Virus record (IMG/VR): IMGVR_UViG_3300028490_000005
Coordinates: 18,338 to 82,337 of that record
DNA: 64,000 nt
Source of the DNA: a virus
Reading direction: 5' to 3' (one strand)
Part shown: positions 1-64,000 of the stretch, piece by piece
Layout of the letters: every line of letters begins with the position of its first letter
Position numbering within the stretch: the first letter of the stretch is position 1
Made by a program: the position numbers and the translations under genes
Notes under the pieces: model-generated
Told to the model about the DNA's origin: nothing
Database searches by the model: none
What the model saw: the letters and a program-made list of their open reading frames with translations, nothing else

Positions 1-70
1 AGAAAGATTCAAAGAAGAACCAGATTCTAAGAAGTTTTCGAGTAAAAATACAATGTTGGAGTGGTTTTGA
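1..70 (+). CDS. 3' end of an upstream gene (...KKFSSKNTMLEWF*), truncated by the window edge
   Basis: Open frame from position 2 to TGA at 68-70, overlapping the start of the next gene; not in the ORF track. Confidence 0.6.
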   Translation, partial: ERFKEEPDSKKFSSKNTMLEWF

Positions 71-2163
71 TATTTAAAATAATTAATGAAAGTGATATAT
101 TGGGTGCAATGATCCCAAATGATTATAAAAAAGATAGTTTTGCTAGAACTGTAATTAGTAAGTGCAACACATATGATTTATGGGATAAAACCTATGGATA
201 TTATGTCGGTGATGAGTTGGTTGGAATTATGATAACTACATTTACAAAGAGAAATCCAATAACTGCTAATTTACAAATTCTATTCACATATTATAGGTAT
301 AGAGGAAACGGTTATGCCAAAGCAATGGTTTTAGAAACTATCCGACAAGCACATGAATATGGTTGTGAATACTATAGGGTGTCATCAGAAGCTAGTGCAG
401 TAGAATTCTATGAAAAAATTGGCTTTAAATTTTTCTGTAAACAAAAAAGTGGGACACAGTTAAGTATTTTTAAAGTTAATAATAGTATAATAGAGGATAA
501 AGATTTTATCCGAGATGAAAATATGGATAAAATGTATTTCAGAAAAGGTAAAGGTGGTTGTGTGGAAATTTTAGGTGAATATAAAAAAGAGGATTTATCT
601 TTCGGTACGGAATTGGAATTTTCGAATATACCGAAGAGTAAAGAGGTTCCCAAAGAGTTGGGAAAATGGGAATATTCTGAACTTGATGTTGTAAATACTA
701 AGGGTGAATATGCATTTAAGTGTGCAGACCCTCGAGGTACAGAAGTTCCAGTCGGTGGGGAAATTAATACAATTCCATCAAAAAACTTTGTTGATCAAGT
801 TGATAAAATTATGAATATCATAAAATATTTTAAGGAAGATGATGTTGATGTTGGATTAACCGCACACACTCATTTACACGTACATATAGATGGTATCGAA
901 GATGATCCGGAAGCATTAGCAAGGTTAGTGAATTATATCTACGATAATCAGGAAACTACCTTGCGAGAATGTTATGCGTTCAATGAAGATATAATTCCAA
1001 AGGAAAAAAGGTTTTCAAAAATTAAAAGGTATCTGAAATTTGATGGTGGGAGACCTTTACCTGAATGGTTCAAGGATAACGCAGTTGATAATGTTGACAC
1101 ATTCGACGGCTTCTTAGACGCTATTGGTTGGGGGATTAAAAAAGAACCAATTAGATATCAACGGTATCACATTAATTTACATGCTTTGAAAAATTCAAAG
1201 ACAATAGAATTCAGGTGTTTCAGGGGATCTTTGGACGAAACTGAGTATTTGGATATGTTTGCATTTGTTCAGGAGTTTATCCTTAATGGGTTGAACGGTG
1301 GTGACTCTGTTCAGGAAATATTAAACAAACGAGACTATAAATTTCCTCGGATGCAATTTAACGAAGATCAGGCGATTGGTTGGCAAGATACGAAATATGA
1401 TTCAAATAGATGTGGTAAGAAGAATAGAGAATATTGGCAAGCAGATAAAGCTTCTGAAAAAATATATGAAATGAAGAAAAAGGAGAAAATTATGGGAAAT
1501 TTACATTTAATAAATTATATGGGTGCAAACGGTGTCGGGAAGTCTACTAGAACTTTTCATTTAGTGGATTACATGAAAAATACCATGGATTTTACTGAAT
1601 TCAAATATGGCATTACACGTAAAGGTAATGATGAAAAGGAAGAAACTATCGGGTTGTTATTTGAAAATGGTTGGTTAGTTCTTGGTAAATTTTCTAAAGA
1701 GAATACTCAATGGGTTTCACTTGATTCAGCCATTTTAAGCAAGTGGGAACATCGTATTGCCTTCATAGAAGACATGTCCAAAAGGGGTGAAATTAAGGTA
1801 GTGTTCATGGAAGGGTATTTCAATAACAGAAGTCGCCAATCATCCCCTGAGAATTTAAAGGCTCACGGGGTTTCCAAAGTGGAAATTCTAACTTCATATT
1901 ATAATGATATATCAGAATTTATTGACAGAACTAATGGTAGAACTGGAAAGAATAGAGGGATGGAATGGGCTGAACAATCTCCTGGATGGAATGATAATAA
2001 ATTATTCGACAAACTATACAATGAATTTATAGAAGAGGTTAATGAGTCTGCTATAGTCGAAAGAATTGATATAAACTCACCCCGTGACACATTGGTCAAT
2101 AGGTTTTTTGATAAGAGTTATGTCAAGAAAGAAGAAGTAAATGTAATGGATGAATGGTTGTAA
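61..2163 (+). CDS. Three-domain fusion: GNAT acetyltransferase + amidoligase (COOH-NH2 ligase) + P-loop nucleotide/DNA kinase; probable DNA-modification enzyme
   Basis: GNAT motifs YRGNGYA and FYEKIGF; amidoligase motifs FGTELEF, GGEINT, HLHVH, TIEFRCFRGS; Walker A GANGVGKST followed by VLGKF and VFMEG. True start may be TTG at 67. Confidence 0.8.
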   Translation: MVLIFKIINESDILGAMIPNDYKKDSFARTVISKCNTYDLWDKTYGYYVGDELVGIMITTFTKRNPITANLQILFTYYRYRGNGYAKAMVLETIRQAHEYGCEYYRVSSEASAVEFYEKIGFKFFCKQKSGTQLSIFKVNNSIIEDKDFIRDENMDKMYFRKGKGGCVEILGEYKKEDLSFGTELEFSNIPKSKEVPKELGKWEYSELDVVNTKGEYAFKCADPRGTEVPVGGEINTIPSKNFVDQVDKIMNIIKYFKEDDVDVGLTAHTHLHVHIDGIEDDPEALARLVNYIYDNQETTLRECYAFNEDIIPKEKRFSKIKRYLKFDGGRPLPEWFKDNAVDNVDTFDGFLDAIGWGIKKEPIRYQRYHINLHALKNSKTIEFRCFRGSLDETEYLDMFAFVQEFILNGLNGGDSVQEILNKRDYKFPRMQFNEDQAIGWQDTKYDSNRCGKKNREYWQADKASEKIYEMKKKEKIMGNLHLINYMGANGVGKSTRTFHLVDYMKNTMDFTEFKYGITRKGNDEKEETIGLLFENGWLVLGKFSKENTQWVSLDSAILSKWEHRIAFIEDMSKRGEIKVVFMEGYFNNRSRQSSPENLKAHGVSKVEILTSYYNDISEFIDRTNGRTGKNRGMEWAEQSPGWNDNKLFDKLYNEFIEEVNESAIVERIDINSPRDTLVNRFFDKSYVKKEEVNVMDEWL

Positions 2164-2738
2164 TGGATATATTTGATCTACTGAGAACTGAAGTAATTGT
2201 ACACGACGACGAAATTTCAGAACATGTTGCATTCAAGGTAAAAGAAATTCAGGGTAACAACCAAACATTTGGTCGTGACCAAATGACAATGGAAAACCAT
2301 GTGAAAAGTGGTTCAATTCTCGAGATAGGGCTTGCTAAGTTAATTGATGGAGTTGTTAATCCAAATCTATTCGATTCAAGTGATCCTGAAAGCTTTGCTT
2401 GGGATGTTGAAAAAGGTGGTGTTAGGTTTGAAGTCAAATCATCACCAAAGGCAGATTCTTGGTTTAATTTTAATCTCCATGGTGTTGAGAATAGTTCTAA
2501 TGAAACACTAACCAGAGTTAATTTAACAACTTTTCTGAAATATTCATCATATTCTAATTTCATTATCGCTGGGTATTATACTGAAAGTGGTAGTGGTTAT
2601 GTTGTGAAGTTTAAGTGGTTGATGAAATCACTCACATTTCAAAATTATGTTAAAAAGTCTAGAGCTTCTGGAAAGGGGACTACTAATTATTATGATATCG
2701 TCAGTTCGAAGAGAAATTTGGATTGTTTCGAACTTTAA
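2154..2738 (+). CDS. denB: DenB (T4 endonuclease IV)-like PD-(D/E)xK nuclease
   Basis: DPESFAWDVEKGGVRFEVKS resembles the T4 DenB segment DPYTYAWDV...LRVEVKT as recalled; similar length; likely start ATG 2163. Confidence 0.7.
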   Translation: MVVMDIFDLLRTEVIVHDDEISEHVAFKVKEIQGNNQTFGRDQMTMENHVKSGSILEIGLAKLIDGVVNPNLFDSSDPESFAWDVEKGGVRFEVKSSPKADSWFNFNLHGVENSSNETLTRVNLTTFLKYSSYSNFIIAGYYTESGSGYVVKFKWLMKSLTFQNYVKKSRASGKGTTNYYDIVSSKRNLDCFEL

Positions 2739-2791
2739 GATTGTTTTAAGTTAAATTACGCTATAATATACGAAATAAAGAAGGGTAAATT

Positions 2792-3949
2792 ATGATAAGA
2801 GAACTAGACGCAAAATCCGAGAAAAATAAGAAAAGATTAATAAAGTTACTCAATGACGATATTGTATTGGTTGCCGATGAAAATAAAATTTGTAGGTTGA
2901 GAACTAAGGATTTAGAATGTGTTGATGGTGAAATTTCCACAGCTGAATTCCATAAACAAAAATCACATGATATTTTTATTAATGAATCACTTTGGTACAT
3001 ATACTTCATCAATAAAGACAAAAAAGAATTTGGTATTAAATTCAACAGCCAATCAGACGCAGTTTCCTTTTGGTATAAAGAAGTATTCAATGTAGATGAT
3101 GCGACTTTTGTGACTGTAGTTGCTACAGAGACAGCTAATGAAGAGAGAGTGAAAATAGTTTTGGAAAACAACAAATCATATTCATTCACTGAAAGATTGA
3201 TGTCAAATAGTGGTGAAGAAGCTAGAGCATATAAATTCTATTCACATAAATTGGATGAGTACGCTATAATTTCGAAAGATAATTTAAAAGATAATTGTGA
3301 GACATTGGATTTAGATGATCATTTACCAGCTGAATATCTATTTTGTGTGGAATATGAAAGAATTTTTAACATAAGCCTTGATTATAGAAATATCATCTCA
3401 CTTGAATATGTCAATAAAGATGGTCAAAAATTGGCTACTTTTAAGGACGGTTCTTCATATAAATATAACCAGTCTCAATTACATCGAAATAATAACTTTC
3501 CAATTATGTCATATATGAATTTTGGCTCAGAAGAATTTAAATCTCTTGTTTGTAGAATTACTGGACATAGATTTTTCAATGACAGTAAAATCCTAAAACA
3601 TCAAAATTATTCTGCTAAATTTAGTGCTGATTTTCACCACATGTTAGTTATTGATGGTGCAAGCGTACATAAGATTAGTAAAGAACCTTCTGCACTATTA
3701 AACGGTAAAATGAATGACCAAATATTCTTTGAATTGTTGTTTTGTACTATGATTTCTGGTTACGCTCATAAAGATTACCATTCAAAAGCTAGGAATATGA
3801 AGTTAAGTGATTACTATGAAGAACATTTACCGTTACACGTAGTGAGTGAGAGCCACTACTACATTACTCATAAGAAATATGGATTTGTACCGAGACTTAC
3901 TTGGCACGAGTTTAGACAAGCATTGGAAGGGGTATTAACAATTGATTAA
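2792..3949 (+). CDS. Hypothetical protein
   Basis: 385-aa ORF with its own promoter (TATAAT 2762-2767); no recognised motif. Confidence 0.6.
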   Translation: MIRELDAKSEKNKKRLIKLLNDDIVLVADENKICRLRTKDLECVDGEISTAEFHKQKSHDIFINESLWYIYFINKDKKEFGIKFNSQSDAVSFWYKEVFNVDDATFVTVVATETANEERVKIVLENNKSYSFTERLMSNSGEEARAYKFYSHKLDEYAIISKDNLKDNCETLDLDDHLPAEYLFCVEYERIFNISLDYRNIISLEYVNKDGQKLATFKDGSSYKYNQSQLHRNNNFPIMSYMNFGSEEFKSLVCRITGHRFFNDSKILKHQNYSAKFSADFHHMLVIDGASVHKISKEPSALLNGKMNDQIFFELLFCTMISGYAHKDYHSKARNMKLSDYYEEHLPLHVVSESHYYITHKKYGFVPRLTWHEFRQALEGVLTID

Positions 3950-4201
3950 TTTACTTGGGCAAAAGGATTGGGGTGTTGGATACATAAAGCAATGTAGGAA
4001 TGATCAAGTGAAGGTGGAAATCGAAGATTACATAAACAAATTGTCATCTGGGTTTAAATATGATTATGATATATCTGATATACAAATACATAAGATTAAC
4101 GATTCTATGTATTGTTCAGTTTGGTTTTCATATTCTAGAACCAAATAATTAAGTCTCCTTTAAGGTTTTACAGATATAATAAAACAAAAAGGAGACTATG
4201 T

Positions 4202-5311
4202 TTGAAACCAACATTAATAAACGGAAAAAGTATAAATGAGGTCGTATTCAATTCACTGGATAGACTTATTCATAACGGATACCGAACAAAATCAAGAAAC
4301 GGTGATATTAACACCGTGTATAACGCATTTGTCACTCTAGACAATCCCAAGGCAAGACACCTTTCATTAGAAGGGCGTAAAAACAACATATTCGCAACAA
4401 TAGCCGAGACTTTCTGGGTATTCGCTGGTTCTAATGATATAGACCCTTATTTGAGCTTCTTTCTACCAAGAGCTAAAGACTTTTCAGATGACGGTAAAAC
4501 ATGGCGTGGTGGTTATCCTGAGCGTATTTTCGCGAATGAACAAATCGACGATGTCATTGAACAATTTAGAAACGAGGGTATTCATACCAGACGAGCAGTT
4601 ATGGTAATTTCAGACCCAAGCCTTGATACAAGGGTGGCACTTGATAAGGTGTATGGACTTGAAACAACTAAAGATAGACCATGCAATATGATTATTGACT
4701 TCTTTATTACACCAGACAAACGATTACACATGAACGTGAAATCAAGATCAGGTGATGTAATTTGGGGATTTGGATCAATTAATATTTTTGAATGGACTTT
4801 CCTTCAAGAAATGATTTTAGGTTATATCCAAGATGAAATTGACCCTGATGTAACACTCGGAGAATACAACCATCACGTGACGAATTTACACCTTTATGAC
4901 TTCAATGGCTCACAAGGTTACGATGTAGTAAGAAATAAGCTTGAACAGAAGTTAGGGTTAAATGCTGATGACAAAATTGAATTCCCAGTTATTGAAGAAG
5001 TACATGAGTTCTTTAAAGAACTTGTAAATATGTATAGTAAATGTATCACCTCTCCGGAGTTACCAGATTTTGGTAGAGATATACTTGATATGAACTTCAT
5101 TTTCGATAAATATAGAGTTCCTCAAACAGATAATATCTTGTATGAATATGCTTGTTTGGTTTTAGCGTATATTATGCAAAAACGCCATAAGTTAGCAGAA
5201 GAAGATTTCTTCCTCTTAATAGACCTCAAAGCATCTGACGAATTCTTCCATTGTATAGAAAGTTCACCGTTCAAGAAGTTTGAAATTGAAAGAGTAACGG
5301 GGAATCATTAA
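4202..5311 (+). CDS. Thymidylate-synthase-family enzyme, probably dUMP hydroxymethylase
   Basis: Catalytic PC (DRPCN), RSGDVIWG..IN..EW, YNHHVTNLHLY; Asn at the specificity position points to dUMP; WG-x-x-x-IN pattern typical of phage hydroxymethylases; TTG start with AGGAG. Confidence 0.8.
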   Translation: MKPTLINGKSINEVVFNSLDRLIHNGYRTKSRNGDINTVYNAFVTLDNPKARHLSLEGRKNNIFATIAETFWVFAGSNDIDPYLSFFLPRAKDFSDDGKTWRGGYPERIFANEQIDDVIEQFRNEGIHTRRAVMVISDPSLDTRVALDKVYGLETTKDRPCNMIIDFFITPDKRLHMNVKSRSGDVIWGFGSINIFEWTFLQEMILGYIQDEIDPDVTLGEYNHHVTNLHLYDFNGSQGYDVVRNKLEQKLGLNADDKIEFPVIEEVHEFFKELVNMYSKCITSPELPDFGRDILDMNFIFDKYRVPQTDNILYEYACLVLAYIMQKRHKLAEEDFFLLIDLKASDEFFHCIESSPFKKFEIERVTGNH

Positions 5312-5526
5312 TGGAAATTTATGAAATCACAATTAATGATGAAGTTTTTGTTAGTATGGATACGGATTACGAAGGCACAATCGATACTGTAATTCTTGAG
5401 AATAATCTATATGGTAAGAATAAATTCCTAAGAAAAGAATTCTTTCATAGATTTACTGAAGATGGACCAGAAAAAATAACACGGATAGAAATGTCTAAAA
5501 TTTTAATTCACAGTGAGGATAATTAG

Positions 5527-6348
5527 ATGACAAGTTGGGAAATGATTGAACGAAACGCAAAAGAAGTTAGAGAGAACGGGTATTATATTCAAAGAGGTAT
5601 GCTTTCAAATTTAGATATTGAATGTATCCTTGACGTAACAATTCCTGCAATAGCTAATAATTATACAGAAGAATATGTAGAAAAGCGTTTGTATAGAAAA
5701 CGCGAGAATACTGAAGGGAGACAAGGCGATGCTGTATTAATGTCTATTGGTACACCAGATACAGCACCATTCATGTCGCTAGATGATAGATTCCCTTGTA
5801 TTGGTGGGTTGTACTTAAGTTACGTGAACACATTAAGTCAACTCCTTTATGGTGATTTTAGACTTGAAGATAATACAAAAGTTCTTGTAAATTATCAACA
5901 ATACAAAGAAGGGGCAAGTAATTCTTTACCTTTCCACTTTGACGCTGAGATTTTCAAGGGTGATTGGAACAAAGACTACATTAAGCTTGAAGAAGGGCTT
6001 ATCCCTAGAATGGTAATGGTGGTTGTGCTTGAAAATGAAAATGATGGTAAGGGCTTACAAATCATGACACCAAAGGGTGACATCATTGATTTAGACCTTG
6101 TTCCTGGAGACATTTTATATTTCGATAATACGGCTGTTCTACATGGTGTACCAGATGATCTTGATAAAAAGCGTACAATGATTGGTTTCAGAAGTTTTGA
6201 AACTGAACCACTTTTATTCAATAAACTTGGGTTTATGGATGGAACGGGTGTTATTGAGATTGATACACCATATGTCAAGGGTGAAGCGATTGAACTTACT
6301 ACTGAAAACGCAAAAGAAGAACTAATAAGAGAAGGATGGTATTATTAA
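5527..6348 (+). CDS. 2OG-Fe(II) dioxygenase superfamily protein
   Basis: HxD (PFHFD), distal H (VLHGV) and R (KRTMIGFR) in the spacing of a double-stranded beta-helix. Confidence 0.75.
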   Translation: MTSWEMIERNAKEVRENGYYIQRGMLSNLDIECILDVTIPAIANNYTEEYVEKRLYRKRENTEGRQGDAVLMSIGTPDTAPFMSLDDRFPCIGGLYLSYVNTLSQLLYGDFRLEDNTKVLVNYQQYKEGASNSLPFHFDAEIFKGDWNKDYIKLEEGLIPRMVMVVVLENENDGKGLQIMTPKGDIIDLDLVPGDILYFDNTAVLHGVPDDLDKKRTMIGFRSFETEPLLFNKLGFMDGTGVIEIDTPYVKGEAIELTTENAKEELIREGWYY

Positions 6349-6530
6349 TGAAAAAGTATAAATATTCAAAGTTGGTAGAGAAGGACATTGTTAAGAGATG
6401 TCCTTCTTGTGAGGGTTCTGGGCGTTGGTATGGTCATGGAGCATTCGGTGAACCAGAAAGTGATACGTGTGGCAGATGTCGTGGTGAAGGTGTTATATTA
6501 AATTGGGATAATATTAATCGGGAAAAATGA
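6336..6530 (+). CDS. Small DnaJ-type zinc-finger protein
   Basis: Two CxxCxGxG motifs (CPSCEGSG, CGRCRGEG). Confidence 0.65.
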   Translation: MVLLMKKYKYSKLVEKDIVKRCPSCEGSGRWYGHGAFGEPESDTCGRCRGEGVILNWDNINREK

Positions 6531-6735
6531 TGATTGAAATTAATGATGTGAGACAACTTGACCAATTAAAAATCGGTGCTGATTTTAAGCTAGTCAGTGG
6601 GTTGAATATCCTCATCACCGATACGGGAATGAATTTAATCTTCATAGAAACTGAACATCTAACCATAAAGGCGTTCCCACTTGGGGAAGGCATGTATAGA
6701 TTTAAAGATAAACAAATAAACATTTAGGAAAAATA

Positions 6736-7278
6736 ATGATAAATATAAATTTTTTTGGTGGACCTGGAACGGGAAAATCAACAACATCAACTGGAGTTTT
6801 CCATGCTATGAAAAAAGAAGGGTATAGTGTCGAATACGTTTCGGAATATGCTAAAGACCTTGTTTACAGTAAAGATTATTTCAAACTCAAAGATCAATTA
6901 ATGATTTTGGCTAACCAATCTCATCCTTGGTTCAAATTAGAAGAACAAGTGGACTTTACTATTAATGATGGACCATTTCTTCTTGGGTTAGTATATTTAC
7001 AAGACAACCCGCATATGCCAACTGAAGAGTTTAAAGCGTTCTTGGTAGCGATGTGGAATTCATATACCCACATTAACATATTCATTGAAAGAGACGTAGA
7101 AGCTCACGGTTATCAAGAATATGGGCGTGGTCAAACATTAGCAGAAGCTGTTGAAAAAGATAACGAAATCAAACAAATCCTTTATGATAACAATATACCG
7201 TTCTTTTCAGTTGTGATGGGTGATGACACGGTTCAATATGCTCTTGATATTATTAAAGATTTGAAAAGGGGTAAATAA
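6736..7278 (+). CDS. P-loop kinase/ATPase (AAA_28/NadR-kinase-like)
   Basis: NFFGGPGTGKST Walker A, EYAKD, YQEYGRGQT. Confidence 0.75.
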   Translation: MININFFGGPGTGKSTTSTGVFHAMKKEGYSVEYVSEYAKDLVYSKDYFKLKDQLMILANQSHPWFKLEEQVDFTINDGPFLLGLVYLQDNPHMPTEEFKAFLVAMWNSYTHINIFIERDVEAHGYQEYGRGQTLAEAVEKDNEIKQILYDNNIPFFSVVMGDDTVQYALDIIKDLKRGK

Positions 7279-7830
7279 ATGGAAACAATTAAAATAGCGT
7301 TCATGGGTGTCAGTGGTAGTGGTAAAGATTACATTGTAGATGTAGCAAAAAAGAATTTCGAATTCACGAGGTTCAGTTTCTCTGACCAACTAAAGAAATT
7401 GGGTGCTAAAATATACCCATGGTTGGAAAGTGATTATCCACCAGAAGAAAAGGAAAAGTCACTTAATATTAAGATTCCTGAGACTGGTGAAGTAATTACT
7501 AAATCACCAAGGGAAATTTGGCTAGAACTTAATAAAATGAGAAATGTAGAAGATAACTTATTTGTCAGGATGTTGGCTCATGAAATTTGGTTGACACAAG
7601 TTGACCGTCTAGTAATATCTGATATTAGAACGCAAAATGAATATGATTGGTGTGTGGAAAATGATTTTACTATCATCGCCATAAAAGGGGATGCCAAACA
7701 CCCTGAAAACTCATTTGATGACTGGGTTAGAGACATGATAGACATGGGTGAATATGATTTTGAATTTACTAATGAATTTGATGGTCATGAAAAGATTGAG
7801 ACTTTCTTTACAAGTTGCTTCGACCTTTAA
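7279..7830 (+). CDS. Deoxynucleoside monophosphate kinase (T4 gp1-like)
   Basis: GVSGSGKD, FSDQLK, SPREIW, VISDIRTQNE. Confidence 0.8.
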   Translation: METIKIAFMGVSGSGKDYIVDVAKKNFEFTRFSFSDQLKKLGAKIYPWLESDYPPEEKEKSLNIKIPETGEVITKSPREIWLELNKMRNVEDNLFVRMLAHEIWLTQVDRLVISDIRTQNEYDWCVENDFTIIAIKGDAKHPENSFDDWVRDMIDMGEYDFEFTNEFDGHEKIETFFTSCFDL

Positions 7831-7885
7831 GCAAGGTTTAAGTTACATTACGGTATAATAGAGTATAAAGTTTGAAAGGCTTAAA
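7826..7885 (+). promoter_or_regulatory. Early promoter + RBS repeat (type copy)
   Basis: TTTAAGCAAGGTTTAAGTTACATTACGGTATAATAGAGTATAAAGTTTGAAAGGCTTAAA then ATG. Confidence 0.85.
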
Positions 7886-9311
7886 ATGGAAATATTAAAT
7901 TTTATTTTACTGTTTGTTACAGTAACTTACGGTATCGTGTATGGAGTTAGAAATTGGGCATTAGGATTTATTGGTTTATTTGGAAGTGGTACTAGACAAA
8001 GCACTTTAGGTAATATTCTAGATGGTCTTTTTATGACAGCAGTTCTTTACTTCTTGACATACGGTAAAACGTTTATAGCAACTGTAATAGCAGGAGCTTA
8101 GTATGAATTCTAACCAAACCATATCAGAACTTATAGATACAGTGATTTGTGGGAATAAAATTGCTGGAGATGTAACTTATACAAAAATGGCAAACTCTGT
8201 CACATTTAAAGAAATCAAACAATATTGTGACGAATACGAATATAATCTTGTTGGTTCATATTGGGCTCCAAGGGGTGACCATCAAATATACCCTAAACAA
8301 ATGGGTACTGGGAACACAATCAGTAAATTGGATTTTTTCGATAAAATAATTAAACAATCTTTTTAAGCAAGGTTTAAGCGAAGTTACGGTATAATAGAGT
8401 ATATTAAAAGTTTGAAAGGCTTAAAATGGTTTACACAGAATTAAAGTTTGTTAGATTGATGGAAGAATTAGATGCAATGAGAGATGAAATGTCAGATTTG
8501 GGTGGTGAGTTCAACTCAATTGAAGATAGAGATGCAGATTACGAAACACATGATGAAGAGGGAGATATTCTACCTGATAGTTTTGACCGTTTAGAAGAAA
8601 TTGAAATTTTAATCGAAATTCTAGAAGCTAAAGAAACTGATATTGCTAAACAACTTGGTGTTACGGCAATGGTTCTCGAAACACATTTCGACTCTTGTAT
8701 CACCAATAGATGGGAAATTTACGCTCAAGTAATGAGTGCAGATATTGTTCCAATTCACACCACTAAAAATAGAAAGGTTTAAAATGAAATTATCAGTAAA
8801 ATTAGACATTGTAACAATAGTTTACAAACCAACCAACGCAGAAATTTTTAAGTGTGTTCAGTTCAACCAAAGTGAAGATGACACTATCTCAAATATTCCA
8901 AATAAAATTGATCACAACTTTACACCATCCCCTGAACATTTAGAGGAACTTGAGCAAAGTATGGTGATGTATGACGGTGAGCTAAATATCGAAGGGTACG
9001 AAGATCTATATAGGTTTTTGAGTAATGTCGAAGGGCACGATTTCTTTGATGTAAATTATTCTTCTCAAACTGTGGAGTTTTAAGCAAGGTTTAAGCTATA
9101 TTAGGGTATAATAGTATATAAAATATAAAGGCTTAAAATGGACATAGATCTTACAGACGGAAAACGTTTATTTATAGACACTAAAGGGCTTGGAGAAATC
9201 TTAATTAAAGAAACTTCAAAAGGCTTAGAAATCTCTGCTACCAACGCTTCAATTTTAATTAAGCCACGTGGAGAAAACGCAATCACCATTATCAATCAGG
9301 AGATAGAATGA
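7886..9311 (+). other. Cluster of small early hypothetical genes (7886, 8103, 8426 very acidic, ~8784, and an untracked 57-aa ORF 9138-9311)
   Basis: ORFs at 7886, 8426 and 9138 each follow a copy of the promoter/RBS repeat. Confidence 0.6.
8362..8425 (+). promoter_or_regulatory. Early promoter + RBS repeat
   Basis: Near-identical to 7826. Confidence 0.85.
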
Positions 9312-10204
9312 AATCAAAATTTGAAACATTAGGTGATAGACTCAAAGACTATGAAGCTCAATATGAATATTATATTTGGTCAGATAAACATATTGTAGTA
9401 CGAATTGACGGGCACAAGTTCTCAAAGTATACTAAGGGGTTCAAGCGACCATTTGACGAAATTCTTTCAAAAGCTATGGAACAAACGACTATTGATTTGG
9501 TTCAAGAGTTTCAAGCCGTTGTAGGATATACACAAAGCGATGAAATTACATTAGTAATTCCTTCACCGAAGCCTAAAAAAGTTCATTACAACAAGTTACC
9601 TTCACAAGATTTGAAGCACACGTATTCAGGTAGAATTCAGAAGATTGCTTCATTAACTGCGGGGTTCGCTACTATGGCGTTCAACAGACATTTATTATCT
9701 CTTTACAAAGAACAAAAAATATTAGAGAAGGATTTAGATCAAACTCACGGAATAGAATACAGAAGGGAATTTGGGAAATATATGAATACTATTGAGGGCA
9801 AACTTGGCAAGGCTTGGTTTGATTCCCGTGTTTACGCTGTACCAAACGACGTAGAAGCGTTCAACTCTGTTCTATGGCGAGTTAGGGATGCAGAAAAGAA
9901 CAGCCGTTCAATGTTCGCTCAGGCTCATTGTAGTCACAAGGCACTTCAAAACATGTCTGGTAGAGAGCAAGTAGATTTCTGTAAGGAAACGACGGGTGAA
10001 GATTGGGATCTTGTTGATGATAGATATAAGTACGGAATTCTCGTAAAGAAAGAGAAGTACATGAAAGCTGTTGATTTCGACCAAAATGATACAGTGTATG
10101 AAGGTCCAGAAGAAGTTGAAAGAACTCGGTTGGTTTCATTTAGTAAACATCTAGTATTCAGCGAAGAAAACGTTGAATTGATTATGAGTAAGTATAAAGG
10201 ATAA
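9308..10204 (+). CDS. thg1: tRNA-His guanylyltransferase Thg1-like 3'-5' polymerase
   Basis: RIDGHKFSKYT, YTQSDEIT, GRIQK, FDSRV, WRVRDAEKNS. Confidence 0.93.
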   Translation: MKSKFETLGDRLKDYEAQYEYYIWSDKHIVVRIDGHKFSKYTKGFKRPFDEILSKAMEQTTIDLVQEFQAVVGYTQSDEITLVIPSPKPKKVHYNKLPSQDLKHTYSGRIQKIASLTAGFATMAFNRHLLSLYKEQKILEKDLDQTHGIEYRREFGKYMNTIEGKLGKAWFDSRVYAVPNDVEAFNSVLWRVRDAEKNSRSMFAQAHCSHKALQNMSGREQVDFCKETTGEDWDLVDDRYKYGILVKKEKYMKAVDFDQNDTVYEGPEEVERTRLVSFSKHLVFSEENVELIMSKYKG

Positions 10205-10611
10205 ATGTGAATTATATTACACAGAAGATTAAAGATTATTTTACAAAAGAAAACGCTACTAAGGTCTTAGAAGTTGGTGTAGACGGAGCGACAGAAGTTG
10301 CCCATGGTTTTCTTAATGGGATTTTAATGAAGATAGTTTTTACGGTATTCGTAATAATTTTACTCATTGGTGGTGGCTGTGTAGGTACAAATATGGCAAT
10401 AGATGCTGTAACAACTAAAGGATAATTATGGAATTCTTAAATGCACATTCATCTACTTGGTGGATTAAAGATATGGCAGTTTCGGAGTTGTTTACACATG
10501 TATATGAACCAATCAACCCTTTCTACCACAACAGTGGGGAAATAGTTCCATCAAACACAAAACGCGTAAATCTTAGAAAGAAACGAAAATTAAAGAATAA
10601 AAGGAAATAAC

Positions 10612-11646
10612 ATGACACCAAAATTAATTAAAATGCCATCAATTGCACAATTCAATCAAGTAATTAAAGATATCCAACATGATGCTAGATATGCTGGTCA
10701 GGACGTAAATGATGAGCCAATATATAACAGAAATGCAAAACTGCCAACGGTTATATTTTTCGGTTCAGTTAAGCTGCATGGAACAAATGCATCAATTTGT
10801 TATGATGGTGAAAACCTTTGGGCACAATCTAAGGGTAGTGTTTTAACCATCGAAAGCGATAATTATGGTTTTGCGTCATTTGTTGAAATGAACAAAGAAT
10901 ATTTGACAAGTGAACTTAAGATTATGCGTGACACATTTAATCTTCAAAAGGTTTGTGTGTATGGTGAGTGGGCTGGTAAGGGTATCCAAAAGGGTGTAGC
11001 AATTTCTGAAATCAATAAAACCTTCTTTGCATTTGGTATTAAATTTCTACGATTAAATTCAGAAGTGTTTGAGTGGGTGCAAAAACCATCAGTTGTCTTA
11101 AAGCACTTCAGTGACGGTAACAGAATTCGCTCAATATTCGAATTTGATACATATTACGTTGAAATTGATATCAATAACCCAAAAGCTATGCAAAACGACA
11201 TGATTAAAATCACTGATGGAATTGATAAAATGTGTCCAGTAGCTCGTGATCTTGGTCATATTGGTCATGGTGAAGGCGTTGTTTGGGTTGGTTGGTATAA
11301 TGACAATAAGTACAACTTTAAGATCAAAGGACTAAGTCATGCAAATTCTAATGTTAAGACACTAAAGCCAGTTGATGAAGAAAAGGAAAATGCTAAAATT
11401 GCTTTCGCTAACTATGCTACACCAGCATGGAGACTAGAGCAAATGTACAAAGAAACATTCGGTGAAGGTCAAGGTGATATCAAGAGAACGGGGGAATTCC
11501 TTAAAGCTGTTGTATCTGATGTTATGAAGGAAGAGCTACTGAATATGTCAGAAGCTAACCTTGAGCCAAAAGAAGTTAATGGTATGATTTCTAAAATTGC
11601 TAGAACTTGGTTCATGGAGCAGTTAGATAGAGAGGTTCTTGGATGA
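10612..11646 (+). CDS. RNA ligase (Rnl2-like nucleotidyltransferase)
   Basis: Motif I KLHGTN, YGEWAG, GEGVVW, FKIKG. Confidence 0.8.
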   Translation: MTPKLIKMPSIAQFNQVIKDIQHDARYAGQDVNDEPIYNRNAKLPTVIFFGSVKLHGTNASICYDGENLWAQSKGSVLTIESDNYGFASFVEMNKEYLTSELKIMRDTFNLQKVCVYGEWAGKGIQKGVAISEINKTFFAFGIKFLRLNSEVFEWVQKPSVVLKHFSDGNRIRSIFEFDTYYVEIDINNPKAMQNDMIKITDGIDKMCPVARDLGHIGHGEGVVWVGWYNDNKYNFKIKGLSHANSNVKTLKPVDEEKENAKIAFANYATPAWRLEQMYKETFGEGQGDIKRTGEFLKAVVSDVMKEELLNMSEANLEPKEVNGMISKIARTWFMEQLDREVLG

Positions 11647-13669
11647 GCCTTGCCCAAACTAGATTAGACATAACTCATAATAGAGTTGTCACTGAAAAAT
11701 ACCAAACGATGTTACGAAAAGCTGATGACTACATACAAGCCCATTTACTTGATATCGATGAGGTTGAAAAGAGAAAAATCCTAGTATGTGATCATATTAG
11801 GAAAACGAGAATAAAATTTGTAAATTGGACAGACGAACAGATATTAGACAGATTTGAGAAACTTAATGAAAAACATGAACGGGAAGAGGAATTAGTATGA
11901 TTAAAATTACGAATAAAGTTAAAAAACACGTGAAAAAGAACCCAACGTCTCAGTATCAGTTAATTGTAACTTTCGACGATGGAGACGATATACTACATAT
12001 GGGTCTAACACCAGAATTGCTAGAAAAATTAACATCAGCTTATGATGCTTTCAGAGAGAGATTAGATGCTGATTGGAATAAATGGTGTAACCCAGAATCT
12101 TATCAAATTAAAGAACTATTTGAAGAATTTGGCGTAATTGAAGAAGATGAGGATGAATATGATTTTCTTGAATTAGAATATTGGTCATGGAGTAATGAAT
12201 ATCCTGACCCTATGGCAAGAGTTGATGGTTATACTATCACGTATTGGGATGAAAATGGTATAGAATGGAATACGGAGGTACAAAAATAATGGACACAAGA
12301 AACGCATTAGGTCAACCAATTAATGTTGGTGACTGGTTAGGGCATTCAAATAGGACGGCTGGGGTTGTAGAGGTTACAACTGGGCAAGTCAAAGAAATTA
12401 ATGACGGTAAAGTTGTATTGGAAAACGTGCATAGAGGGAGAGCTTCTTATGAAGATGTGATCTCACAAATTAAAGTAAAACGCTCAGTTGTTACTCTAGT
12501 TGCGAATTCACTTTTCCCAATACAATCAGTAATTATGTGGGATGGTATTATTCAAGATGTTTAAATTTATTTGTGAGGGTGGACACGTTTATAGTCAAAA
12601 TGATATGGACGAACATTACATTTCACCCACTGCTGTTGGTGAACTTTATGGTATTAGACCAGCTAAGTGTATTTGGAAAAAGAGACATATATACTCAGAA
12701 ACTGGAGCAAGTGAAACAATTTACCTCACGCCAGACAGTAGTGGTAAATATGATTTAGTGGATGAAGTTGTACGCCAAATTAATCAACGTATTATACCGA
12801 AGGTGTTAAATAGACAAATTACATCTATTGAAAACTTCTCATTCTTCCAAAGACTGAAATTCCTATTCACTTCGAGATTAGTTTAATGGATTGCACTGAA
12901 TATAAATTCGACTATTGGAAACGCATAGTCATTAAGGATATCATCGGTGCTGAATATAGATGGTATGTTAATGTAGAAGACGTTTTCCAAGGGGTTGATA
13001 TTAACCGTTGTGACGATTGTTTGGTTGAAGGCTATGTTTCAATCAGTATTGTTTTTAATATGCAAGATATGAGTACACATGAACTTGATTGTACTCTACA
13101 GTCCATGGGATTGAAAAAGTTAAATTTTACGGATTTAGACCTGATGGGTGAACTAATTACCACTGAGAGTGGCTTCTTGTGTGAGCATTGTAATGATATA
13201 TTAGAAGAGTTTGATATATTGGATTTAAGTCAATAATAAGGTTACGACGCTATAATAAGTTATGGATATATTTAAAGAACTGGAACTCGCAGAATCAGAG
13301 TTGAACACATTAGATCACATTGATATTTGGTTTCACCGAACTTTCGGTGGGTTCATTGACTTCTTCAGGTATGATTTACCACAAGGGATTAAAAACTTCT
13401 GGTATTATAGGAAAGTAATATGGAGACACCGTTGGTATGACTATGGTTTTGCCGATGACGTTGTTCGTAGGTTGTATGAAGATAGGTCTGAAAATTGGCA
13501 CAAGAGCCACTATGTAGGATTTGAAAAAGATGCTTTACAACTTGACATAATCGTAGAACTTTTTAAAAGACTAGAAGATGCCGAATTCTTGACAGTAGAA
13601 GATGACCCTGAAGATAAAATCAGAAAAGAAATTTACAGAAGAATAGCGAGGAAACGATATTGGGATTAA
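11643..13669 (+). other. Run of hypothetical genes (11643, 11897 acidic, ~12289, ~12557, 12886, 13262)
   Basis: Tightly packed and overlapping + strand ORFs. Confidence 0.55.
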
Positions 13670-14061
13670 TAGAAAAATTGTTTGATAAATACAATGAGTT
13701 TATAAAATTTGAAACCATTGATATTGAAGATAGGCTCAGACGACACACCGAAATCTTGGGCTTCTATCAATCAACATTTTACACCATGAAACAAAAACAT
13801 ACTAAATATTCATTTGAATTGGATAGACAATGGCAAGAAAAATACCTCTACTATAAAAACGAATTCAATATAGTCTTAAACAACAATGAAATTAAGTCCT
13901 TTATTGAAAAGGACTTAGAATATTTAGAAATTAAGAGAAAACTTCAAGAAGTGACTGACATTTTAGAACAAATAGAATTAATCCTGAAAGGGTTGGATTC
14001 AATGAGATGGACTATAAAATCTATAATTGATTGGGAAAAATTTAAGGCTGGTCAGTTCTAA
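13660..14061 (+). CDS. uvsY: Recombination mediator UvsY-like
   Basis: Helical 133-aa protein ending WTIKSIIDWEKFKAG, typical of the UvsY C-terminus; near uvsW. Confidence 0.72.
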   Translation: MGLIEKLFDKYNEFIKFETIDIEDRLRRHTEILGFYQSTFYTMKQKHTKYSFELDRQWQEKYLYYKNEFNIVLNNNEIKSFIEKDLEYLEIKRKLQEVTDILEQIELILKGLDSMRWTIKSIIDWEKFKAGQF

Positions 14062-14071
14062 TTAAATAACT
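14062..14071 (+). promoter_or_regulatory. T4-like late promoter TTAAATAACT
   Basis: Same 10-mer at 25229, 61298 and 22207-22216 (minus strand); related to the T4 late promoter TATAAATA. Confidence 0.65.
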
Positions 14072-14090
14072 AAAACAACTAGGAGTTTTA

Positions 14091-14330
14091 ATGTTAAAAC
14101 AAATCATAGAAAAAATTACAAATGAAGTTATGTGCCCAGAAGCTAGATCTTTTGCATCTAAATTGGCAAAGAAGAGTGGTATGGTAACTATTAAGTGTAA
14201 AAAGACTGGGGATGAATTTGAAGTTGATTCAGATGCGAGCATTTTAGGTGGTTGGGTTTCAGCCAAAGGCAGTGATGGTAAATCAACTGATATAGATCTT
14301 TGTGGTAATAAAGATTATAAATTCGCATAA
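14091..14330 (+). CDS. Small protein with MLKQIIE leader; putative internal head protein
   Basis: Leader shared with neighbours; late promoter; AGGAG RBS. Confidence 0.55.
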   Translation: MLKQIIEKITNEVMCPEARSFASKLAKKSGMVTIKCKKTGDEFEVDSDASILGGWVSAKGSDGKSTDIDLCGNKDYKFA

Positions 14331-14339
14331 GGTATTGTA

Positions 14340-14600
14340 ATGTTAAAAGAAATCTTAGAAAAATCAAATGAAGTGAAAGATAAGAAAGCTTACGAAAAGA
14401 TTTATAAAGACATCATTGAATACATGGAAGAAGTGATTGCATATAGAGAAAAGATGAAATCTCGTGGTGATAAATTGGATGAATTATATAAAGAACAAAC
14501 TGGGAAGTCTATTTTGTTCCAAAGTCTCTATAATGGTAGTGTTATCACTAAAGATGATATTGATAATTTGAAAAAATTATCTAAGAAGAGGTTATCGTAA
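14340..14600 (+). CDS. Small protein with MLKEILE leader; putative internal head protein
   Basis: Shared leader. Confidence 0.55.
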   Translation: MLKEILEKSNEVKDKKAYEKIYKDIIEYMEEVIAYREKMKSRGDKLDELYKEQTGKSILFQSLYNGSVITKDDIDNLKKLSKKRLS

Positions 14601-14791
14601 TGTTAAGAGAAATAGTAGAAGCCATTTCTTACGGTAACGTTAAGCAAAGACACGGGGCGTATATCTTTCATTTTGATGGAGATACAATTACTATGGTAGA
14701 TAAAGCTGGTAAGGTGATGGGCACTAAAAAATCCCCTTCTTTAGCATCAGTCCATACTAAAGCTATGACAAAAGAATTTGGTGGTAAGTAA
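14600..14791 (+). CDS. Small protein with MLREIVE leader; putative internal head protein
   Basis: Shared leader, TAATG coupling. Confidence 0.55.
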   Translation: MLREIVEAISYGNVKQRHGAYIFHFDGDTITMVDKAGKVMGTKKSPSLASVHTKAMTKEFGGK

Positions 14792-14973
14792 TGTTAAGAG
14801 AAATAGTAGAGGGTGCAGACTGGGGTGAAGATGCTGAATTAACATTTTCAAAAATCATGAAGATAGTTGATGACATTAATTCTAAGATAAGTTCTGCTAA
14901 ATTAGACGCAAGAACTTACCAAACACTAGAAAAAGCTAAACAAGAGCTTGAGAAAGCGTTAAGGAGAATGTAA
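14791..14973 (+). CDS. Small protein with MLREIVE leader; putative internal head protein
   Basis: Shared leader; 5' 20 nt identical to those of 14600. Confidence 0.55.
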   Translation: MLREIVEGADWGEDAELTFSKIMKIVDDINSKISSAKLDARTYQTLEKAKQELEKALRRM

Positions 14974-15272
14974 TGATTAGAGAAATAGTAGAAGGGTTGG
15001 GATTAGCTTCTGGTTCTAATTATTCGTACTTGAGTGGGAATAAAGATAACCGTCCAACTGGGATTTTAGTTCACACAAAAAGTGAGCGTGGTTCAATAAA
15101 GATCGCGTCAGAAGTAGAGAAAAGAGGACTTAAGTCTGAAATTCGTGACGGTAAGAAACAAATTGAAATATACGCAAGTCATTATAGTGATGAGGAAAAA
15201 TCTTATTTATCTAATATCATCGCTGGAGATGAATTAGATAAATTAATTAAAAAGATAGAAATATTAAACTAA
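14973..15272 (+). CDS. Small protein with MIREIVE leader; putative internal head protein
   Basis: Shared leader, TAATG coupling. Confidence 0.55.
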   Translation: MIREIVEGLGLASGSNYSYLSGNKDNRPTGILVHTKSERGSIKIASEVEKRGLKSEIRDGKKQIEIYASHYSDEEKSYLSNIIAGDELDKLIKKIEILN

Positions 15273-15346
15273 AAATTCAAGGAGAATGTAATGAGAGATA
15301 TAGTATTTTGTGGTGAAGAAATCTTAAAAGAAGGAGGAGACGCATA

Positions 15347-15562
15347 ATGTTAAAAGAAATTATAGAAAAAATCGAAGAAAAAGATATGATCAATCTTGGT
15401 GATTTTGAAAACCAAAAACATAAGAAATTGATTGATGAAGATTCAGATTATCAAAAATTCTTTCAGAAAAAGCTTAAGTCTTGGGGTGTAAAATCACCAG
15501 CTGAACTTGATAAAGAAAAGAGAAAGAAATTCTTTACTGAAATCGAAAAGGATTGGAAGTAA
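15347..15562 (+). CDS. Small protein with MLKEIIE leader and YQKFF...GVKSPAEL...KKFF...W motif (head/core-associated type)
   Basis: Shared leader; strong RBS AAGGAGGAG. Confidence 0.55.
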   Translation: MLKEIIEKIEEKDMINLGDFENQKHKKLIDEDSDYQKFFQKKLKSWGVKSPAELDKEKRKKFFTEIEKDWK

Positions 15563-15563
15563 A

Positions 15564-15857
15564 GTGTTAAGAGAAATTTTAGAGGAGCTTGAAATTGATG
15601 AGCTTAAGGGAAATATTGACCCAAAGGCTAAGAAACATGCTAAGATAGTTTCAAAAGCTAGAGCGAAAGTAAAATGCTCCGGAAATAATACTCCCTCTAA
15701 AATTAAAGACACTGGGACATCTGTTCGTTTCAAGTGTACTCCCAAAGACAAAACAAAGGCTAGAAAGATGGTAAAGGTTAGGAAGAAATTCAATAAGACC
15801 TCTGCAGGAAAGAAAGCCGTGAAAGTATCAAAACTTACAAAGAAATTTAGAAAATAG
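15564..15857 (+). CDS. Very basic protein with (M)LREILE leader, possibly prohead core (gp68-like)
   Basis: GTG at 15564 restores the shared leader (the track starts at 15507); Lys/Arg-rich with a Cys pair. Confidence 0.5.
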   Translation: MLREILEELEIDELKGNIDPKAKKHAKIVSKARAKVKCSGNNTPSKIKDTGTSVRFKCTPKDKTKARKMVKVRKKFNKTSAGKKAVKVSKLTKKFRK

Positions 15858-15863
15858 TCCATA

Positions 15864-15923
15864 TTTAAGCAAGGTTTAAGCCAACTTACGGTATAATAGA
15901 GTATAAAGTTTGAAAGGCTTGAT
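15864..15923 (+). promoter_or_regulatory. Early promoter + RBS repeat
   Basis: Near-identical to 7826. Confidence 0.85.
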
Positions 15924-16655
15924 ATGACTATCCAACTACCAAAATTCACATTACTAGAGAAGTTATCTACTTCTGACGCAATATCTTGTTGCGATCGTTG
16001 TGAACGTGAAATCAAAAACTCATACATTATTAGAAATAACGAAGATAACTCTGTACACAACTATGGTTCTGGATGTGCTAAGCACGTTATGGGAATTTCA
16101 ATTACAGAAGTTGTTGAGCAAAATAAAGCTTATGACGAAGACCAAAAAAGAATAGCACGTGAAGCCGATCAAGAAGCTATGGGTAGAACTTACATACAAT
16201 CGTTTAATGAAGCTAATCCTAAAATGCTTAAGTTTATTGCTGAAGGTGCTACTGACAACAATTTCCTTTCTGACATGAAGAAGCGTATAGAGGAAACGGG
16301 TTCATTGACTGATGGGCAGTTTCACGCTGTGTATCGTATGATGTTACCTTTCGCTCAACTTGACGACAAAGTTAAGGACATGAAAGTGTACCCTTCAAAG
16401 ATTAATGCTCAAGAGGGTCAATGGGGTTGGTCTTATACAGTAACATGTATTACTGAAAACGATGAGAAAGTTCGTATATTCTTTTCATCATTGAATTTGG
16501 CTAACGGTGACCTCCTTGAAAAATGTGGTGTGATAGATGGTGATTTATTCCCTTCAAGAATTGACAAAGAAAATCCTATATTGGTTTCTGGTTCATTCGA
16601 TGGGTATAAAATCAAAAGAGCTAAGTTGGCAACTATTAAGCAAGATTTAAACTAA
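15924..16655 (+). CDS. Hypothetical early protein with Zn-binding N-terminus
   Basis: CDRC...YGSGC; preceded by a full promoter repeat. Confidence 0.6.
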   Translation: MTIQLPKFTLLEKLSTSDAISCCDRCEREIKNSYIIRNNEDNSVHNYGSGCAKHVMGISITEVVEQNKAYDEDQKRIAREADQEAMGRTYIQSFNEANPKMLKFIAEGATDNNFLSDMKKRIEETGSLTDGQFHAVYRMMLPFAQLDDKVKDMKVYPSKINAQEGQWGWSYTVTCITENDEKVRIFFSSLNLANGDLLEKCGVIDGDLFPSRIDKENPILVSGSFDGYKIKRAKLATIKQDLN

Positions 16656-17084
16656 CTTAGGGTATAATGAATAAAATTGGTAAGGAATGAAATGATTAAA
16701 TTGATAAAGGCTAAATATTCTGGTCACAGTGTGGTATCTAAATTGGAACTGTTAATTGGAACCGAAGGATTATCGTATTTTAAAGAAGATATAGTTAATT
16801 TCGAAGATTACGACGCCACAAAAACGAATGTCTTGGTATTCGACTATTCACCAATTAAACAAGGTAAAATATTAATTAAAGTACCAAATGGTGTGTGGGA
16901 AGTTTTAAAAATGAATTCTAAGATTTTCAATAGACTTAAAAAATTGGTAGATTATAAAGAACCACATTCTTCTGTAAAAAGTAATTGGTTGAGTTCAATT
17001 CGCTCATCATCAGTCACCGAGTTTTAAGTCAATCTTAAGGTAAATTTAATATAATAGTTCATAAATTAATGAAAGGACTATTAT

Positions 17085-18779
17085 GTGTTAATAAAAGATA
17101 GAGATGAAAGTTACTCGATTTTATCATTCGAAAATCACTCAAACAGTGAAGCTATAGAGCTGAGAGTTAAGCTTATGGATGACTTATCAGTATTTGTTGA
17201 TGGATATAAATTCAGTCCTAAATTCAGAGCTGGTGTGTGGGACGGAAAGAAATACTACTTCAAGATGCAAGTAGATATGTCAATGCAAATACCAAAAGGC
17301 TTGGCGGAAACTATATCGAAACGGTATGCTCAGCACTTAGATGAACCATATGAACCAATCAACAAACCAACACCATACCCAAAGGAAGTTGTCGAAAGTC
17401 ACATAGAATCATTAAAATTACCATTTGAACCATACGATTATCAAATTGATTCGCTCTATGAAGTATTAGAAAATCCTAGAAGGATTTTGGTGGCAGCGAC
17501 TGGTGCGGGTAAATCACTAATAATATACATAATAATGACATTTTTTGAAGCTCAAAATATGAAAGGATTATTGATTGTTCCAAATGTTGGTTTGGCTGAA
17601 CAAATGCGGACGGATTTTATAAGTTATGGAATGAGTGATGAAGAAGTAGATAAACGACTTCATACAATATTCGCTGGTAAAGAAAAAACATTCAGAAAAC
17701 CGATGACAGTAACTACTTGGCAATCAGCCGTCCTTATGGATTCATCACATTTCGATCAATTAAATTATGTGATTGTCGATGAAGCTCACCTAGCAACTGG
17801 GGAAAGTTTACAAAAATTATTAGCAGTGTCAAGGAATTGTACATATAAAATTGGATTAACTGGAACTCTACCAAAAACTTATGAAGGTAGGTTCACACTA
17901 TCAGCTACTCTTGGTAAAAGTGCTAAGATGATTACTCCTCAAGGTTTAATTGAAAGAGGGTTGGCTACACCAGTTACAATCATTACTGCTTATTTGAATT
18001 ACAGTATCGCTGATAAAAAGAAAGTTAAGGTATTAAAAAATTACCAAAAGGAAATAAAATTTCTCGAGGAACATCAAGGTCGTAACGACTTTATTGCCAA
18101 ACTAGCAATTCAAGCAACCAAGAAATATGGAAATACATTGATGATGTATAGTTCAATTCAACATGGAACGAATTTGTTAGGATTTGTCCTTTCCAATAAA
18201 TTCAACATAGACACACCAACAATTCTAGAAAAGGTTACTCCGAAAAGAGTTGCGGAAGCTAAGGAAGCTTGTTCAGACGCCGAAGGATTGTTTGTATTGA
18301 CTAAGCTCACACCAAAGGATATCAAAACTCTGAGTAAATACTATTCAGGCTCCGAAATAACCAATATAAAAGTCCTGAGTGATTATCACATATACTTGAT
18401 AAAAGGAAGTATTGAGGGAGAGGTGAGAAATGAAATCAGGGCATTGTTGGAGAAGGTTGATGATGCTATTTTAATTGGTTCAGCACAAACTGTTTCCACT
18501 GGTATGAATATTAAGAGATTGCACAACATATTCCTGACAAGCAGTACAAAATCATCGATTAGATTGAATCAAACTATTGGACGTGGTATGAGATTACATG
18601 GTGAAAAGAAAATGATGAGATTCTTTGACTTTATTGATGATTTTAGTACAAAGACGAAAAGAGGTAAGGTCACTAACAAAAACTATACTCTGAAACACAG
18701 TTATGAAAGATTGAACGAATACCTGGAACACGGGTATCCAATTAAAGAATTAGAAATAAATATAAAGGAAGACGATTGA
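17085..18779 (+). CDS. uvsW: SF2 DNA helicase UvsW
   Basis: GVWDGK N-terminal motif, ATGAGKS, DEAH, GLTGT, QTIGRGMR. Confidence 0.93.
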   Translation: MLIKDRDESYSILSFENHSNSEAIELRVKLMDDLSVFVDGYKFSPKFRAGVWDGKKYYFKMQVDMSMQIPKGLAETISKRYAQHLDEPYEPINKPTPYPKEVVESHIESLKLPFEPYDYQIDSLYEVLENPRRILVAATGAGKSLIIYIIMTFFEAQNMKGLLIVPNVGLAEQMRTDFISYGMSDEEVDKRLHTIFAGKEKTFRKPMTVTTWQSAVLMDSSHFDQLNYVIVDEAHLATGESLQKLLAVSRNCTYKIGLTGTLPKTYEGRFTLSATLGKSAKMITPQGLIERGLATPVTIITAYLNYSIADKKKVKVLKNYQKEIKFLEEHQGRNDFIAKLAIQATKKYGNTLMMYSSIQHGTNLLGFVLSNKFNIDTPTILEKVTPKRVAEAKEACSDAEGLFVLTKLTPKDIKTLSKYYSGSEITNIKVLSDYHIYLIKGSIEGEVRNEIRALLEKVDDAILIGSAQTVSTGMNIKRLHNIFLTSSTKSSIRLNQTIGRGMRLHGEKKMMRFFDFIDDFSTKTKRGKVTNKNYTLKHSYERLNEYLEHGYPIKELEINIKEDD

Positions 18780-19384
18780 GAATTAAAAAACAACAACGTG
18801 GGCTGATATTGTGGGAAAATAAATATCAACATTATATATGGGAAATTTTAATGAAAGATGAAATTGATTGTGGTTTCTGGTCAAATGCTAAATTCGATAC
18901 ATTCCCATATATGACAGCAAATAGTTTTGTATTTCCTAAAAAACCAGGAATTTCATTCCCACCAAGTATGACCAGCTTCAATTTCATTAGTAAAGTGTTC
19001 ATTGAAGATAAGGGATATTTTGTTGCCATGTTAGTGAAATTAATTGAAAGATATGATCTTTCAATAGAGGACATGAAACGACTATCATTTCATGCAGATT
19101 CTTTTATATCAATAGATTTTATGGATAACAATTCAGACTATCGTAGAGTTCAGGTGTCGTATTTTGACCCCATGGATAGAAACATAACTGATTCACATAG
19201 AGAAATGATGCTCACTGAATACGCTTATTTTAAGAATTTAGGTGTTGATATGAAAGAAGTGGCTGATGTTATTAAACATGAACCATTAACAGTCCTACAA
19301 ACTCGTAAGATTTTATTGAGAATGGGAGAAATCACCAGAAAAAGCGTAGACCTGAATGAAGTGGCTGAATTAAGTCAATCTTAA
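18776..19384 (+). CDS. Hypothetical protein in the replication block
   Basis: ORF coupled to uvsW. Confidence 0.6.
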   Translation: MRIKKQQRGLILWENKYQHYIWEILMKDEIDCGFWSNAKFDTFPYMTANSFVFPKKPGISFPPSMTSFNFISKVFIEDKGYFVAMLVKLIERYDLSIEDMKRLSFHADSFISIDFMDNNSDYRRVQVSYFDPMDRNITDSHREMMLTEYAYFKNLGVDMKEVADVIKHEPLTVLQTRKILLRMGEITRKSVDLNEVAELSQS

Positions 19385-19425
19385 GGTTATAATATTATAA
19401 TAACAAATACAAAAGGAGAAATAAA

Positions 19426-20127
19426 TTGTTAAACACACAAACTAGAAAGGGTCTTAAGACCTTAACAACCGTTGGAAATACTGCTATCGTACGATATCCT
19501 TGGACATCTGTACTACAAAAGAATAAATCATTAATTGCTTTCATTAATATGGAAGAATATGGTGAAGAACCATTTGAGGAATTTGGGTTAGAAAGTATGA
19601 GCGAATTCTTAAGCTTAGTCGACTTCTATAACGACCCTGAAATTTCAGAGGAAGATGGTATTATATCTATCGAATCTGGTAAATATCACCAAAAATATGG
19701 TACTTCTGATTTAGATACTATGAAATCATTTGATGTTAAGATTACTACTCTAGAAAAAATGTCTGCTGCTCCGGAAGTAATTGCATTCGATATATCACAA
19801 GATGAACTTGTTAGATTTAAGAAAATTGCATCTCTTACTAAGGCAACAAACTTAGTTGTTTCTGGTAACACGGAAGGTGAGAGTACGCTTACAATTTGTA
19901 AGTTGGATAGATCTAAGAATATGTCCGATGAGAGTACGTCCGAATTCCCTATGTCAGTATCTAAAAATATTAATATATCATTTGATGTACAAAACTTCAT
20001 GAAATTACCAGATAAAACTTATTCAGTTAGTATCAAACAATCAGAAACTACTGGGAATTGTATATCGATTTGGGAAGTAGATGACGAACCAATTAGTATC
20101 GTCGTAAGCGTTTCGGATGTTTACTAA
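19426..20127 (+). CDS. 45: Sliding clamp gp45-like
   Basis: Size 233 aa, acidic; FGLESMSEFLSLV and NFMKLPDKTYSVSI resemble gp45 patterns; adjacent to gp32. Confidence 0.7.
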   Translation: MLNTQTRKGLKTLTTVGNTAIVRYPWTSVLQKNKSLIAFINMEEYGEEPFEEFGLESMSEFLSLVDFYNDPEISEEDGIISIESGKYHQKYGTSDLDTMKSFDVKITTLEKMSAAPEVIAFDISQDELVRFKKIASLTKATNLVVSGNTEGESTLTICKLDRSKNMSDESTSEFPMSVSKNINISFDVQNFMKLPDKTYSVSIKQSETTGNCISIWEVDDEPISIVVSVSDVY

Positions 20128-20148
20128 ATATTGTTAAATATTTGGTAA

Positions 20149-20170
20149 AAAGACCATTTTTATGGTCTTT
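20149..20170 (+). terminator. Hairpin AAAGACCAT-TTTT-ATGGTCTTT after the clamp gene
   Basis: Perfect 9-bp inverted repeat. Confidence 0.55.
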
Positions 20171-20215
20171 CCACATTAAATAGTAATGTAACTCATAATG
20201 GAGGATATCGAAATG

Positions 20216-20308
20216 TAACGAGAAATACGAAAAAACGAAAAACACGAAAAACGGAAAAGAGTCATACGAAAAATACGAAAAATACGAAAAAATACGGAGA
20301 AACGAAAA
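20216..20308 (+). promoter_or_regulatory. Unstructured A-rich repeat leader of gene 32 (AAATACGAA-like units); probable autogenous translational operator
   Basis: About ten ACG(A/G)-centred A-rich units directly upstream of the gp32 ATG. Confidence 0.6.
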
Positions 20309-21376
20309 ATGGGAAAATATAACTGGGATAACCTGAAAGGAAATTTACAAAAAGGTGTTGGTGAAAAAACACAAAACGACTTCAATGATCCACGAGAGTG
20401 GAAACTACAAAGAGATGAAAATGATAACGGTACAGCAGTAATTAGATTGCTTCCAGGTAAAGGTGGAGACACTCCTGCAGTAGTACGAGTTTACGAACAT
20501 TCACTCAGATTCTTCAACAAACAATCAAACAAATATAGATGGTTCATCGAATCTTCCCCATCAAGTATCAAAAAAGACTGTCCTGTAAGTCAAGCATGGT
20601 ATGAATTAGGTGATGTTGGTACGGATGAAGCTAAGAAAATGCAAGAAGCATTTAAGCGTTCTACAAAATTTGTGTCTAATATTCTTGTGGTGAATGACCC
20701 TATGAATCCAGAAAACAATGGTAAAATCTTCTATTGGAAGTACGGTGTTAAATTATTCGATAAGTTCCAGTCTGTTCTTGAACTAACTGAACAACAAATT
20801 AAGGTTGGTAAGAAGCCAATTCAATTATTCGACCCTGAAGACGGTGCTGATATCATACTTGAAATAGCAAAAGTTGGTAACTTCTTGAACTATGACGGTA
20901 CTACAATTGAAACTCCTTCAAGAGCATTCGATACAGACGAAGAAATGGATGAAGCAGTGCTTGAAAAATGTTTCGACTTAACTGAATTTATCAGCGAAGA
21001 TTACTACAAACCATACAGTGAATTGAAAAAGAAACTTGCGTGGGTAATTGAAAAGCAACCAATCGAATCTTTCTTAATTGAAAATGGTTCACAAGTGATT
21101 ACTGAACTTTATAAAAAGAATGCATCAACAGACAACTCATCTTCTGAAGATAGAGAAACTTCTAGTATGCCCAGCACTTCTTATACACCAAAAACTAAAA
21201 AAGCTCCAGAGCCCACAGTTGAAGTGAACGAAGATCCTGCAGTAGAGGAAACTCCTGAAGCAGTTGAAAAGCCAGTAGTAAAGAAGCCAACAGTTGAGAA
21301 AAAAGCTACTAAAGCAAAACCTCAAGGTGAAACAGAAGAAGATATGGACATACTAGCAATGCTAGATGATATGTAA
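20309..21376 (+). CDS. 32: Single-stranded DNA-binding protein gp32
   Basis: DPREWKL..DENDNGTAVIRLLP, WKYGVKLFDK, FDPEDGA, acidic tail ending MLDDM. Confidence 0.95.
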   Translation: MGKYNWDNLKGNLQKGVGEKTQNDFNDPREWKLQRDENDNGTAVIRLLPGKGGDTPAVVRVYEHSLRFFNKQSNKYRWFIESSPSSIKKDCPVSQAWYELGDVGTDEAKKMQEAFKRSTKFVSNILVVNDPMNPENNGKIFYWKYGVKLFDKFQSVLELTEQQIKVGKKPIQLFDPEDGADIILEIAKVGNFLNYDGTTIETPSRAFDTDEEMDEAVLEKCFDLTEFISEDYYKPYSELKKKLAWVIEKQPIESFLIENGSQVITELYKKNASTDNSSSEDRETSSMPSTSYTPKTKKAPEPTVEVNEDPAVEETPEAVEKPVVKKPTVEKKATKAKPQGETEEDMDILAMLDDM

Positions 21377-21378
21377 TT

Positions 21379-22179
21379 CTAGACTGACACCAATTTATAA
21401 CCACAGAACTTAGAACGTCCTTGGTTGTGAATTCGTTTAAAAATTCCTTGGTTTGTGATGTCACTATATACTCTACAAGAGTCAATGTATTTGCATGCAT
21501 TCTTAGGCAGTCCAACATCGACTAAAGTTTCATACATTGCACCCTGAGCGACAATTTCACCAAGTAAATCATAAATTATTATCTCCCTAGCCATAGGGTT
21601 ATCGGTGCCAAGTCGTTTTCCTTTTCTAACATTAGACATTTTGTTCTTTGTTTCTTGAGAAAGAACTTTACCTAAATTTGCTTGTCTTAATTTTTCAAGG
21701 TGTTCTTTTGATTTTTGTTTTCCTTTTAATGAATTAGATATTTTTTGACGGTGTTCAGGTGGTAAATTTTTACCCCTGAACGCAGAGCCATTTTTATATC
21801 TAGTTTCATCGGAAGGGTTTCTGTGACCTTCACTTATTCTTTTTCTAGTTTCTTTTGAAAAAATTATACCTGATTGGTCGAATCCAGAAGAAGTTTGTTT
21901 AGCTTTATTAATGAATTTTTCATTTTTCGCAACATCAAACTTCTCATGTAGGAATATTTCATATTCAATTGCAGATTCTCTATCTACAAATGTTTCAATG
22001 ATAAAATATAAGTATTCTTCTGGGTTTGAAATTTGTCTTTGTTTAAAATTTTTATCAGTTGAAGAAGTACGGTATTTTGTGATATCGACTTCTGGTTCGA
22101 TATCACTTGAACGTGCACCTATGTAGTATCTATCAGTTGGTATTTCAAAAACTATATATACATAATTATATTTTTTCAT
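21379..22179 (-). mobile_element. Free-standing GIY-YIG (Seg-like) homing endonuclease with NUMOD3 repeats
   Basis: YVY...YYIG, Y.TSS, E and N of the catalytic domain; repeats such as SKETRKRIS, SKEHLEKL, SQETKNKMS; only minus-strand gene; own TTAAATAACT promoter at 22207-22216. Confidence 0.88.
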
Positions 22180-22485
22180 TTATATCTTCCTATGTGCTAT
22201 TTATATAGTTATTTAATGATTAAGTTAAAATTAAGAAGTAATAGATATAATAGAGTTTCAAAGGAGTTAAAATGGAACAAATTCAAGAATCTTTTGATTC
22301 AATGAAGTGTGGGATGAAATATTTCATCCTTCAAGAGGGGTCTAGTGTAGAACTAGGTAAATTTCAAGTCGATGAAAAGACAGATAATGTTATTCTGTTC
22401 AGTAACATGAATAAGAAAGTTGAGTTCGGACTTTCGATTTTCAAGGAAGATTTTGGAAATTATGAAGTATACAAAATAAAGGAGA

Positions 22486-23580
22486 ATGATTAATATGGTA
22501 CTAATTGATTTTTCCCATATGTCGATGCGTAACTTATATGTCGCCCTTTCTCAAGCTAGACCGAGAAAGGTCGAGGGAGAGTACATTACGAGTGAATTCA
22601 TAACATTTTATTACCACTTGATGCTACAATCTTTGAGACATATATCAGATAAATTTGATAATTACGGTGAAATTGTCCTTGCTTTAGATAGTAAGGACAA
22701 TTGGCGTAAAGATATCTATCCAGAATACAAGGGTCACAGAAAGAAAGATCGTGATAAGAGTGAAGTGAATTTCAGTGAATTCTTTGAATATGTTGAATCT
22801 TTCACTGATGTATTGAATGCTAATTTTCCTTATAAGGTGATACGAGTTCATAGAGCCGAAGCAGATGATATTATTGGTATTTTAGCTGAAAGATATGCTG
22901 ATTATGAAAAGGTCATAGCCGTTTCCAGTGATAAAGACTTTAAACAAATCCTTGAAGTTGGTGCTGAATTATATGACCCAATTAAAAAGGCAAAGATTAG
23001 AATGTCCACTGAAGAATTGAAGAAATGGAAAATTGTACACATATTATGTGGTGATTCTGCTGATAATATTCCTCATGTTAAAAGAGGTACGGAATTCACG
23101 CCAACATTTATTTCATACTTAAAAGAAAATGAAATTCACGTGAAAGACCCAGCAACTTTTAATAAATTGACAATATCAGAGAAATTATATTCTGATTTCA
23201 ATGTTTATAAAGTCAATAAAAAGGGAGAAGTGCTTGATGAATTGGACATATTCAAAGCAACACCATTCGGTCCAAAGACGGCTGAAAAGTTTGCAGATGA
23301 TTTGAAATCAAATCTAAAATTAAATCCTATATATGCGTCTAATTTTAGGCGAAATATGGACTTGGTATTATTTAGTAAGATACCTCAAGATATTCAAGAC
23401 ACTATCATTAATGATTTTAAGGGTATTGAAGTTCAATATGACCCGAATGGTATTTTCAAGTTTCTTTCTGAAAACCATTTAAGTCAACAATTAATGAATG
23501 TTACTGACTTCTATATAGATTCTAAAAAATCTCAGGATAGAACTTCATCTCCTGCTGAAGCAATGGATGAATGGATTTAA
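22486..23580 (+). CDS. rnh: T4-type RNase H / 5'-3' exonuclease
   Basis: LIDFS, WRKDIYPEYKGHR, EADDIIG, SSDKDFKQ, GDSADNIP. Confidence 0.93.
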   Translation: MINMVLIDFSHMSMRNLYVALSQARPRKVEGEYITSEFITFYYHLMLQSLRHISDKFDNYGEIVLALDSKDNWRKDIYPEYKGHRKKDRDKSEVNFSEFFEYVESFTDVLNANFPYKVIRVHRAEADDIIGILAERYADYEKVIAVSSDKDFKQILEVGAELYDPIKKAKIRMSTEELKKWKIVHILCGDSADNIPHVKRGTEFTPTFISYLKENEIHVKDPATFNKLTISEKLYSDFNVYKVNKKGEVLDELDIFKATPFGPKTAEKFADDLKSNLKLNPIYASNFRRNMDLVLFSKIPQDIQDTIINDFKGIEVQYDPNGIFKFLSENHLSQQLMNVTDFYIDSKKSQDRTSSPAEAMDEWI

Positions 23581-23624
23581 GTGAGTTGTAAGAAACTCAC
23601 GCTATAATTGGTAAAGGATTAATA

Positions 23625-24192
23625 ATGGTACATAACGCATTTAAATCTGCTTTGAAAAAAGCAGGATTATTGGAATCAAGTGCTTCTTTCGATAGAGCAG
23701 AAAATTACTACACTGTCATCAAGGTGACAACTAAAGAAGTGGCTGACAAGTTTCTATTCGAAGCAAAGAAGCTCGGTATTAAACACAAAGCAAGTCTATA
23801 CGCTGGATCAGATCAGATCTGGGTATTCAAAGCATATAATTAAAGGGATAAAAATGAAAATAGAATTAAATCATGAATTGGATGACATCGAACAAATTAT
23901 AGAAGAAGCATTAATCACAGATGATACTTCTGATATCAATGAAGTTAAGGAATCTTTACGAAGATTCAATACCGCATTTCAGGCGTTTGAAGTAGGAATA
24001 TTTGTAGGGTATGTTGGAATTGTAAAAGGTGAACCAATTACAAAGATGTCAGAAATCATACAAGAAATTATCAACCGTGATGGATACCAAGTATTCACTG
24101 AATTACTCGAAATGATAGAGGTTCCATACTTAAAAGAAGTTGAACTTATAAGAGAACTTGCTGAAGATGGTAACGAAGATACGATAGATTAA
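23625..24192 (+). other. Two hypothetical genes (72 aa; 112 aa acidic)
   Basis: RBS present, promoter at 23576-23608. Confidence 0.55.
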
Positions 24193-24201
24193 GGAGATAA
24201 T

Positions 24202-25212
24202 TTGCTAGATCCTATAAATACAAAATATTTTAGATATGCTGTAGGTTCGGATGTTGGCAAGGAAACTCCTAATGACATTTCCGCGAAATGTGTAATCTGT
24301 GGGGACTCTGATAAAGATTCCCGACAAAAAAGACTACACCTATATCGAAAAGAAAGATATGATGATGATGCTATACATTGTTTTAATTGTGAATTTTCTG
24401 GGAATATGTATAGTTTCCTTAAAGAAGTGAACTCAAACCTATTTGAACAATATAAGAAAGAAAAAAGAGAGTCTAGTTTTGCTAACTTGAAAAGTAAAAG
24501 GGAAAATACTCAAACTGACATTGATGAAGTGCCATCATTCATATATAAGAAGAAAGAAGCTCCGAAATTTAAGACATTCAAATTACCACCAGAATTATCA
24601 CCAGCAATCGAAAGTGAAAGGGCAACCGAGTATCTTAATGGTAGGATGATAGACCCGTTGGAAATGTTTTATTCTGAGACAAGCTTTAAGTACAATGGGA
24701 AAATATTACCAATAAAAGACTGTGTGGTAATCCCTCTATGGTACAAACGTGAAGATGAATTGGTATATGGATTTCAAGCCAGAAGTATAGAAGGAAAGAC
24801 ATTCTATACATATATTCCAGATGAAAATAGTGGGATGAAAATATGGCTCGGTATTGATTTTGGTGAACATAGTGACATAGTATTGGTTGCCGAGAGTGCA
24901 TTTGATGCAATGAGCATGGGTGTGCCAGCAAAATATTCTGGTGCAATTTTAGGTGCTTCTGAAAATGATTATTTCAAACAACACTATAAGAAGGTTGTTT
25001 GGTGTCTAGACAATCAGAGATTAGACCATACCGCAAAGAGTAAGACAAAAGATTTACTAAAAATGGGTGAATATGTATTCATTTGGCCAAAGGGTGTGAA
25101 GGAGAAGGATTTCAATAAAATGAAGACTTCCGGAGCCACTGATGAGGAGATAAAGAAAATGATTATAGAGAACACTTATCAAGGTTTAATTGGTATATCC
25201 AAATTACTGTGA
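24202..25212 (+). CDS. 61: DNA primase gp61
   Basis: Zn finger CVICGDS...HCFNC, FQARS, TOPRIM ESAFDAM, DN, KDFN. Confidence 0.92.
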   Translation: MLDPINTKYFRYAVGSDVGKETPNDISAKCVICGDSDKDSRQKRLHLYRKERYDDDAIHCFNCEFSGNMYSFLKEVNSNLFEQYKKEKRESSFANLKSKRENTQTDIDEVPSFIYKKKEAPKFKTFKLPPELSPAIESERATEYLNGRMIDPLEMFYSETSFKYNGKILPIKDCVVIPLWYKREDELVYGFQARSIEGKTFYTYIPDENSGMKIWLGIDFGEHSDIVLVAESAFDAMSMGVPAKYSGAILGASENDYFKQHYKKVVWCLDNQRLDHTAKSKTKDLLKMGEYVFIWPKGVKEKDFNKMKTSGATDEEIKKMIIENTYQGLIGISKLL

Positions 25213-25261
25213 TAACAGTATAACTCAATTAAATAACTTTATAAAACTCAGGAGAACGTAA

Positions 25262-26752
25262 ATGGTAGAGATAAGAAAAATTATAGAAAACTTAAGTGAC
25301 TATGGGCTTATTGAAGGTGAATTGAATGAATCTTCATTCAGTGCTTCAAAAATAAAGAAGGTATCAGACCTTCTTGCAGTAGTCCTTGGGCATTCTTTTG
25401 GAGAATTTAAACAACTTGGTGGAAGCCTTGGTTTTGAAGAATTCAAGAAGAAAGGGATGGGTGAAGGAAAGGGATACAAATACATGAACAACAAAGGGTT
25501 CATGATTAGATTTGGTTGGCTTAAAAAGTCTAAAAAGTCCAAATACCAAATTAACGTGGTAGACTTTTGGAATCCAAAAGATGGTAAGAAAAGATGGGAT
25601 ACACCTTCATTGACAATTAGATTAGCTGATTGGATGAATATTGTGGACGTAGTTTCTGAATTGAAAGATGTACTTATTTCTGGTAATGTTAATTCTATTG
25701 TAGAATCACATTCAGATAAGAAATCACTGTCACTATTAGAATCAAAAGAACCTGGAAGTAAATTAATCCAATACGCAGCATTTAAAGGTGTTGAATATGT
25801 TGGTCCAATGACACCTTACAAATTCATACAAACTCTTAAAGACGGTGGTCACTGGGATGAAGATGAATATAAAGGTTATGCAATCACTAAACATGAGAAA
25901 GAAAGTAACTCAACTGGAGAAGTTTTCAAAGCAGCAGACAAGAAATTGGCTGAAAAGAAATGGTCAGATCCTGAATTAGTATTTGATGACATCGAAAAGT
26001 TGACTAAGATTGTAGCAACTGGTGGAGCAAACGGACTAATTGTAGCTGGAATGGCTGGTATGGGTAAAACTTTCCACGTTGAAAAAACTATGAAGGCTTT
26101 ACTTGGTACGTCACAAGGTGCTGATGCTAAGTGGAGACACAGAAAAGGTGCTAAATTATCACCATTCGGTCTATATATGGACTTGTTCATGAATAGAAAT
26201 GATATGACTATTGTATATGATGACTCTGACTCAGTATGGAATGATAAAGATTCAGTGAATATTCTTAAGTCAGCAATTGATACATATAAGGTGAGACAAG
26301 TATCTTGGCCATCTAAAGCAACTGTGAACCTTGAGCTTATGGGTGTGGAAGAAAAAGAAGAATACCTTGAAAAATTGTATGATGCAATGGTGAATAACCC
26401 AGAAGCTGTTGGTACAAGTATTAAACTTCCTTCTGCGTTCGACTTTACATCAAGAATTATTTTCATATCAAATATGCCCGCAGCAAAATTTGATAAAGAT
26501 GCTAACATGTCTGCTATTAAGTCGAGAACATTCTTCATGGACGTTCAACTTAAGCGTGAGGATGTCATTAATAGAATTAGATCCATTCTACCATTCATTG
26601 AACCAGAAGTAGATATCAATATGAAAGAAGAAATTCTTGCTCAATTAGCAGAATCGGATCACACACTAACTATGAGAGCCGTTGTTGCCGCAATAGCAAT
26701 TAGAAAAGCTGGTCTTACAGACTGGGACAGATTGGTTAAAGAGTACGCGTAA
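25262..26752 (+). CDS. Late-expressed AAA+-type ATPase with long N-terminal domain
   Basis: GMAGMGKT, IVYDDSD, IIFISN, AIKSR; TTAAATAACT at 25229-25238. Confidence 0.75.
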   Translation: MVEIRKIIENLSDYGLIEGELNESSFSASKIKKVSDLLAVVLGHSFGEFKQLGGSLGFEEFKKKGMGEGKGYKYMNNKGFMIRFGWLKKSKKSKYQINVVDFWNPKDGKKRWDTPSLTIRLADWMNIVDVVSELKDVLISGNVNSIVESHSDKKSLSLLESKEPGSKLIQYAAFKGVEYVGPMTPYKFIQTLKDGGHWDEDEYKGYAITKHEKESNSTGEVFKAADKKLAEKKWSDPELVFDDIEKLTKIVATGGANGLIVAGMAGMGKTFHVEKTMKALLGTSQGADAKWRHRKGAKLSPFGLYMDLFMNRNDMTIVYDDSDSVWNDKDSVNILKSAIDTYKVRQVSWPSKATVNLELMGVEEKEEYLEKLYDAMVNNPEAVGTSIKLPSAFDFTSRIIFISNMPAAKFDKDANMSAIKSRTFFMDVQLKREDVINRIRSILPFIEPEVDINMKEEILAQLAESDHTLTMRAVVAAIAIRKAGLTDWDRLVKEYA

Positions 26753-26776
26753 TGGAGTCTTGGCCACCAGTATTAT

Positions 26777-26806
26777 AGAGTTTTAAGTTAATCTTAAGAC
26801 TCTTTT
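26777..26806 (+). terminator. Hairpin AGAGTTTTAAG-TTAAT-CTTAAGACTCT + TTT overlapping the next promoter
   Basis: 11-bp stem with one G-U pair, just after the ATPase stop. Confidence 0.5.
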
Positions 26807-27087
26807 AATATAATTAAGTTTAAAAAGGAGAAAATGTAAATGGAAAAAGTAATGAGTTATTTATCAACATTTGATTGGTATAGCGTCGGTATACATACTG
26901 GTGAGTTTTTAATTCAATTTTTATTCTTCCTATTCACAATACAAATCACAACCATAGTTTTCAGTAAGATAGTATTCACTACAGCAAAGGTCTCAGAAGT
27001 CACACAAGATTTCTATTCAAATGTTACAGTGATGTCTTTCATGTGGGCACTTGGAATTGTGACTTATATTAATTAATAGGATATGAA

Positions 27088-27558
27088 ATGTTAAAAGGAT
27101 TAAGAAAAGCTGGAACTGATAAAACAATTTTATTGAAAAATGTTTCGGTAGTATCTCTCGACGAAGAGAGAAATAGGATAGTGTTTAACTTCATGAACAA
27201 TATATTTGTGTTCGGAAGATGGACGCCAGATTATCATTATGCACCTTATGGTTCTCTTTTAGAAGCCAAGGAAGCATTTACGAAGATTAAGAATATGCCA
27301 TACTTTCAATTGAACTTCTTTATATCAGAAAGTGAAGATAACCTTCACCTCGTGAATAGAGATTCAGTTACCTCATTAAGTGTGAAAGAAGACGAATTAA
27401 AAGTAATTTTTAATTTAAACTTCTCAATCACTTCATATAAGGAAAACCAACCAATTGAAATTAGTAAGTTCATATTCTGGAATTACGATAATGAAGATGT
27501 GTTCGACGACGATAGATTTGAAATAATCGAGTTGTTGGGTGAAATAGAAGAAATTTAA
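27088..27558 (+). CDS. Hypothetical protein with internal duplication
   Basis: Two similar halves (V.SL.E...IVFNF / V.SL.V...VIFNL). Confidence 0.55.
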   Translation: MLKGLRKAGTDKTILLKNVSVVSLDEERNRIVFNFMNNIFVFGRWTPDYHYAPYGSLLEAKEAFTKIKNMPYFQLNFFISESEDNLHLVNRDSVTSLSVKEDELKVIFNLNFSITSYKENQPIEISKFIFWNYDNEDVFDDDRFEIIELLGEIEEI

Positions 27559-27570
27559 GGAGAAATTGAA

Positions 27571-27876
27571 ATGGAAATATACGAAGAAGTAGAAATGGTA
27601 GACGCAGACGGTAAAGAGCAAACAATGGACGTATTGGATTACGCAGCATCAATTATTGCTTGTCAAATTGAAATGAAGGCAATTCAAGACGATATAAAGA
27701 CAATCAAGGGTGAAGCGAAAGAAAACGGTGTACTTGTAAAAGAAATCGACTCAGCTATTAAAGAGATTAAGAAAGAGTTGAAGACTAATCCTGCAGACCT
27801 TGCACTAGAAGTTGAAATCACTGATATGCTTAGAAACAACCAAGATATTATGGACTCAATTGCAATGACTATCTAG
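27571..27876 (+). CDS. dsbA: dsDNA-binding protein, DsbA/GapR-like
   Basis: IQDDIKTIKGEAKENGVLVKEIDSAIK coiled-coil signature; replication-block context. Confidence 0.6.
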   Translation: MEIYEEVEMVDADGKEQTMDVLDYAASIIACQIEMKAIQDDIKTIKGEAKENGVLVKEIDSAIKEIKKELKTNPADLALEVEITDMLRNNQDIMDSIAMTI

Positions 27877-28239
27877 TCATTGCAAAATAGATTCGAAAAG
27901 GAAACAAAAATATGAAAGTAGGAATTCTAATAAAAGACTCAATGGTTTGGCGTCCAGCTAACCGTTTCTTTAAATTATTCAGGGACGGAATTGAAGCTCA
28001 GGACCACCAGTACCTTCCCCCAAAGGAAGTTTTGGTACAAACATATAATTCAATGGTTGGTAATATATACCTACTATTGAACACTGCCCTCGAACCAACC
28101 GAGTACGATTTAAAAACATTGGAAATCGAAACAAAGGATGTTTTCTACAACGATGAACTAGATGAATTGATGGAAAGTCATAGAAGATTTCAGGTAGATG
28201 ATGAATCTTATGTGAATTTAAATCAACACTTAATTATTT

Positions 28240-28557
28240 ATGATGAAAACAAAAGTGGAATTAGAATTTATTAAAGTCTTCTCTTATGGTACTCTTATAC
28301 ACAAGTATCCAAATAGTATCATCAGTGAAGACGCTGAATTGATAGGAAACTTCACACTAGACGATAGTGGTTGGTATCCTTGTTTATTCAGATATGGAAA
28401 CAAAACAACAATACATGGTCATTTACTCAATTTGACCAAAGAAGAATTATATGAAGCAGACAAATACGAAGATGAAGGTGGACTTTACTTCAGAAGAGAA
28501 GCTGAAGTAAAGGTAGGGAACTCAATCTATAAATCATGGGTATATTTTTCAAACTAG
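28240..28557 (+). CDS. Gamma-glutamylcyclotransferase (AIG2/GGCT-like)
   Basis: VFSYGTL, DKYE..GLYFR, SWVYF. Confidence 0.85.
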   Translation: MMKTKVELEFIKVFSYGTLIHKYPNSIISEDAELIGNFTLDDSGWYPCLFRYGNKTTIHGHLLNLTKEELYEADKYEDEGGLYFRREAEVKVGNSIYKSWVYFSN

Positions 28558-28946
28558 ACTCCCAAATTAAGATTGTTTTAAGCTAATCTACGCTATAATA
28601 TAGTATAAAGGCTTAAAATGAAAACTAGACAAGAACTATTAACTATTGCAACTGGTGCACAAATTCTAAGAAACACCAATTCACTTACAGAAGTTGTTAT
28701 CAGAGCAACGGATAAATTCCTAAATCAACAAGTGAATTCATATGGCAATTTATCCGTTGAATGTAATATAGGTAAATCTTCATTGAATAAATTCATCCAA
28801 ATTGAAGATATCCGTGATAGCAAACACCTTGATGAAATTGCAATTAGAAGATATTTCACGAACTTGGGAATATTTATAACTTTCAAAAACATAGGTTCCA
28901 TTGAAGATAAGTCAATTATTGTTAGTCTTGTACAAGAAGGTATTGA

Positions 28947-29279
28947 ATGAAACACCTAAAATCATTTTTACTATTATCAATATTAATTCTAAATGGTTGT
29001 ACCCATTACGAAAGTCAGGTAGCACTCGGAGCAATAGCTGGAGCATCTACTGGAGCGTTAATAGTTGATAGGAATTATAACAACTATCCTCGAGCTTCCT
29101 ATGACCGTTATTCAAGAGGTTACGGTTACGGTCAGCAACGGACTATGTACACTCAACCAATAAGACAATCAACGTACTATGTACCATACCACCCAGCGTA
29201 TAGAGATGCGTATGGTGGATACCATCCTGGGAATGGTAATACTTACGGCTATAAAACAATCACACATCCCCAATATTAA
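28947..29279 (+). CDS. Lipoprotein with glycine zipper
   Basis: Lipobox LNGC, GAIAGASTGALI, Tyr/Gly-rich tail. Confidence 0.65.
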   Translation: MKHLKSFLLLSILILNGCTHYESQVALGAIAGASTGALIVDRNYNNYPRASYDRYSRGYGYGQQRTMYTQPIRQSTYYVPYHPAYRDAYGGYHPGNGNTYGYKTITHPQY

Positions 29280-29723
29280 GATTGTTTTAAGGTTGTTTAC
29301 GCTATAATATATAAATTAAAATAAAGGTTTAAAATGTTAATACTAGAAACGGGTGAATATGGGATTCAAAGAATGAATAACACTCATACAAATAATTTGA
29401 GAAAAAAGATAGTTGTATACAAAGGCATGGATTTAACTGGAGTAATCAGTGTATCAGAAAACATTGTTAATCTCGGGTATAATGAAATTATCACATGTGA
29501 AACTGATGTCCAAGCTGGTTATTTATTTTATAAAATTGCAGAGGAGCTTTAATGAAAGTTGTATTAATGAATGTTGTATTCTATTCGTTCTTAGGATTAA
29601 CTGCGTATTTCGTAACTCCACACGTGCTGTGGGTGTTAGCATTCATTCAAGGTTATACGGAAACAAAAGAAACTAAAACACTTAAGGGTGTAGAAACTCT
29701 TGACGCTATTAAGGAAGTAATGA

Positions 29724-30089
29724 ATGATTAAAGGTGACGAGTTCTTAACTGAAGGACAACGAAGTTGGACAATGGCTAGAGTAAGAAAAGAAATTGAAAA
29801 AGTAGAAAACTTACACGGTCAATCCATCAGTAGACCATTAAGAGCGATGAAGCTTAAGGAACTGAGACTTGTATTAAAGGTAAAATTATTACAAGATAGA
29901 ATGTTATTGGAAGATAAGGTTCGAAAGGTTCTTAAGCAAGACAAGGTCGGTGGTAATTATCAACCTCATCAAGTTGCATTGGTAATAGGTGAAACTGAAA
30001 GACAAGCTGTCGTGATTGAGCGTAAAGCTCTTGCGAAACTAAAATCACCAACACTAGGTAAACGGATTAGAGGAGCAATGTATGCGTAA
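29724..30089 (+). CDS. Small protein with sigma70 region-4-like HTH
   Basis: VALVIGETERQAVVIERKALAKLKSP resembles RpoD [20 protein letters not shown]. Confidence 0.6.
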   Translation: MIKGDEFLTEGQRSWTMARVRKEIEKVENLHGQSISRPLRAMKLKELRLVLKVKLLQDRMLLEDKVRKVLKQDKVGGNYQPHQVALVIGETERQAVVIERKALAKLKSPTLGKRIRGAMYA

Positions 30090-30378
30090 TTTTAAATTTG
30101 ACAAACCAGATGCAAATAAGACTAAGTTCAAATCAATAAGAATTTTTGTAATTTCATTTATTGTATTGGTATTTGTTATTATAGTTGCTTCTTGTATTAA
30201 TAGAGATTATGATTATTCTGTAATCTCAAATGAAAAGGTTATCGGATACACATTTACACCTTACGCGACTGAAGGTTGTGTTGTATATTACACTAAAGAT
30301 GGAGTAATGAAGGGAACTACTTGTGGTAACTTCACTATTCAAAAAGGCTATAAAGCCAAAGTGAATCAGGATTATTAA
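30082..30378 (+). CDS. Membrane-anchored protein of the GC...CG.F.I family
   Basis: Hydrophobic segment, then GCVVY...TCGNFTIQK; paralogs at 31443, 58073, 63192. Confidence 0.55.
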   Translation: MRNFKFDKPDANKTKFKSIRIFVISFIVLVFVIIVASCINRDYDYSVISNEKVIGYTFTPYATEGCVVYYTKDGVMKGTTCGNFTIQKGYKAKVNQDY

Positions 30379-33300
30379 TGGGTGAATTTACTAGAAGACT
30401 TGAGTTAATGAAAGAGTCAGGTGATCGAGCTACACTTACTGACCTCTGGGAATTGAAAATCATGAAGGGTCGTGAGAAACAAAAGGTCGATGTAGAAGTA
30501 GACGCTATTGCCACTGCTATTATAGTGGTACAGAATAATATCCTAAGAGAAGAGAAAAGGCTCGCAGATGCAGAATTTTGATGATATTTGCCCCGAAGAC
30601 TTTATTGACTACATTGATATCACTTCTGACGAACAAGAAGTAATTGATCAAACTATTCATATGCAACGTATGATGACAGCGAAAATGTCTGTGAATTTAT
30701 TGATGGCAAAGCCAATAATCATAGATACACCTTGTTCAGCAGATACTTCACAACTCATCAATAACATAACTGAAGGTGGAATTGTAGTGGCATCACCAAG
30801 TGGCTTTATGTTACATGACCCACACATGAGACCAGCAGAGAGTGGGAAGACTTGGTACGCTCTATCTGAAAGAGATTTAATGTACCCTGATAACTTTGAA
30901 GATTCTGTAAAGTGTAATAGGGATAGCAAACCATTATTTGGCTTAGACCCGAATGATGTATTTAGAAAGGGTAGAAAGAAATGGTAGATTTTGAAACTGT
31001 TTCAATTATTATATTTGGTGTCGCGTTGGCGATGAACATGGTTCTCATATGCTTAGTTATATATGATGACATTACATCTTTCAGATAGGAAAAAATAAAT
31101 GAAATTATTACAATACCCAAATTATTTCGACGATGAATTAGATGTTAGGCTAATAATCGTCGAAAAGGAAACTGGTAAAATCAATTACCCAGTAGTTAGA
31201 TGTGTAGGAAGCTATACTGATTATATTGTCGTTGGTTTAATGATGATTCATGGAGATTGGGAAACGTATATTGTATATGCGACGGATAATTTACCAAAAG
31301 AGGAATTCACGGTGACTCACTCAGCTCAAGTTGTCGGGACTCCAGGAAATAAAACTACTTGGGTCGATGATATCAAATTCATCGAAAAGAGTATAACAGC
31401 GAGAGCTAAAGATAGATTACTTAATTTTAAAGGGGAAAAGAAATGAAACAAATGAAACAATTAATTGCAATGACATTAATATTCGTGGGTATATTATTGA
31501 GTGGGTGTAATTCAGGGAAGATTGAAAACTTCAGGGCGAAATATACTATAATAAAAGATGGTAAGATCATCGGATATTCTGAAAGACGTGGTTCGTATGA
31601 TTCTGGTTGTAAGGAAGTTTATACAGCACAAGGCGATTTCTCTGGTAAAATTTGCGGTGATTATTTCATCAAAAACGGTGTGAAGATGGAGTTTGATAAT
31701 GGTTCAGTTAAGTAGTGGATTAGAACACAATACTGTAATGAAAATATTTGAGTTAGAAGGCAATGTGGCAATTATAAGTTCTCCACTATGGGGTGATTAT
31801 CTAACCACATTAATGTTGTTTGATCATGAAGAGGAAGAACTCCTCGAATATTTACTAAAAAGAAAAATGGAAAGGGAAAAATAATGTATTTTGAAAAGGT
31901 AAATGTAGGGGACGAAGTATATGGCTTCGTCTATGGAAAAGGTAAAGTGAGTTATGTCATTGACGACAAATTCGATATGGATGGTTTTTATTCGTTCGAA
32001 GTGTTATATGATAACGGCGAAAGTGTGTTTTACACTAGAGAGGGTGTTCCGAATTGGTGTAACGCTGATGGTTGTATCCAAACCGTGTATTGGGCTGATG
32101 ATATTGACTTGATGGAAGAAGACTTCAGTCCATCAGAGGGGTCATTGACACCAAAGAAGATTATGAAGTTAAGAGTGAAAGGTACGCTTGAAATGAAATG
32201 CCCATCAGGTATTTGGAGAAGCGTTGATAATTGTCCCGATAATGTATTTCTCGGAGCAATAACAAAAGAACAATATTTCTTATTTAGGAGAGCAGTATGA
32301 GAATACCAAAATTGAGTGACGATGTATCTGTAGCATTTACCACAATGCTAGTTATAGGTTATATGGGTGGAATGTTGACATATATTTTTGAAGGGTTGCA
32401 ATCAGGACACATCAGGTTCTTAACTGTGTTTATTCCATTAACAATAATCTGGGTATTCACTTCGAGCCATGTAGTTAAGGGTTCATTGAAATGACATATT
32501 CAAGAGAGGGAAATAACCACTTAGGTAAAATCCTTCAACATCAAAAGTTGGAAAATATATTAAGCTTCTTTTAAGCAACATTACGGTATAATAGAACAAC
32601 TTAAAAGATTGGAGACTTATGAAACCTTTAGGATACGATAAAATGATAAACTTCGGGTATGAGGACTGTGCTGACATATTACAATATGGTTCTCCCAGTG
32701 CTAAATCTCACATCAAAGGTAAAGGTGGGGTTATTAGAAACTCTATGAACCCTAAATCAAAAGCATCTTCACGCAGAATATATAAAAGAGTATCTCGCAA
32801 CGAGGGCAAAGAAACTTGTAAAAACTACAAAAAGGATTACGAATGAGAAAAATTAAAGAAATGAAGAATAAAGCAATGAGAAAAGCGTCAACGATAGTTG
32901 AACTGATTTTTGTGATATTGAGTATTGGTGCATTAGTCGGTTGGGTAATGAATATCATGGCTGTAATTCAATTAGCAATGGCTAACTCAGAATTGACAAC
33001 TATGTTTATATTGAGAATAGCAGGAATCTTTGTAGCACCACTTGGTATTATCTTAGGTTATATGTAATGTTTTCAATAGCTACAATTATCACCCTAGTGA
33101 TTTTGCTAGTGTTTGTCTGTGCTATGTATAGGAACGAAAGAATTTGGTCAACGAGAAACGATTTATTAAATGCAGCAAGAATTGCCATTAGTGAAAAGGA
33201 TCTCGAACGTTATGATACTATCATGGAGTCGTATCATAAATATTCTTATACAGAGATGTTATATAAACACCTGACCAAATTTTCAGTGAAAGATTTTTAT

Positions 33301-33769
33301 CCTGAATTAAATGGGATGAAGATTTAGATGTTTACGTTTAATAATTGTGACGACTTAATGAATTGTTCTAAGGCTGAATTCCAAATGAGGGTTATAAATA
33401 CCATTTTAGCTTTTCTCATCTTGGTTGATTTAGTTTTTGGTAATATGGACTTAATGTTCATTGAAATACCAACTCTTATTTTAGGGTTATGGTACAACAA
33501 AATACTCCACGACAACCTATTGAAGTCGATGAAGAAATACATACTTAAGGATTAATATGAATAATGTTTTAGACCCTGATTTTAAGCAATGGATTGAGAA
33601 ATCCTTTAAGCGTGGTGGTGTAACTACTTCAGCTGGTAATCCAGAAGAGTATCTATTGGTTCGCTTAGATACAAAGGCTATTGCGATTAATAGAATAGAT
33701 TCAACAGTTTGGAACGTATTTTATAATTGGGAAAATGAGCTTAAGGTCACACTGGACAGAAAGTTCTAA
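30378..33769 (+). other. Run of small hypothetical genes, several with single TM segments or lipoboxes
   Basis: Contiguous + strand ORFs with RBSs or coupled starts. Confidence 0.55.
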
Positions 33770-33819
33770 TTAAGTTTGATTTAAGATAAATCTAGTATAA
33801 TAATCAAAAAGGAAAAAGT

Positions 33820-34479
33820 ATGAACAAAGAAAGTAATGAATTTGCGTCAGAAATAGTTTGGCAGTCTACTGAAACAACACCAGACGGGAAGCCGTTTATG
33901 TCAGTTAAAAAAGCTAGAGGGTATTACTACTATGCCGAAAGAGGTGGTAGAGATTCTATAGCATTTATCCTATATGATGAGGAAACTGGATCACTTGGAC
34001 TTATTAAGGAGTCTAAGCCACCAATGGATGAAGAATTTAATCAAAAACACATGAAGGTGACAGCGTTCGGTGGTTCTATTGATATGGACAAAACACCTGA
34101 AGAAATTTGTCAAATTGAAGTTCTTGAAGAAGCTGGTTACAATATCCCGATGGAAAATATAGTATATATTGGTAAAACTATGGTATCAACTCAAATGAAC
34201 CAAAGTTGTTTCGGATATATGGTAAATGTTACAGGTTTCACTCCAGGAAAAACGGAAGCTGATATCCACAATGAAGCTCAAATTGCTAAAGATGCTGATG
34301 AGTTCAGCCACAATGAAGTTGTTTGGGTAACTGAAAACGAAATTATGGACAACAACGATTGGAAGTCTATTTGGATATACAGTAAAATGTATTTTGCAAG
34401 TGTTAGACATATCATAGAAAAAGAGAAAGCTACTAAGAAAGCTGAAGACCCAAATTATCACCCAAAGAAGGAAGTGTAA
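33820..34479 (+). CDS. Nudix hydrolase
   Basis: GGS...EEICQIEVLEEAGY degenerate Nudix box. Confidence 0.75.
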   Translation: MNKESNEFASEIVWQSTETTPDGKPFMSVKKARGYYYYAERGGRDSIAFILYDEETGSLGLIKESKPPMDEEFNQKHMKVTAFGGSIDMDKTPEEICQIEVLEEAGYNIPMENIVYIGKTMVSTQMNQSCFGYMVNVTGFTPGKTEADIHNEAQIAKDADEFSHNEVVWVTENEIMDNNDWKSIWIYSKMYFASVRHIIEKEKATKKAEDPNYHPKKEV

Positions 34480-34982
34480 TGATTAAAATTGAAAACGACG
34501 AAATAACACTGAACGCAAGTTCATTAACAGAACTATTAACAGAGATTAGTGCCCTTATCTCAGCAGTATCAAAACAAGTGGTAGAAAGCTCAGGTGGTAC
34601 AGATGCGGATATAGAAATTATCGAAAGGGATATATTTGACTCTTTGAGATTTACGAGACTTGTAAATGGTGGAATGTCGGGTGAAGAAGCGTTCAATACT
34701 ATCAACCCAGAACTAAATAGATCTGATGATACAGATACTACTGACTCGGCTGGTACACCAGATAAAGAAGAATCTAAGGAAGCTTAGATGGTAATCATAG
34801 TTCAATCAACTACATATGAAGACTTCAACTCAATTGAAGAGGGGTTGTACTTCACAAGTAGATACAACGCAACTATTTATATTGGGGACAAGGTATCCAA
34901 GCTCCCAAAAGAGTTAAGGGAAAATTTCAATGTTGATGAGGTATTCATCAACGAATTAGAAACAAATCAATAAAGGTAATAA

Positions 34983-35660
34983 ATGTATTTATTAATTTCA
35001 TTAGTAATCATCGCAGTAATAGTGTACTTTATATTCATCAACCACGCAAAAACAATCATTATAGAGAATATTGAAGAATATCAGTATAATCAGGGGCTTG
35101 GATATAAGGCATTAAAGAGTAGAGAAACCTTTCTCAAAAGTAAGGAAGTTCAAAAGGTCGGTGATAAAGATAAAATTATATTCGCATTAACGGCTATTCA
35201 ACGAAGAAGATTCTCACTAAATGATATCAAAAAACACGGGTTCATTCTAAATGGTGGAAAAACATATATCAGTCTTGGTCACAACAGTGTTGAAGTCTCT
35301 GATATGGTTAAGCTTCTCATTGAACAAATTGGCGTCAAAGAAACTGTGTTTTCTAGTAGACTAGGGAACCACACTGATCTATGTGTAAAAATACTAAATG
35401 ATGGTACATTTTTAGAGCCAATATTAGTTAGACATAAGGATTATGACGGTCAAGAAGATTCATCATACATTGAACAACATTTCAAGGTAGCTATTATCAA
35501 CGAAGAAAAGGGTTGGGATTATGTAATTGACCAACTTAAATCACCAGCACCCAAAGAGGGACAAGGGAAAGATTGGTACTACAGTTCATCAATTATCCAA
35601 TGGAACCTTACTCAAATCGGTGACTTCTTAAGTGTACTTTGGAAACATGATGACATATAA
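34983..35660 (+). CDS. Membrane-anchored hypothetical protein
   Basis: N-terminal hydrophobic helix. Confidence 0.55.
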   Translation: MYLLISLVIIAVIVYFIFINHAKTIIIENIEEYQYNQGLGYKALKSRETFLKSKEVQKVGDKDKIIFALTAIQRRRFSLNDIKKHGFILNGGKTYISLGHNSVEVSDMVKLLIEQIGVKETVFSSRLGNHTDLCVKILNDGTFLEPILVRHKDYDGQEDSSYIEQHFKVAIINEEKGWDYVIDQLKSPAPKEGQGKDWYYSSSIIQWNLTQIGDFLSVLWKHDDI

Positions 35661-35669
35661 GAATCTATA

Positions 35670-35813
35670 ATGACTCCACAAGAATTTACTGAACTTATGG
35701 CTGAACTCGAAAAGGAATATGAGTACTATATTTCAATCGGGGATCAAATTAGTGTTGATATATTAATTGGCCAAATGAACTCCCTTGAGGCAGATTACGG
35801 GAGAGGTGGTTGA
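35670..35813 (+). CDS. 47-aa acidic peptide (not in track), paralog of 47147-47290
   Basis: MTPQEFTELMAELEKEY versus MTLEKFQEKMTELKSEY; same length. Confidence 0.55.
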   Translation: MTPQEFTELMAELEKEYEYYISIGDQISVDILIGQMNSLEADYGRGG

Positions 35814-35814
35814 A

Positions 35815-35873
35815 TTAAGTTTGTTTTAAGCGAATATACGGTATAATAGAGTATAAAGTTTGAAAGGCTTAAA
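35815..35873 (+). promoter_or_regulatory. Early promoter + RBS repeat
   Basis: 3' 35 bp identical to 7826. Confidence 0.85.
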
Positions 35874-36859
35874 ATGAAATTAACAAATTATGTATTAACG
35901 TTCACGGACAACAAAGGCAATTCAGTATTATGTAAAAACGACGGGTCATCAGTCGACATTTCTGAAAAGCCATTCTACAAATCAAGAGACAACGCCGAAA
36001 AGGCTATTTCTAAAATCAATAACACTTTAAAAACATTACAAGAGAAAAGACTATTCTGGTACGAAAAAGTTCAGAATGCTGGACTATACTCTCAAGATGA
36101 TTCCCAAAGAAATCTTATAGTGGACAGCTATGAGAACGGTGAATTGATTTTAGCAAACGGACTTGAAATTAAAGAAGTTATTATTGAAATTAATCTTTAA
36201 ATTAAGCAAGGTTTAAGCTAACTTACGGTATAATACAATATAAAATATAAAGGTTCAAAATGACAAAAGAAATTGAAGTAGGAAGTGAAGTTCAGATATT
36301 GGACATGGATCCATGTCTAAGAAACGACGGTGACTATGAAGTTGGTCAAATTTGTTTAGTGAAGGATATCACTGAAGTTTATGGTAGAGCTAAAAAATAC
36401 ACAGTTTGGACAGAAGATCGTTCAGGGTATTGGTTCTTCGTAGAGCCACAGTTAAAGTTGGTGTCGTAATGCCTAAAATTATCACGAACGAAACTAGAGA
36501 AATCATCTATGGTTATTCTACATATGGTGCCGATGGGTCACCAATGTCAGTTGGGGACGGGTCATTTCAAATTCATGGACAATATGAAGTAGGTGAATTA
36601 GTGAAAGCCGTGAGAGAAGCTATTGTTGAGTCGATTAACAACCCTAATATTACGTCAAAAAACATCATCCTCACATTCATGTTTGAAAATATAGTTTATA
36701 AGGAAGTTGACAATGGATAATTTAGGACAAGCTATGGTTGGAGCCATACTAGGAATTGCAGTTGCAGTTGGATTGATAGGATTGGTCATAGGAACCATCG
36801 TCGGTGCTCTGATAGGGTCATAAACTCTTTCATTGAGAAATAAATTATAAAGGTTTAAA

Positions 36860-37477
36860 ATGAAATATAATGTCGGGAACAGAGTTCATATAAAGAAAGA
36901 TTATCATGACATCACTGTATCTAAAGATAGTATTAGAGTAATAAGTTCTAGAGTAGGATTGAACTATGATCTTACTGATGCTAAATTAGAAGAAACTTAT
37001 GAAATTTCACGCATTGATGATGATGGTGATTTGTGGATATATTCAATTAATGAAAGTGAAGACTCTTCATTTGCAGTACATGTAGAAGTAGTTACTATCA
37101 TCGAAGCTTTTAATTTGAAAAACTCACGTCACATATATAATAGAAATGATATGGATGATATCGGTATGGCAGTTTCAAGCTTTATCTATGAGCACGAGTT
37201 ACCGTCATATTCGTACCCAGAAGTGTATGCGTACTTCGTTGAAAGAATAGACGGAATAGACGTGGCACGGTACGGTCACTCAGAAAGATTCCTAGTCAAT
37301 GGAGAACCTCTGAAAGAATGGGACACACTAGCTGATCAAATCAGACACATGCATAAAACTTTTAAATTATTTTTTCAACGAAAGAACAAAGAGGTTTCGG
37401 TGATTAGAAATGAGATAATCGAACTTCAAATGAAATTGGAAAACGCTATAAGAAAATCAAAGAAGGTAATTGAATAA
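36860..37477 (+). CDS. Hypothetical protein, YPE/FFQRK paralog family
   Basis: ELPSYSYPEVY..FV and LFFQRK shared with 37477 and 50900. Confidence 0.65.
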   Translation: MKYNVGNRVHIKKDYHDITVSKDSIRVISSRVGLNYDLTDAKLEETYEISRIDDDGDLWIYSINESEDSSFAVHVEVVTIIEAFNLKNSRHIYNRNDMDDIGMAVSSFIYEHELPSYSYPEVYAYFVERIDGIDVARYGHSERFLVNGEPLKEWDTLADQIRHMHKTFKLFFQRKNKEVSVIRNEIIELQMKLENAIRKSKKVIE

Positions 37478-38121
37478 TGAAGTCAAGAAGAATTAGAGAA
37501 GATGATGTCGTTACTATATCAAAGGATTATGAAGAGTTGACTAGGGAGGTAGATTCACGAAGACAAGTTAATGATCAACCATTATGTGGTGTGAGTGAAA
37601 GATTAATGGTTTATTTAAAGAGTCGGAAAGATCCGCATGAACAATTCATAGTTAAAAGATTGGATGGTGATGGTGACGTATGGATCCGCACTTCGGGTGA
37701 TAGCTCATTTGTAGTGTATCCCGAAGTCCTGACATTAGTGACGGAAGCTCCAGTAGAATCAGATATTGCAGATATCGATGAATGTTATTCAAGTGATTTC
37801 AATTTAGATTTGAAAAACACTTCAAAAATATATTCACAAGATGAAATGGGTGATGAGAGGGATGCTATAGTAGACTTTATCACACAAAATGAACTTCCGA
37901 TATATGCGTACCCAGAAGCTTATGAATATTTTGTGACAAGAGGTAATGTATATGATAGTAATGACAATGAGCTTATTTCGGAAATAATCAACATGAAAGA
38001 GCAAGAAACTCTGTTCTTCCAGAGAAAGAACATTGGTGTTCGTAGAGCAAAGAACCTATTTGAAAAGGCTAAAAATGACTTACGAATAGAAATTGATAAA
38101 TCAAGAAAGGTGTTAATTTAA
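37477..38121 (+). CDS. Hypothetical protein, YPE/FFQRK paralog family (tandem duplicate)
   Basis: DGDVWI, ELPIYAYPEAY..FV, LFFQRK. Confidence 0.65.
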   Translation: MKSRRIREDDVVTISKDYEELTREVDSRRQVNDQPLCGVSERLMVYLKSRKDPHEQFIVKRLDGDGDVWIRTSGDSSFVVYPEVLTLVTEAPVESDIADIDECYSSDFNLDLKNTSKIYSQDEMGDERDAIVDFITQNELPIYAYPEAYEYFVTRGNVYDSNDNELISEIINMKEQETLFFQRKNIGVRRAKNLFEKAKNDLRIEIDKSRKVLI

Positions 38122-38866
38122 TGTTTAAATGTAAATATAAATTGAAAGATGAATCTAAGGCTGAATTGTATGAATTCATGATAGGTATGTTAATGTTCAT
38201 GATCACTATGTTCGTGATATTTCTTGTGGGTTATTTCGGGGATAATTGGTTTGGGTTACTTACGGCAGAACAAAATGACCACTTTGTATTCAGTGAATAT
38301 TGGGATGCGGTGTTTGTGCATTTCTTGGCTGGTGTAGCTTTAATTGGTGGATTTCTCATATTTATACTTTTCCTTAATGGGGTACTCATTGGGATCAGTG
38401 ATTTAATTGAACACCTTAAAGATCAAGTGGAGTGTCGTGAAGATTACGAAGCCGTTAAAAAACGTGAAGCTCGCGAAAATAGGGATAATTAATGATAAGA
38501 ACATTAAGAAAATTCAGAAACAAATATTCTGAAAAGGTAGACGGGTTAATAGACACAGCTGAACTAGCGTACAAGTACAAAATGGATTTCAAAGTCGATA
38601 TGGGTTCTATTTTAAGTATGGAACATTATGTCGAACTCATTGGAAATTTAGATAAAGCTATTGAAGATGTGTATGATGAGGCAGATAGAGTCAGTGAGAA
38701 CGGTGAAAACGGTGAAAAGAAGCGAAAGATTTCTAATATACATGATATAATTAAAATACAAGAAGCTCAATTAAATTCTTCAAAAGAAATTCTTAGAAAT
38801 TTAACAATTTAAGCAAGGTTTAAGCTACATTACGGTATAATAGTATATAAAATATAAAGGTTCTAA

Positions 38867-39037
38867 ATGAAAACATTATTTATTTGTAATAATTGCGGTG
38901 ACGAAGCCAACTCGGAACATTGTCAAGGTTGTGGGTCAACAGACACTACAGAACTAGACACTGAAGAAGTTACATTAGAACAACTAGATGACTTCTATTC
39001 AGAAGAAGATTTGGCATCATTTGAAGAGGAAAATTAA
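38867..39037 (+). CDS. 56-aa zinc ribbon with acidic tail (not in track)
   Basis: CNNC...CQGCG; directly after a promoter repeat. Confidence 0.6.
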   Translation: MKTLFICNNCGDEANSEHCQGCGSTDTTELDTEEVTLEQLDDFYSEEDLASFEEEN

Positions 39038-39106
39038 TATGTGGGCAAGAAAAACAATAAGATAGTTAAGCTTCTTTTAAGGAAGTTTACGCTATAATAT
39101 AGATAT

Positions 39107-39355
39107 GCTCCGACTGGTTTGGGGGAAGCATTTAGGCGAAAACCTAGAATAATTAAGGAAAACGAGAAAAGTGTTCAGACGGGTTAGTTCCCTTTCTGTC
39201 CCCGATTCAAGTTATAATAGATAATTTACTGATTCCCACTGTGGTTTCAGATGAAATGAATCTGAAGATATGAACTATAAGCTTCAGATAATTTCGGGTT
39301 ATTTATTGGAATCCTTGCAGTCCCTTTCGTGGTTCGATTCCTCGACGGAGCACCA
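39107..39355 (+). ncRNA. 249-nt structured RNA with tRNA-like termini (tmRNA-like architecture)
   Basis: 5' GCTCCG pairs with CGGAGC before ACCA-3'; T-arm CGTGG-TTCGATT-CCTCG; own promoter (TATAAT 39093-39098); no long ORF. Confidence 0.75.
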
Positions 39356-39988
39356 AAAATTAAAGGCTAGAAATGAACACTGAAAAACAATATACAATCT
39401 TATTTGGTAAGAATAATAACTCAGATAAAATCGAAGTTGGTAGCTTTTATCTTTACTTAACAAGATTCTTTGTTGAATGGGAAGAATTTCAAAATTGGGG
39501 AAGAGAAAGATTTCGCCAAAAGTATTTATCTGAAGGAACGAAACAAAATGAAGCTACTTCTTATGAAGGGTTTAGACAACATACTACAGAAGACGATCTT
39601 TATTACTTCACTTTAGAAGAAGCAGAAAGAATTTTGAAGAAACTTCGAAAGAAGGCGTTCAAAATTAACAAAACACGAAGAGAAGCATTTCGCGATTATA
39701 AATATGGTAAAGCTAGAGCGAACGAATTATATGCATATGGTAAAGAGCCGTTCATTGTTAAGAAAACTAAAATTAAACAATACTTAAAGAAAGGTTAATG
39801 TGGAAAAGAAATATTTTGAAAGAAAAGATGGTAAGATTTTCAAACTCGTTTCAATGAAAGTTTATGAAAAAGGTTCTGGTTTGGAGAAATGGCAAACTGT
39901 TGCTTGGCATGAATCAAATGAAATAGGTTGTTCAACAAACTTCTACAAGGAACTATGTATAACTGAATGTGAATATATTTGTAAAGCA

Positions 39989-40048
39989 TTTAAGCAAGGT
40001 TTAAGCGAACTTACGGTATAATACAGTATAAAGTTTGAAAGGCTTAAA
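39989..40048 (+). promoter_or_regulatory. Early promoter + RBS repeat
   Basis: Near-identical to 7826. Confidence 0.85.
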
Positions 40049-40765
40049 ATGAAACGCAAGATTATAACAGCGACATTAATGCTCGGAGTTTCACTATCTC
40101 TCTTAAGTGCTAACGTATGCCAAGAGACTGAGGTTCACGTTGGTTCAATAAAACAAATGGACCTCCTTATAGAGAAGTGTGAGAAGTTAGAAAGTGTTTC
40201 TAAAACAGTAGATTTAAATGTATCAACTGCTAGTGCTTCACAATTAGAAAATATATTAGTTGTGAGTAAATTGGTAAGCGTTTATCCTAATGAGCCAGAA
40301 GCTAAAACTCAGATCATAAAGTCCGTCTTGAAGTATTCAGAGGAATATGATATTGACCCACTTACATTGACAGCGTTGATTGCTAAAGAGTCTAGTATGA
40401 ATAAGGGTGCAAAACACGGTTCAGTATTTGTAAAAATTCCTACTGCCCCTCATTGGACTAAGATTAAATCAGCTAGAGTAACAGCCGTTGGTATGGGTGG
40501 CGTCATATTTGAAATTTGGAAGTATGAGCTTGCCGAAATAGGGATTACAAGTAGAGAAGAACTATTCGGTATCGAAACAAATATTAAGGCATCAGCATTT
40601 ATCCTCAGTATCTATACACATGAACGTAAACAACTCAAACATACAGATTCAAGAGAACAGTCAGCCTTACTTAGATATTACGGTGTAACAAGAAACAAAT
40701 GGGGTGTGCCAAACAAAACGTATAGCACACAAGTATATAAAATTAAAAATTCAATTGAAGGGTAG
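40049..40765 (+). CDS. Lytic transglycosylase (SLT domain) with N-terminal signal/anchor
   Basis: YDIDPLTLTALIAKESS catalytic Glu, NIKASAFIL, ALLRYYG. Confidence 0.8.
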   Translation: MKRKIITATLMLGVSLSLLSANVCQETEVHVGSIKQMDLLIEKCEKLESVSKTVDLNVSTASASQLENILVVSKLVSVYPNEPEAKTQIIKSVLKYSEEYDIDPLTLTALIAKESSMNKGAKHGSVFVKIPTAPHWTKIKSARVTAVGMGGVIFEIWKYELAEIGITSREELFGIETNIKASAFILSIYTHERKQLKHTDSREQSALLRYYGVTRNKWGVPNKTYSTQVYKIKNSIEG

Positions 40766-40767
40766 AC

Positions 40768-41202
40768 ATGAGCGTATTAGACATATTTAACTATTTGAGA
40801 TTAGAGAGTATTGGGTTGTGGTTTGAAAACTTACTATTGAATCATTTTGGTATGTTATTTTTAGTGATTTCAGTTATAGCGTTATTCATCGTAATAGTGC
40901 TAGAAACCAGTCCTCGTGATATATTCACAAACGGTGGTTGGGTAATTGATTATACTGAAATTCAGAGTAAGAGTTTAAGACCTGAGGCAATTTTGGCAAC
41001 TGTTGGAAGAACTATATCTCTGACGTTTGTATTATTGGTGGTATTCGGATTATTGGTGGTATTCACGGAATTCATTTTCTTATTACTTGGTGCATTGACA
41101 TTTTTGGCAACAATTTACGGTGTACTGTACGGTTTGAAGAAAGTTTCAATCTCAATACAAAATAAACGTTTAGAAAACAAGAAGGAAAAAGATGAAAGAT
41201 AA
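40768..41202 (+). CDS. Membrane protein
   Basis: Two to three hydrophobic segments. Confidence 0.55.
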   Translation: MSVLDIFNYLRLESIGLWFENLLLNHFGMLFLVISVIALFIVIVLETSPRDIFTNGGWVIDYTEIQSKSLRPEAILATVGRTISLTFVLLVVFGLLVVFTEFIFLLLGALTFLATIYGVLYGLKKVSISIQNKRLENKKEKDER

Positions 41203-41644
41203 AATTTTATACGGTCTATTAATGGTAGGAATATTGGTAGTTTGGTTATGGGGAATGTCAGTGGTTTCTTGGAGGGTATTTTAATGAATAGAGTACTCAT
41301 CATGTCTGAAATTTTAGGAGTTGAGGTTGAATCTATTTCAGATACCTTAAGCCCATCAGTGCCATTTATTAATGACGGGTTTTCTTATAACCTATTGGGT
41401 GATGAAAACCATGTTCATCATGTCGTAAATCCAGATAGTTTCTATGATTTAGTTTCTGAATATATGATTAAAAATAAAGTCGATATTCATTTAGTAAATG
41501 CTCACAGCATTTTAATTTATAAAGAATATGCTGGTGTATTAAATCCAGAAACGTGTGATTTAGAAGTATATTTTGAAACTAGGGACAAGAAGATAGATGC
41601 TTTATTTAAAGCATCTGAATTTGTAATTCAAATAGGAAAAGAAA

Positions 41645-42004
41645 ATGAATAGAACGGTCGCAGCAGAACTCAAGCACTTAGAGATGCTTCAGAAAGAGCA
41701 AGATAAGATAGTTTCATTAATGGTGTCTGATATTAATGAGCGTGACGAAATTCTTCATAAAGAACGCCTTCAGTCTCAAAAGATTAGTAAACAAATTAGA
41801 GATCTTAAAAATATGAATAAAGAGGTTATTGTTAGTGAACATGCTACTCTAAGATACATCACAAGAGTAATGGGAATTGACGTAGAAAAATTACGAACGA
41901 AAATCCTACCAAACGGGACAACTGGTATTATCGATGGTAAGTATCCAATCGGTGATGGGTTTGTATCAGTCGTAAAGAACAACGTTGTTGTTACAGTTGA
42001 ATAG
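41645..42004 (+). CDS. Coiled coil plus SEHA.LRY motif domain
   Basis: VSEHATLRYITRV...VKNNVVVTV. Confidence 0.5.
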   Translation: MNRTVAAELKHLEMLQKEQDKIVSLMVSDINERDEILHKERLQSQKISKQIRDLKNMNKEVIVSEHATLRYITRVMGIDVEKLRTKILPNGTTGIIDGKYPIGDGFVSVVKNNVVVTVE

Positions 42005-42170
42005 GGGATAATATGAACTTATATGTAGTTACAGTAATAGTGATAATCACTTTAGGATTTCTTTATGTGTTTAGAGACATAAAGAAAAGAGTACAAAATG
42101 GCGAAAGCTATGAGATAGATTCAGATGTTGCTAACTCTGGTGGCTTCTAAAATAACATACTCCTAACACA

Positions 42171-42180
42171 TTAAATACTT
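42171..42180 (+). promoter_or_regulatory. Late promoter TTAAATACTT
   Basis: TAAATA core upstream of the fibre-like operon. Confidence 0.55.
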
Positions 42181-42208
42181 TAAATATTAAAATTTAAAGG
42201 AATGTTAT

Positions 42209-43033
42209 ATGGCATTAGGAATAAAATTCAGAGGAAACTTGAAACAAAATTTAAGTCCTCACCATGAAGGAGAAATACTTCATGCAGCAGATACAAATGA
42301 ATGGGGTCTTGTTTTCTCGAACAATGGTGCCCTTGACATTATCTGGCGTCAAAACGAGAGTACTCAACACATATTTTCAGGTGACGATACTCCAAATCTA
42401 GATGTTGGTCAAAATTATGATTACTACATCGACAATACATCAAACATATTATATAGAAAAAATGGGCATTGGGCACAAGTTGAATATCCAGCAGGACTAG
42501 CTTTCTTTACTAAATTCTTACCAATCCCAGGAATTGCAGATTACACTAAAACTCTCAGAACAGACGGGTCAGTCTTAATAGACGGCGTCACAACTCTCCC
42601 AAATGAAGTTTCAACATATGAATACCTATTGAGTAGATCTACTATATCATCTGATGGCGATAGAAAGTTTCTTGATAATATGGTTACTGATAAATTCGGT
42701 GCCATTTTCAGGAATGCGAATGTTGTTCCCGCAGTTGAAAGAAGCGTTGAATGGGAAGAATATGTTGGTAGTAGAAGTGGTATGGGTGGTTTAGAAATTG
42801 TAGTTAAGAATTCTGATGATGCTACAGTTTTCCATAATGACCAATGGTTAAGGAAAGAATTGAAGTTTGACATTTTAGTAACTACACCAGAAAGACCAAA
42901 GTTAAAAGGGGTACAAGGTGGAGAGATTGACATCATAGATAATTGTGATGGAACATATTCACTACAAAGCAGTGATGATATCACCCACTTTCAAATAGTC
43001 GGTGCAGATTATATATATCAAGAAAGTCAATAA
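42209..43033 (+). CDS. Tail-fibre/virion-appendage-like protein, N-terminal part
   Basis: GEILHAADTNE N-terminal motif shared with 45053 (GTVVLATDTNE); G..YDYYID....LY.K.G.W fibre motif. Confidence 0.55.
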   Translation: MALGIKFRGNLKQNLSPHHEGEILHAADTNEWGLVFSNNGALDIIWRQNESTQHIFSGDDTPNLDVGQNYDYYIDNTSNILYRKNGHWAQVEYPAGLAFFTKFLPIPGIADYTKTLRTDGSVLIDGVTTLPNEVSTYEYLLSRSTISSDGDRKFLDNMVTDKFGAIFRNANVVPAVERSVEWEEYVGSRSGMGGLEIVVKNSDDATVFHNDQWLRKELKFDILVTTPERPKLKGVQGGEIDIIDNCDGTYSLQSSDDITHFQIVGADYIYQESQ

Positions 43034-43092
43034 GATGTACTTTAATTACTCAGATTACAATAATAATTTATTAAGATTAAAAGGAGAATAAT

Positions 43093-43935
43093 ATGGCAGC
43101 AATAGCACCAAACGACTGGTTCTTATATGGAGACCACTCACCAATTACAAAAATAGAAATTAAAAAAATGAAAACGGTAAATAATCTATATGATTCTTTT
43201 AGAGGGTTGGATAGATTATCTGAGTTTATTTGTGACTTCGATCAAATGGAAAATGTGGTTGTACTTGATCACACTTGGCATCTTTGTCTTAATTTAGATT
43301 CAATACCATTAATAGATACATCGAAAGTAATAAACTTCAATAATGCATTCTTTGGTTGTCGATCATTGACTTCATTTCCTTTAATAGATACATCGAAAGT
43401 GACTCACATGGGGGCAGCATGGAACTATTGTGACTCATTAACTTCATTCCCTTTAATAGATACATCAGAAGTAATAAGAATGGGTAGTACTTGGTCTAAT
43501 TGCCGATCATTGACTTCATTCCCTTTAATAGATACATCGAAAGTAACTTTTATGACAGCAACATGGAACTATTGTGACTCATTAACTTCATTCCCTTTAA
43601 TAGATACATCAGAAGTAACATCCATAGATATCGCTTGGGCTAATTGTCAATCATTGACTTCATTTCCTTTAATAGATACATCGAAAGTGATAACAATGGG
43701 TAGCACTTGGTCGAATTGTAAAAAAATAACTTCATTTCCTTTAATAGATACATCGAAAGTTGAGGCATTCGGATACACTTGGGCTAATTGTGACTTATTG
43801 ACTTCATTTCCAACACTTGATGTGTCAAGTGGTACAAATTTTTATGGTACTTGGTCATTCAACACTCCAGTGTGTCCGCGAGATGATGGTTCAATTACAT
43901 TCCCAGTTGGTGCTGATGTCGGTTCGGCGTGTTAA
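43093..43935 (+). CDS. DUF285/BspA-like leucine-rich repeat protein
   Basis: 24-aa repeats W.NC.SLTSFPLIDTSKV. Confidence 0.8.
   Translation: MAAIAPNDWFLYGDHSPITKIEIKKMKTVNNLYDSFRGLDRLSEFICDFDQMENVVVLDHTWHLCLNLDSIPLIDTSKVINFNNAFFGCRSLTSFPLIDTSKVTHMGAAWNYCDSLTSFPLIDTSEVIRMGSTWSNCRSLTSFPLIDTSKVTFMTATWNYCDSLTSFPLIDTSEVTSIDIAWANCQSLTSFPLIDTSKVITMGSTWSNCKKITSFPLIDTSKVEAFGYTWANCDLLTSFPTLDVSSGTNFYGTWSFNTPVCPRDDGSITFPVGADVGSAC
43290..43830 (+). repeat. About seven to eight tandem 72-bp coding repeats
   Basis: ACTTCATT(T/C)CCTTTAATAGATACATC(G/A) recurs every 72 bp. Confidence 0.9.
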
Positions 43936-43951
43936 ATGAAAAGGAGATAAT

Positions 43952-45034
43952 ATGATAGGAAAAATAATTTTAAGAACGGGTGTAGAGCCCACAGATAGAG
44001 AAATTACATTCAAAAATGATAAGATTGCTACCAAAGAAAAGGGTATCACAACTTCTAGAGGGATTTTCAACTGGACTACAGTAACTGGTGGTCCACTCGA
44101 TACTGTACAAGGAATAATAGACGATTTGAATACATCTGATCTAACTAATGTTTTATTATACAATAGTTTCAAAGATAAAAAATTCAATAGATATTTTAGA
44201 ATTAACGGTACATTTGTAAAATTCCCTAGTGGATTAAATGAAACAAATGCACTAGCTACATATGTAGCAAAGGTTGACTCATCTATATATTTGAGAAAGG
44301 ATCTTCAAAATGGTATATTAGAAAGCTATACTGCCACAGATCCTCAAGGAATAGTTGCGAAAAGACAAGCTGACCCACTATTTGTGAAGTCTACTGAGTT
44401 GTTGATGGATGATGATTTCGTTAATACTAAAGAATTTGAACCTCACGTTGTTGATGATGAAGCCATGTATGTTAGGTTGGATACAACCGAACCTACTGGA
44501 ATGGGATTACTTTGGAATGACAAAGGTGAAATTAGAAGAACTCAAGAAGTTAAATTTGAGCTTGAGGTGACTACATTACAACCAGGAAAAGACGCTGATA
44601 GATACATACCAAAAATAAGAGCCCTTCAATCTTTCACACCAAAAGTGTATATAATCAGGAATTCAGTAATTTCATTTACGATACGTTCATATTCGAAGGT
44701 GGAAAAATTCAGACTAATTGGGGAAGGTATAACAACAGTTGAAGTGAAAAAGTTGGGTGTTGATTCCCTCTCAAATTCGTTTAACGGTCTCCATGAGCTT
44801 ACTGAATTCATTTGCCCGTTCGAAGCAACTGCGAACATTACTAATTTCTACAGTGCTTGGGAGGACTGTCCTAAACTTCACGAGAACACATTCCCGTCCA
44901 TTGATGTTAGTTCTGCAAATCAACTTTCTCGAGCTTGGTTTGGAACATTCACTTCAATTAATTGTCCAGGAACTAACGGGATTGTCACGGTGCCAGCTGG
45001 TGCATATACACATGACATGTGTTCTCCAACATAA
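43952..45034 (+). CDS. Fibre-like protein with C-terminal DUF285/BspA-like module
   Basis: EFICPFE..NITNF..AW.DC...FPSIDVSS; C-terminal CPG..G...P.GA....C. Confidence 0.6.
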   Translation: MIGKIILRTGVEPTDREITFKNDKIATKEKGITTSRGIFNWTTVTGGPLDTVQGIIDDLNTSDLTNVLLYNSFKDKKFNRYFRINGTFVKFPSGLNETNALATYVAKVDSSIYLRKDLQNGILESYTATDPQGIVAKRQADPLFVKSTELLMDDDFVNTKEFEPHVVDDEAMYVRLDTTEPTGMGLLWNDKGEIRRTQEVKFELEVTTLQPGKDADRYIPKIRALQSFTPKVYIIRNSVISFTIRSYSKVEKFRLIGEGITTVEVKKLGVDSLSNSFNGLHELTEFICPFEATANITNFYSAWEDCPKLHENTFPSIDVSSANQLSRAWFGTFTSINCPGTNGIVTVPAGAYTHDMCSPT

Positions 45035-45052
45035 TAAATATAAGGAATATAA

Positions 45053-46576
45053 ATGAAAGGAATAATTTTAAGTAAAGGAACAAAGAGTGAGTTTGAATCA
45101 ATGAACATCACTGATAGAATTTCGGGAACTGTTGTTCTCGCTACTGATACAAACGAAGTAGGAGTTATATCCTCTGAAAAACTCTATATATGGAGAAAAT
45201 GGCAAGAAGGTGATTCAAATTCACTTAAACATGATGGGGAACTGATTACTCTAGACGACGGTGGGTTATTCGTTGACAGTGATGGTAATGAACATTATCT
45301 AGATAACGGAGAGTTGTTACCAGTTGAAATTGGAATCAGTGAACAAAGAGCTAATGAAATTCTAGAACCTAATTGGCATAATGCTCAGGACTTCCCGTTT
45401 ATTGGTCAATATGACAATTTAGTAACTGCAACAGTTACTAAAGATGAAGATATCATTACAAATACTTATGTTGATGATGTATTGGTTGCCGATAATATTC
45501 AACAAAAAGGAAAAGTGATTGGAAACATAGACTTTTCAGAAGCTGGAATCAACTCAAAGACTATAGTGAATTTAAACTACCTTATGGAACACCCAGAAAA
45601 ATTCCCTAATGAAGATCCTTGTGACAAAGGAATGGCTGGAGTGTTGTGGACACCAAACGGTGGTGCAGACATTATATTGAGTGGTTCTTGGTCAAATGGT
45701 GAACAAAGGTGTAGAGTGTTTGAAATAATAGTTCAAGGTGAACAAAATGGTGATAATGATCCAACAATATCTATGCAAGTACCTCTGGGTCAAAGTGTAA
45801 CTCGTGAATTCTTTGACATGGATCACCCAAATTCTGAAACTAAACATTACGCCATTAGGTTCTCTAGTAATGAACCAATAACTTCATTTAAACTGCTGGC
45901 TCAAGGTAGTTCAGTAATTAGCACAAATGTTAATATCATCAAATTTAAAACAGTGACATCCATGAATGAAGCGTTCATGGGTATGAACAATTTAGGAAGT
46001 TTTACGTGTCCATTTGACCAGACTGAGAATGTCACTGATTTTTCCAATGCGTTCAATGGTTGTAGTATCCCTGCAGGTCAATTTCCATCTATTGACGTGA
46101 GTTCAAGTAATTCATTTGTAAGGACTTGGTATAATTGTCCACAACTTTTAGGTGCGAACTGCCCAGGAACAGATGGTACATTGGTTATACCAACTGGTGC
46201 TGATACAACTGAAATGTGTGGGATTCCATCTATTTGGGGACATTATAGAGTGACATCTGCAAATAATCCTGATGGATATTTTAATTCAATAGCGTTTGCT
46301 GATGGTTCAAAAGGATCAATTGAGTTCCTTGATGGGGCAGATTATGGACTTACTAAAATGGAATTTGCTTCATACGAAGATTTCCCATTAAGACTTTTAA
46401 CTAATGTGGTGCCAAATGACCAAGCACTATTCATTGCTACTGGTGACAAGTCTAATAAAAGAATGGTTGGTGGGGCAAGTAATCAAATAAACACTTTTGG
46501 TACTCCATTCCAAGGTTTAATGGAAGATGGTGTTTCACATGAATTCTATATTAAGATGGATGTATATAACCAATAA
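45053..46576 (+). CDS. Fibre-like protein with DUF285/BspA-like module and extra C-terminal domain
   Basis: LATDTNE; FTCPFDQTENVTDF..AF.GC...FPSIDVSS; CPGTDG. Confidence 0.6.
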   Translation: MKGIILSKGTKSEFESMNITDRISGTVVLATDTNEVGVISSEKLYIWRKWQEGDSNSLKHDGELITLDDGGLFVDSDGNEHYLDNGELLPVEIGISEQRANEILEPNWHNAQDFPFIGQYDNLVTATVTKDEDIITNTYVDDVLVADNIQQKGKVIGNIDFSEAGINSKTIVNLNYLMEHPEKFPNEDPCDKGMAGVLWTPNGGADIILSGSWSNGEQRCRVFEIIVQGEQNGDNDPTISMQVPLGQSVTREFFDMDHPNSETKHYAIRFSSNEPITSFKLLAQGSSVISTNVNIIKFKTVTSMNEAFMGMNNLGSFTCPFDQTENVTDFSNAFNGCSIPAGQFPSIDVSSSNSFVRTWYNCPQLLGANCPGTDGTLVIPTGADTTEMCGIPSIWGHYRVTSANNPDGYFNSIAFADGSKGSIEFLDGADYGLTKMEFASYEDFPLRLLTNVVPNDQALFIATGDKSNKRMVGGASNQINTFGTPFQGLMEDGVSHEFYIKMDVYNQ

Positions 46577-47146
46577 ATAGTTAATCTTTAAGCTTGTTTT
46601 AAGCGAATGTACGGTATAATGGTATATAAACTTAAAAAGGCTTAAAAATGATAAAAACTCCAAAAATCGGTGAAACTTATATCACTAACGAAACTGCTTC
46701 AATCTACGTCATGTCCGACATGACGGGTGAAAACCTTACTCCAGTCAACGACATCAAAAATAAAAAAGCTACATTAATGAGAATTAAAGAATATGATAAT
46801 TCTGATGCACTCCTTGGATTCAAATTAGAATCAGAAGATGGTGAATGTACGAGAACTCTTTATGGTTCTGAAGATAACTTATTTTGGTTATATGCAGACG
46901 AATTAGACGAATTATCTACGGAAGAAGCGTAATATGAGCACTACAGAGATATGTTTAATGACACTCACCGTGATATATGGTATAGTTCTATTATATATCA
47001 CCTACAAGGAGAGTAGAGAGTCTAAACGACTTTCAGTGCAGTATTACTCAGAATTGGAAAAACACCTCAGAGGAGAGCCGAATTCGTTCGAAAGTGCTTC
47101 AGAGGAATATAAAAGATTCTTATCTTAAAAGTTTGAAAGGCTTAAA

Positions 47147-47290
47147 ATGACATTAGAAAAATTTCAAGAAAAAATGACCGAATTAAAATCAGAATACAAT
47201 CACTTTATTGAGGAAGAAGAATTTGCATCTGCTTGTCATGTTATGGACTTAATGTTAGATCTAAAATTTAATTTCGAAAAGGAAAACTAA
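47147..47290 (+). CDS. 47-aa acidic peptide (not in track)
   Basis: Preceded by the 3' half of the repeat (AAAGTTTGAAAGGCTTAAAATG). Confidence 0.6.
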   Translation: MTLEKFQEKMTELKSEYNHFIEEEEFASACHVMDLMLDLKFNFEKEN

Positions 47291-47912
47291 TGGAAAATGG
47301 AACATACAAAGGCGTCGTGATCGTAACGACTTATTTCAGGGATTGGAAATCTACTGAATTTAATTACGGTGATTATTCTGGTGTACTCACTCACCCAACG
47401 GTCGGAACAAAAAATTTTCATAGTGCCCATATTTATTGTGGTGGTGATAGTAGATTATTAGTGAGAACTTTAGGCTTAGTTGCTCATCCACTGGACGTCG
47501 AACGTTCAAGAAACACGAAAGGTGTTTCAGGTTACTTACTCCACCCAATAAATGATTTTGGTGATTTGAATTCAAATCAAATTATAATTGAAATTGCTAG
47601 ACAAATTAAATCTATAGGTGACTGTTTTGATTCGAATTGTGAACGCAATTTTCATATCTCATAATTAAGCAAGGTTTAAGCCAAATTAGGGTATAATAGT
47701 ATATAAACTAAAAAGGCTTAAAATGACATACCAAGAAACTCAAGAAATCCAAAAAGATAAAAGACAATTATTATATGCTTCTATGAAAGAGCTTGGTTTG
47801 TACCCAATTACACAACACCCTTCTTATGAAGAAGATTTAGCGTATGATATCGATGATGTTATAGAACTCATGGAAACAATTCAACAAATCCAAACTACTC
47901 AAGGAGCTTAAT

Positions 47913-48194
47913 ATGAGACAAATTAATATGTACTTAGACGATATTAGAGACCCAAAGGGTGAGTTTGATATTATTACTAGAACTTCACAAGAAGCTATTG
48001 ATTGGATGTATGAATTTGGTTGCCCCGACTTCATTTCTTTCGACCATGATCTTGGTGGTGATGATACTGCTATGAGAGTCGTGAAGTGGATGGTTGAAAG
48101 AGACCTAGATAATGGCAATTCTTCAATACTGGTGTCCAAAACACCACACAACAAAAAGACTTACAAGGTTAGAAGGTTGGATGAATTGGGGTGA
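47913..48194 (+). pseudogene. Cyclic-phosphate-processing receiver-like domain, apparently C-terminally truncated
   Basis: YLDDIR.P and ISFDHDLG present; the expected HSxN motif is absent and the frame runs into the 48112 ORF. Confidence 0.55.
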
Positions 48195-50839
48195 TTATGG
48201 TAAGGGGATGGTTCGAAAGGCTTGTTTTACGAGAATTAAACCAATTTGTCAAATTTGTAGACAACCTATGGTTTATGCTGGGAGTAATTTACCAAAGAAA
48301 AAGAAAGGTAAGAAATGAGACGCACATATAATTCATGTCTAGAAGGTGTTATGCAAGATCACGAAATGTCAGACAAGGCTCAAAGAGCGTTTGCCGTTGG
48401 TTTTGAAATTGGTGAACAAGGTGCAGAAGATGGTGTTTTTCTCACTGAATGTTTAGAGAAAGCATCAGCGATGGCAGTTTTGATTTTTGGTTCTACAAAT
48501 GAAGCTACTTTCTTCTGTAGACGTGGTTGTATTAGTGGGTTTAATAACGCCTTAAAGGACGAAGGATGAATAAAACAAATCAGAGTCATATATTCCTTGA
48601 TGGTGACAAACTCAAGGTTATTCACGCGTATTTAGACGGAGTTGAAGCTTGGATATTTTCAAATATTTACGGGCTTGATGAAAGATTCTGTTCTGGAGGT
48701 AGATATGTTCAATACCAAGATTACACAGACAACACAGAGGGTGTACGCTACTTCGCAGAGAAGTTAGGCGTAGAATACGAAATTGATGATAGGATAAAAG
48801 ATGAAAATAGAAATAATTGAAGATATTCTTGACGGAATTACTAATGAACTTGAAAGGCTTTTCGATAAGAGATATATGTTTTATTACAATGGGTTATTCA
48901 GTCAATGGTATCTTAGACACCCAGATACAGATAGGGTACATAGACCTTCTATTTATAAATTCATGGAAAAATTTGTACCAAAAGGAACTGAATTTAGAAT
49001 GTGGGAATGCACCCATTCCCAAGTACGGTTTCCAGGTGGTGATATTGAACCAGAATTGAAAGAAATTCTTAGGAAATTAACTGAACGAAAATCTAAATTA
49101 GTTAATATTGAAGTCGGTTCTGTGTACAAAATGAATGAACCTTTATATCTGGGAAGAATTAGAGCTGACAAGGGTGCAGTTGTACATTTTGAAAAATCTA
49201 TCCCAGCTTGTGGTGGTTACAGAATAATTGTAAAACCAATCAGTGGAGATTTTGCATTGACTTGTCATTCTTCATTTTTCTCAAATTCTACTAAAGACTT
49301 TCGAGGAAATTCTGATGCATTCTATCCCTTAGATGTTCTTAAGGAAAATATTGGGCTGAGTGATTTTGGTGAGTCTATCCTTTACGACGATTATTATTCA
49401 TCAAAGATAAAAGCGACTAAGTTAGATTTAAGTGAAGTTACGGTATAATAGAATATAAAGTTAGAAAGGCTTAATATGACAATTCACACACAAGATAAAA
49501 TTAAAGATTTAATTTTACGCGTTTTATCAGGGGAAGACATTTCAGGAAGGTCTGAATTGAAAACTCTTTCATATAAAGAAATTAGCGTATATGCTAAAGA
49601 ACATAACTTAGAATTCTCTTTTGAAGATATAGGTAGAGATCAAAAATCAGATTTAATAAAAAGTATAGTGAAAAGGAATACATAAATGGGAAGAGAAAGA
49701 GATGAAGAATATAAATATAATCACTTGGTAGATTTTGTTGTAGAAGATATAGAGGGGTTTAATGACTTTGAAATTGCTTCTGCTTTGAAAGAATATTTTC
49801 TAAATTACGGTAACGGATATTGTATAATGTCATTTATCGATTTCGACGGAACTTGGTTTGCTAATGTATCAGGCTCAGTGTTTGAGAAGGGGTTTCAAGG
49901 AGCTTCTGAACCAGAAGCTGTGTATAAAGCGTGTGAGTGGATTATTGAACATGAAGCTTCTTTGGAAAAAGAAGAAACCACAGAAACTCCAAAAAATTTG
50001 AAATGGTTATGGATGATGAAATGGTGTGAATCAAATAGATTAGCTCCTGCCGATGAAGTTTCATGGAGAAAGGCTGAAGAAGCTTTCAATAATAGAGAAA
50101 TAGTGGAAAACGTCGATGTTTGATAATAAACAAACTGCATATACTGAATTAAATTTCAACGCTGTATCAGGAACAATTCTCAAATCTCATTCAAAGAGTC
50201 GCATTACTAGGTGTCACATGAAGAGTCCTATGGCTGGATATCTTTTTGATGATAGTTATCCAACACTTAGGAAAAATGGAAAGGGTATTGTTGTCCTTCA
50301 AGTGATGTTGTGTGGTGACAGCGAAATGTTAGTAGAATATATCTACAGCGAAGATTATGTAATTGAATCAGGAGAACCGAATGAATAAAGCGAAATTGAC
50401 TTATGTGATAACTATGAAATACACCACAGAGGTAGAAAAGTATGATGAAGATTATACACTAGATCAGGAGATTGCTCTTCAAACAGAATATCTCCAAAAT
50501 CAAGGTGAAGATTTACATGAAGCGTTAATTAATTCGGAATTAATTAGTGTCGAATTAAGTTCTGTCAAAAAGTTTGATCAACATGGATGATGCACTCACT
50601 TTCGAAATATTAGATAATATGATCAAACAATTCCCAACAACTCCGGATATCAATACACAGTTTAAGAATTGGGTGAAAGGTAGGCAAGAAATACCAGATG
50701 ATGCAGTGTATTTCGTGCACGAATCATTATTCAAAAATCTTATGCCAGATAAAGATATATTCATGTCCAGTTTAATTGACGAGGGTGAACTAATTGTAAT
50801 ATCGAAATCGTACTTAGAAAATATAGAAGAAATTGCTGA

Positions 50840-50899
50840 TTTAAGCAAGGCTTAAGCTACATTACGGTATAATAGAGTATAAAGTTTGAAAGGCTTAAA
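50840..50899 (+). promoter_or_regulatory. Early promoter + RBS repeat
   Basis: Two mismatches to 7826. Confidence 0.85.
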
Positions 50900-51325
50900 A
50901 TGAATTTACAAAACACTCAAAAAATTAAAAATATCCAAGACATGACTCCTTACACTCACGTGGTAATGACTTTTATTGAAGTGAACAACTTACCGTCATT
51001 TTCATACCCAGAAGTGTATGAACGTTTTGTAACTCAATTAAATTTACCTATTGAGGAATTTGAAGGAGAATTGTTTTTCGCATTCCCTGATAATTTTACT
51101 GGTTATTTTGACTTAGTGGATGCTATTAAAGAGCTAAATGATAATGACGCATTATTCTTTCAACGCAAGAGTGAGGGGTTGTCAGAGGCAGGACGTGATG
51201 TACGAGCAGCAGAACATTTAGTGGCTACAACTGAACAAGTATTGGTAGAAGCTCAAACTACTCTACGAGAAGCTAACCTTAGATTGGTTCATGCCAAAGT
51301 TGCTTCTGAAGCAGTGGTAATCTAA
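50900..51325 (+). CDS. Hypothetical protein, YPE/FFQRK family without the N-terminal domain
   Basis: LPSFSYPEVY..FV, LFFQRK. Confidence 0.65.
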   Translation: MNLQNTQKIKNIQDMTPYTHVVMTFIEVNNLPSFSYPEVYERFVTQLNLPIEEFEGELFFAFPDNFTGYFDLVDAIKELNDNDALFFQRKSEGLSEAGRDVRAAEHLVATTEQVLVEAQTTLREANLRLVHAKVASEAVVI

Positions 51326-52691
51326 TACAATTTCACTCTCTCGCCACAAGGCTAACTTATTTGAAAAGGAAAAGAAAATAAAATGACATATATAGTAAAT
51401 GCTAATAGAGATGCAGTTATGAATAGATCACACCCAGTTGGGGAGATTGTTGAATTTGTAAAGGTTTGTAAAAGTGGGTTAATACTTGTTAAGGATAATG
51501 ACGGTAAAGAATACACACTTGCAAAGTTTAACCTCGATGAATATCCACGTGGCAATAATAATGATTAAATTAGAATTACTGAAAATGATTTTAGATGATC
51601 ATTTAATTACGAATTGTGAATACAGTACAGATTATCCAAACATTATCATGTACGGACATTCTTATGAATTGAAGATAAAGAAAGTTCATGTTGGTGATTT
51701 GGCGTTTGATTGTAAGAAATTCATTCATGAGAAATACGGCGTTGTTGTAAGGTCATATACACATGACTTCTGTGTTTCAAAATTATCTTACGGTGAAACG
51801 GGTGATATGGTAACCAGTTCTATATTCTGTGACGATAGATCTGAACCATATACGATATTTCTCGCAAGCTTGTGGGTTGTAAATAACTTAAGTCCTTCTT
51901 AAGTTTAATAAGTTATAATTATAAAAAATAAAGGATACAAAAATGGGAATCAAAGCAAAAATATACTGTGGTCATGATTTTAGAGAAGAGGAAGCGAGAT
52001 TAAACTCCGTTGTTCAGGCTTGTAAAGTAGCTGATGTACAAATACCTCAAGAGGTTCAAGATAAACTGATGAAAATCTCCGATGGTTTTAACCAAGTAAA
52101 ATTGAATGTTGAATTAGAAATCAATGCAGACGGCGTAAAGCGTTTTAGAGTCAAGGCTTCTGAAATAGCGAAGACCGAAACTGAATTTGTTTATTTTGAG
52201 ATGGAACAATTCAAAACTGACAAAACTATGACTGACGAAGAAGAAACATTAGAGTTAGCAGATATTATGTTGGCTGACCCAGAAAAAGGTCCAATTAAGA
52301 AGTTCTTCTCAAAAGATGAAGGTGACATCTTCGAAGCTTTAAATTAAGCAAGGTTTAAGCTACATTACGGTATAATAGTATATAAATTAAAAGGATATGA
52401 TATGAACATACAAAACATGAAAGAGGATTTCCACATTCAATTGGAATTGAATCGAGAAGTTAAAATTGGTCAATTTCTAATAGTTGAATATGAAGATGGT
52501 GATTCTGACATGAATGGTACTTTCTATATATTAGATGAAGATAATGGTATCCAAAACTATTTACATGAAGACGCAGTTATAAAACACTCAGCTTCATGTG
52601 GTGTTGATGGAACTACAGCTTGGTATGATACCCGTGAAGACGCATTCAACACACTAACAAAATATTTCGAAAACAACTAAAAGGAAATAAT

Positions 52692-54137
52692 ATGAATACA
52701 AATATAATTATGATGGCTGACAGTTACAAATACAGCCACTGGAAGCAATACCCTAATAATATGGTTTCAATGTTTGATTACGCAGAAGCACGTTCTGGTA
52801 AAGTTTACCCAGCAACTGTATTCTTCGGTCTACAATACTACATCAATGAATACCTTATGAAACCACTCACGGTCAATGATGTTTACGAAGCTAAAGACTT
52901 TGCACAAGAACACGGAATTCCGTTTAACCTTGATGGTTGGATGCATATTCTAAATGAACACGACGGTTTCCTTCCAGTAGAAATTAGAGCAGTCAAAGAG
53001 GGTACGCTTGTGCCAACGGGTAATGCACTATTCACTATTGAGTCAACTGACAAAAAAGTTCCGTGGATTGCTGGTTTCCTTGAAACACTTCTAATGAAAG
53101 TTTGGTATCCATGTAACGTGGCTACAAGAAGCTTCTATGTTAAAGAATCTATCGCTAGATTTTGGGCAGATACAGTAGACCCTGAAGAGCAATTTGGTAT
53201 TAACTTTGCTTACCACAACTTTGGTGATAGAGGTTCTAGTTCTCCTGAGTCAGCTGGTATCGGTGGTCTAGCACACCTTACTCAATTTATGGGTACAGAT
53301 AACTTCGACGCACTTAGATACGCAAAAGTGTATGGTGAAAAGGTCATAGGATTTAGTATTCCTGCTACAGAGCACTCTAGTACAACAGCGTGGGGTCAAG
53401 AGAACGAGCTTCAAATGATTATGAACCACATTGAAACAAATAAGGGTTCAGACATCATCGCAGCAGTTTGTGACTCATACGACTACCTTGCAACGGTTAA
53501 GGCTGTGACATCAGGGGAATTTAAGTCTAAGATTGAAAGTCCAGATTACCCTAAATTTGTAATCAGACCCGACTCTGGGGATCCAATTGAAATGGTAGAT
53601 GCTACACTTGCTATCATGGAAATGAACGGGGTTGAACTTACTGTAAATTCAAAAGGATATAAAGTCTTTAACAAGTATGGTATCATCTGGGGTGACGGAA
53701 TTGACAATGTAGTTATTGAAAAGCTTCTTAATCTTCTTAAGAAAAGAGGGTTTGCTGCGAGTAACATAGCATTTGGTTCAGGTGGTTGGCTAATGCAACA
53801 ACACGATAGAGATACTCAAGCGTGGGCAGTTAAATGTTCTAGTATTACAGTTGATACGGGTTCTCCTATAGAAGATGGGGCAGGAAAATTCTCTTGGGAA
53901 GAATTCCTAGTAGAACGTGACGTGTTCAAAGACCCAATTACTGCTCCGAACAAGAAAAGTAAGAAGGGTGTGCTTACACTATGGTACAACAAGGCGACCA
54001 AGACATACTTCACTGATAGTAGAAGTATGGACACAGATGGTCAAGTAATTGATTGTCTTAATATAGTGTACAGAAATGGTAAGGCTCCAAACCAAGTTAC
54101 GTTCACCGAAGTTCGCGAAACTTCTGGAGAACTGTAA
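52692..54137 (+). CDS. nadV: Nicotinamide phosphoribosyltransferase (NAMPT)
   Basis: DSYKYSHWKQYP, FFGLQY, HNFGDRG, IPATEHS, DSYD, IRPDSGDP, GDG, FGSGG, KDPIT, KKSKKG. Confidence 0.96.
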   Translation: MNTNIIMMADSYKYSHWKQYPNNMVSMFDYAEARSGKVYPATVFFGLQYYINEYLMKPLTVNDVYEAKDFAQEHGIPFNLDGWMHILNEHDGFLPVEIRAVKEGTLVPTGNALFTIESTDKKVPWIAGFLETLLMKVWYPCNVATRSFYVKESIARFWADTVDPEEQFGINFAYHNFGDRGSSSPESAGIGGLAHLTQFMGTDNFDALRYAKVYGEKVIGFSIPATEHSSTTAWGQENELQMIMNHIETNKGSDIIAAVCDSYDYLATVKAVTSGEFKSKIESPDYPKFVIRPDSGDPIEMVDATLAIMEMNGVELTVNSKGYKVFNKYGIIWGDGIDNVVIEKLLNLLKKRGFAASNIAFGSGGWLMQQHDRDTQAWAVKCSSITVDTGSPIEDGAGKFSWEEFLVERDVFKDPITAPNKKSKKGVLTLWYNKATKTYFTDSRSMDTDGQVIDCLNIVYRNGKAPNQVTFTEVRETSGEL

Positions 54138-54446
54138 TGGGTTGGCTACTGTACGTCATTGGATTCATAATAGTATTCACTTTAGTATATGTTTGGAACA
54201 TAGCAAATGCACAAAGCGTCTCAGGTAATTCAGATAATATTGTTTCCTTACCATGGGGATTATTTTTAAGTCTCATGAGTTGGGGTTCAATAGTATTTTT
54301 CCTAGTCGTGATTGTGATAGGGTCTACCATATATTTCTTCACCGAAACGGAGTGGGTTCAATCTCTAAATGATAAATTCACTGGTGTTAAAGAGAAAAAA
54401 GTACCAACTCCTCCATCAGGAAGAACTGGTCCATAAAGGAACAAAA

Positions 54447-55157
54447 ATGAACAAAGCAAAAATAAACAAAATCAAACACGCGTATAAGATACTCAAGGAA
54501 CTTCACGGTAACTCTTCTCCAGAAGATGAACTTATTGGGATTGTTTCAAGGGACTTCTCGGTATCTGTTGAAGATACTGAATGGGCTATTGATTACAACA
54601 ACGGCTCAGTTCTACCCGCAATAAAATATGGTATTGTTAAGGGGCGTTTCCAACCGTTCCACTTTGGTCACCAACATATCATTAATGAGATTATACTTGA
54701 TGGTAGAACACCTATTGTGATTATTGGTGATGATGACGGTAAAAACCCAGAAAAGAATCCTCTCACAATATCTCAAAGAATGCAACTTATTGAACAAGTG
54801 TTTCCTGGAATGTGTATATTTGTGCCAATAAAGGATAATAATGATTGGACAGAATGGTTTGCTTCAATTGAATCTGCACTTATTAATATTGCACCGAAAG
54901 AAGATATAGCACTGTTCTTCCACAATAAAGAAGTAGATAGATACGCTGAATTTGAATGTAATGGTAAGAAATACTGTAATGAATTTTACACCAAGATTTA
55001 CGAGGACGCTGGGTATAACCTAATTCCAGTTGAATTTGTAGAGCGTACAGATATCAAGGTAGACGCAGACGCAAGAAATATTCGAGAGAACTTTGAAGCA
55101 TTCAAGCACCTTATGGACGGACGTAATTACTGGAAACTGAAAGGATGGGGATGGTAA
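54447..55157 (+). CDS. nadM: NMN adenylyltransferase (NadM-type HxGH nucleotidyltransferase) with N-terminal extension
   Basis: GRFQPFHFGH, KNPLT..QR; second gene after NAMPT; AAGGA RBS before ATG 54447 (track start 54369). Confidence 0.8.
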   Translation: MNKAKINKIKHAYKILKELHGNSSPEDELIGIVSRDFSVSVEDTEWAIDYNNGSVLPAIKYGIVKGRFQPFHFGHQHIINEIILDGRTPIVIIGDDDGKNPEKNPLTISQRMQLIEQVFPGMCIFVPIKDNNDWTEWFASIESALINIAPKEDIALFFHNKEVDRYAEFECNGKKYCNEFYTKIYEDAGYNLIPVEFVERTDIKVDADARNIRENFEAFKHLMDGRNYWKLKGWGW

Positions 55158-55425
55158 CGGCTGGAGAAATTCTCCTAACTTCAATTTCATATAACAAGAA
55201 AAAATACGTGAGGTCTAAGATCAATAAGATGAATAAGATTTTTAATGACATTGAAAAGAATAATTCACATGATATTGAATTATATAATCTTCTTATGACA
55301 ACAATGAGATATAAGTTTGTTGAAGATGTTAAATCTTCAACATTAAGTGGTAGACAATTGGATTTTATGTTGAATGTAATTAAATCCATAACCCTAACGA
55401 AAATGAATAGAGTAGGAGAAATTGT

Positions 55426-55923
55426 ATGAAAATAGTATATGCACAAGAGGATTTAGATTATTCTAAACCATCTATATTTTTAGCTGGACCAACACCAAGG
55501 AGCGAAGATGTGAAGTCTTGGCGACCAGAAATGTTAGCTAAGATTGAAGCTGAATATGGTGATAAATTTACATGTTTTATACCTGAGATGAGAAATGGTT
55601 GGACAGATGATTTTGAATACCATGAACAAATTGATTGGGAATCACATGCTCTTGAAAGTTCAGATATAATTGTATTCTGGATACCAAGAAATATGAAGGA
55701 TATGCCCGCACTAACCACCAATGTGGAATTCGGTTATTGGTTGGCAAAAGACCCTTATAAAATGGTTGTCGGTATTCCTGAAGGTGCTGAACGTATGAGA
55801 TACATACAACGGTTACTAGAAGAACATGGAGTAGAAGAACAAACTACTATGGATGAAGTTGTTGAGTTTATAGACATAATTAAAGTAAATGAACACGATG
55901 ATTTTACGGGATGGGTATCATAG
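55426..55923 (+). CDS. Nucleoside 2-deoxyribosyltransferase-like protein
   Basis: IFLAGPTPR, W.PE, QIDWE, FWIPR, TTNVEFG. Confidence 0.8.
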   Translation: MKIVYAQEDLDYSKPSIFLAGPTPRSEDVKSWRPEMLAKIEAEYGDKFTCFIPEMRNGWTDDFEYHEQIDWESHALESSDIIVFWIPRNMKDMPALTTNVEFGYWLAKDPYKMVVGIPEGAERMRYIQRLLEEHGVEEQTTMDEVVEFIDIIKVNEHDDFTGWVS

Positions 55924-55926
55924 AAA

Positions 55927-58900
55927 ATGATAGAGAATTTTATTGATTCATGGAAATCATCGGGGGTTGTAGTAAGTGTGACTCCTAGATTAATCCCATA
56001 TGATGAAATAACAGTGGTTCCTCTAGGACCACCAATGAATAAGGACGAAAGGTTGAGAATGATGGGGTTTGTTAAGATAATAAAAAATGGCGAGGTAAAA
56101 TATGTTTCTATTCAGAGGAGTTGAGGTTTGTGACTGTGATTGTCACAAAGAGGGTAGAAATATCATGCACTTCATGGCTTGCTGTGATTTATGTGGTTTT
56201 GACTACATAAATCACGATGGTTCAATAAAAGAAGAAGTCTTGTATAAATTGCTTAGAATGGACTTCGTAGAAAAGGCAGAGGTAACATATGGCAAACTCA
56301 AAAATATCAAACATACCAAATAATGGGTGTGAAAGAAAATACAATCTAATATTTGAATTCGGTAAAAGAAATCGAATCCAACATTTCCTACAAGACGTTG
56401 AAAGGTTCAGAGATGTTTATGGTGATGAGACACTCAATGAAATGTTGGATTGGATAAAACACGATCAGTCAGAGTCATACAGTGAAAAGATTTCGGAAAA
56501 CTATGATCTTATATTGGAAGCAGTTCAAAAGGAAAGTTCATGAGTGGTGCGTTTATATTAGTATTGTTGTTCTTAGCATTTTTAATCATACCGAATAACG
56601 GTGAGAAAGCTCCTATAGATAAATTTTTCGAATGGTTGGACGGAAGAGGTATTAATGAAGAGTCTTTAAAACACAAGGGTGATAAAGAATTTATTCTAAA
56701 AATGATCAATGATGACATTCAAAAAGATAATGATAGAGATATAGAAATTATGGCAATGGGGTTCAAGAATAGGGATCTTACAAAAAAGATAACTGACATT
56801 GACCCTTACAAACGCTACATATTTCATGGTGGTTGCCATGGATGTATTGTACCTGAAAGAGATAGTATTTCTATGTGTTTAGGATGTCAATATTATAACC
56901 GTGATTTAAATGTTAGTCTATATGAAGGAAAAGATAATGAGAAATTGTGAAGTATGTGGGAAAAATGATTTAGCGACGATGGTACATAGTTCAAGTGTTG
57001 CTGGGGCAAGTTTCAACTTTTGCAGTTGTTGTAGTCCAATGGGTGCAGAGCCTTCTGGGTTAGTAGATTCATATATTTCATACGATAGTAATTCTGACAG
57101 TTATTATGATGAGTCAGATAATCATATGGAAATAGTTTTAGCAAATGGTTTGAAATTTCAGACTAGAGGAGAATATGTAAAATGGAGAGAAGAAAATAAA
57201 AATGGATGATTTAATAGAAGCATTACAAATATTTAGGAAGTACGGCAACCCAGATAACCCAACTCATTGTGAGCACGATGAAATGTGGATTGATATTGAT
57301 AATGAAGACGTATCAGACGCAGACATTAAAAAGCTTGACGATTTAGGGTTTTTTATAAATGAAAGTGAGGGAGGATTTAGTTCTTTCCGTTTTGGAAGCT
57401 GTTAAGCTTGTTTTAAGCGAAGTTACGGTATAATAGAGTATATTAAAATAAAGGTTCAAAAATGATAAAAGATTTACTAGAAAAGTATGAGGCAAAGCTT
57501 CAAGAGTTTCAAGCAGAATTTGACGAAGCGTATGAATCACAATACACAGAAAGATGTGATGAGTTAGATGAAGTTATTGAGTTATGTACTGAAATCATTG
57601 AAGATTTGAAAGGGTAAAGTGATGGATATGTTTAAAAATATAGATTGGCAAAAAGGTTTGTTAGAAGGTGCGTTGGCAGTAGGATTCTTTTTGATTGTTT
57701 ACTTAATGATCACTATTATGGTGTTCACTTCTGGGCGTCCAATTGATCCCAATTTACAATACATTTTAACTATACTCACAACAACCATCATGTATTTCAA
57801 TATGATGGATAAGCGTGATATGGATAAAAGGTTAGATGAGATTGTTGAAACTTTAGAGACAATTGAAGATACTACTGAGGCAACTTGGGATATTCAGCGT
57901 ATGGATGATGAAGATTTTACCATCGATGAACTTAGAGAAATGATTGAAGACCTTCAAATTGAAATTGATGTGAAATCAGAAAGTAAAGCAAGAGATTTAA
58001 AGTAATTGTCAATTTAAGCAAGGTTTAAGCTACATTAGGGTATAATAGTATATAAAGTTTGAAAGGCTTAAAATGGAAAATGGTTTAAATGTTATTGACA
58101 AAACTATATTAGGACTCACTGCAGGACTATTGATTACAATGGGTATATTTTATGAATCACCTGAAACAAGGAATACATTGGTTTGTAAGTATAGTTATCT
58201 TGTAAGGGACGTTGACTACTATAGTCAAGGTTATACGAATGAAATCCCAAGCACGGTAAATGGTTGTGTTCAAACAACAACTAATGTGTATTGTGGGACT
58301 ATGTCACTTGAAAGAACCAAAAAAGGTACAACATATTGCGAGAAGAAAGGTAAATAATGGTACAATACAATTTAGATATAAAAGACGCATTGGTTATGGC
58401 AACTGAATTACAAACAATTTCAGCGTGTGCTCAAACTAACGACGCAATCATATCAGACATATCTACTCAGGAAAGTTTAGTTGTTGAGGTGATGGCATTA
58501 GATTTCAATACGGTAAGTAATGAATATGAACCAAATCTCAAAAATGTATTTGATACAATTATATGTGCTTTAAAGTACAATATGAAGCCAGTGGGAGTTA
58601 CATATAATCTACTTGATTATTTGGTAAGTAAAATTCCTCAAATAAAAAATAACATAGAAGCATTAGATTACGCTACTCTGAACGCTGACGAAGAAGATAT
58701 GGACGAATTGAACGAACAATATTTAGTTCAGTCAGCTTTATTGAACCTCGTATATACATTGAGTAACAGTAACAAATTCGAAACGGTACAAACGAGACGA
58801 AAGGAACGTAATGATTCATAAGTTACTGAATGAAATTCTAACTGAAATGAACGAAAAAGCTGAAACAATTTTAGGCACTAAGATGATTAGACCTGAAGAT

Positions 58901-60147
58901 GCTATTTCAGCAATTCTTAAATTTGACGAATATGAAGGTAAATCAGAAAGACTTCATAGATTGTCAGAATACTTCACCGTTGAAAATGGAGAAGGTGTAC
59001 ACACATTTGACACATTAGATGAAGCTCAGGCGTTTGCTAAGGGTAAAGTGTATTATATGTATGTAACTAGATCAAAAAGGATATAAGATGTTTGATATAA
59101 TTAATAACGGAATGGTTGGTGGGGTAATCGGTACAGTAATACTCGCGTCTATTTTTATAGTTATATACATAACGACACCTGAAAAGGAAGACTAAATGGA
59201 AATTTTATTGAGTATACTCGAAGTTGTTGGTGGGGTAATCATGATAATTGGATTACTTTTTAACATCCAATTCATGACCGAAGGATATAAAGATTTCGAC
59301 TATGACTTCATCGGATATAATGGGTTTTTTGTATCATTAAATGAATTCAAGGACTCGTGGAGAGTCCTAGAAAATATATACCTTATCCCGAGAATGATAC
59401 TTTGGGTAATAATGGTGGTGGCTATATACGCATTTGTTACATTATTTGCTATAGGAACTCTTAGATGGGTTGTTTGGTTGATTGTAAAAAGAGAAAAATT
59501 ACTGGAGGTTTAGTATGAATAGAAAAAGAATGAGACAATTATTACCAGCAATGAAGTTTTGGGCACAAGGTGGTACGCTCCATCACTATGATTTCATTGA
59601 TGATACTTGGAAAGAAATGAAAGATGATATAAACTTCTTAGATGTTGGTCCAACATATATTATGGAAGACGGTCACTTTGAAGCAAGAAAAGCTCATGTA
59701 ATGGGTGAGTACCTTGAATATCCGACGTGTGGTAATGGGTGGATTAAAACTACTGAACCTGATTGGACTGCTGAAACATATAGACTAAGTTCCGACAATG
59801 AATTTAATTATCCTATATATAAAGAAGCCATCGACACTGGTGTTGTAGTGAAGTTTACTTCTCTATATGATTGGGAATGTGAAATACCAACGGAACATAG
59901 CGTTAAAAAAGGAACTCGACACACGGGTAGACAAACTCACGAAAACTACTTAATGTGGAAAGCGTATGTAAAATATGAATGGCAATATTCTTTTGTTGAA
60001 TACACAGATGAATGTGATGAAATTGAACACACCCAATATCAAATATCAAAAGAACATTTTGTTAATGAAGGTGAATTTATGAGAAAATATCCTTTTGGTA
60101 GGAGCTTTTCTCGCGTAGATAATAGTAAAAGAGAAAGGAGACTGTAA
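55927..60147 (+). other. Run of hypothetical genes, including Cys-rich, acidic and membrane proteins and an untracked acidic 51-aa ORF at 57462-57617
   Basis: Contiguous + strand ORFs; promoter repeats at 57402 and 58013. Confidence 0.55.
58013..58072 (+). promoter_or_regulatory. Early promoter + RBS repeat
   Basis: Near-identical to 7826. Confidence 0.85.
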
Positions 60148-60882
60148 ATGTTTAATATAGGAAGACTACATGAAACTATAATTGATGATTATGATTCAAA
60201 TAAATACATCAAACGGTTTGACAACGTTGTTATTGCAAAGGGTGGTGACGGTACGCTACTAACAGCGATTAAAGAATTTGGAGATCTCGGTCTTCCGTTC
60301 TGGGGAATTAATGCAGGAACAGTGGGTTTCCTAATGAATGAAAATCGCATCGATTGTTCAAATGTTGATAAAATCATAACGAAAGAATTCTCACGAATTA
60401 AAGTTGAGGTTACATATCTACAAAGTGTTCGTGATATGGCAAGCATCGTTAATAGAGATATTGAGGTTGTAGAAACATTTGAAGCCTTTAATGATATTAT
60501 GATTGGTGGGGACATGAATTCGTGGATATCATTTGATGTAACGGAAAAGGATGAAATCTTTGCGAAATTTAAAGGTGGTGGAATGATTATTAGTACACCA
60601 CAAGGTTCTACTGCAATTAATAAGAATAATAACGGGGTGGTTCTACCACTTAGTTCAAATATGTGGTCAATCACTGGTGATAAAACTGATAGACACATAG
60701 AATATGTTATTAAGCCACGTAAAATGATCGTTAAGGCTGAAAGTAGAACTGACATTACAGTATGGGTTGATGGATCAAATACCATCATTAAACGTGTAAA
60801 GAAGATTGAAGTGACCAAAGGCTCTAAAATTAGAGTTATGTTCAGTGACTTCGAAGATTTTAAAAAGAAAAGGAGAATATAA
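60148..60882 (+). CDS. nadK: NAD kinase
   Basis: GGDGT, GINAGTVGFL, AFND, GGG.IISTPQGSTA, WVDG. Confidence 0.9.
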   Translation: MFNIGRLHETIIDDYDSNKYIKRFDNVVIAKGGDGTLLTAIKEFGDLGLPFWGINAGTVGFLMNENRIDCSNVDKIITKEFSRIKVEVTYLQSVRDMASIVNRDIEVVETFEAFNDIMIGGDMNSWISFDVTEKDEIFAKFKGGGMIISTPQGSTAINKNNNGVVLPLSSNMWSITGDKTDRHIEYVIKPRKMIVKAESRTDITVWVDGSNTIIKRVKKIEVTKGSKIRVMFSDFEDFKKKRRI

Positions 60883-61277
60883 TGACGGGTTATTTAGATT
60901 TTGATAGAATAGAACACTTAGGGCTTATGGAAGTTAATGTCAGTGAATTACCAACTCAGGTGATTAAACTACAAGAAGAAGCAGGAGAGGTTGCTGCGGC
61001 ATATTTAGCGTATGCTGGTACAAACAACGCTTCTGGTTCAGCACTTAAAGAGGAAGACCTTTATTCGGCGTTACTTGAAGAAGTTATTGATGTGATGATT
61101 GTATGTGCTGATATCGTTAATAAAATGACTATTGACGAAGATGAACACGGAGTATTCTATGATGGTGAAGCTAAATTGAAAAAATTGGTTGACAGAAAGT
61201 TGACTAAATGGGGTTCAAAACAGAATCTCAGGCACGCAAAAGAGAAAATGGAAAAAATTGAAACTTTCTTGAAATAA
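60882..61277 (+). CDS. MazG-like NTP pyrophosphohydrolase
   Basis: KLQEEAGEV...EEVIDV, RKLTKW. Confidence 0.78.
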   Translation: MTGYLDFDRIEHLGLMEVNVSELPTQVIKLQEEAGEVAAAYLAYAGTNNASGSALKEEDLYSALLEEVIDVMIVCADIVNKMTIDEDEHGVFYDGEAKLKKLVDRKLTKWGSKQNLRHAKEKMEKIETFLK

Positions 61278-61332
61278 TACTAGGTAATCTCAGCTTATTA
61301 AATAACTATAATTTAATAGTGAAGGATTACTC

Positions 61333-61681
61333 ATGGCTCTACATACAATAAACGAAGTTGTTCAATGGTGTTACGATGCCATATAAAGAATCAAATCTTA
61401 CAAGTTCAAATTCAATCATAGATAAAACTCAAGCTTGGGTTGATAACGGCTTAGACGTAGATGGAATTCCATTCTTTCATAGAATAAACGAACTTTCATT
61501 TTTTGAAATAGAACAGCTATGTACTGATATGATGTTTTTATTAATATTTGTTTTCATTGTAGTAAAGATCATCGAAAACTCTAAAATTCTTTCTATTCTA
61601 TCAATTAAGGTAGACATATTAATGAATAAGAATGACCACGAAAAGTTTATTGAAAAAGAACTCTTTAGGGACTTAATGTAA
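61333..61681 (+). CDS. Late-promoter membrane protein, apparently frameshifted near 61381
   Basis: TTAAATAACT at 61298, AAGGA + ATG 61333, stop at 61386; the +1 frame continues to 61681 with one TM helix. Confidence 0.45.
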
Positions 61682-61907
61682 AGGATAAACAATGAAGCCA
61701 CTCGGCAGAAGACCAATTAATTTTCCAGGGAAAGAAGACTGTCACCCTCGTGACGGTTATATGAATTGGTGGGAAGATGTGATAGAACCAGATAAACGTC
61801 GGGAACGAAGAAACTCCAAAAAAGAAATTAGAAAAATTAAAGAAGATTTAAGCAAGGTTTAAGTTACATTACGCTATAATACATTATAACAATTAAGAAA
61901 GGTTTAT

Positions 61908-62991
61908 ATGTCAGTAGCACAAACTATTGCGAAACAAATTAATGGTATGGATCCAATGGCATTCTTTGCTTGGGGCACTTCCGAATTAACTGCTTTTTCA
62001 GAGTCAGAAGACGATCTAGGAGCTTTACGCTTCAAGGTAAGGAATTGTAGGAACTTCAGAGGAACAGCGTTTATAAAGGTCACTCTCGACTTCTCAGACA
62101 CGTATACGGTATCTCTATATAAACATAAAAACATTACGAAGTCAATTAAAGCAAAAATGTTAGAAGGCGATTGGAAATACGATGAAAAGGATTTCATTAA
62201 TGAAATCTCGACAGAAAAAGATGTTTACTTTGACCAACTGGTTACGGTAATAGATAAAATTGTAGGAGAAAAATAATGAGCGAAATGTATTTTAAAGATT
62301 GGAACGAAGCAACTGAATTTATGAAAGAAAACCCAGCAGATGGGGTTGATGTCGGTGATATGAAAATTGTAAACTCATCAGTGTTAATTGCTATGGTGAC
62401 TGATATGTCATTACTTAGTCGTATGGTACTTGGAGATTTGACTGGTCAGGAATTAGACACAAATGAACAACTATATGATTATCTTGCAAAAACTATAGTT
62501 TTGGATGATAAAAAGGTTATGGAATATGGTTTGGTTGTGGTGGCTCAACACAGTGGTTTGGGTGATGTTCTGTCTATGATCAATCCAGTGAGTGAAGGTA
62601 AGTAATGAGAAATTTTACAATAGAGAACTTTTTGTGTGACAAAACTTATGGTGGTATCTGGACCGCAAGTGACCTTGACGAAACGAACGAACAAGTTTTA
62701 AAATATTCGTTGAAAACACTTGAGAAGCATTACGGTTCAGATAGACCATACATCCAAGAACAAGCTAAAAAAGGCGAACAATTACGAAAGTATATGTACA
62801 TCGCTTGGTTATCTGGTGAACTACCTTTAGAAGAAACAGATCCTAGAAACTTTGACGAATCTGGTAATGAAGTTCACGGGTTTCATCTCTTTGTTATAGG
62901 TTTCACTGATTCACCTGAAAATTGTGTCGATGACATTAATGCGATGGGTGATGAAACATTTGATAAATTGGCAAAGGGTTTCTTTTATTAG
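61908..62991 (+). other. Three early hypothetical genes
   Basis: Promoter repeat at 61847; coupled ORFs. Confidence 0.6.
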
Positions 62992-63191
62992 AAACTCAAA
63001 TTAAGGATAAATTATGGAAAAATTGATAAAGAAATACCAATCAGAAATTAGAGAACTTGTAGCTTCAGTTGAAGAAAATTACGTTCAAAATAACTGTGAA
63101 GTATTAGACGCAATGGATATGGAAATTGAAACTTTGAGAAGAGTAGTAGATGACCTCAAAAATCTAAGAAAAAATTAACGAAAGGTTCGAA

Positions 63192-63497
63192 ATGAAAAAA
63201 CTATTTCTAATATCATTAACGGCGTTGATGTTTGTCGGTTGTACTGACTTTACGAAAACGAACACGAACACTAAATCTCCAACAGTAGAAACTGAAGAAG
63301 AAATGGCAAAAGGTGCAATATTCATAATGCGTCGAGGTTATCACAAAGGTTCATTTGAAATCTATTATAATCAATATAGTACGACAGTATCTTTTTATGA
63401 AATTTACATGGGTGATAGTGGAAAATGTGTAGCTTATGTAAATAAGGGTAGACCAACTGTAACTTGTGGAACATTTTCAATTCAGAAAATTATTTAG
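63192..63497 (+). CDS. Lipoprotein of the GC...CG.F.I family
   Basis: Lipobox FVGC; GKCVAY...TCGTFSIQK. Confidence 0.6.
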   Translation: MKKLFLISLTALMFVGCTDFTKTNTNTKSPTVETEEEMAKGAIFIMRRGYHKGSFEIYYNQYSTTVSFYEIYMGDSGKCVAYVNKGRPTVTCGTFSIQKII

Positions 63498-63561
63498 CAA
63501 ATTTAAGCAAGGTTTAAGCTACATTACGGTATAATAGAGTATAACAAAAGAAAGGTTCAAA

Positions 63562-64000
63562 ATGACATTTACTTACAAAACTATTGCAAACTTAACTCCT
63601 CAGGAATTTAACGAAAGATATGAGGCATTCAGAGTGTTCGCTGACGAGCAATTAGAAGTTGCTAAAGGATTAGCTGAAGATGAAGTTCACACTTCAAAAA
63701 TTGGTATTGATTTATGGGATAGAAAATCCTTAGATTCAGACTGTATTTATGGTCAAGATATGGAAGACACTATAGACACCATTACCAATTTCCAAATTGA
63801 AATTTCTGAGTATAGAAATAGAAGAGGGTTCAGAGTAGAAAATAAAGATTCAATTGACGGTGATTATGAAGATTCATACGCTGAAATCGGTTATGTAGGG
63901 TATCAAGCTTCTTGGTTAGAGCCAATAGAGAAAATTAGTGATAACACATTGAATTCTGAATTTAGGGAATTAGTTAAGACTTGGTTGGCACCAGAAGGAT
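63562..64000 (+). CDS. Acidic hypothetical early protein, truncated by the window end
   Basis: ATG directly after a promoter repeat; open to the edge. Confidence 0.6.
   Translation, partial: MTFTYKTIANLTPQEFNERYEAFRVFADEQLEVAKGLAEDEVHTSKIGIDLWDRKSLDSDCIYGQDMEDTIDTITNFQIEISEYRNRRGFRVENKDSIDGDYEDSYAEIGYVGYQASWLEPIEKISDNTLNSEFRELVKTWLAPEG

Follow-up and report, generated by a model that had tools for sequence, protein, structure and literature searches.

Which modified base would the genes at this locus make, and by what route? The window, 64,000 nucleotides long, covers bases 18338-82337 of a phage contig from IMG/VR that measures 82 kb. We determined which genes are present and how they co-occur, along with their motifs, folds and phylogeny, and from these we infer all chemical steps given below. 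The genes appear to provide this uncultured large phage with a full set for putting hydroxymethyluracil in the place of thymine and turning it into a nitrogen-bearing acylated base. The genes named in the earlier sequence-only reading were all located, at the coordinates given there, as contiguous ORFs on the + strand. They are not mere chance ORFs, since two other phage contigs carry orthologs at 50-70% identity in the same order; the cluster is also syntenic with ViI-like and Vibrio phages. The features of the window (contig coordinates where indicated) are as follows.

1..70, +, 3' end of the gene for the amino acid:DNA transferase (AADT; whole gene at contig 17415-18407, L003 coordinates; C-terminus ...LEWF)
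61..2163, +, 700-aa triple fusion GNAT-amidoligase-kinase (domain profile matches)
2154..2738, +, DenB-like DNA endonuclease (phrog_1360, E 8e-11)
2792..3949, +, 385-aa HNH-like near-orphan (conserved residues, AF2 model, weak structure matches)
4202..5311, +, TS-family enzyme, predicted dUMP hydroxymethylase (phrog_3676, E 1e-85)
5311..5526, +, conserved 71-aa protein between TS homolog and oxygenase (orthologs in L005 and L006)
5527..6348, +, 273-aa 2OG-Fe(II) oxygenase, prolyl-4-hydroxylase/PHD-like fold (invariant residues, AF2, Foldseek)
6736..7278, +, 180-aa P-loop kinase, probably a nucleotide kinase (AAA_28; phrog_2107, a 'thymidylate kinase' PHROG)
7279..7830, +, dNMP kinase, T4 gp1-like (phrog_139, E 6e-28)
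19426..20127, +, candidate gp45-like sliding clamp, 233 aa (Atlas feature scores)
22486..23580, +, 5'-3' exonuclease, RNase H/FEN type, C-terminus ...MDEWI (PF02739, E 6e-20; phrog_107)

Upstream of the window lie the AADT gene and genes for a class II glutamine amidotransferase (GATase), a homolog of ViI gp160 (40% identity), a dUTPase_2/NTP-PPase and an NT5C nucleotidase.

By sequence and synteny, the closest known system is the 5-NeOmdU pathway of Salmonella phage ViI (Kuttervirus), which comprises the TS homolog gp66, the dNMP kinase gp65, the 5-HMUDKs gp67 and gp243, gp160 (aGPT-Pplase1), the serine:DNA transferase gp247 and the PLP decarboxylase gp226 (Lee et al. 2018, 2021). Both phages have dNMP kinase, NTP-PPase and NT5C-like genes and arrange polymerase, kinase2 and AADT in the same order. 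The PLP decarboxylase and a gp67-type kinase were not found on this half-genome contig. The phage here additionally encodes a GATase, a GNAT, an amidoligase and a P4H-like oxygenase, and its kinase forms one protein with two tailoring domains.

The TS-family enzyme is predicted to make 5-hmdUMP from dUMP. The Asn reported earlier at its specificity site was indeed seen, where E. coli has N177 and MilA its Asp, and the catalytic Cys and the R-S-x-D motif are kept. The enzyme grouped not with canonical ThyA, the outcome named beforehand as contrary to hypermodification, but with ViI gp66 and its Vibrio K469 counterpart, in a clade of support 93/97 that excludes E. coli ThyA and T4 gp42; identity to ViI is 34-37%. 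Among PDB sequences, the MilA CMP hydroxymethylase was the sole match, with no ThyA at E <= 0.001; moreover, 'PCN' and a long C-terminal extension are shared with dUMP hydroxymethylases. An ordinary thymidylate synthase, in a block of plain nucleotide metabolism and with canonical virion DNA, would agree with a TS superfamily member bearing the catalytic Cys and Asn. However, the clade, the PDB result, the 'PCN' and extension, and the neighbours (AADT, 5-hmdU DNA kinase, gp160-like protein, dUTPase and dTMP-type nucleotidase) all argue against this already disfavoured explanation, which we find hardly credible.

The PHROG match bore out the claimed dNMP kinase, which shares 30% identity with the one that adjoins the TS gene of phage K469 of Vibrio. 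The second P-loop kinase claimed is indeed a P-loop protein, but not a 5-HMUDK of the gp67 type; this assignment was rejected, as hhalign against the ViI gp67 family aligned just the 12-residue P-loop. We propose that the TS homolog would hydroxymethylate dUMP, that the dNMP kinase, perhaps together with the 180-aa kinase, would move 5-hmdUMP towards the triphosphate, and that the upstream dUTPase_2/NTP-PPase and NT5C nucleotidase would deplete dTTP/dUTP and dTMP. With thymidine nucleotides depleted and 5-hmdUMP so raised, the split family B polymerase would build 5hmdU DNA. T-containing DNA may be removed by the DenB-like nuclease, which probably degrades unmodified DNA; this annotation, too, was supported by its PHROG match, and an ortholog occurs in L006 (43% identity) and is absent from L005.

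The fusion of a P-loop kinase to amidoligase and GNAT domains was confirmed, in the order GNAT-amidoligase-kinase. The GNAT domain (aa 43-125; Acetyltransf_10, E 5e-9) carries the CoA motif R-G-N-G-Y-A. The Amidoligase_2 domain (aa ~180-405; phrog_2443, E 5e-7) scored 19.2 bits in Pfam, under the 22-bit cut-off, which its L005 homolog passes with 39 bits; its conserved residues are E184/E186, E234, H269-H275 and E383/R385. The HMUD2 ('5-hmdU DNA kinase 2') domain (aa 483-679; 29.7 bits against a cut-off of 25) has the Walker A motif GANGVGKST and is 26% identical to the ViI-like ortholog of gp243; 5-hmdU DNA kinase activity has been shown for ViI gp243 (PMC8989533). The protein ends in ...MDEWL, and only five other homologs were found among 5.8 billion protein clusters. 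The fusion of GNAT and amidoligase to a DNA kinase implies that they act on a DNA-borne group.

The transferase predicted to lie upstream of the window was found there, overlapping the start of the fusion gene. This AADT is a clade 2 aGPT-Pplase (PF18724, E 2e-16; 61.6 bits, over the cut-off) of a distinct marine subfamily, with 47-65% identity inside the subfamily and ~28% to ViI (27-29% to the ViI-like gp247 ortholog). No sequence match to the solved PaMx11 gp46 structure was detectable. Its active-site motif E244-T245-x-x-C248 is invariant, matches the essential Cys/Glu of M6 gp51 and ViI gp247 (PMC8989533), and corresponds to E222/T223/C226 of phage 15599 (PMC13458397). With the TS homolog, HMUD2 and AADT all bearing catalytic motifs, the 5hmdU-based thymidine hypermodification cluster stands as claimed. 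A pathway from 5hmdU through 5-PmdU to the AADT is very probable: on DNA, the HMUD2 kinase would phosphorylate 5hmdU to 5-PmdU, and Cys248 of the AADT would displace the phosphate via an exocyclic methylene intermediate.

The class II GATase gene precedes the AADT gene, and its stop overlaps the AADT start. It encodes a stand-alone 213-aa Ntn domain without a fused acceptor domain, with the Ntn Cys (MCG...) and invariant C2, R80, H102-N103-G104 and D127. Lying outside the window, it was invisible to the sequence-only reading. Across ~40 related loci, the GATase-AADT pair was the invariant part, and GNAT and amidoligase were optional. The AADT accompanied the GATase in 12/12 evaluable viral loci; surveyed from the AADT side, the GATase was present in 10/24 metagenome loci, mostly as GATase-GNAT-AADT, many contigs being too short to judge. 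GNAT occurred without amidoligase in 13 loci, amidoligase without GNAT in L005, L039 and L056, and both as separate genes in L043, L045 and L048; L051 has neither, the GATase being directly followed by the AADT. A GATase-AADT fusion was not found. In loci without amidoligase, the GATase has no ATP-dependent carboxylate activator to serve. The constancy of the pair beside variable GNAT and amidoligase favours glutamine-fed amination followed by N-acylation; the tailoring logic proposed earlier, in which a whole amino acid is attached and then amidated or glutamylated, is accordingly not the one favoured here.

Our reading, to which we give a probability of roughly 0.5, is a ViI-type pathway in which the AADT would install glutamine-derived nitrogen that is then N-acylated. 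The missing gp67-type kinase, the Amidoligase_2 score under the Pfam cut-off, the lack of a GATase-AADT fusion and the presence of the oxygenase in L006 count against it. That the AADT is fed by glutamine is, taken singly, at best an even call. The nucleophile would be glutamine nitrogen from the adjoining, translationally coupled GATase, forming 5-aminomethyl-dU directly in place of PaMx11's glycine and FAD-lyase route. The amine could then be N-acylated by the amidoligase, which would ligate a carboxylic or amino acid in an ATP-dependent step, by the GNAT with acetyl-CoA, or by both, and a hydroxyl may come from the P4H-like oxygenase. An undescribed final base is rather likely.

That the AADT instead attaches an intact amino acid (Gly, Ser, Glu or Gln) is unlikely in our estimation. 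The amidoligase, supplied with ammonia by the GATase, would then amidate the carboxylate or ligate a second residue such as glutamate, while the GNAT would acetylate the free amine and the oxygenase hydroxylate the side chain. Such chemistry is coherent for a GS-like amidoligase with an ammonia-generating GATase, and the AADT, GATase and amidoligase genes adjoin here. Of the characterised AADTs, the ViI gp247 type, which uses serine, is nearest, and all those of clade 2 take whole amino acids or diamines (PMC8989533, PMC13458397); none has been tried with ammonia or glutamine in the literature, which counts against a GATase-fed AADT. However, in many loci that accompany GATase with AADT, L051 included, sensitive HMMs detect no amidoligase, so that an ATP-dependent activator for carboxylate amidation is absent there, and GNAT and amidoligase act as optional, partly interchangeable modules.

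The stand-alone form of the GATase-like protein would also suit an EgtC-like Ntn amidohydrolase removing gamma-glutamyl, either trimming AADT-attached glutamine or later removing a protecting group added by the amidoligase. Its conserved glutamine-binding residues equally fit a gamma-glutamyl amide, and the Pfam description of Amidoligase_2 (Iyer et al. 2009) reportedly calls the neighbouring GAT-II a thiol peptidase. We regard this as quite improbable. The protecting-group variant requires an amidoligase, missing from most loci; trimming of an N5-substituted glutamine would also give 5-aminomethyl-dU, and sequence cannot separate it from glutamine-fed amination. P4H-like oxygenases usually hydroxylate proteins, Amidoligase_2 was originally predicted to make peptide tags, the top structure match of the oxygenase is an EF-Tu prolyl hydroxylase, and genes for peptide importers and peptidases occur in related marine loci. 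Accordingly, the oxygenase and the GNAT-amidoligase part might act on a protein, peptide or small metabolite, leaving a simple AADT product or plain 5hmdU in DNA. This is very improbable, because GNAT and amidoligase are covalently joined to a 5-hmdU DNA kinase domain in a protein with a replisome-type tail, GNAT lies between GATase and AADT in many loci, and a GNAT that acts on DNA is already known in PaMx11 gp48 (PMC8989533).

In its proposed chemistry, glutamine-fed amination comes closest to the 5-AcNmdU pathway of Pseudomonas phage PaMx11, with the gp49 kinase, gp46 glycine:DNA transferase, gp47 FAD lyase and gp48 GNAT acetyltransferase (Lee et al. 2021; PMC11472151). Both would run from kinase to AADT to 5-aminomethyl-dU and N-acylation by a DNA-acting GNAT. 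The cluster here yielded no FAD-dependent lyase; the GATase beside the AADT in its place would imply direct amination, and the amidoligase and oxygenase are extra. Modification of tRNA U34 by MnmE/MnmG can draw on ammonium, giving nm5U, or on glycine, giving cmnm5U (Moukadiri et al. 2009, as cited in PMC8989533), and Lee et al. consider N-alpha-GlyT the DNA equivalent of cmnm5U (PMC8989533). C5-aminomethyl chemistry with alternative nitrogen donors is the likeness, by analogy and not homology, since the enzymes are unrelated, the substrate is RNA and free ammonium replaces a glutamine amidotransferase.

The combination was earlier described as unrecognised. No described base uses this tailoring set, but similar clusters had been reported: in 'Global occurrence...' (Lee et al. 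2021, NAR, PMC8989533), metavirome contigs of the same data kind (IMG/VR, ocean viromes) carry, next to a 5-HMUDK and AADT (aGPT-Pplase2), amidoligase and glutaminotransferase domains listed as having no known function. The available text of that paper gives no function, co-occurrence analysis or product for these clusters, nor does it describe GATase-AADT invariance, the GNAT-amidoligase-HMUD2 fusion, the P4H-like oxygenase or the EW tail.

This C-terminal EW[LIMFV] tail is common to the polymerase, RNase H-type exonuclease, gp160-like protein, AADT and fusion (5/183 ORFs against 0.07 expected) and is kept in orthologs, in contrast to the ViI-like and Vibrio K469 AADTs, which have none. The pattern suggests that the tails tether modification enzymes to a replisome hub, possibly the clamp, acting just behind the fork. 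The 233-aa candidate clamp had Atlas feature scores of 0.96-0.97 to sliding-clamp clusters; Pfam gp45 models gave no match and BLASTP against T4 gp45 an E of 0.12. It is a possible docking partner, as a lead only.

The oxygenase is a 2OG-Fe(II) enzyme, as claimed, by its invariant residues (H137-x-D139, H206, R216, R222) and fold; its putative pathway role is supported by genomic context, as it sits within modification clusters of two phage lineages. Pfam gave a weak TauD match only. The AF2 model (pLDDT 92.6) matched prolyl-4-hydroxylases in Foldseek (best 4iw3, P. putida P4H, E 1e-10), with T7H among the matches. No homologs were found in cultured phages. The oxygenase also occurs in L006, a relative without GATase, GNAT and amidoligase, and may therefore serve another purpose.

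Two ORFs were absent from the sequence-only reading. The 385-aa ORF, with 12 weak matches in 1.8 billion representatives, ends in a domain (aa ~225-385; AF2 pLDDT ~90) that is HNH-like, of His-Me finger type, with conserved C254, H282-H283, S291, K294, H326 and H330. Its structure matches were weak (Z <= 4.1) and recurrent (HNH of Cap5, Cas9, retron HNH, ZRANB3, McrA), and it is probably a nuclease or homing endonuclease rather than a tailoring enzyme. The 71-aa ORF has orthologs in the same position in L005 (55%) and L006 (35%).

The source contig is a linear IMG/VR viral contig of 82,337 bp, of which the window is bases 18338-82337 of the + strand. Its G+C content is 33-34%, and the + strand carries nearly every gene. 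The CheckV completeness of the contig was ~53%, indicating that the whole genome is probably ~155 kb. When window positions 1-8000 were compared by megablast with 50,697 phage records, no match was obtained, which suggests that the phage does not belong to a cultured lineage. The contig coordinate, which is also the coordinate in L003 (18.3 kb of contig DNA preceding the window), equals the window coordinate plus 18337.

Genes upstream of the window (contig coordinates) and within it (window coordinates)
contig 1601-2962: DnaB-like helicase
contig 3237-4757: family B polymerase, exonuclease and N-terminal part
contig 6689-7471: GT11 fucosyltransferase, between the polymerase halves
contig 7521-8699: family B polymerase, C-terminal part, ending in ...MEEWM
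contig 9204-11576: GDP-fucose pathway (ManC-type cupin, GDP-mannose 4,6-dehydratase, epimerase/reductase)
contig 11567-12085: hydrolase
contig 12086-13264: 392-aa gp160-like protein ("HMUDK_hel")
contig 14277-14693: SLOG protein
contig 14917-15594: dimeric dUTPase/NTP-PPase
contig 16202-16774: NT5C nucleotidase
contig 16774-17415: class II glutamine amidotransferase (GATase), 213 aa
contig 17415-18407: amino acid:DNA transferase (AADT; clade 2 aGPT-Pplase), PF18724; stop at window position 70, overlapping the start of the fusion gene
window 61-2163: GNAT-amidoligase-kinase fusion, 700 aa
window 2154-2738: DenB-like nuclease, PHROG match only
window 2792-3949: 385-aa protein
window 4202-5311: TS homolog
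window 5527-6348: 2OG-Fe(II) oxygenase
window 6736-7278: P-loop kinase, 180 aa
window 7279-7830: dNMP kinase, T4 gp1 type (P-loop)

Every element of the gene list drawn up in the sequence-only reading was found in place by ORF, Pfam, and PHROG checks. The family B polymerase gene is in two parts, separated by ~2.7 kb with at least six ORFs; the C-terminal half is likewise a separate gene in L006, a 110-kb contig of a close relative. The GDP-fucose pathway lies directly upstream of the modification genes; it is also present in L005 (238-2884), a related contig of 140 kb, and is absent from L006. The sole large minus-strand gene encodes a homing endonuclease (21379-22179, - strand, phrog_314) between the SSB and exonuclease genes.

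Whether the TS homolog groups with canonical ThyA was examined using an alignment that included E. coli ThyA, T4 gp42, ViI gp66, an SPO1-type gp29, an M6-like enzyme, and the dUMP hydroxymethylase of SP10. The protein has R-S-x-D, the catalytic Cys, and an Asn equivalent to N177. Because the catalytic Cys and the uracil-specifying Asn also occur in dUMP hydroxymethylases, these residues do not discriminate the protein from ThyA. The protein shares with the hydroxymethylases a "PCN" motif and a long C-terminal extension (~100 aa), different from ThyA, which has a PCH motif and a short C-terminal lid. In a maximum-likelihood tree, the TS homolog, its L006 ortholog, the enzyme of Vibrio phage K469, and ViI gp66 formed a clade (support 93/97) that left E. 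coli ThyA and T4 gp42 outside, the deeper branches being without resolution. In a PDB sequence search, the only solved structures matched were MilA CMP 5-hydroxymethylases, and no ThyA structure matched at E <= 0.001. In the MilA alignment, the TS homolog has Asn at the position of the cytosine-specifying Asp. Accordingly, its assignment as a canonical ThyA, which would have overturned the sequence-only reading, was rejected on tree position, motif, and PDB search alike. Furthermore, the TS homolog matched phrog_3676 with an E of 1e-85 versus 4.5e-20 for phrog_160, and all 669 of the 669 phage records matched by tblastn were from ViI-like, SPO1-like, SP10, and M6-like groups, in all of which 5hmdU synthesis is known or predicted. 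The TS homolog is predicted to be a dUMP hydroxymethylase and the source of 5hmdU. In L005, the corresponding gene (12835-14907) contains an HNH-endonuclease intein (Intein_splicing, HNH_3), and its product is 690 aa versus 369 aa here.

A transferase had been expected to lie upstream of the window, and the AADT was indeed found there. The protein matched PF18724 with 61.6 bits; this model matched the contig only once, so that no second AADT was detected, and the SNAD2 model PF18745 gave no match. E244, T245, and C248 of its E244-T245-x-x-C248 motif were invariant in six sequences, ViI-like ones included. Its Cys and Glu correspond to those that are essential in M6 gp51 and ViI gp247 (PMC8989533), and the motif likewise corresponds to E222/T223/C226 of phage 15599 (PMC13458397). 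No solved structure, PaMx11 gp46 and YuA included, matched the AADT at E <= 1, which left no template for mapping its pocket residues. Upstream, the gp160-like protein was 40% identical to ViI gp160/aGPT-Pplase1 and was also homologous to the C-terminal part of SP10 gp186. The "HMUDK" label suggests a kinase, which we rejected since the protein has no P-loop and is instead a homolog of ViI gp160.

The GATase is a stand-alone domain that matched GATase_6 with an E of 1.6e-7 (31.9 bits; cut-off, 27). Its N-terminus reads M-C-G-V-I-G, with Cys directly after Met, and C2, R80, H102-N103-G104, and D127 were invariant. By analogy with GlmS and PurF, we take the Cys to be the nucleophile and the Arg, Asn-Gly, and Asp to bind glutamine.

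Gene co-occurrence was examined in relatives and in marine and viral metagenome loci. L005 is syntenic, has the kinase and the amidoligase as separate genes, and is without GNAT. L006 keeps the TS homolog, the oxygenase, the kinases, HMUD2 (5-hmdU DNA kinase 2), and DenB; its AADT-like protein differs, and GATase, GNAT, and amidoligase are absent. In L006, the gene that follows that of the AADT-like protein encodes, at 8177-9967, a 596-aa protein with an N-terminal part of ~390 aa and HMUDK_HMUD1 (PF18748) in the C-terminal part, which is a different kinase fusion of the same lineage. A profile search with the AADT subfamily yielded 24 marine metagenome loci, with GATase in 10, GNAT in 12 or 13, and amidoligase in only one; the usual order was GATase-GNAT-AADT, and HMUD2, the TS homolog, and the oxygenase were often close by. 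When the GATase profile was used, 16 viral loci were obtained, and AADT was present in all 12 that had enough downstream DNA, in one of them immediately after GATase. GNAT was found in 11 of these loci and amidoligases in five. Strict mutual exclusion of GNAT and amidoligase was ruled out by three of them (L043, L045, and L048), which hold both as separate genes. The loci from both searches indicate that GATase-AADT is an invariant unit and that GNAT and amidoligase are optional decorators. This co-occurrence points to the AADT as the candidate ammonia-receiving partner of the GATase. No fused GATase-AADT protein was found in a search for longer proteins or in the 16 viral loci, which is weak negative evidence.

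The domains of the fusion are arranged in the order GNAT, Amidoligase_2, and HMUD2. The GNAT domain has the CoA motif RGNGYA. The kinase domain matched HMUD2 (PF18747) with 29.7 bits against a cut-off of 25, has the Walker A motif GANGVGKST, and is a homolog of the ViI gp243-type kinase; 5-hmdU DNA kinase activity was demonstrated for ViI gp243 (PMC8989533). For the middle region, the fusion itself scored 19.2 bits with Amidoligase_2 (PF12224), under the 22-bit cut-off. This region matched phrog_2443 (E 5e-7) and its stand-alone homolog in L005 (26% identity, E 3e-19), which scored 39.2 bits with PF12224, and another member of the fusion family, P0004, carries a precomputed PF12224 annotation. 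E184, E186, E234, H269-275, E383, and R385 were invariant. By transitive homology, the fusion is likely to belong to Amidoligase_2. The family is very rare: 5.8 billion clusters yielded only five further proteins, and one of these is composed of GNAT and HMUD2 without amidoligase.

We observed a C-terminal EW[LIMFV] in exactly five of the 183 + strand ORFs of the contig (0.07 expected by chance), namely, the polymerase C-terminal half, the 5'-3' exonuclease (22486-23580), the gp160-like protein, the AADT, and the fusion. The tail is kept in the L005 and L006 orthologs, in L005 on the stand-alone kinase, and all members of the fusion family end in [DE]EW[LFM]. The AADTs of the marine loci, the ViI-like phages, and K469 are without it. 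A tail common to a polymerase, an RNase H-type nuclease, and modification proteins suggests that the enzymes bearing it dock on a replisome hub. With regard to a candidate clamp, the 233-aa ORF at 19426-20127, between the helicase gene and that of the gp32-like SSB (20309-21376), had language-model features in the protein atlas 0.96-0.97 similar to those of gp45-type clamp clusters. The Pfam gp45 models matched neither the contig nor the records holding L005 and L006, and BLASTP of the ORF against T4 gp45 gave an E of 0.12, which is no support.

The product of 5527-6348 had only a faint TauD match in Pfam. Nonetheless, the earlier assignment to the 2OG-Fe(II) oxygenases was borne out by the facial triad, the 2OG-binding Arg, and the fold: H137-x-D139...H206, R216, and R222 were invariant across 15 homologs, and the AlphaFold2 model (pLDDT 92.6) gave a Foldseek probability of 1.00 to P4H, PHD2, and T7H (thymine-7-hydroxylase). 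Judged from these residues and the model, it is a genuine oxygenase that is P4H/PHD-like. It was found inside the modification clusters of at least two phage lineages, one comprising this phage, L005, and L006, and the other L007/L018, L031, L037, and L041; no homolog was found in cultured phages. L006, as described, is without the GATase set. Proteins are the usual hydroxylation targets of the P4H-like fold class. We consider participation of the enzyme in base tailoring only slightly better than a coin toss.

The 385-aa protein is a near-orphan, with no match in Pfam, PHROGs, the protein atlas, or a PDB profile search. AlphaFold2 modelled its C-terminal domain with confidence; the domain has the motif C...HH...H..H and gave recurrent but weak structure matches to HNH domains (Z 2.8-4.1). 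The protein is more likely to be a nuclease or homing endonuclease than an enzyme of base tailoring. When all ORFs of the contig were compared by BLAST with the K469 and SFP10 loci, no gp67-type 5-HMUDK was detected. The 180-aa P-loop kinase was also considered as a gp67 homolog and rejected, since hhalign against the gp67 family aligned the P-loop alone.

Since most loci are without an ATP-dependent carboxylate activator for the GATase, the simplest account would be that the GATase feeds nitrogen to the AADT. The chemical steps that we infer are as follows. Glutamine-derived nitrogen would enter the AADT reaction either as channelled ammonia or as a gamma-glutamyl amide that is afterwards cleaved by the GATase, and either route would give 5-aminomethyl-dU. 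The amine would then be N-acylated by GNAT with acetyl-CoA, by the amidoligase with ATP and a carboxylate (an amino acid, perhaps), or by the two in succession. In L005, a gene for the aspartate 1-decarboxylase PanD (8001-8375, E 1e-47) lies directly before the GATase gene, which hints at beta-alanine as a building block there; it may be the substrate of the L005 amidoligase. The boldest reading joins three statements. (a) The GATase and this AADT subfamily would constitute a glutamine-dependent DNA aminotransferase that turns 5-phosphomethyl-dU in the DNA polymer straight into 5-aminomethyl-dU; no reaction of this type is described for DNA. (b) The replisome-tethered fusion would make an as yet unmeasured N-acyl base, an aminomethyl-uracil bearing aminoacyl and/or acetyl and possibly hydroxylated. 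(c) The EW[LIMFV] peptide would act as a novel docking motif, by which enzymes that modify DNA are brought to the phage clamp immediately behind the fork. We put the probability that all three hold jointly at roughly 0.3, and the combined reading is accordingly tentative.

A live rival is the scheme of the sequence-only reading, in which a whole amino acid is attached, then amidated or glutamylated, and then acetylated. Solved pathways are few (ViI, M6, PaMx11, SP10, PhiW-14, and SH-Ab 15599), and their first step is always the attachment of a whole amino acid or diamine. In the 5-AcNmdU pathway of PaMx11, an FAD lyase produces the 5-aminomethyl-dU amine from glycine, and GNAT then acetylates it (PMC8989533); the lyase, gp47, converts N-alpha-GlyT to 5-NmdU. 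A GNAT domain with its CoA motif is present here and may act after the AADT. No PLP decarboxylase, radical SAM enzyme, or FAD lyase was found in the cluster, and no FAD-oxidoreductase domain was present in the ORFs scanned (contig 138-26167, small ORFs in part, the contig being ~53% of the genome). Direct amination by the GATase-AADT pair would have a parallel in tRNA nm5U synthesis, which can proceed from ammonium or from glycine (Moukadiri et al. 2009, cited in PMC8989533). The key AADT papers report no trial of ammonia or glutamine with an AADT.

The contig has in common with ViI-like and Vibrio Ackermannviridae-like phages the polymerase, the gp160-like protein, the NT5C-like nucleotidase, the NTP-PPase, the HMUD2 kinase (gp243 type), the AADT (gp247 type), the TS homolog, and the dNMP kinase. 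Lee et al. 2021 (PMC8989533) described contigs from metaviromes on which 5-HMUDK and AADT occur with amidoligase and glutaminotransferase domains, without assigning a function to the latter two, and this kind of cluster was thus already known. No later characterisation of these cluster enzymes was found in the literature. New here are the invariance of GATase-AADT together with the amination hypothesis, the GNAT-amidoligase-kinase fusion, the association of a P4H-like oxygenase with the cluster, and the replisome-type tail.

Hypermodified thymines shield phage DNA against restriction enzymes and, in vitro, against CRISPR nucleases, and the enzymes are under development as tools for labelling and functionalising DNA. 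If true, GATase-AADT nitrogen from glutamine would be a new entry reaction and the DNA counterpart of the tRNA ammonium route, in a type seemingly common in marine viromes (~40 loci recovered). Similarly, the amidoligase would be the first enzyme shown to form amides on a DNA base at the expense of ATP, and the triple fusion could serve as a compact kinase, ligase, and acetyltransferase reagent. The shared EW tail offers a concrete handle on the coupling of post-replicative modification to the replication fork.

Several other features were observed. Marine loci with the same AADT subfamily (L007, at 380-6684, L023, L024, L028, L030, L031, L035, L037, L038, and L050) often have an SbmA/BacA-like importer beside a membrane-anchored ClpP/SppA-like peptidase ('ILESPGGSL'), and L007 additionally has an M17 aminopeptidase and a C92 amidase; these may form a peptide uptake and breakdown module inside the DNA-modification cluster. 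The protein 'unk261' of the marine loci was considered as a hidden amidoligase and rejected, since a membrane helix and a serine peptidase motif of the ESPGGS type were identified in it. In the window, a Thg1-like tRNA-His guanylyltransferase (9308-10204, phrog_4717, E 7e-58) and an RNA ligase (10612-11646, phrog_548) are probably a tRNA repair pair. Further downstream, a nicotinamide phosphoribosyltransferase (52692-54137, E 1e-133) and an NMNAT/cytidylyltransferase-like protein (54369-55157) make up a phage NAD+ salvage pair.

Follow-up and report, generated by a model that had tools for sequence, protein, structure and literature searches.

Locus organization

The window analyzed here is a stretch of 64,000 nucleotides (positions 18,338 to 82,337 of IMG/VR virus record IMGVR_UViG_3300028490_000005) from a phage contig of 82,337 bp that is about 53% complete; coordinates are those of the window. 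Genes for a UvsY-like recombination mediator and a UvsW-type helicase flank an array of seven adjacent plus-strand genes (14091-15857) whose products start with nearly the same heptapeptide, with the consensus M-[LI]-[KR]-[EQ]-I-[ILV]-E (GTG, written V, being the start in the seventh). We refer to this heptapeptide as the tag and to the seven proteins as cargoes 1 to 7, as follows.

13660-14061, plus strand: uvsY-like recombination mediator (phrog_231, E value of 9e-16), the upstream anchor of the locus
14062-14069, plus strand: TTAAATAA, a late-promoter-like motif, 29 nt 5' of the first ATG in the array
14091-14330, plus strand: cargo 1, 79 aa, MLKQIIE, three Cys (tag and ORF scan)
14340-14600, plus strand: cargo 2, 86 aa, MLKEILE, K/E-rich, probably helical (tag and ORF scan)
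14600-14791, plus strand: cargo 3, 63 aa, MLREIVE (tag and ORF scan)
14791-14973, plus strand: cargo 4, 60 aa, MLREIVE (tag and ORF scan)
14973-15272, plus strand: cargo 5, 99 aa, MIREIVE (tag and ORF scan)
15279-15347, plus strand: relic of an eighth cassette, in which the RBS and tag start of cargo 5 recur in decayed form, then an 18-codon ORF (15291-15347)
15347-15562, plus strand: cargo 6, 71 aa, MLKEIIE, with a 40-aa C-terminal module (phrog_28651, E value of 2e-6)
15564-15857, plus strand: cargo 7, 97 aa, GTG start, VLREILE (start backed by homologues)
17085-18779, plus strand: uvsW-type helicase (phrog_16, E value of 6e-72), the downstream anchor of the locus
57462-57617, plus strand: loosely tag-like start MIKDLLE, 51 aa, acidic, of doubtful tag membership

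The first-pass annotation of this DNA had described seven neighboring genes with a common seven-residue leader and unrelated bodies, and ORF and six-frame scans recover the same arrangement: with the tag removed, an all-versus-all BLASTP comparison of the seven bodies yields no mutual match at an E value of ≤1e-3. The scan for the leader that had been suggested, conducted in six frames over the entire contig, locates it at the seven array starts only, plus the one loose MIKDLLE at 57462, and the DNA pattern of the tag has 7 matches, versus 0.04 expected from shuffles. Identical DNA had also been remarked upon near 14598 and 14789, and it is present as a 23-nt run (GTAATGTTAAGAGAAATAGTAGA) at both 14597 and 14788. 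Searching the literature for the tag strings turned up nothing.

The array genes are tightly coupled through TAATG overlaps; this start/stop overlap was considered as a component of the signal and rejected, since the relatives lack it and only this contig has it. The remnant of the eighth tag consists of an RBS and ATG-AGAGATATAGTA and aligns locally to 14961-14990 with a 3-nt deletion and one mismatch. Scanning the array for sigma-70 promoters and terminators gave a yield no higher than chance. The early cassette of the contig (TACGGTATAAT) sits 3' of the array, at approximately 15880-15900.

The locus has no nucleotide match in cultured phages, and when UvsW and the best-conserved protein of the contig (496 aa) serve as queries, the closest cultured sequences are about 34 to 36% identical. 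The best cultured matches of UvsW are to the UvsW of Campylobacter phages (34% identity), and the tag is absent from the first 50 kb of Campylobacter phage NCTC12673. Among public sequencing runs, no RNA run is listed with the locus, and two DNA runs share less than 1/10 of the sampled words.

Searches of the seven cargoes against PHROG and Pfam returned phrog_28651 (cargo 6) as the sole match, all Pfam matches being sub-threshold. An earlier suggestion that ties these proteins to a phage with modified DNA and to type IV restriction is unsupported because none of the seven matches any known family. Cargoes 1, 5, and 7 are near-orphans, with 1 to 7 relatives each in homologue searches: cargo 1 has one homologue (74% identity), which is tagged too, and an orthologue in relative G005; cargo 5 has a single true homologue among 1.84 billion representatives, tagged as well; and all seven homologues of cargo 7 start with the tag, two of them being called with V. 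Tagged orthologues exist for cargo 3 (on contig L053, in an array of four genes), cargo 4 (3' of uvsY in G001 and G005), and cargo 6 (in G001, G005, and L053), whose C-terminal module is widespread and is shared by jumbo phages that infect Vibrio, Pseudomonas, Erwinia, and Tenacibaculum. The predicted mature part of cargo 7 has a pI of 10.6 and 31 K+R per 90 residues.

In the AF2 model of cargo 5, residues 1 to 26 (tag helix and linker) are of low confidence, and residues 30 to 98 form a generic ferredoxin-like core; the model of cargo 7 (mean pLDDT of 77) has the tag helix at residues 2 to 8 and a low-confidence linker at residues 9 to 15, followed by a helix, a hairpin, and two helices. In both models, the tag is a short helix, with a low-confidence linker between it and the folded core. 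Foldseek searches of the PDB with both models gave no significant match, and an ESM Atlas lead (0.86 to 0.88) describing cargo 5 as LAGLIDADG-like was rejected since the AF2 model disagrees.

The tag in relatives

Relatives with core proteins 33 to 80% identical bear the tag on 2 to 23 genes each, invariably at the very N-terminus, and, judged from these genomes, an uncultured clade of T4-related myoviruses shares it. In five genomes, ORF starts coincide with the tag at all 36 sites that have no more than 1 nt of mismatch and at 15 of the 16 sites that have 2 mismatches. Tagged genes lie immediately 3' of the genome's own uvsY in G001, G002, and G005; in G010, a complete relative, uvsY and uvsW are immediately adjacent and the array is absent. 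Comparison of the locus among relatives, as the first-pass annotation had proposed, thus reveals a shared tag with cargo sets that vary from relative to relative, but the tag also extends beyond the array: tagged genes in relatives are dispersed genome-wide (up to about 20 genes, enzymes among them), and in the G004 fragment, as many as 20 of the 84 called genes have tag-like starts, including those of enzymes. Residue 7 is less constant in some of these sets, Glu being replaced by K, N, Q, L, or R in approximately 10 of the 23 tag-like starts of G003 and in several of G004.

Domains that follow the tag in relatives include Acb1 (anti-CBASS), a SAM-lyase-family domain, a cytidylyltransferase, and DUF5856. 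In the tagged Acb1 proteins, which are 10 residues longer than crystallized Acb1, the domain begins at residue 12 or 17, and a tagged Acb1 of G004 matches the Acb1-like domain of the cyanophage Pam3 portal (PDB accession number 8HDS; E value of 5e-4). The tag in relatives is an N-terminal add-on to known domains. Certain tagged proteins are located within head modules or mimic the N-arm motif of the capsid protein.

The differing cargo sets after uvsY in each relative could also be indicative of a mere recombination joint, that is, a short homology that moves cassettes and is passively inherited without a function of its own. Such a joint would accommodate the 23-nt identity of neighboring genes and the relic cassette at 15279-15347, and the internal-protein loci of T-even phages are hypervariable (PMC3012670). 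The peptide, however, has been kept across core proteins only 33 to 45% identical and through synonymous change, and recombination at the tag is expected if it is a targeting sequence as well; we regard a functionless joint as very improbable.

Upstream motif and codon variation in the tag

The motif TTAAATAA has only 4 copies on the gene strand of the 82-kb contig. Before the capsid, portal, and sheath genes of G003, a complete relative, it is positioned at -25 to -30; it also stands at the head of the tagged arrays in G001 and G004 and is enriched 5' of tagged genes (pooled odds ratio of 3.2, p = 7e-5). The array had been said to be headed by a TAAATA late promoter: the motif is indeed there, but it is a candidate late promoter by analogy only, and no gp55-type late sigma factor was found among ten further ORFs examined.

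The conserved block starts at the ATG and stops at codon 7, with only the Shine-Dalgarno sequence kept upstream, and position 9, which is usually hydrophobic, is conserved too. A promoter/RBS cassette (PeSL-like) does not describe this repeat, which begins at the ATG and shares no upstream promoter unit. Among nucleotide-level variants, 74% of the codon differences are synonymous or conservative, versus 42% expected. Every codon has synonymous alternatives (TTA/CTA/CTT/CTC/TTG, AGA/CGA, GAA/GAG, and ATT/ATA/ATC), second codon positions are the least variable in the tag, and replacements are confined to K/R or I/L/V. Moreover, the peptide is kept between genomes whose replication proteins are 33 to 45% identical and whose GC contents are 34% and 21%. 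Synonymous variation of this kind points to the peptide, rather than the RNA, as the level at which selection acts.

Were the conserved 21 nt instead to act as RNA, either as a translation-initiation enhancer or as the operator of a translational regulator for late messages, the peptide would be a by-product. The A/U-rich block does begin exactly at the start codon, exists in several near-identical DNA copies (including the 23-nt identity), and belongs to array genes coupled through TAATG overlaps. But the synonymous alternatives, the restriction of replacements to K/R or I/L/V, the constraint on second codon positions, and the persistence of one peptide at both 21% and 34% GC all speak against an RNA element, as do the head and tail genes that have the same upstream motif and lack the block, making this explanation very improbable.

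Head genes and a putative virion-loading tag

Neither head genes nor a prohead protease was found on the window's 82-kb contig (searches with PF03420 were negative there and in G001 and G002), and it is through relatives that the window is linked to a head module. One of these, the complete G003, encodes a fusion of an S77 (T4 gp21-type) protease with a scaffold (PF03420, E value of 3e-12) and a capsid protein whose homologues all have PF07068 (Gp23). The same head genes are present in modules L101, L102, and L104, which belong to a nearer lineage, and the metagenomes of G001, G004, and G005 contain such modules. As a query, the G003 capsid protein had no match in G001, G004, G005, G006, or G007; the G003 protease alone matched only itself, and an alignment-based scan found further protease-scaffolds.

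Six protease-scaffold proteins contain a conserved internal F-[KR]-E-I-[LV]-E-[DE] (seven, if the differently placed KEIIE of L096 is included), and those of the G003 group have K-[QE]-[IV]-L-E about 40 residues from the C-end. Strict matches to the scaffold motif number 11, versus 1.15 expected, in proteins that are homologous, so that the events counted are not independent. In the capsid protein, an invariant Glu within [FLM]-x-E directly precedes the conserved mature N-arm, at the expected propeptide boundary. The scaffold motif match and the hydrophobic-x-Glu form at this boundary point to the head as the destination of the tag.

The internal proteins of phage T4 reportedly carry a capsid-targeting sequence (CTS), as described by Mullaney and Black in 1996. 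The CTS of IPI, IPII, and IPIII and the propeptide of Alt are removed by the prohead protease gp21 (PMC9026906, PMC3012670), whose cut rule is L/I-x-E (PMC9026906). We propose, at a probability of roughly 60%, that the heptapeptide M-L-[KR]-E-I-[ILV]-E is a T4-style capsid-targeting (virion-loading) tag of a new, shorter sequence, which is probably cut after Glu7. Tagged genes would be transcribed late, along with head genes, and the tag, as a short amphipathic N-terminal helix, would dock its cargo on the scaffold core during prohead assembly. The scaffold-fused S77 (gp21-type) protease would then cut after the Glu of I-x-E, releasing mature cargo within the head, and when the particle infects its next host, the cargo would leave along with the DNA. 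We infer each of these steps, from late timing through docking, cleavage, and packaging to injection. The array at 14091-15857 would represent a hot spot of cassette gain, loss, and swap, with swaps probably occurring via recombination between the near-identical tag-coding sequences.

The T4-like leader with swappable cargo put forward in the first-pass annotation is thereby favored in part: selection on the peptide, its I-x-E end, the S77 protease, gp23-type capsid protein, and scaffold motif of the clade, the late-type motif, and the anti-defense domains are independent, indirect lines of evidence in its favor, but the window's contig has no head genes, and an appreciable minority of relatives' tags have K, Q, or N in place of Glu7. 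Cutting at position 7 cannot be universal because Glu7 is replaced in some of these tags, and since position 9 is conserved too, the part that functions may reach beyond the proposed cut site.

As in T4, a short N-terminal peptide with an amphipathic pattern and an (I/L)-x-Glu end (I-[ILV]-E at residues 5 to 7 in all seven window genes) is common to otherwise unrelated, fast-changing proteins, the locus is variable between relatives, and the clade, through its relatives, has a gp21-family protease, a scaffold, a gp23-family capsid protein, and counter-defense enzymes among its cargo. The basic cargo 7 resembles IPII and IPIII, which are small and very basic (PMC3012670). The putative code is nevertheless different and shorter, as had been claimed: the tag has seven residues rather than ten, and its sequence does not resemble the T4 CTS except in the spacing of hydrophobic residues and the I-x-E end. 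Furthermore, the clade's protease and scaffold form a single fusion protein, the proposed cut position is not always occupied by Glu, and among the candidate cargo are Acb1, SAM-lyase-family, and cytidylyltransferase domains. T4 has four tagged genes, whereas the clade has 7 to about 23 per genome fragment, and the tag-like starts in the G004 fragment would amount to far more cargo species than T4 packs.

The peptide could alternatively direct proteins to a target other than the capsid, such as a phage chaperone, a modifying enzyme, a regulated protease, or a late structure (tail or baseplate). Selection on a peptide that is separate from the folded core is equally compatible with such a target, and the variability of Glu7, the many enzymes among tagged proteins, and the DUF285 leucine-rich repeats of one of them, which are typical of surface proteins, would suit it well. 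Against this, no enzyme gene co-occurs with the arrays (tagged genes neighbor uvsY and uvsW in the window, and their neighbors in relatives are genes for ligase, ribonucleotide reductase, and topoisomerase), no recurrent modifying-enzyme partner was seen in the window or the relatives, and the matching motif lies in the scaffold, with hydrophobic-x-Glu at the capsid propeptide boundary. A non-capsid target is, in our estimation, unlikely.

Capsid targeting admits a broader, more tentative form, to which we assign somewhat less than even odds: the heptapeptide may serve the whole clade as an address code by which a large and fast-changing share of the accessory proteome (about 5 to 25% of genes on the fragments seen) is loaded into the capsid as a pre-made counter-defense kit, with Acb1, a SAM-lyase-family enzyme, an NMN-adenylyltransferase-like enzyme, and many orphans among its members, the scaffold motif being the scaffold's own cut or docking site. 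If the tag does load the head, the injected proteins of uncultured phages would be readable straight from sequence, such that those delivered with the DNA, the phage's first response to host defenses, could be listed from genomes or metagenomes for a whole uncultured clade. Acb1-type counter-defense enzymes would arrive ready-made rather than being expressed after entry, which would change models of arms-race timing, and the seven orphan cargoes would be candidate new inhibitors of host defense. A seven-residue tag with a matching protease might also provide a compact tool for packing foreign proteins, a use that the T4 CTS already serves.

Pre-loading of proteins has parallels in other phages. 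Phages phiKZ, 201phi2-1, and SPN3US, which are not close relatives of this clade, have propeptide-processed head or ejection proteins with S/A-x-E sites and diverged gp21 homologues (PMC9026906, PMC5694885); they resemble the system proposed here in their large cargo sets, head loading, and trimming after Glu by a gp21-type protease, but their propeptides are long and dissimilar, unlike the single short tag of this clade, and are cut at S/A-x-E. The Dar anti-restriction proteins of phage P1 are packed in the head (PMC9024508, PMC12810830) and, like the cargo proposed here, are counter-defense proteins that travel in the capsid and reach the host together with the DNA, although their packing is ordered and protein-dependent and involves no common heptapeptide. 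In cyanophage Pam3, the 2H-phosphoesterase (Acb1-type) domain that resembles the tagged Acb1 is a physical part of the virion at the C-end of the portal, held there by covalent fusion rather than by a tag.

The tagged gene array and its candidate promoter motif

Seven neighbouring genes with a common 7-aa leader and unrelated bodies, as described in the first-pass annotation, were confirmed by a six-frame scan and BLASTP. The seven plus-strand ORFs (cargoes 1 to 7; 60 to 99 codons) are tightly packed, with TAATG overlaps at most junctions, and all seven begin with M-[LI]-[KR]-[EQ]-I-[ILV]-E (the tag), the seventh from a GTG start. When the whole 82,337-bp contig was scanned for the leader, as had been proposed, the motif was confined to these seven starts and a loose MIKDLLE at 57462, and the tag DNA pattern gave 7 matches versus 0.04 expected. 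With the tag removed, the bodies show no mutual BLASTP similarity; no cargo has a Pfam family above threshold, and only cargo 6 has a PHROG match.

Features of the array and its flanks (window coordinates)
13660-14061: uvsY-like gene (phrog_231)
14091-15857, plus strand: the seven tagged genes
15279-15347: relic cassette, with a 3-nt deletion and one mismatch relative to the cargo 5 ribosome-binding site (RBS) and tag start
17085-18779: uvsW-type helicase gene

The 74-nt gap before cargo 6 contains the relic, a decayed copy of the cargo 5 RBS and tag start, followed by an 18-codon ORF, and the identical DNA reported near 14598 and 14789 is indeed present as a 23-nt run, GTAATGTTAAGAGAAATAGTAGA, at 14597 and 14788. 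From these two features we infer that the array has undergone turnover. The 18-codon ORF also provides the cargo 6 RBS.

A late promoter had been claimed at the head of the array. The motif itself, TTAAATAA, is found 29 nt ahead of the array's first start codon and has only four copies on the contig's gene strand; its late role is assigned by analogy, and no gp55 homologue was found, including among ten further ORFs examined. The T4 late promoter is TATAAATA, which TTAAATAA resembles, making the latter a candidate late promoter. In the relative G003, TTAAATAA stands at -25 to -30 of capsid, portal, sheath, and other structural genes, whereas small genes near them have TATAAT-type boxes instead. 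It heads tagged arrays in the relatives G001 and G004, including the gene of a tagged Acb1, and shows enrichment upstream of tagged genes in general (odds ratio of 3.2 when pooled, p 7e-5). The contig's recurrent early-type cassette (..TACGGTATAAT..) is absent from the array itself but occurs directly after it, at about 15870-15923, preceding a 243-aa ORF at 15924.

Distribution of the tag and selection on the peptide

By sequence comparison, the tag is clade-wide. Comparison of the locus among relatives shows that it recurs after uvsY in three of them, G001, G002, and G005, but is not bound to the array, being also dispersed in G001 and G005.

Tagged genes in relatives (identities are to proteins of the window's contig)
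G001: 110 kb; UvsY 76% identical; four tagged genes after uvsY (three in a first strict scan, orthologues of cargoes 4, 6, and 7), others dispersed among ligase, ribonucleotide reductase, and topoisomerase genes
G002: 34 kb; UvsY 61%; two tagged genes after uvsY, with different bodies
G003: 222,650 bp, complete with terminal repeats, GC 21%; replication proteins 33-45%; 13 strict MLKEI[IL]E starts and about 10 with K, N, or Q at position 7
G004: 48.7 kb, GC 34%; 10 tagged genes by strict and up to 20 by relaxed criteria, out of 84 called
G005: 140 kb; core proteins 60-80%; three tagged genes after uvsY (orthologues of cargoes 1, 4, and 6), about eleven elsewhere
G010: 155 kb, complete; core proteins about 40-65%; regions 115710-117814 and 58657-59323 (L166-L173) considered; only two truncated tag relics (32 and 9 codons); uvsY directly abuts uvsW
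L053: 7-kb contig; tandem array of four tagged genes, with orthologues of cargoes 3 and 6

Because the complete genome G010 has no intact tagged gene, the tagged family is accessory. A family of ~250-aa paralogues with tag-like or diverged N termini (MFRQA.., MLREAIQ.., MLKEILQ..) has no Pfam match (G001 gene strand 24707; G003 179279 and 188052; G004 31049 and 37090; G005 110023-110790); here the N terminus may be inherited together with the body rather than swapped.

Several patterns argue that selection acts on the tag peptide. Sites within one mismatch of the tag DNA consensus are ORF starts in 36 of 36 cases (15 of 16 at two mismatches), and conservation runs from the ATG through codon 7, followed only by a hydrophobic residue at position 9, with nothing but the Shine-Dalgarno sequence conserved upstream. 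In variants detected from their nucleotide sequence, synonymous or conservative changes make up 74% of the codon differences (42% expected), the least variation falls at second codon positions, and the same peptide is retained in genomes of 21% and 34% GC. An RNA-level element, which would account for conservation of the DNA, is improbable, since synonymous alternatives are seen at every tag codon. That the tag is a passive recombination joint, a reading to be set beside the relic cassette and the 23-nt identity as well as these codon patterns, is likewise very unlikely.

Head genes and the virion-loading reading

In T4, internal proteins have in common only a 10-residue capsid-targeting sequence, in which residues 4 and 7 serve targeting and 8 and 10 processing, and which Gp21 cuts off after L/I-x-E (PMC9026906, PMC3012670, PMC9391042). 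The present tag resembles it in ending I-[ILV]-E but is shorter and of new sequence, and its putative cargo set would be larger. We assign a probability of roughly 0.6 to the putative tag being a T4-style virion-loading tag of this kind; somewhat less confidence attaches to its predicted cleavage after Glu7.

The capsid-targeting leader proposed in the first pass gains from this ending and from the clade's S77-type prohead protease and Gp23-type capsid protein. The head genes of G003 encode TerL, a likely portal, and a protein of 159 aa, along with a 676-aa fusion of S77 protease and scaffold (PF03420, E 3e-12; phrog_207) and a capsid protein (PF07068 Gp23 on all homologues). A scan that used an alignment as query yielded 70 head modules. 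Among them, L104, L102, and L101 share their metagenome of origin with G001, G004, and G005, respectively; these three have the gene order of G003 and protease domains 49-58% identical to its own (in L101, Gp23 is above the Pfam cutoff and S77 just below). In the capsid proteins, the conserved N-arm motif NG-x-Y-x-DLGVLPNIALDV is immediately preceded by [FLM]-x-E, whose Glu is invariant and stands where a T4-like propeptide is expected to end, so the clade's protease very probably cuts after hydrophobic-x-Glu, a form that the tag also has.

The scaffold part of the fusions contains a conserved internal F-[KR]-E-I-[LV]-E-[DE], in the G003 group K-[QE]-[IV]-L-E ~40 residues from the C-end, with 11 strict matches in 21 proteins versus 1.15 expected from shuffles, the proteins being homologous and independent events few. 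At the aligned site, G010 has FAKEALIE, versus F[KR]EI[LV]E in tagged lineages. Three tagged small proteins (G001 position 3479, L015; G002 position 5682, L021; L104:3428-3628, directly upstream of TerL) carry E-[SD]-D-G-[SG]-Y-[GD]-D-L-G-V-I-P, which copies the capsid stretch after the invariant Glu (F-S-E / S-N-G-G-Y-G-D-L-G-V-L-P), and may mimic the mature N-arm and its cut site.

Several points count against virion loading. Glu7 varies among relatives, conservation extends past the putative cut to position 9, and as many as 20 of the 84 genes called in G004 start in a tag-like way. The late role of the promoter motif is assigned by analogy, and the window's 82-kb contig contains no head genes and lacks the head module. 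A protein-level tag for another partner, to be judged on the same peptide-level conservation, is the less favoured possibility and rather unlikely.

A tag-like gene lies within the head module of a 154-kb relative (L107:9504-9776; 90 aa, start MLRTIIE), between the protease-scaffold and capsid genes. The large terminase gene is apparently interrupted in L101 (31-5692) and L102 (2994-5584), its N- and C-terminal parts set apart by 0.7-3.9 kb of inserted ORFs; in L101, a DUF285 protein with the tag and a protein related to a 569-aa one of G003 are among their products.

Cargo proteins and the phage

Tagged proteins in relatives include Acb1 (PF23474, E 6e-26 and 2e-25; domain from residue 17 or 12), a SAM-lyase-family domain (from residue 49), a cytidylyltransferase (from 31), DUF5856 (from 35), a weak PARP-like stretch, and DUF285 repeats. 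Compared with crystallised Acb1 (7T26), tagged Acb1 has a 10-residue N-terminal extension. The portal protein of cyanophage Pam3 has a C-terminal domain (8HDS chain A, 470-617) that one tagged Acb1 (L085:477-953, in G004) matches as well (E 5e-4); because of this match, an Acb1-type domain can belong to a virion, and the Pam3 portal may be a case of a 2H-phosphoesterase domain built into one.

Cargo 7 is strongly basic (pI 10.6; 31 K+R in 90 residues), and its homologues are tagged in 7 of 7 cases, as are the single homologues of cargoes 1 and 5. In AF2 models of cargoes 5 and 7 the tag forms a short helix, and a low-confidence linker connects it to a folded core; the underlying alignments are shallow, which makes the models weak evidence. 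Neither core has a significant PDB match. The C-terminal part of cargo 6 (15446-15562) is a ~40-aa module (..W-G-V-K-S-P-x-E-L-D-K-x-x-R-K-K-F-F..) that is also found in jumbo phages infecting Vibrio, Pseudomonas, Erwinia, and Tenacibaculum, in some copies inside ORFs annotated as DNA ligase.

The contig (53% complete by CheckV) belongs to a distant T4-like phage, whose module for replication and nucleotide metabolism it carries; it has no close cultured phage, the best UvsW matches being Campylobacter phages at 34% identity. It encodes a clamp loader, DnaB-like helicase, split family-B polymerase, gp32, RNase H, primase, UvsW, and UvsY, as well as a thymidylate-synthase-like gene, RNA ligase, and Nampt. 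Only one gene of any size lies on the minus strand nearby, an ORF resembling a homing endonuclease at 21379-22179 (phrog_314, E 2e-26).

Follow-up and report, generated by a model that had tools for sequence, protein, structure and literature searches.

A 249-nt unit that begins and ends like a tRNA lies at positions 39107-39355 on the plus strand of the analyzed window, directly behind a phage promoter and ahead of two small open reading frames. The window, a stretch of 64,000 nt, is part of the IMG/VR record IMGVR_UViG_3300028490_000005 (82,337 bp, estimated completeness 53%); coordinates without further label refer to the window. The record has a G+C content of 34%, carries all genes on one strand and encodes T4-type replication proteins (gp32, UvsW, and a 5′-3′ exonuclease) as well as an RNA ligase and a thymidine-hypermodification set. 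Its gp32 protein shares at most about 32% identity with those of GenBank phages. The closest gp32 proteins (63-70% identity) are encoded on uncultured contigs, two of which are large: G004 (140.6 kb; contig IMGVR_UViG_3300005095_000172, L021) and G005 (110.5 kb; IMGVR_UViG_3300000228_000004, L028). The features of the locus are as follows.

39066-39098 (+): promoter of a lineage-specific type, with a TTAAGC box (39066-39071), a TTAAGG box (39077-39082) and the -10 hexamer TATAAT (39093-39098)
39099-39106 (+): left leader remnant ATAGATAT, recognized against more than 20 paralogous cassettes (standard copies: AGAGTATA)
39107-39355 (+): tRNA-derived RNA module of 249 nt, from G1 to CCA; exact ends from ARAGORN in intron mode (-i) and from the cassette break; no Rfam match
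39107-39113 (+): 5′ strand of the acceptor stem, GCUCCGA (6 pairs, then A-A; pair probabilities 0.78-1.0)
39117-39129 (+): D-like hairpin GUUU-GGGGG-AAGC of 4 bp (ARAGORN model), which excludes the P2 helix drawn in the earlier note
39131-39148 (+): local hairpin UUUAGG-CGAAAA-CCUAGA at the position of the anticodon arm, with a 6-nt loop and no U33 (in constrained folds)
39138-39306 (+): insert of 169 nt after tRNA position 32 (ARAGORN -i; boundaries uncertain)
39215-39307 (+): long Y-shaped hairpin holding the UUCAGAU/AUCUGAAG/CUUCAGAU repeats (minimum free energy fold and all constrained folds; limits approximate)
39328-39344 (+): T arm CGUGG-UUCGAUU-CCUCG, with a U-U mismatch at 51-63
39345-39355 (+): 3′ strand of the acceptor stem, ACGGAGC, with discriminator A and encoded CCA (ACCA at 39352-39355)
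39356-39372 (+): right leader remnant with ribosome-binding site, AAAATTAAAGGCTAGAA (standard copies: AAGTTTGAAAGGCTTAAA)
39373-40021 (+): two orphan ORFs, 39373-39798 (141 aa) and 39800-40021 (73 aa), co-transcribed with the module; followed by another promoter at 40022

tRNA-like ends within an interrupted promoter cassette

The ends of the module carry the canonical features of tRNA ends, i.e., an acceptor stem, a T arm with a GTTCRA loop, a discriminator base and CCA. The acceptor stem has 6 bp and is G+C-rich, and its pairing probability in the folding ensemble was about 1.0. The earlier note had pointed out this stem (GCUCCG/CGGAGC, followed by an A-A seventh pair), the discriminator A and the encoded CCA, and all of them can be read directly in the sequence. 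For the T arm (GGTTCGATTCC), the UUCGAUU loop named there is present, but the stem CGUGG/CCUCG contains a U-U mismatch that had gone unmentioned. The T-arm motif GGTTCRANTCC occurs once in the window, compared to an expectation of 0.08. The tRNA-like ends are real.

A promoter specific to this RNA had likewise been claimed, and the hexamer TATAAT was found at 39093-39098. The promoter belongs to a class defined by tandem TTAAG boxes followed by TTACG(G/C)TATAAT, which is represented by about 22 copies on the plus strand and none on the minus strand of the 82-kb record, and by about 20 copies each in G004 and G005, some of them inside tRNA clusters. The TTAAG boxes are located about 11 bp apart, at about -20 and -31, and replace the -35 hexamer. 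This arrangement is reminiscent of the activator-dependent middle promoters of T4. The full cassette reads tTTAAGCAAGGTTTAAGCTAaCTTACGG-TATAAT-AGAGTATA-AAGTTTGAAAGGCTTAAA-ATG, as found for example at 7826-7859, 36201-36234, 38808-38841, 39989-40022, and 50840-50873. In nearly every copy the -10 hexamer is followed by a stereotyped leader, and the ORF begins 26-28 nt downstream.

The copy whose -10 region ends at 39098 is exceptional, as the 249-nt unit separates TATAAT-ATAGATAT from AAAATTAAAGGCTAGAA-ATG. The module is inserted between the eighth and the ninth base after the -10 hexamer, and the break in the cassette falls, to the base, at the tRNA-like 5′ end on one side and at the CCA on the other; the left and right leader remnants add up to the normal 25-nt leader. 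No other evidence speaks as strongly for 39107-39355 being a discrete module at or next to the transcription start as this coincidence of the cassette break with both of its ends. Judged by the usual spacing of 7 ± 1 nt after the -10 hexamer, transcription probably starts 0-2 nt before G39107. No terminator-like site was found between the module RNA and the following ORF, indicating that the RNA is made as the head of the mRNA for the 141-aa and 73-aa ORFs. For these two ORFs, neither relatives nor a family was found.

Within the insert, the segment 39213-39225 (GTTATAATAGATAAT) resembles the -10 region and the first leader bases of the cassette (GGTATAATAGAGTAT), with the TTAAG boxes absent. 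It could be a cassette remnant caught in the rearrangement that formed the module.

Ancestry of the module and unusual RNAs of related phages

The 3′-terminal 25 nt of the module are identical to sequence of a genuine tRNA-Ile(gat) on the metagenome contig L037, which was the single metagenome match to this 25-mer. This tRNA-Ile is ordinary, is located in a phage-type tRNA cluster, and has an acceptor strand (GCTCTGT) nearly identical to that of the module (GCTCCGA). The 3′-terminal 30 nt showed 86-92% identity to annotated phage tRNA-Arg, tRNA-Thr, and tRNA-Val genes, and the 22-mer used for a search of cellular genomes (185,579 species) was absent from them. The identity of the last 25 nt with a phage tRNA-Ile establishes tRNA ancestry and, on these sequence matches, the module derives from the phage tRNA gene pool and not from a host tRNA fragment or an attachment site. 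An attP-type tRNA fragment was ruled out by the presence of both acceptor strands and by the lack of a cellular tRNA with the 22-mer. A MAFFT alignment placed the anticodon arm of the L037 tRNA inside the insert, a placement that was rejected as spurious in view of the 14-nt loop of that hairpin.

Canonical tRNA genes were not found across the 82-kb record (window positions 1-64000 plus L030, the rest of the record), whereas clustered tRNA genes are present in G004 (25 genes) and G005 (9 genes), almost all tRNA genes of the relatives encoding CCA. A tRNA cluster of the phage itself, if present, must therefore be located in the missing half of its genome.

Homologs of the module were sought in several ways. 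A blastn search with 39000-39420 against 50,697 phage records, including T4, gave no match; five exact or gapped patterns retrieved no homolog from viral contigs; blastn against G004 and G005 yielded chance matches only; and nothing similar was present upstream of the nearest conserved gene (SLT-like, 40049-40765) in three relatives. A loose structural descriptor scan of the relatives was dropped, as it gave as many matches in shuffled sequences. The module thus represents a single known sequence. A search for antisense targets in the phage genome gave a longest match of 13 nt, which was no better than in shuffles.

The relatives contain further RNAs of unusual type. On the reverse strand of G005, an RNA of 87 nt at 25599-25685 (about L028:8839-8925 (-)) combines a 6-bp acceptor stem with a mismatched seventh pair, a perfect T arm (GGTGG-TTCAACT-CCACC) and ACCA around a body that is not tRNA. 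It is located 47 nt after a promoter of the lineage type, was called neither by ARAGORN in default mode nor by the Rfam tRNA model, and may be a second non-canonical tRNA mimic of this phage group. In the tRNA region of G005 (L028), also on the reverse strand, two promoter-driven RNAs without ORF or Rfam match were found at about 25821-25975 and about 26006-26200; they have long terminal stems of about 25 bp and about 20 bp. The tRNA region of G004 contains a GOLLD RNA (RF02032, 191 bits, E 2e-52) at L021:4883-5341 (-), in which a tRNA-Leu(tag) is embedded at L021:5204-5274; no GOLLD RNA was found in the focal 82-kb record. The 87-nt RNA, the promoter-driven RNAs and the GOLLD RNA indicate that this phage group makes several non-canonical RNAs linked to tRNAs. 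ARAGORN -i furthermore called a 130-nt "tRNA-Phe" with a 41-nt insert, again after position 32, at G004:99072-99201 (-) (L021). This candidate has a poor acceptor stem and a T arm identical to that of the neighboring tRNA-Asn, and was rejected as probably a degenerate duplicate.

Structure of the body and comparison with tRNA and tmRNA models

Between its ends, the module differs from a tRNA, and several proposals had been made for this region. The helices UAGG/CCUA and GAUUCC/GGAAUC and the triplet UUCAGAU/AUCUGAAG/CUUCAGAU are present as described. A D-like loop without a stem had also been proposed, but a 4-bp D hairpin (GUUU-GGGGG-AAGC) is available at 39117-39129. The long helix GGGGGA-A-GCA/UGC-AG-UCCCUU, proposed to replace the anticodon arm, can be drawn, but 38% of the composition-preserving shuffles of both windows gave a duplex energy at least as good as its -11.7 kcal/mol (p = 0.38). 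Forcing this P2 helix into the fold costs 1.4 kcal/mol (-63.1 versus -64.5 kcal/mol for the minimum free energy structure), and its pairing probability is only about 0.02. The stability of the whole RNA is ordinary (z = -1.0), and three structures of the body lie within 4 kcal/mol of one another. A split anticodon stem in the unspliced RNA reaches -50.7 compared to -64.5 kcal/mol, a cost of 14 kcal/mol, whereas a local hairpin at the position of the anticodon arm, with the remainder forming a giant variable region, costs less than 4 kcal/mol. The Y-shaped hairpin is without covariation support, since no homologs were found.

The earlier note had named a rewired tmRNA first and suggested Infernal/Rfam and ARAGORN as a check; this reading failed the model searches as well as the tests of pair 3-70 and of the tag. 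ARAGORN in default mode called neither a tmRNA nor a tRNA on the module, and Rfam gave no match at gathering scores or at E ≤ 10 with stretches of 601 nt and 261 nt. Single-family models of tmRNA, tRNA (RF00005), and group I introns gave nothing at E ≤ 10 on the record. ARAGORN at a very low threshold (ps50) produced only a nonsensical permuted tmRNA call on the opposite strand, and in intron mode it called a tRNA(GGA) instead. Pair 3-70 of the acceptor stem is U-A and not the G-U of tmRNA, as had been stated, and the frame 39158-39187 (ENEKSVQTG*) is present without an Ala-type end, again as stated, and without any known tag feature. No tmRNA pseudoknots were identified in the module, and no SmpB gene was found in the 82-kb record. 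On these results, the module is not a tmRNA.

ARAGORN in intron mode at its default threshold read 39107-39355 as tRNA(gga) i(32,169) with a product of 80 nt. In this model the D stem is GUUU/AAGC with the loop GGGGG, the anticodon stem is UUAGG/CCUUG (one U-U and one G-U), the spliced loop is C-U-GGA-A-U, and the variable loop has 10 nt. It was the sole call in the 82-kb record, compared to a single call in 4.9 Mb of locally shuffled genome. With acceptor stem and T arm fixed, the call survived 1 of 300 full shuffles of the interior, and it was obtained in 5 of 1000 cases when both local windows were shuffled. When only the 5′ window was shuffled, the call was kept in 4 of 1000 cases, but in 118 of 1000 when only the 3′ window was shuffled, which indicates that the D hairpin is significant and that the 3′ side of the anticodon stem and the boundaries of the insert are not. 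Against a sequence HMM for which 26 class I tRNAs from the relatives had served as input, the spliced product reached 7.7 bits, compared to 8.3 ± 1.0 bits for controls with positions 8-52 shuffled and 12-47 bits for real tRNAs; its best pairwise similarity to tRNAs of the relatives was marginally above the null. The acceptor, T, and anticodon stems contain mismatches, and the linkers are non-standard. By the established rules of tRNA identity, an anticodon GGA would need a long variable arm of the serine type and a G discriminator. The module has no such variable arm, and its discriminator is A. Ribozyme and intron models gave no Rfam match at E ≤ 10 (261 nt, 601 nt, and whole record). A group I intron was also rejected by hand, since exon 2 would not be workable with splicing after U26, where the local hairpin has its U-G pair. 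A polynucleotide kinase-phosphatase was not found in the 82-kb record, which is estimated to be 53% complete. The module is probably not a working spliced tRNA.

Interpretation and known systems

In our view the module most likely gives rise to a non-decoding stable RNA with a tRNA cap, which tRNA-end processing would free from the head of its transcript; we give this reading about an even chance of being correct. Of the parent tRNA, such an RNA would have kept the acceptor stem, the T arm, and ACCA, which form the top half, along with a weak D hairpin; unrelated and partly structured sequence of about 170-190 nt would stand where the anticodon and the variable region had been. A standard promoter of the phage would drive the module, with transcription starting at or 1-2 nt before its first base and continuing into the two small orphan genes. 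We infer that host tRNA-end enzymes recognize the minihelix of acceptor stem and T arm and that a stable RNA of about 249 nt results, with its 5′ end presumably generated by RNase P at G39107 and its 3′ end by endonucleolytic cleavage and exonucleolytic trimming to the encoded CCA at 39355. The remaining mRNA would retain a normal leader and its ribosome-binding site. The tRNA cap might give the inserted payload defined ends and stability, as in the species 1 RNA (rnaC) of T4, and the most plausible role of the released RNA is that of a mimic engaging proteins that read tRNA ends. The mismatches A7-A66 and U51-U63 could, however, equally mean decay and, unlike T4 rnaC, the module is located outside any tRNA cluster.

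Decay is the core of the alternative that the locus is a tRNA pseudogene, disrupted by inserted or rearranged sequence and now no more than an extended 5′ leader to the 141-aa ORF, with no function of its own. Mismatches in three stems, the missing match to tRNA models and the poor sequence score, the lack of homologs, and an overall fold no more stable than shuffles are what such a remnant would show, and with no terminator the sequence would simply be part of the mRNA. Nevertheless, the acceptor stem with its six G-C-rich pairs, the T loop, the D loop with its GG, and the exact ACCA have all stayed intact in a genome of 34% G+C, and ends that match the cassette break to the base look maintained rather than like debris. 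The leader would have 275 nt, a marked exception since the other cassette copies keep 26-28 nt. We consider a pseudogene unlikely, though second in probability to the stable RNA.

A still less probable explanation is an intron-containing tRNA, in which the 169-nt insert after position 32 would be removed by proteins, e.g., by cleavage and sealing by the phage RNA ligase, to yield an 80-nt decoding tRNA with the anticodon GGA. The call at default threshold with a canonical spliced loop, the rarity of such calls after local shuffling (5/1000) and the RNA ligase gene are in line with it, and so is the anticodon stem, which is comparable to that of the L037 tRNA-Ile (G30-C40 and G31-C39 kept, C29-G41 changed to A29-U41). 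Introns matching no recognised ribozyme have moreover been reported for tRNAs of Lak phages (PMC6784885). Yet the spliced sequence is no more tRNA-like than shuffled controls, the anticodon arm is poorly defined in its 3′ half (118/1000), the split stem is 14 kcal/mol worse than the optimal fold, and three stem mismatches and non-standard linkers remain. The variable arm and the discriminator likewise do not fit the anticodon; neither group I nor other ribozyme models matched, the splice rules of group I introns do not fit by hand, and neither a polynucleotide kinase-phosphatase in the 82-kb record nor an intron-less allele was found. Most improbable by far is a tmRNA analogue, charged with an amino acid other than alanine, that would enter stalled ribosomes and add a short non-degron tag. 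It could draw on a superficial likeness to the layout of the tRNA-like domain of tmRNA, on a P2-constrained fold just 1.4 kcal/mol above the optimum, and on an A/U-rich stretch followed by a short open frame; against it stand the failed calls and model searches, the U-A pair 3-70, a P2 helix at chance level with which the D hairpin competes, a tag without known features, and the lack of identified pseudoknots and of an SmpB gene in the 82-kb record.

A more far-reaching proposal, which we put forward as speculation of low probability, is that the module is the founding member of a phage "tRNA-scaffold" system. In such a system, an intact tRNA top half would deliver a payload of about 190 nt, which could act as a sponge and bind host factors or defence toxins recognizing the acceptor/CCA end of tRNAs. 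Alternatively, proteins alone, the phage RNA ligase among them, might cut the payload out of the anticodon loop and rejoin the ends; if true, this would amount to a form of tRNA splicing not yet demonstrated for bacteria. A spliced RNA or a tRNA-end decoy would bear on phage counter-defence against tRNA-targeting immunity. Genes of this type are missed entirely by default tRNA and tmRNA finders and by Rfam.

The preferred reading of a tRNA-capped stable RNA agrees best with the last option of the earlier note, a tRNA-capped RNA akin to the T4 stable RNAs C and D: rnaC consists of a T arm and a weak acceptor stem around extra hairpins. In our fold of T4 rnaC (139 nt), the ends pair weakly, two hairpins are added, and the T arm is perfect; the 3′-terminal 95 nt of this RNA are tRNA-Leu-like by ARAGORN -i. 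Both the T4 RNAs and the module occur in T4-type phages and are tRNA-derived, with a T arm and paired 5′ and 3′ ends around hairpins that are not those of a tRNA; neither has a usable anticodon arm. To our knowledge, the T4 RNAs have been without known function for about fifty years. They differ from the module in that they have 139 and 119 nt, are located inside a tRNA cluster, and are cut from tRNA precursors, whereas the module, at 249 nt, is a solitary unit that heads an mRNA and is preceded by its own promoter. Its sequence has no similarity to theirs, its acceptor stem is far better, and it encodes CCA. Compared to the T4 RNAs, the module has far cleaner tRNA ends, a promoter of its own, and a much larger body. 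That an RNA unrelated to them occurs in a distant T4-type lineage suggests that phages repeatedly make use of a tRNA top half as an RNA cap, and that this is not an oddity of T4.

The tRNA-like domain of tmRNA (RF00023 and related) also places an acceptor stem, a T arm, and ACCA around a long insert and has a reduced D region. The module departs from it in having U-A instead of G-U at pair 3-70, a P2 helix not above chance, and no model match, recognizable tag frame, or pseudoknots. The tRNA genes of Lak megaphages contain "enigmatic introns" without a recognised ribozyme (PMC6784885). What they share with the module is their position in the anticodon loop of a phage gene of tRNA type and the lack of a recognised self-splicing fold. 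The Lak cases, however, are otherwise good tRNAs for which alleles with and without intron are known, whereas the exons of the module form a poor tRNA and no intron-less allele was found. In the tRNA-miRNA RNAs of murine gammaherpesvirus 68 and in the mascRNA of MALAT1, a non-decoding tRNA-like fold serves as a handle for tRNA-end enzymes and thereby sets the ends of the linked RNA. These systems are eukaryotic, and their tRNA-like unit is contiguous with the payload beside it, whereas in the phage module the payload is located inside the tRNA-like unit.
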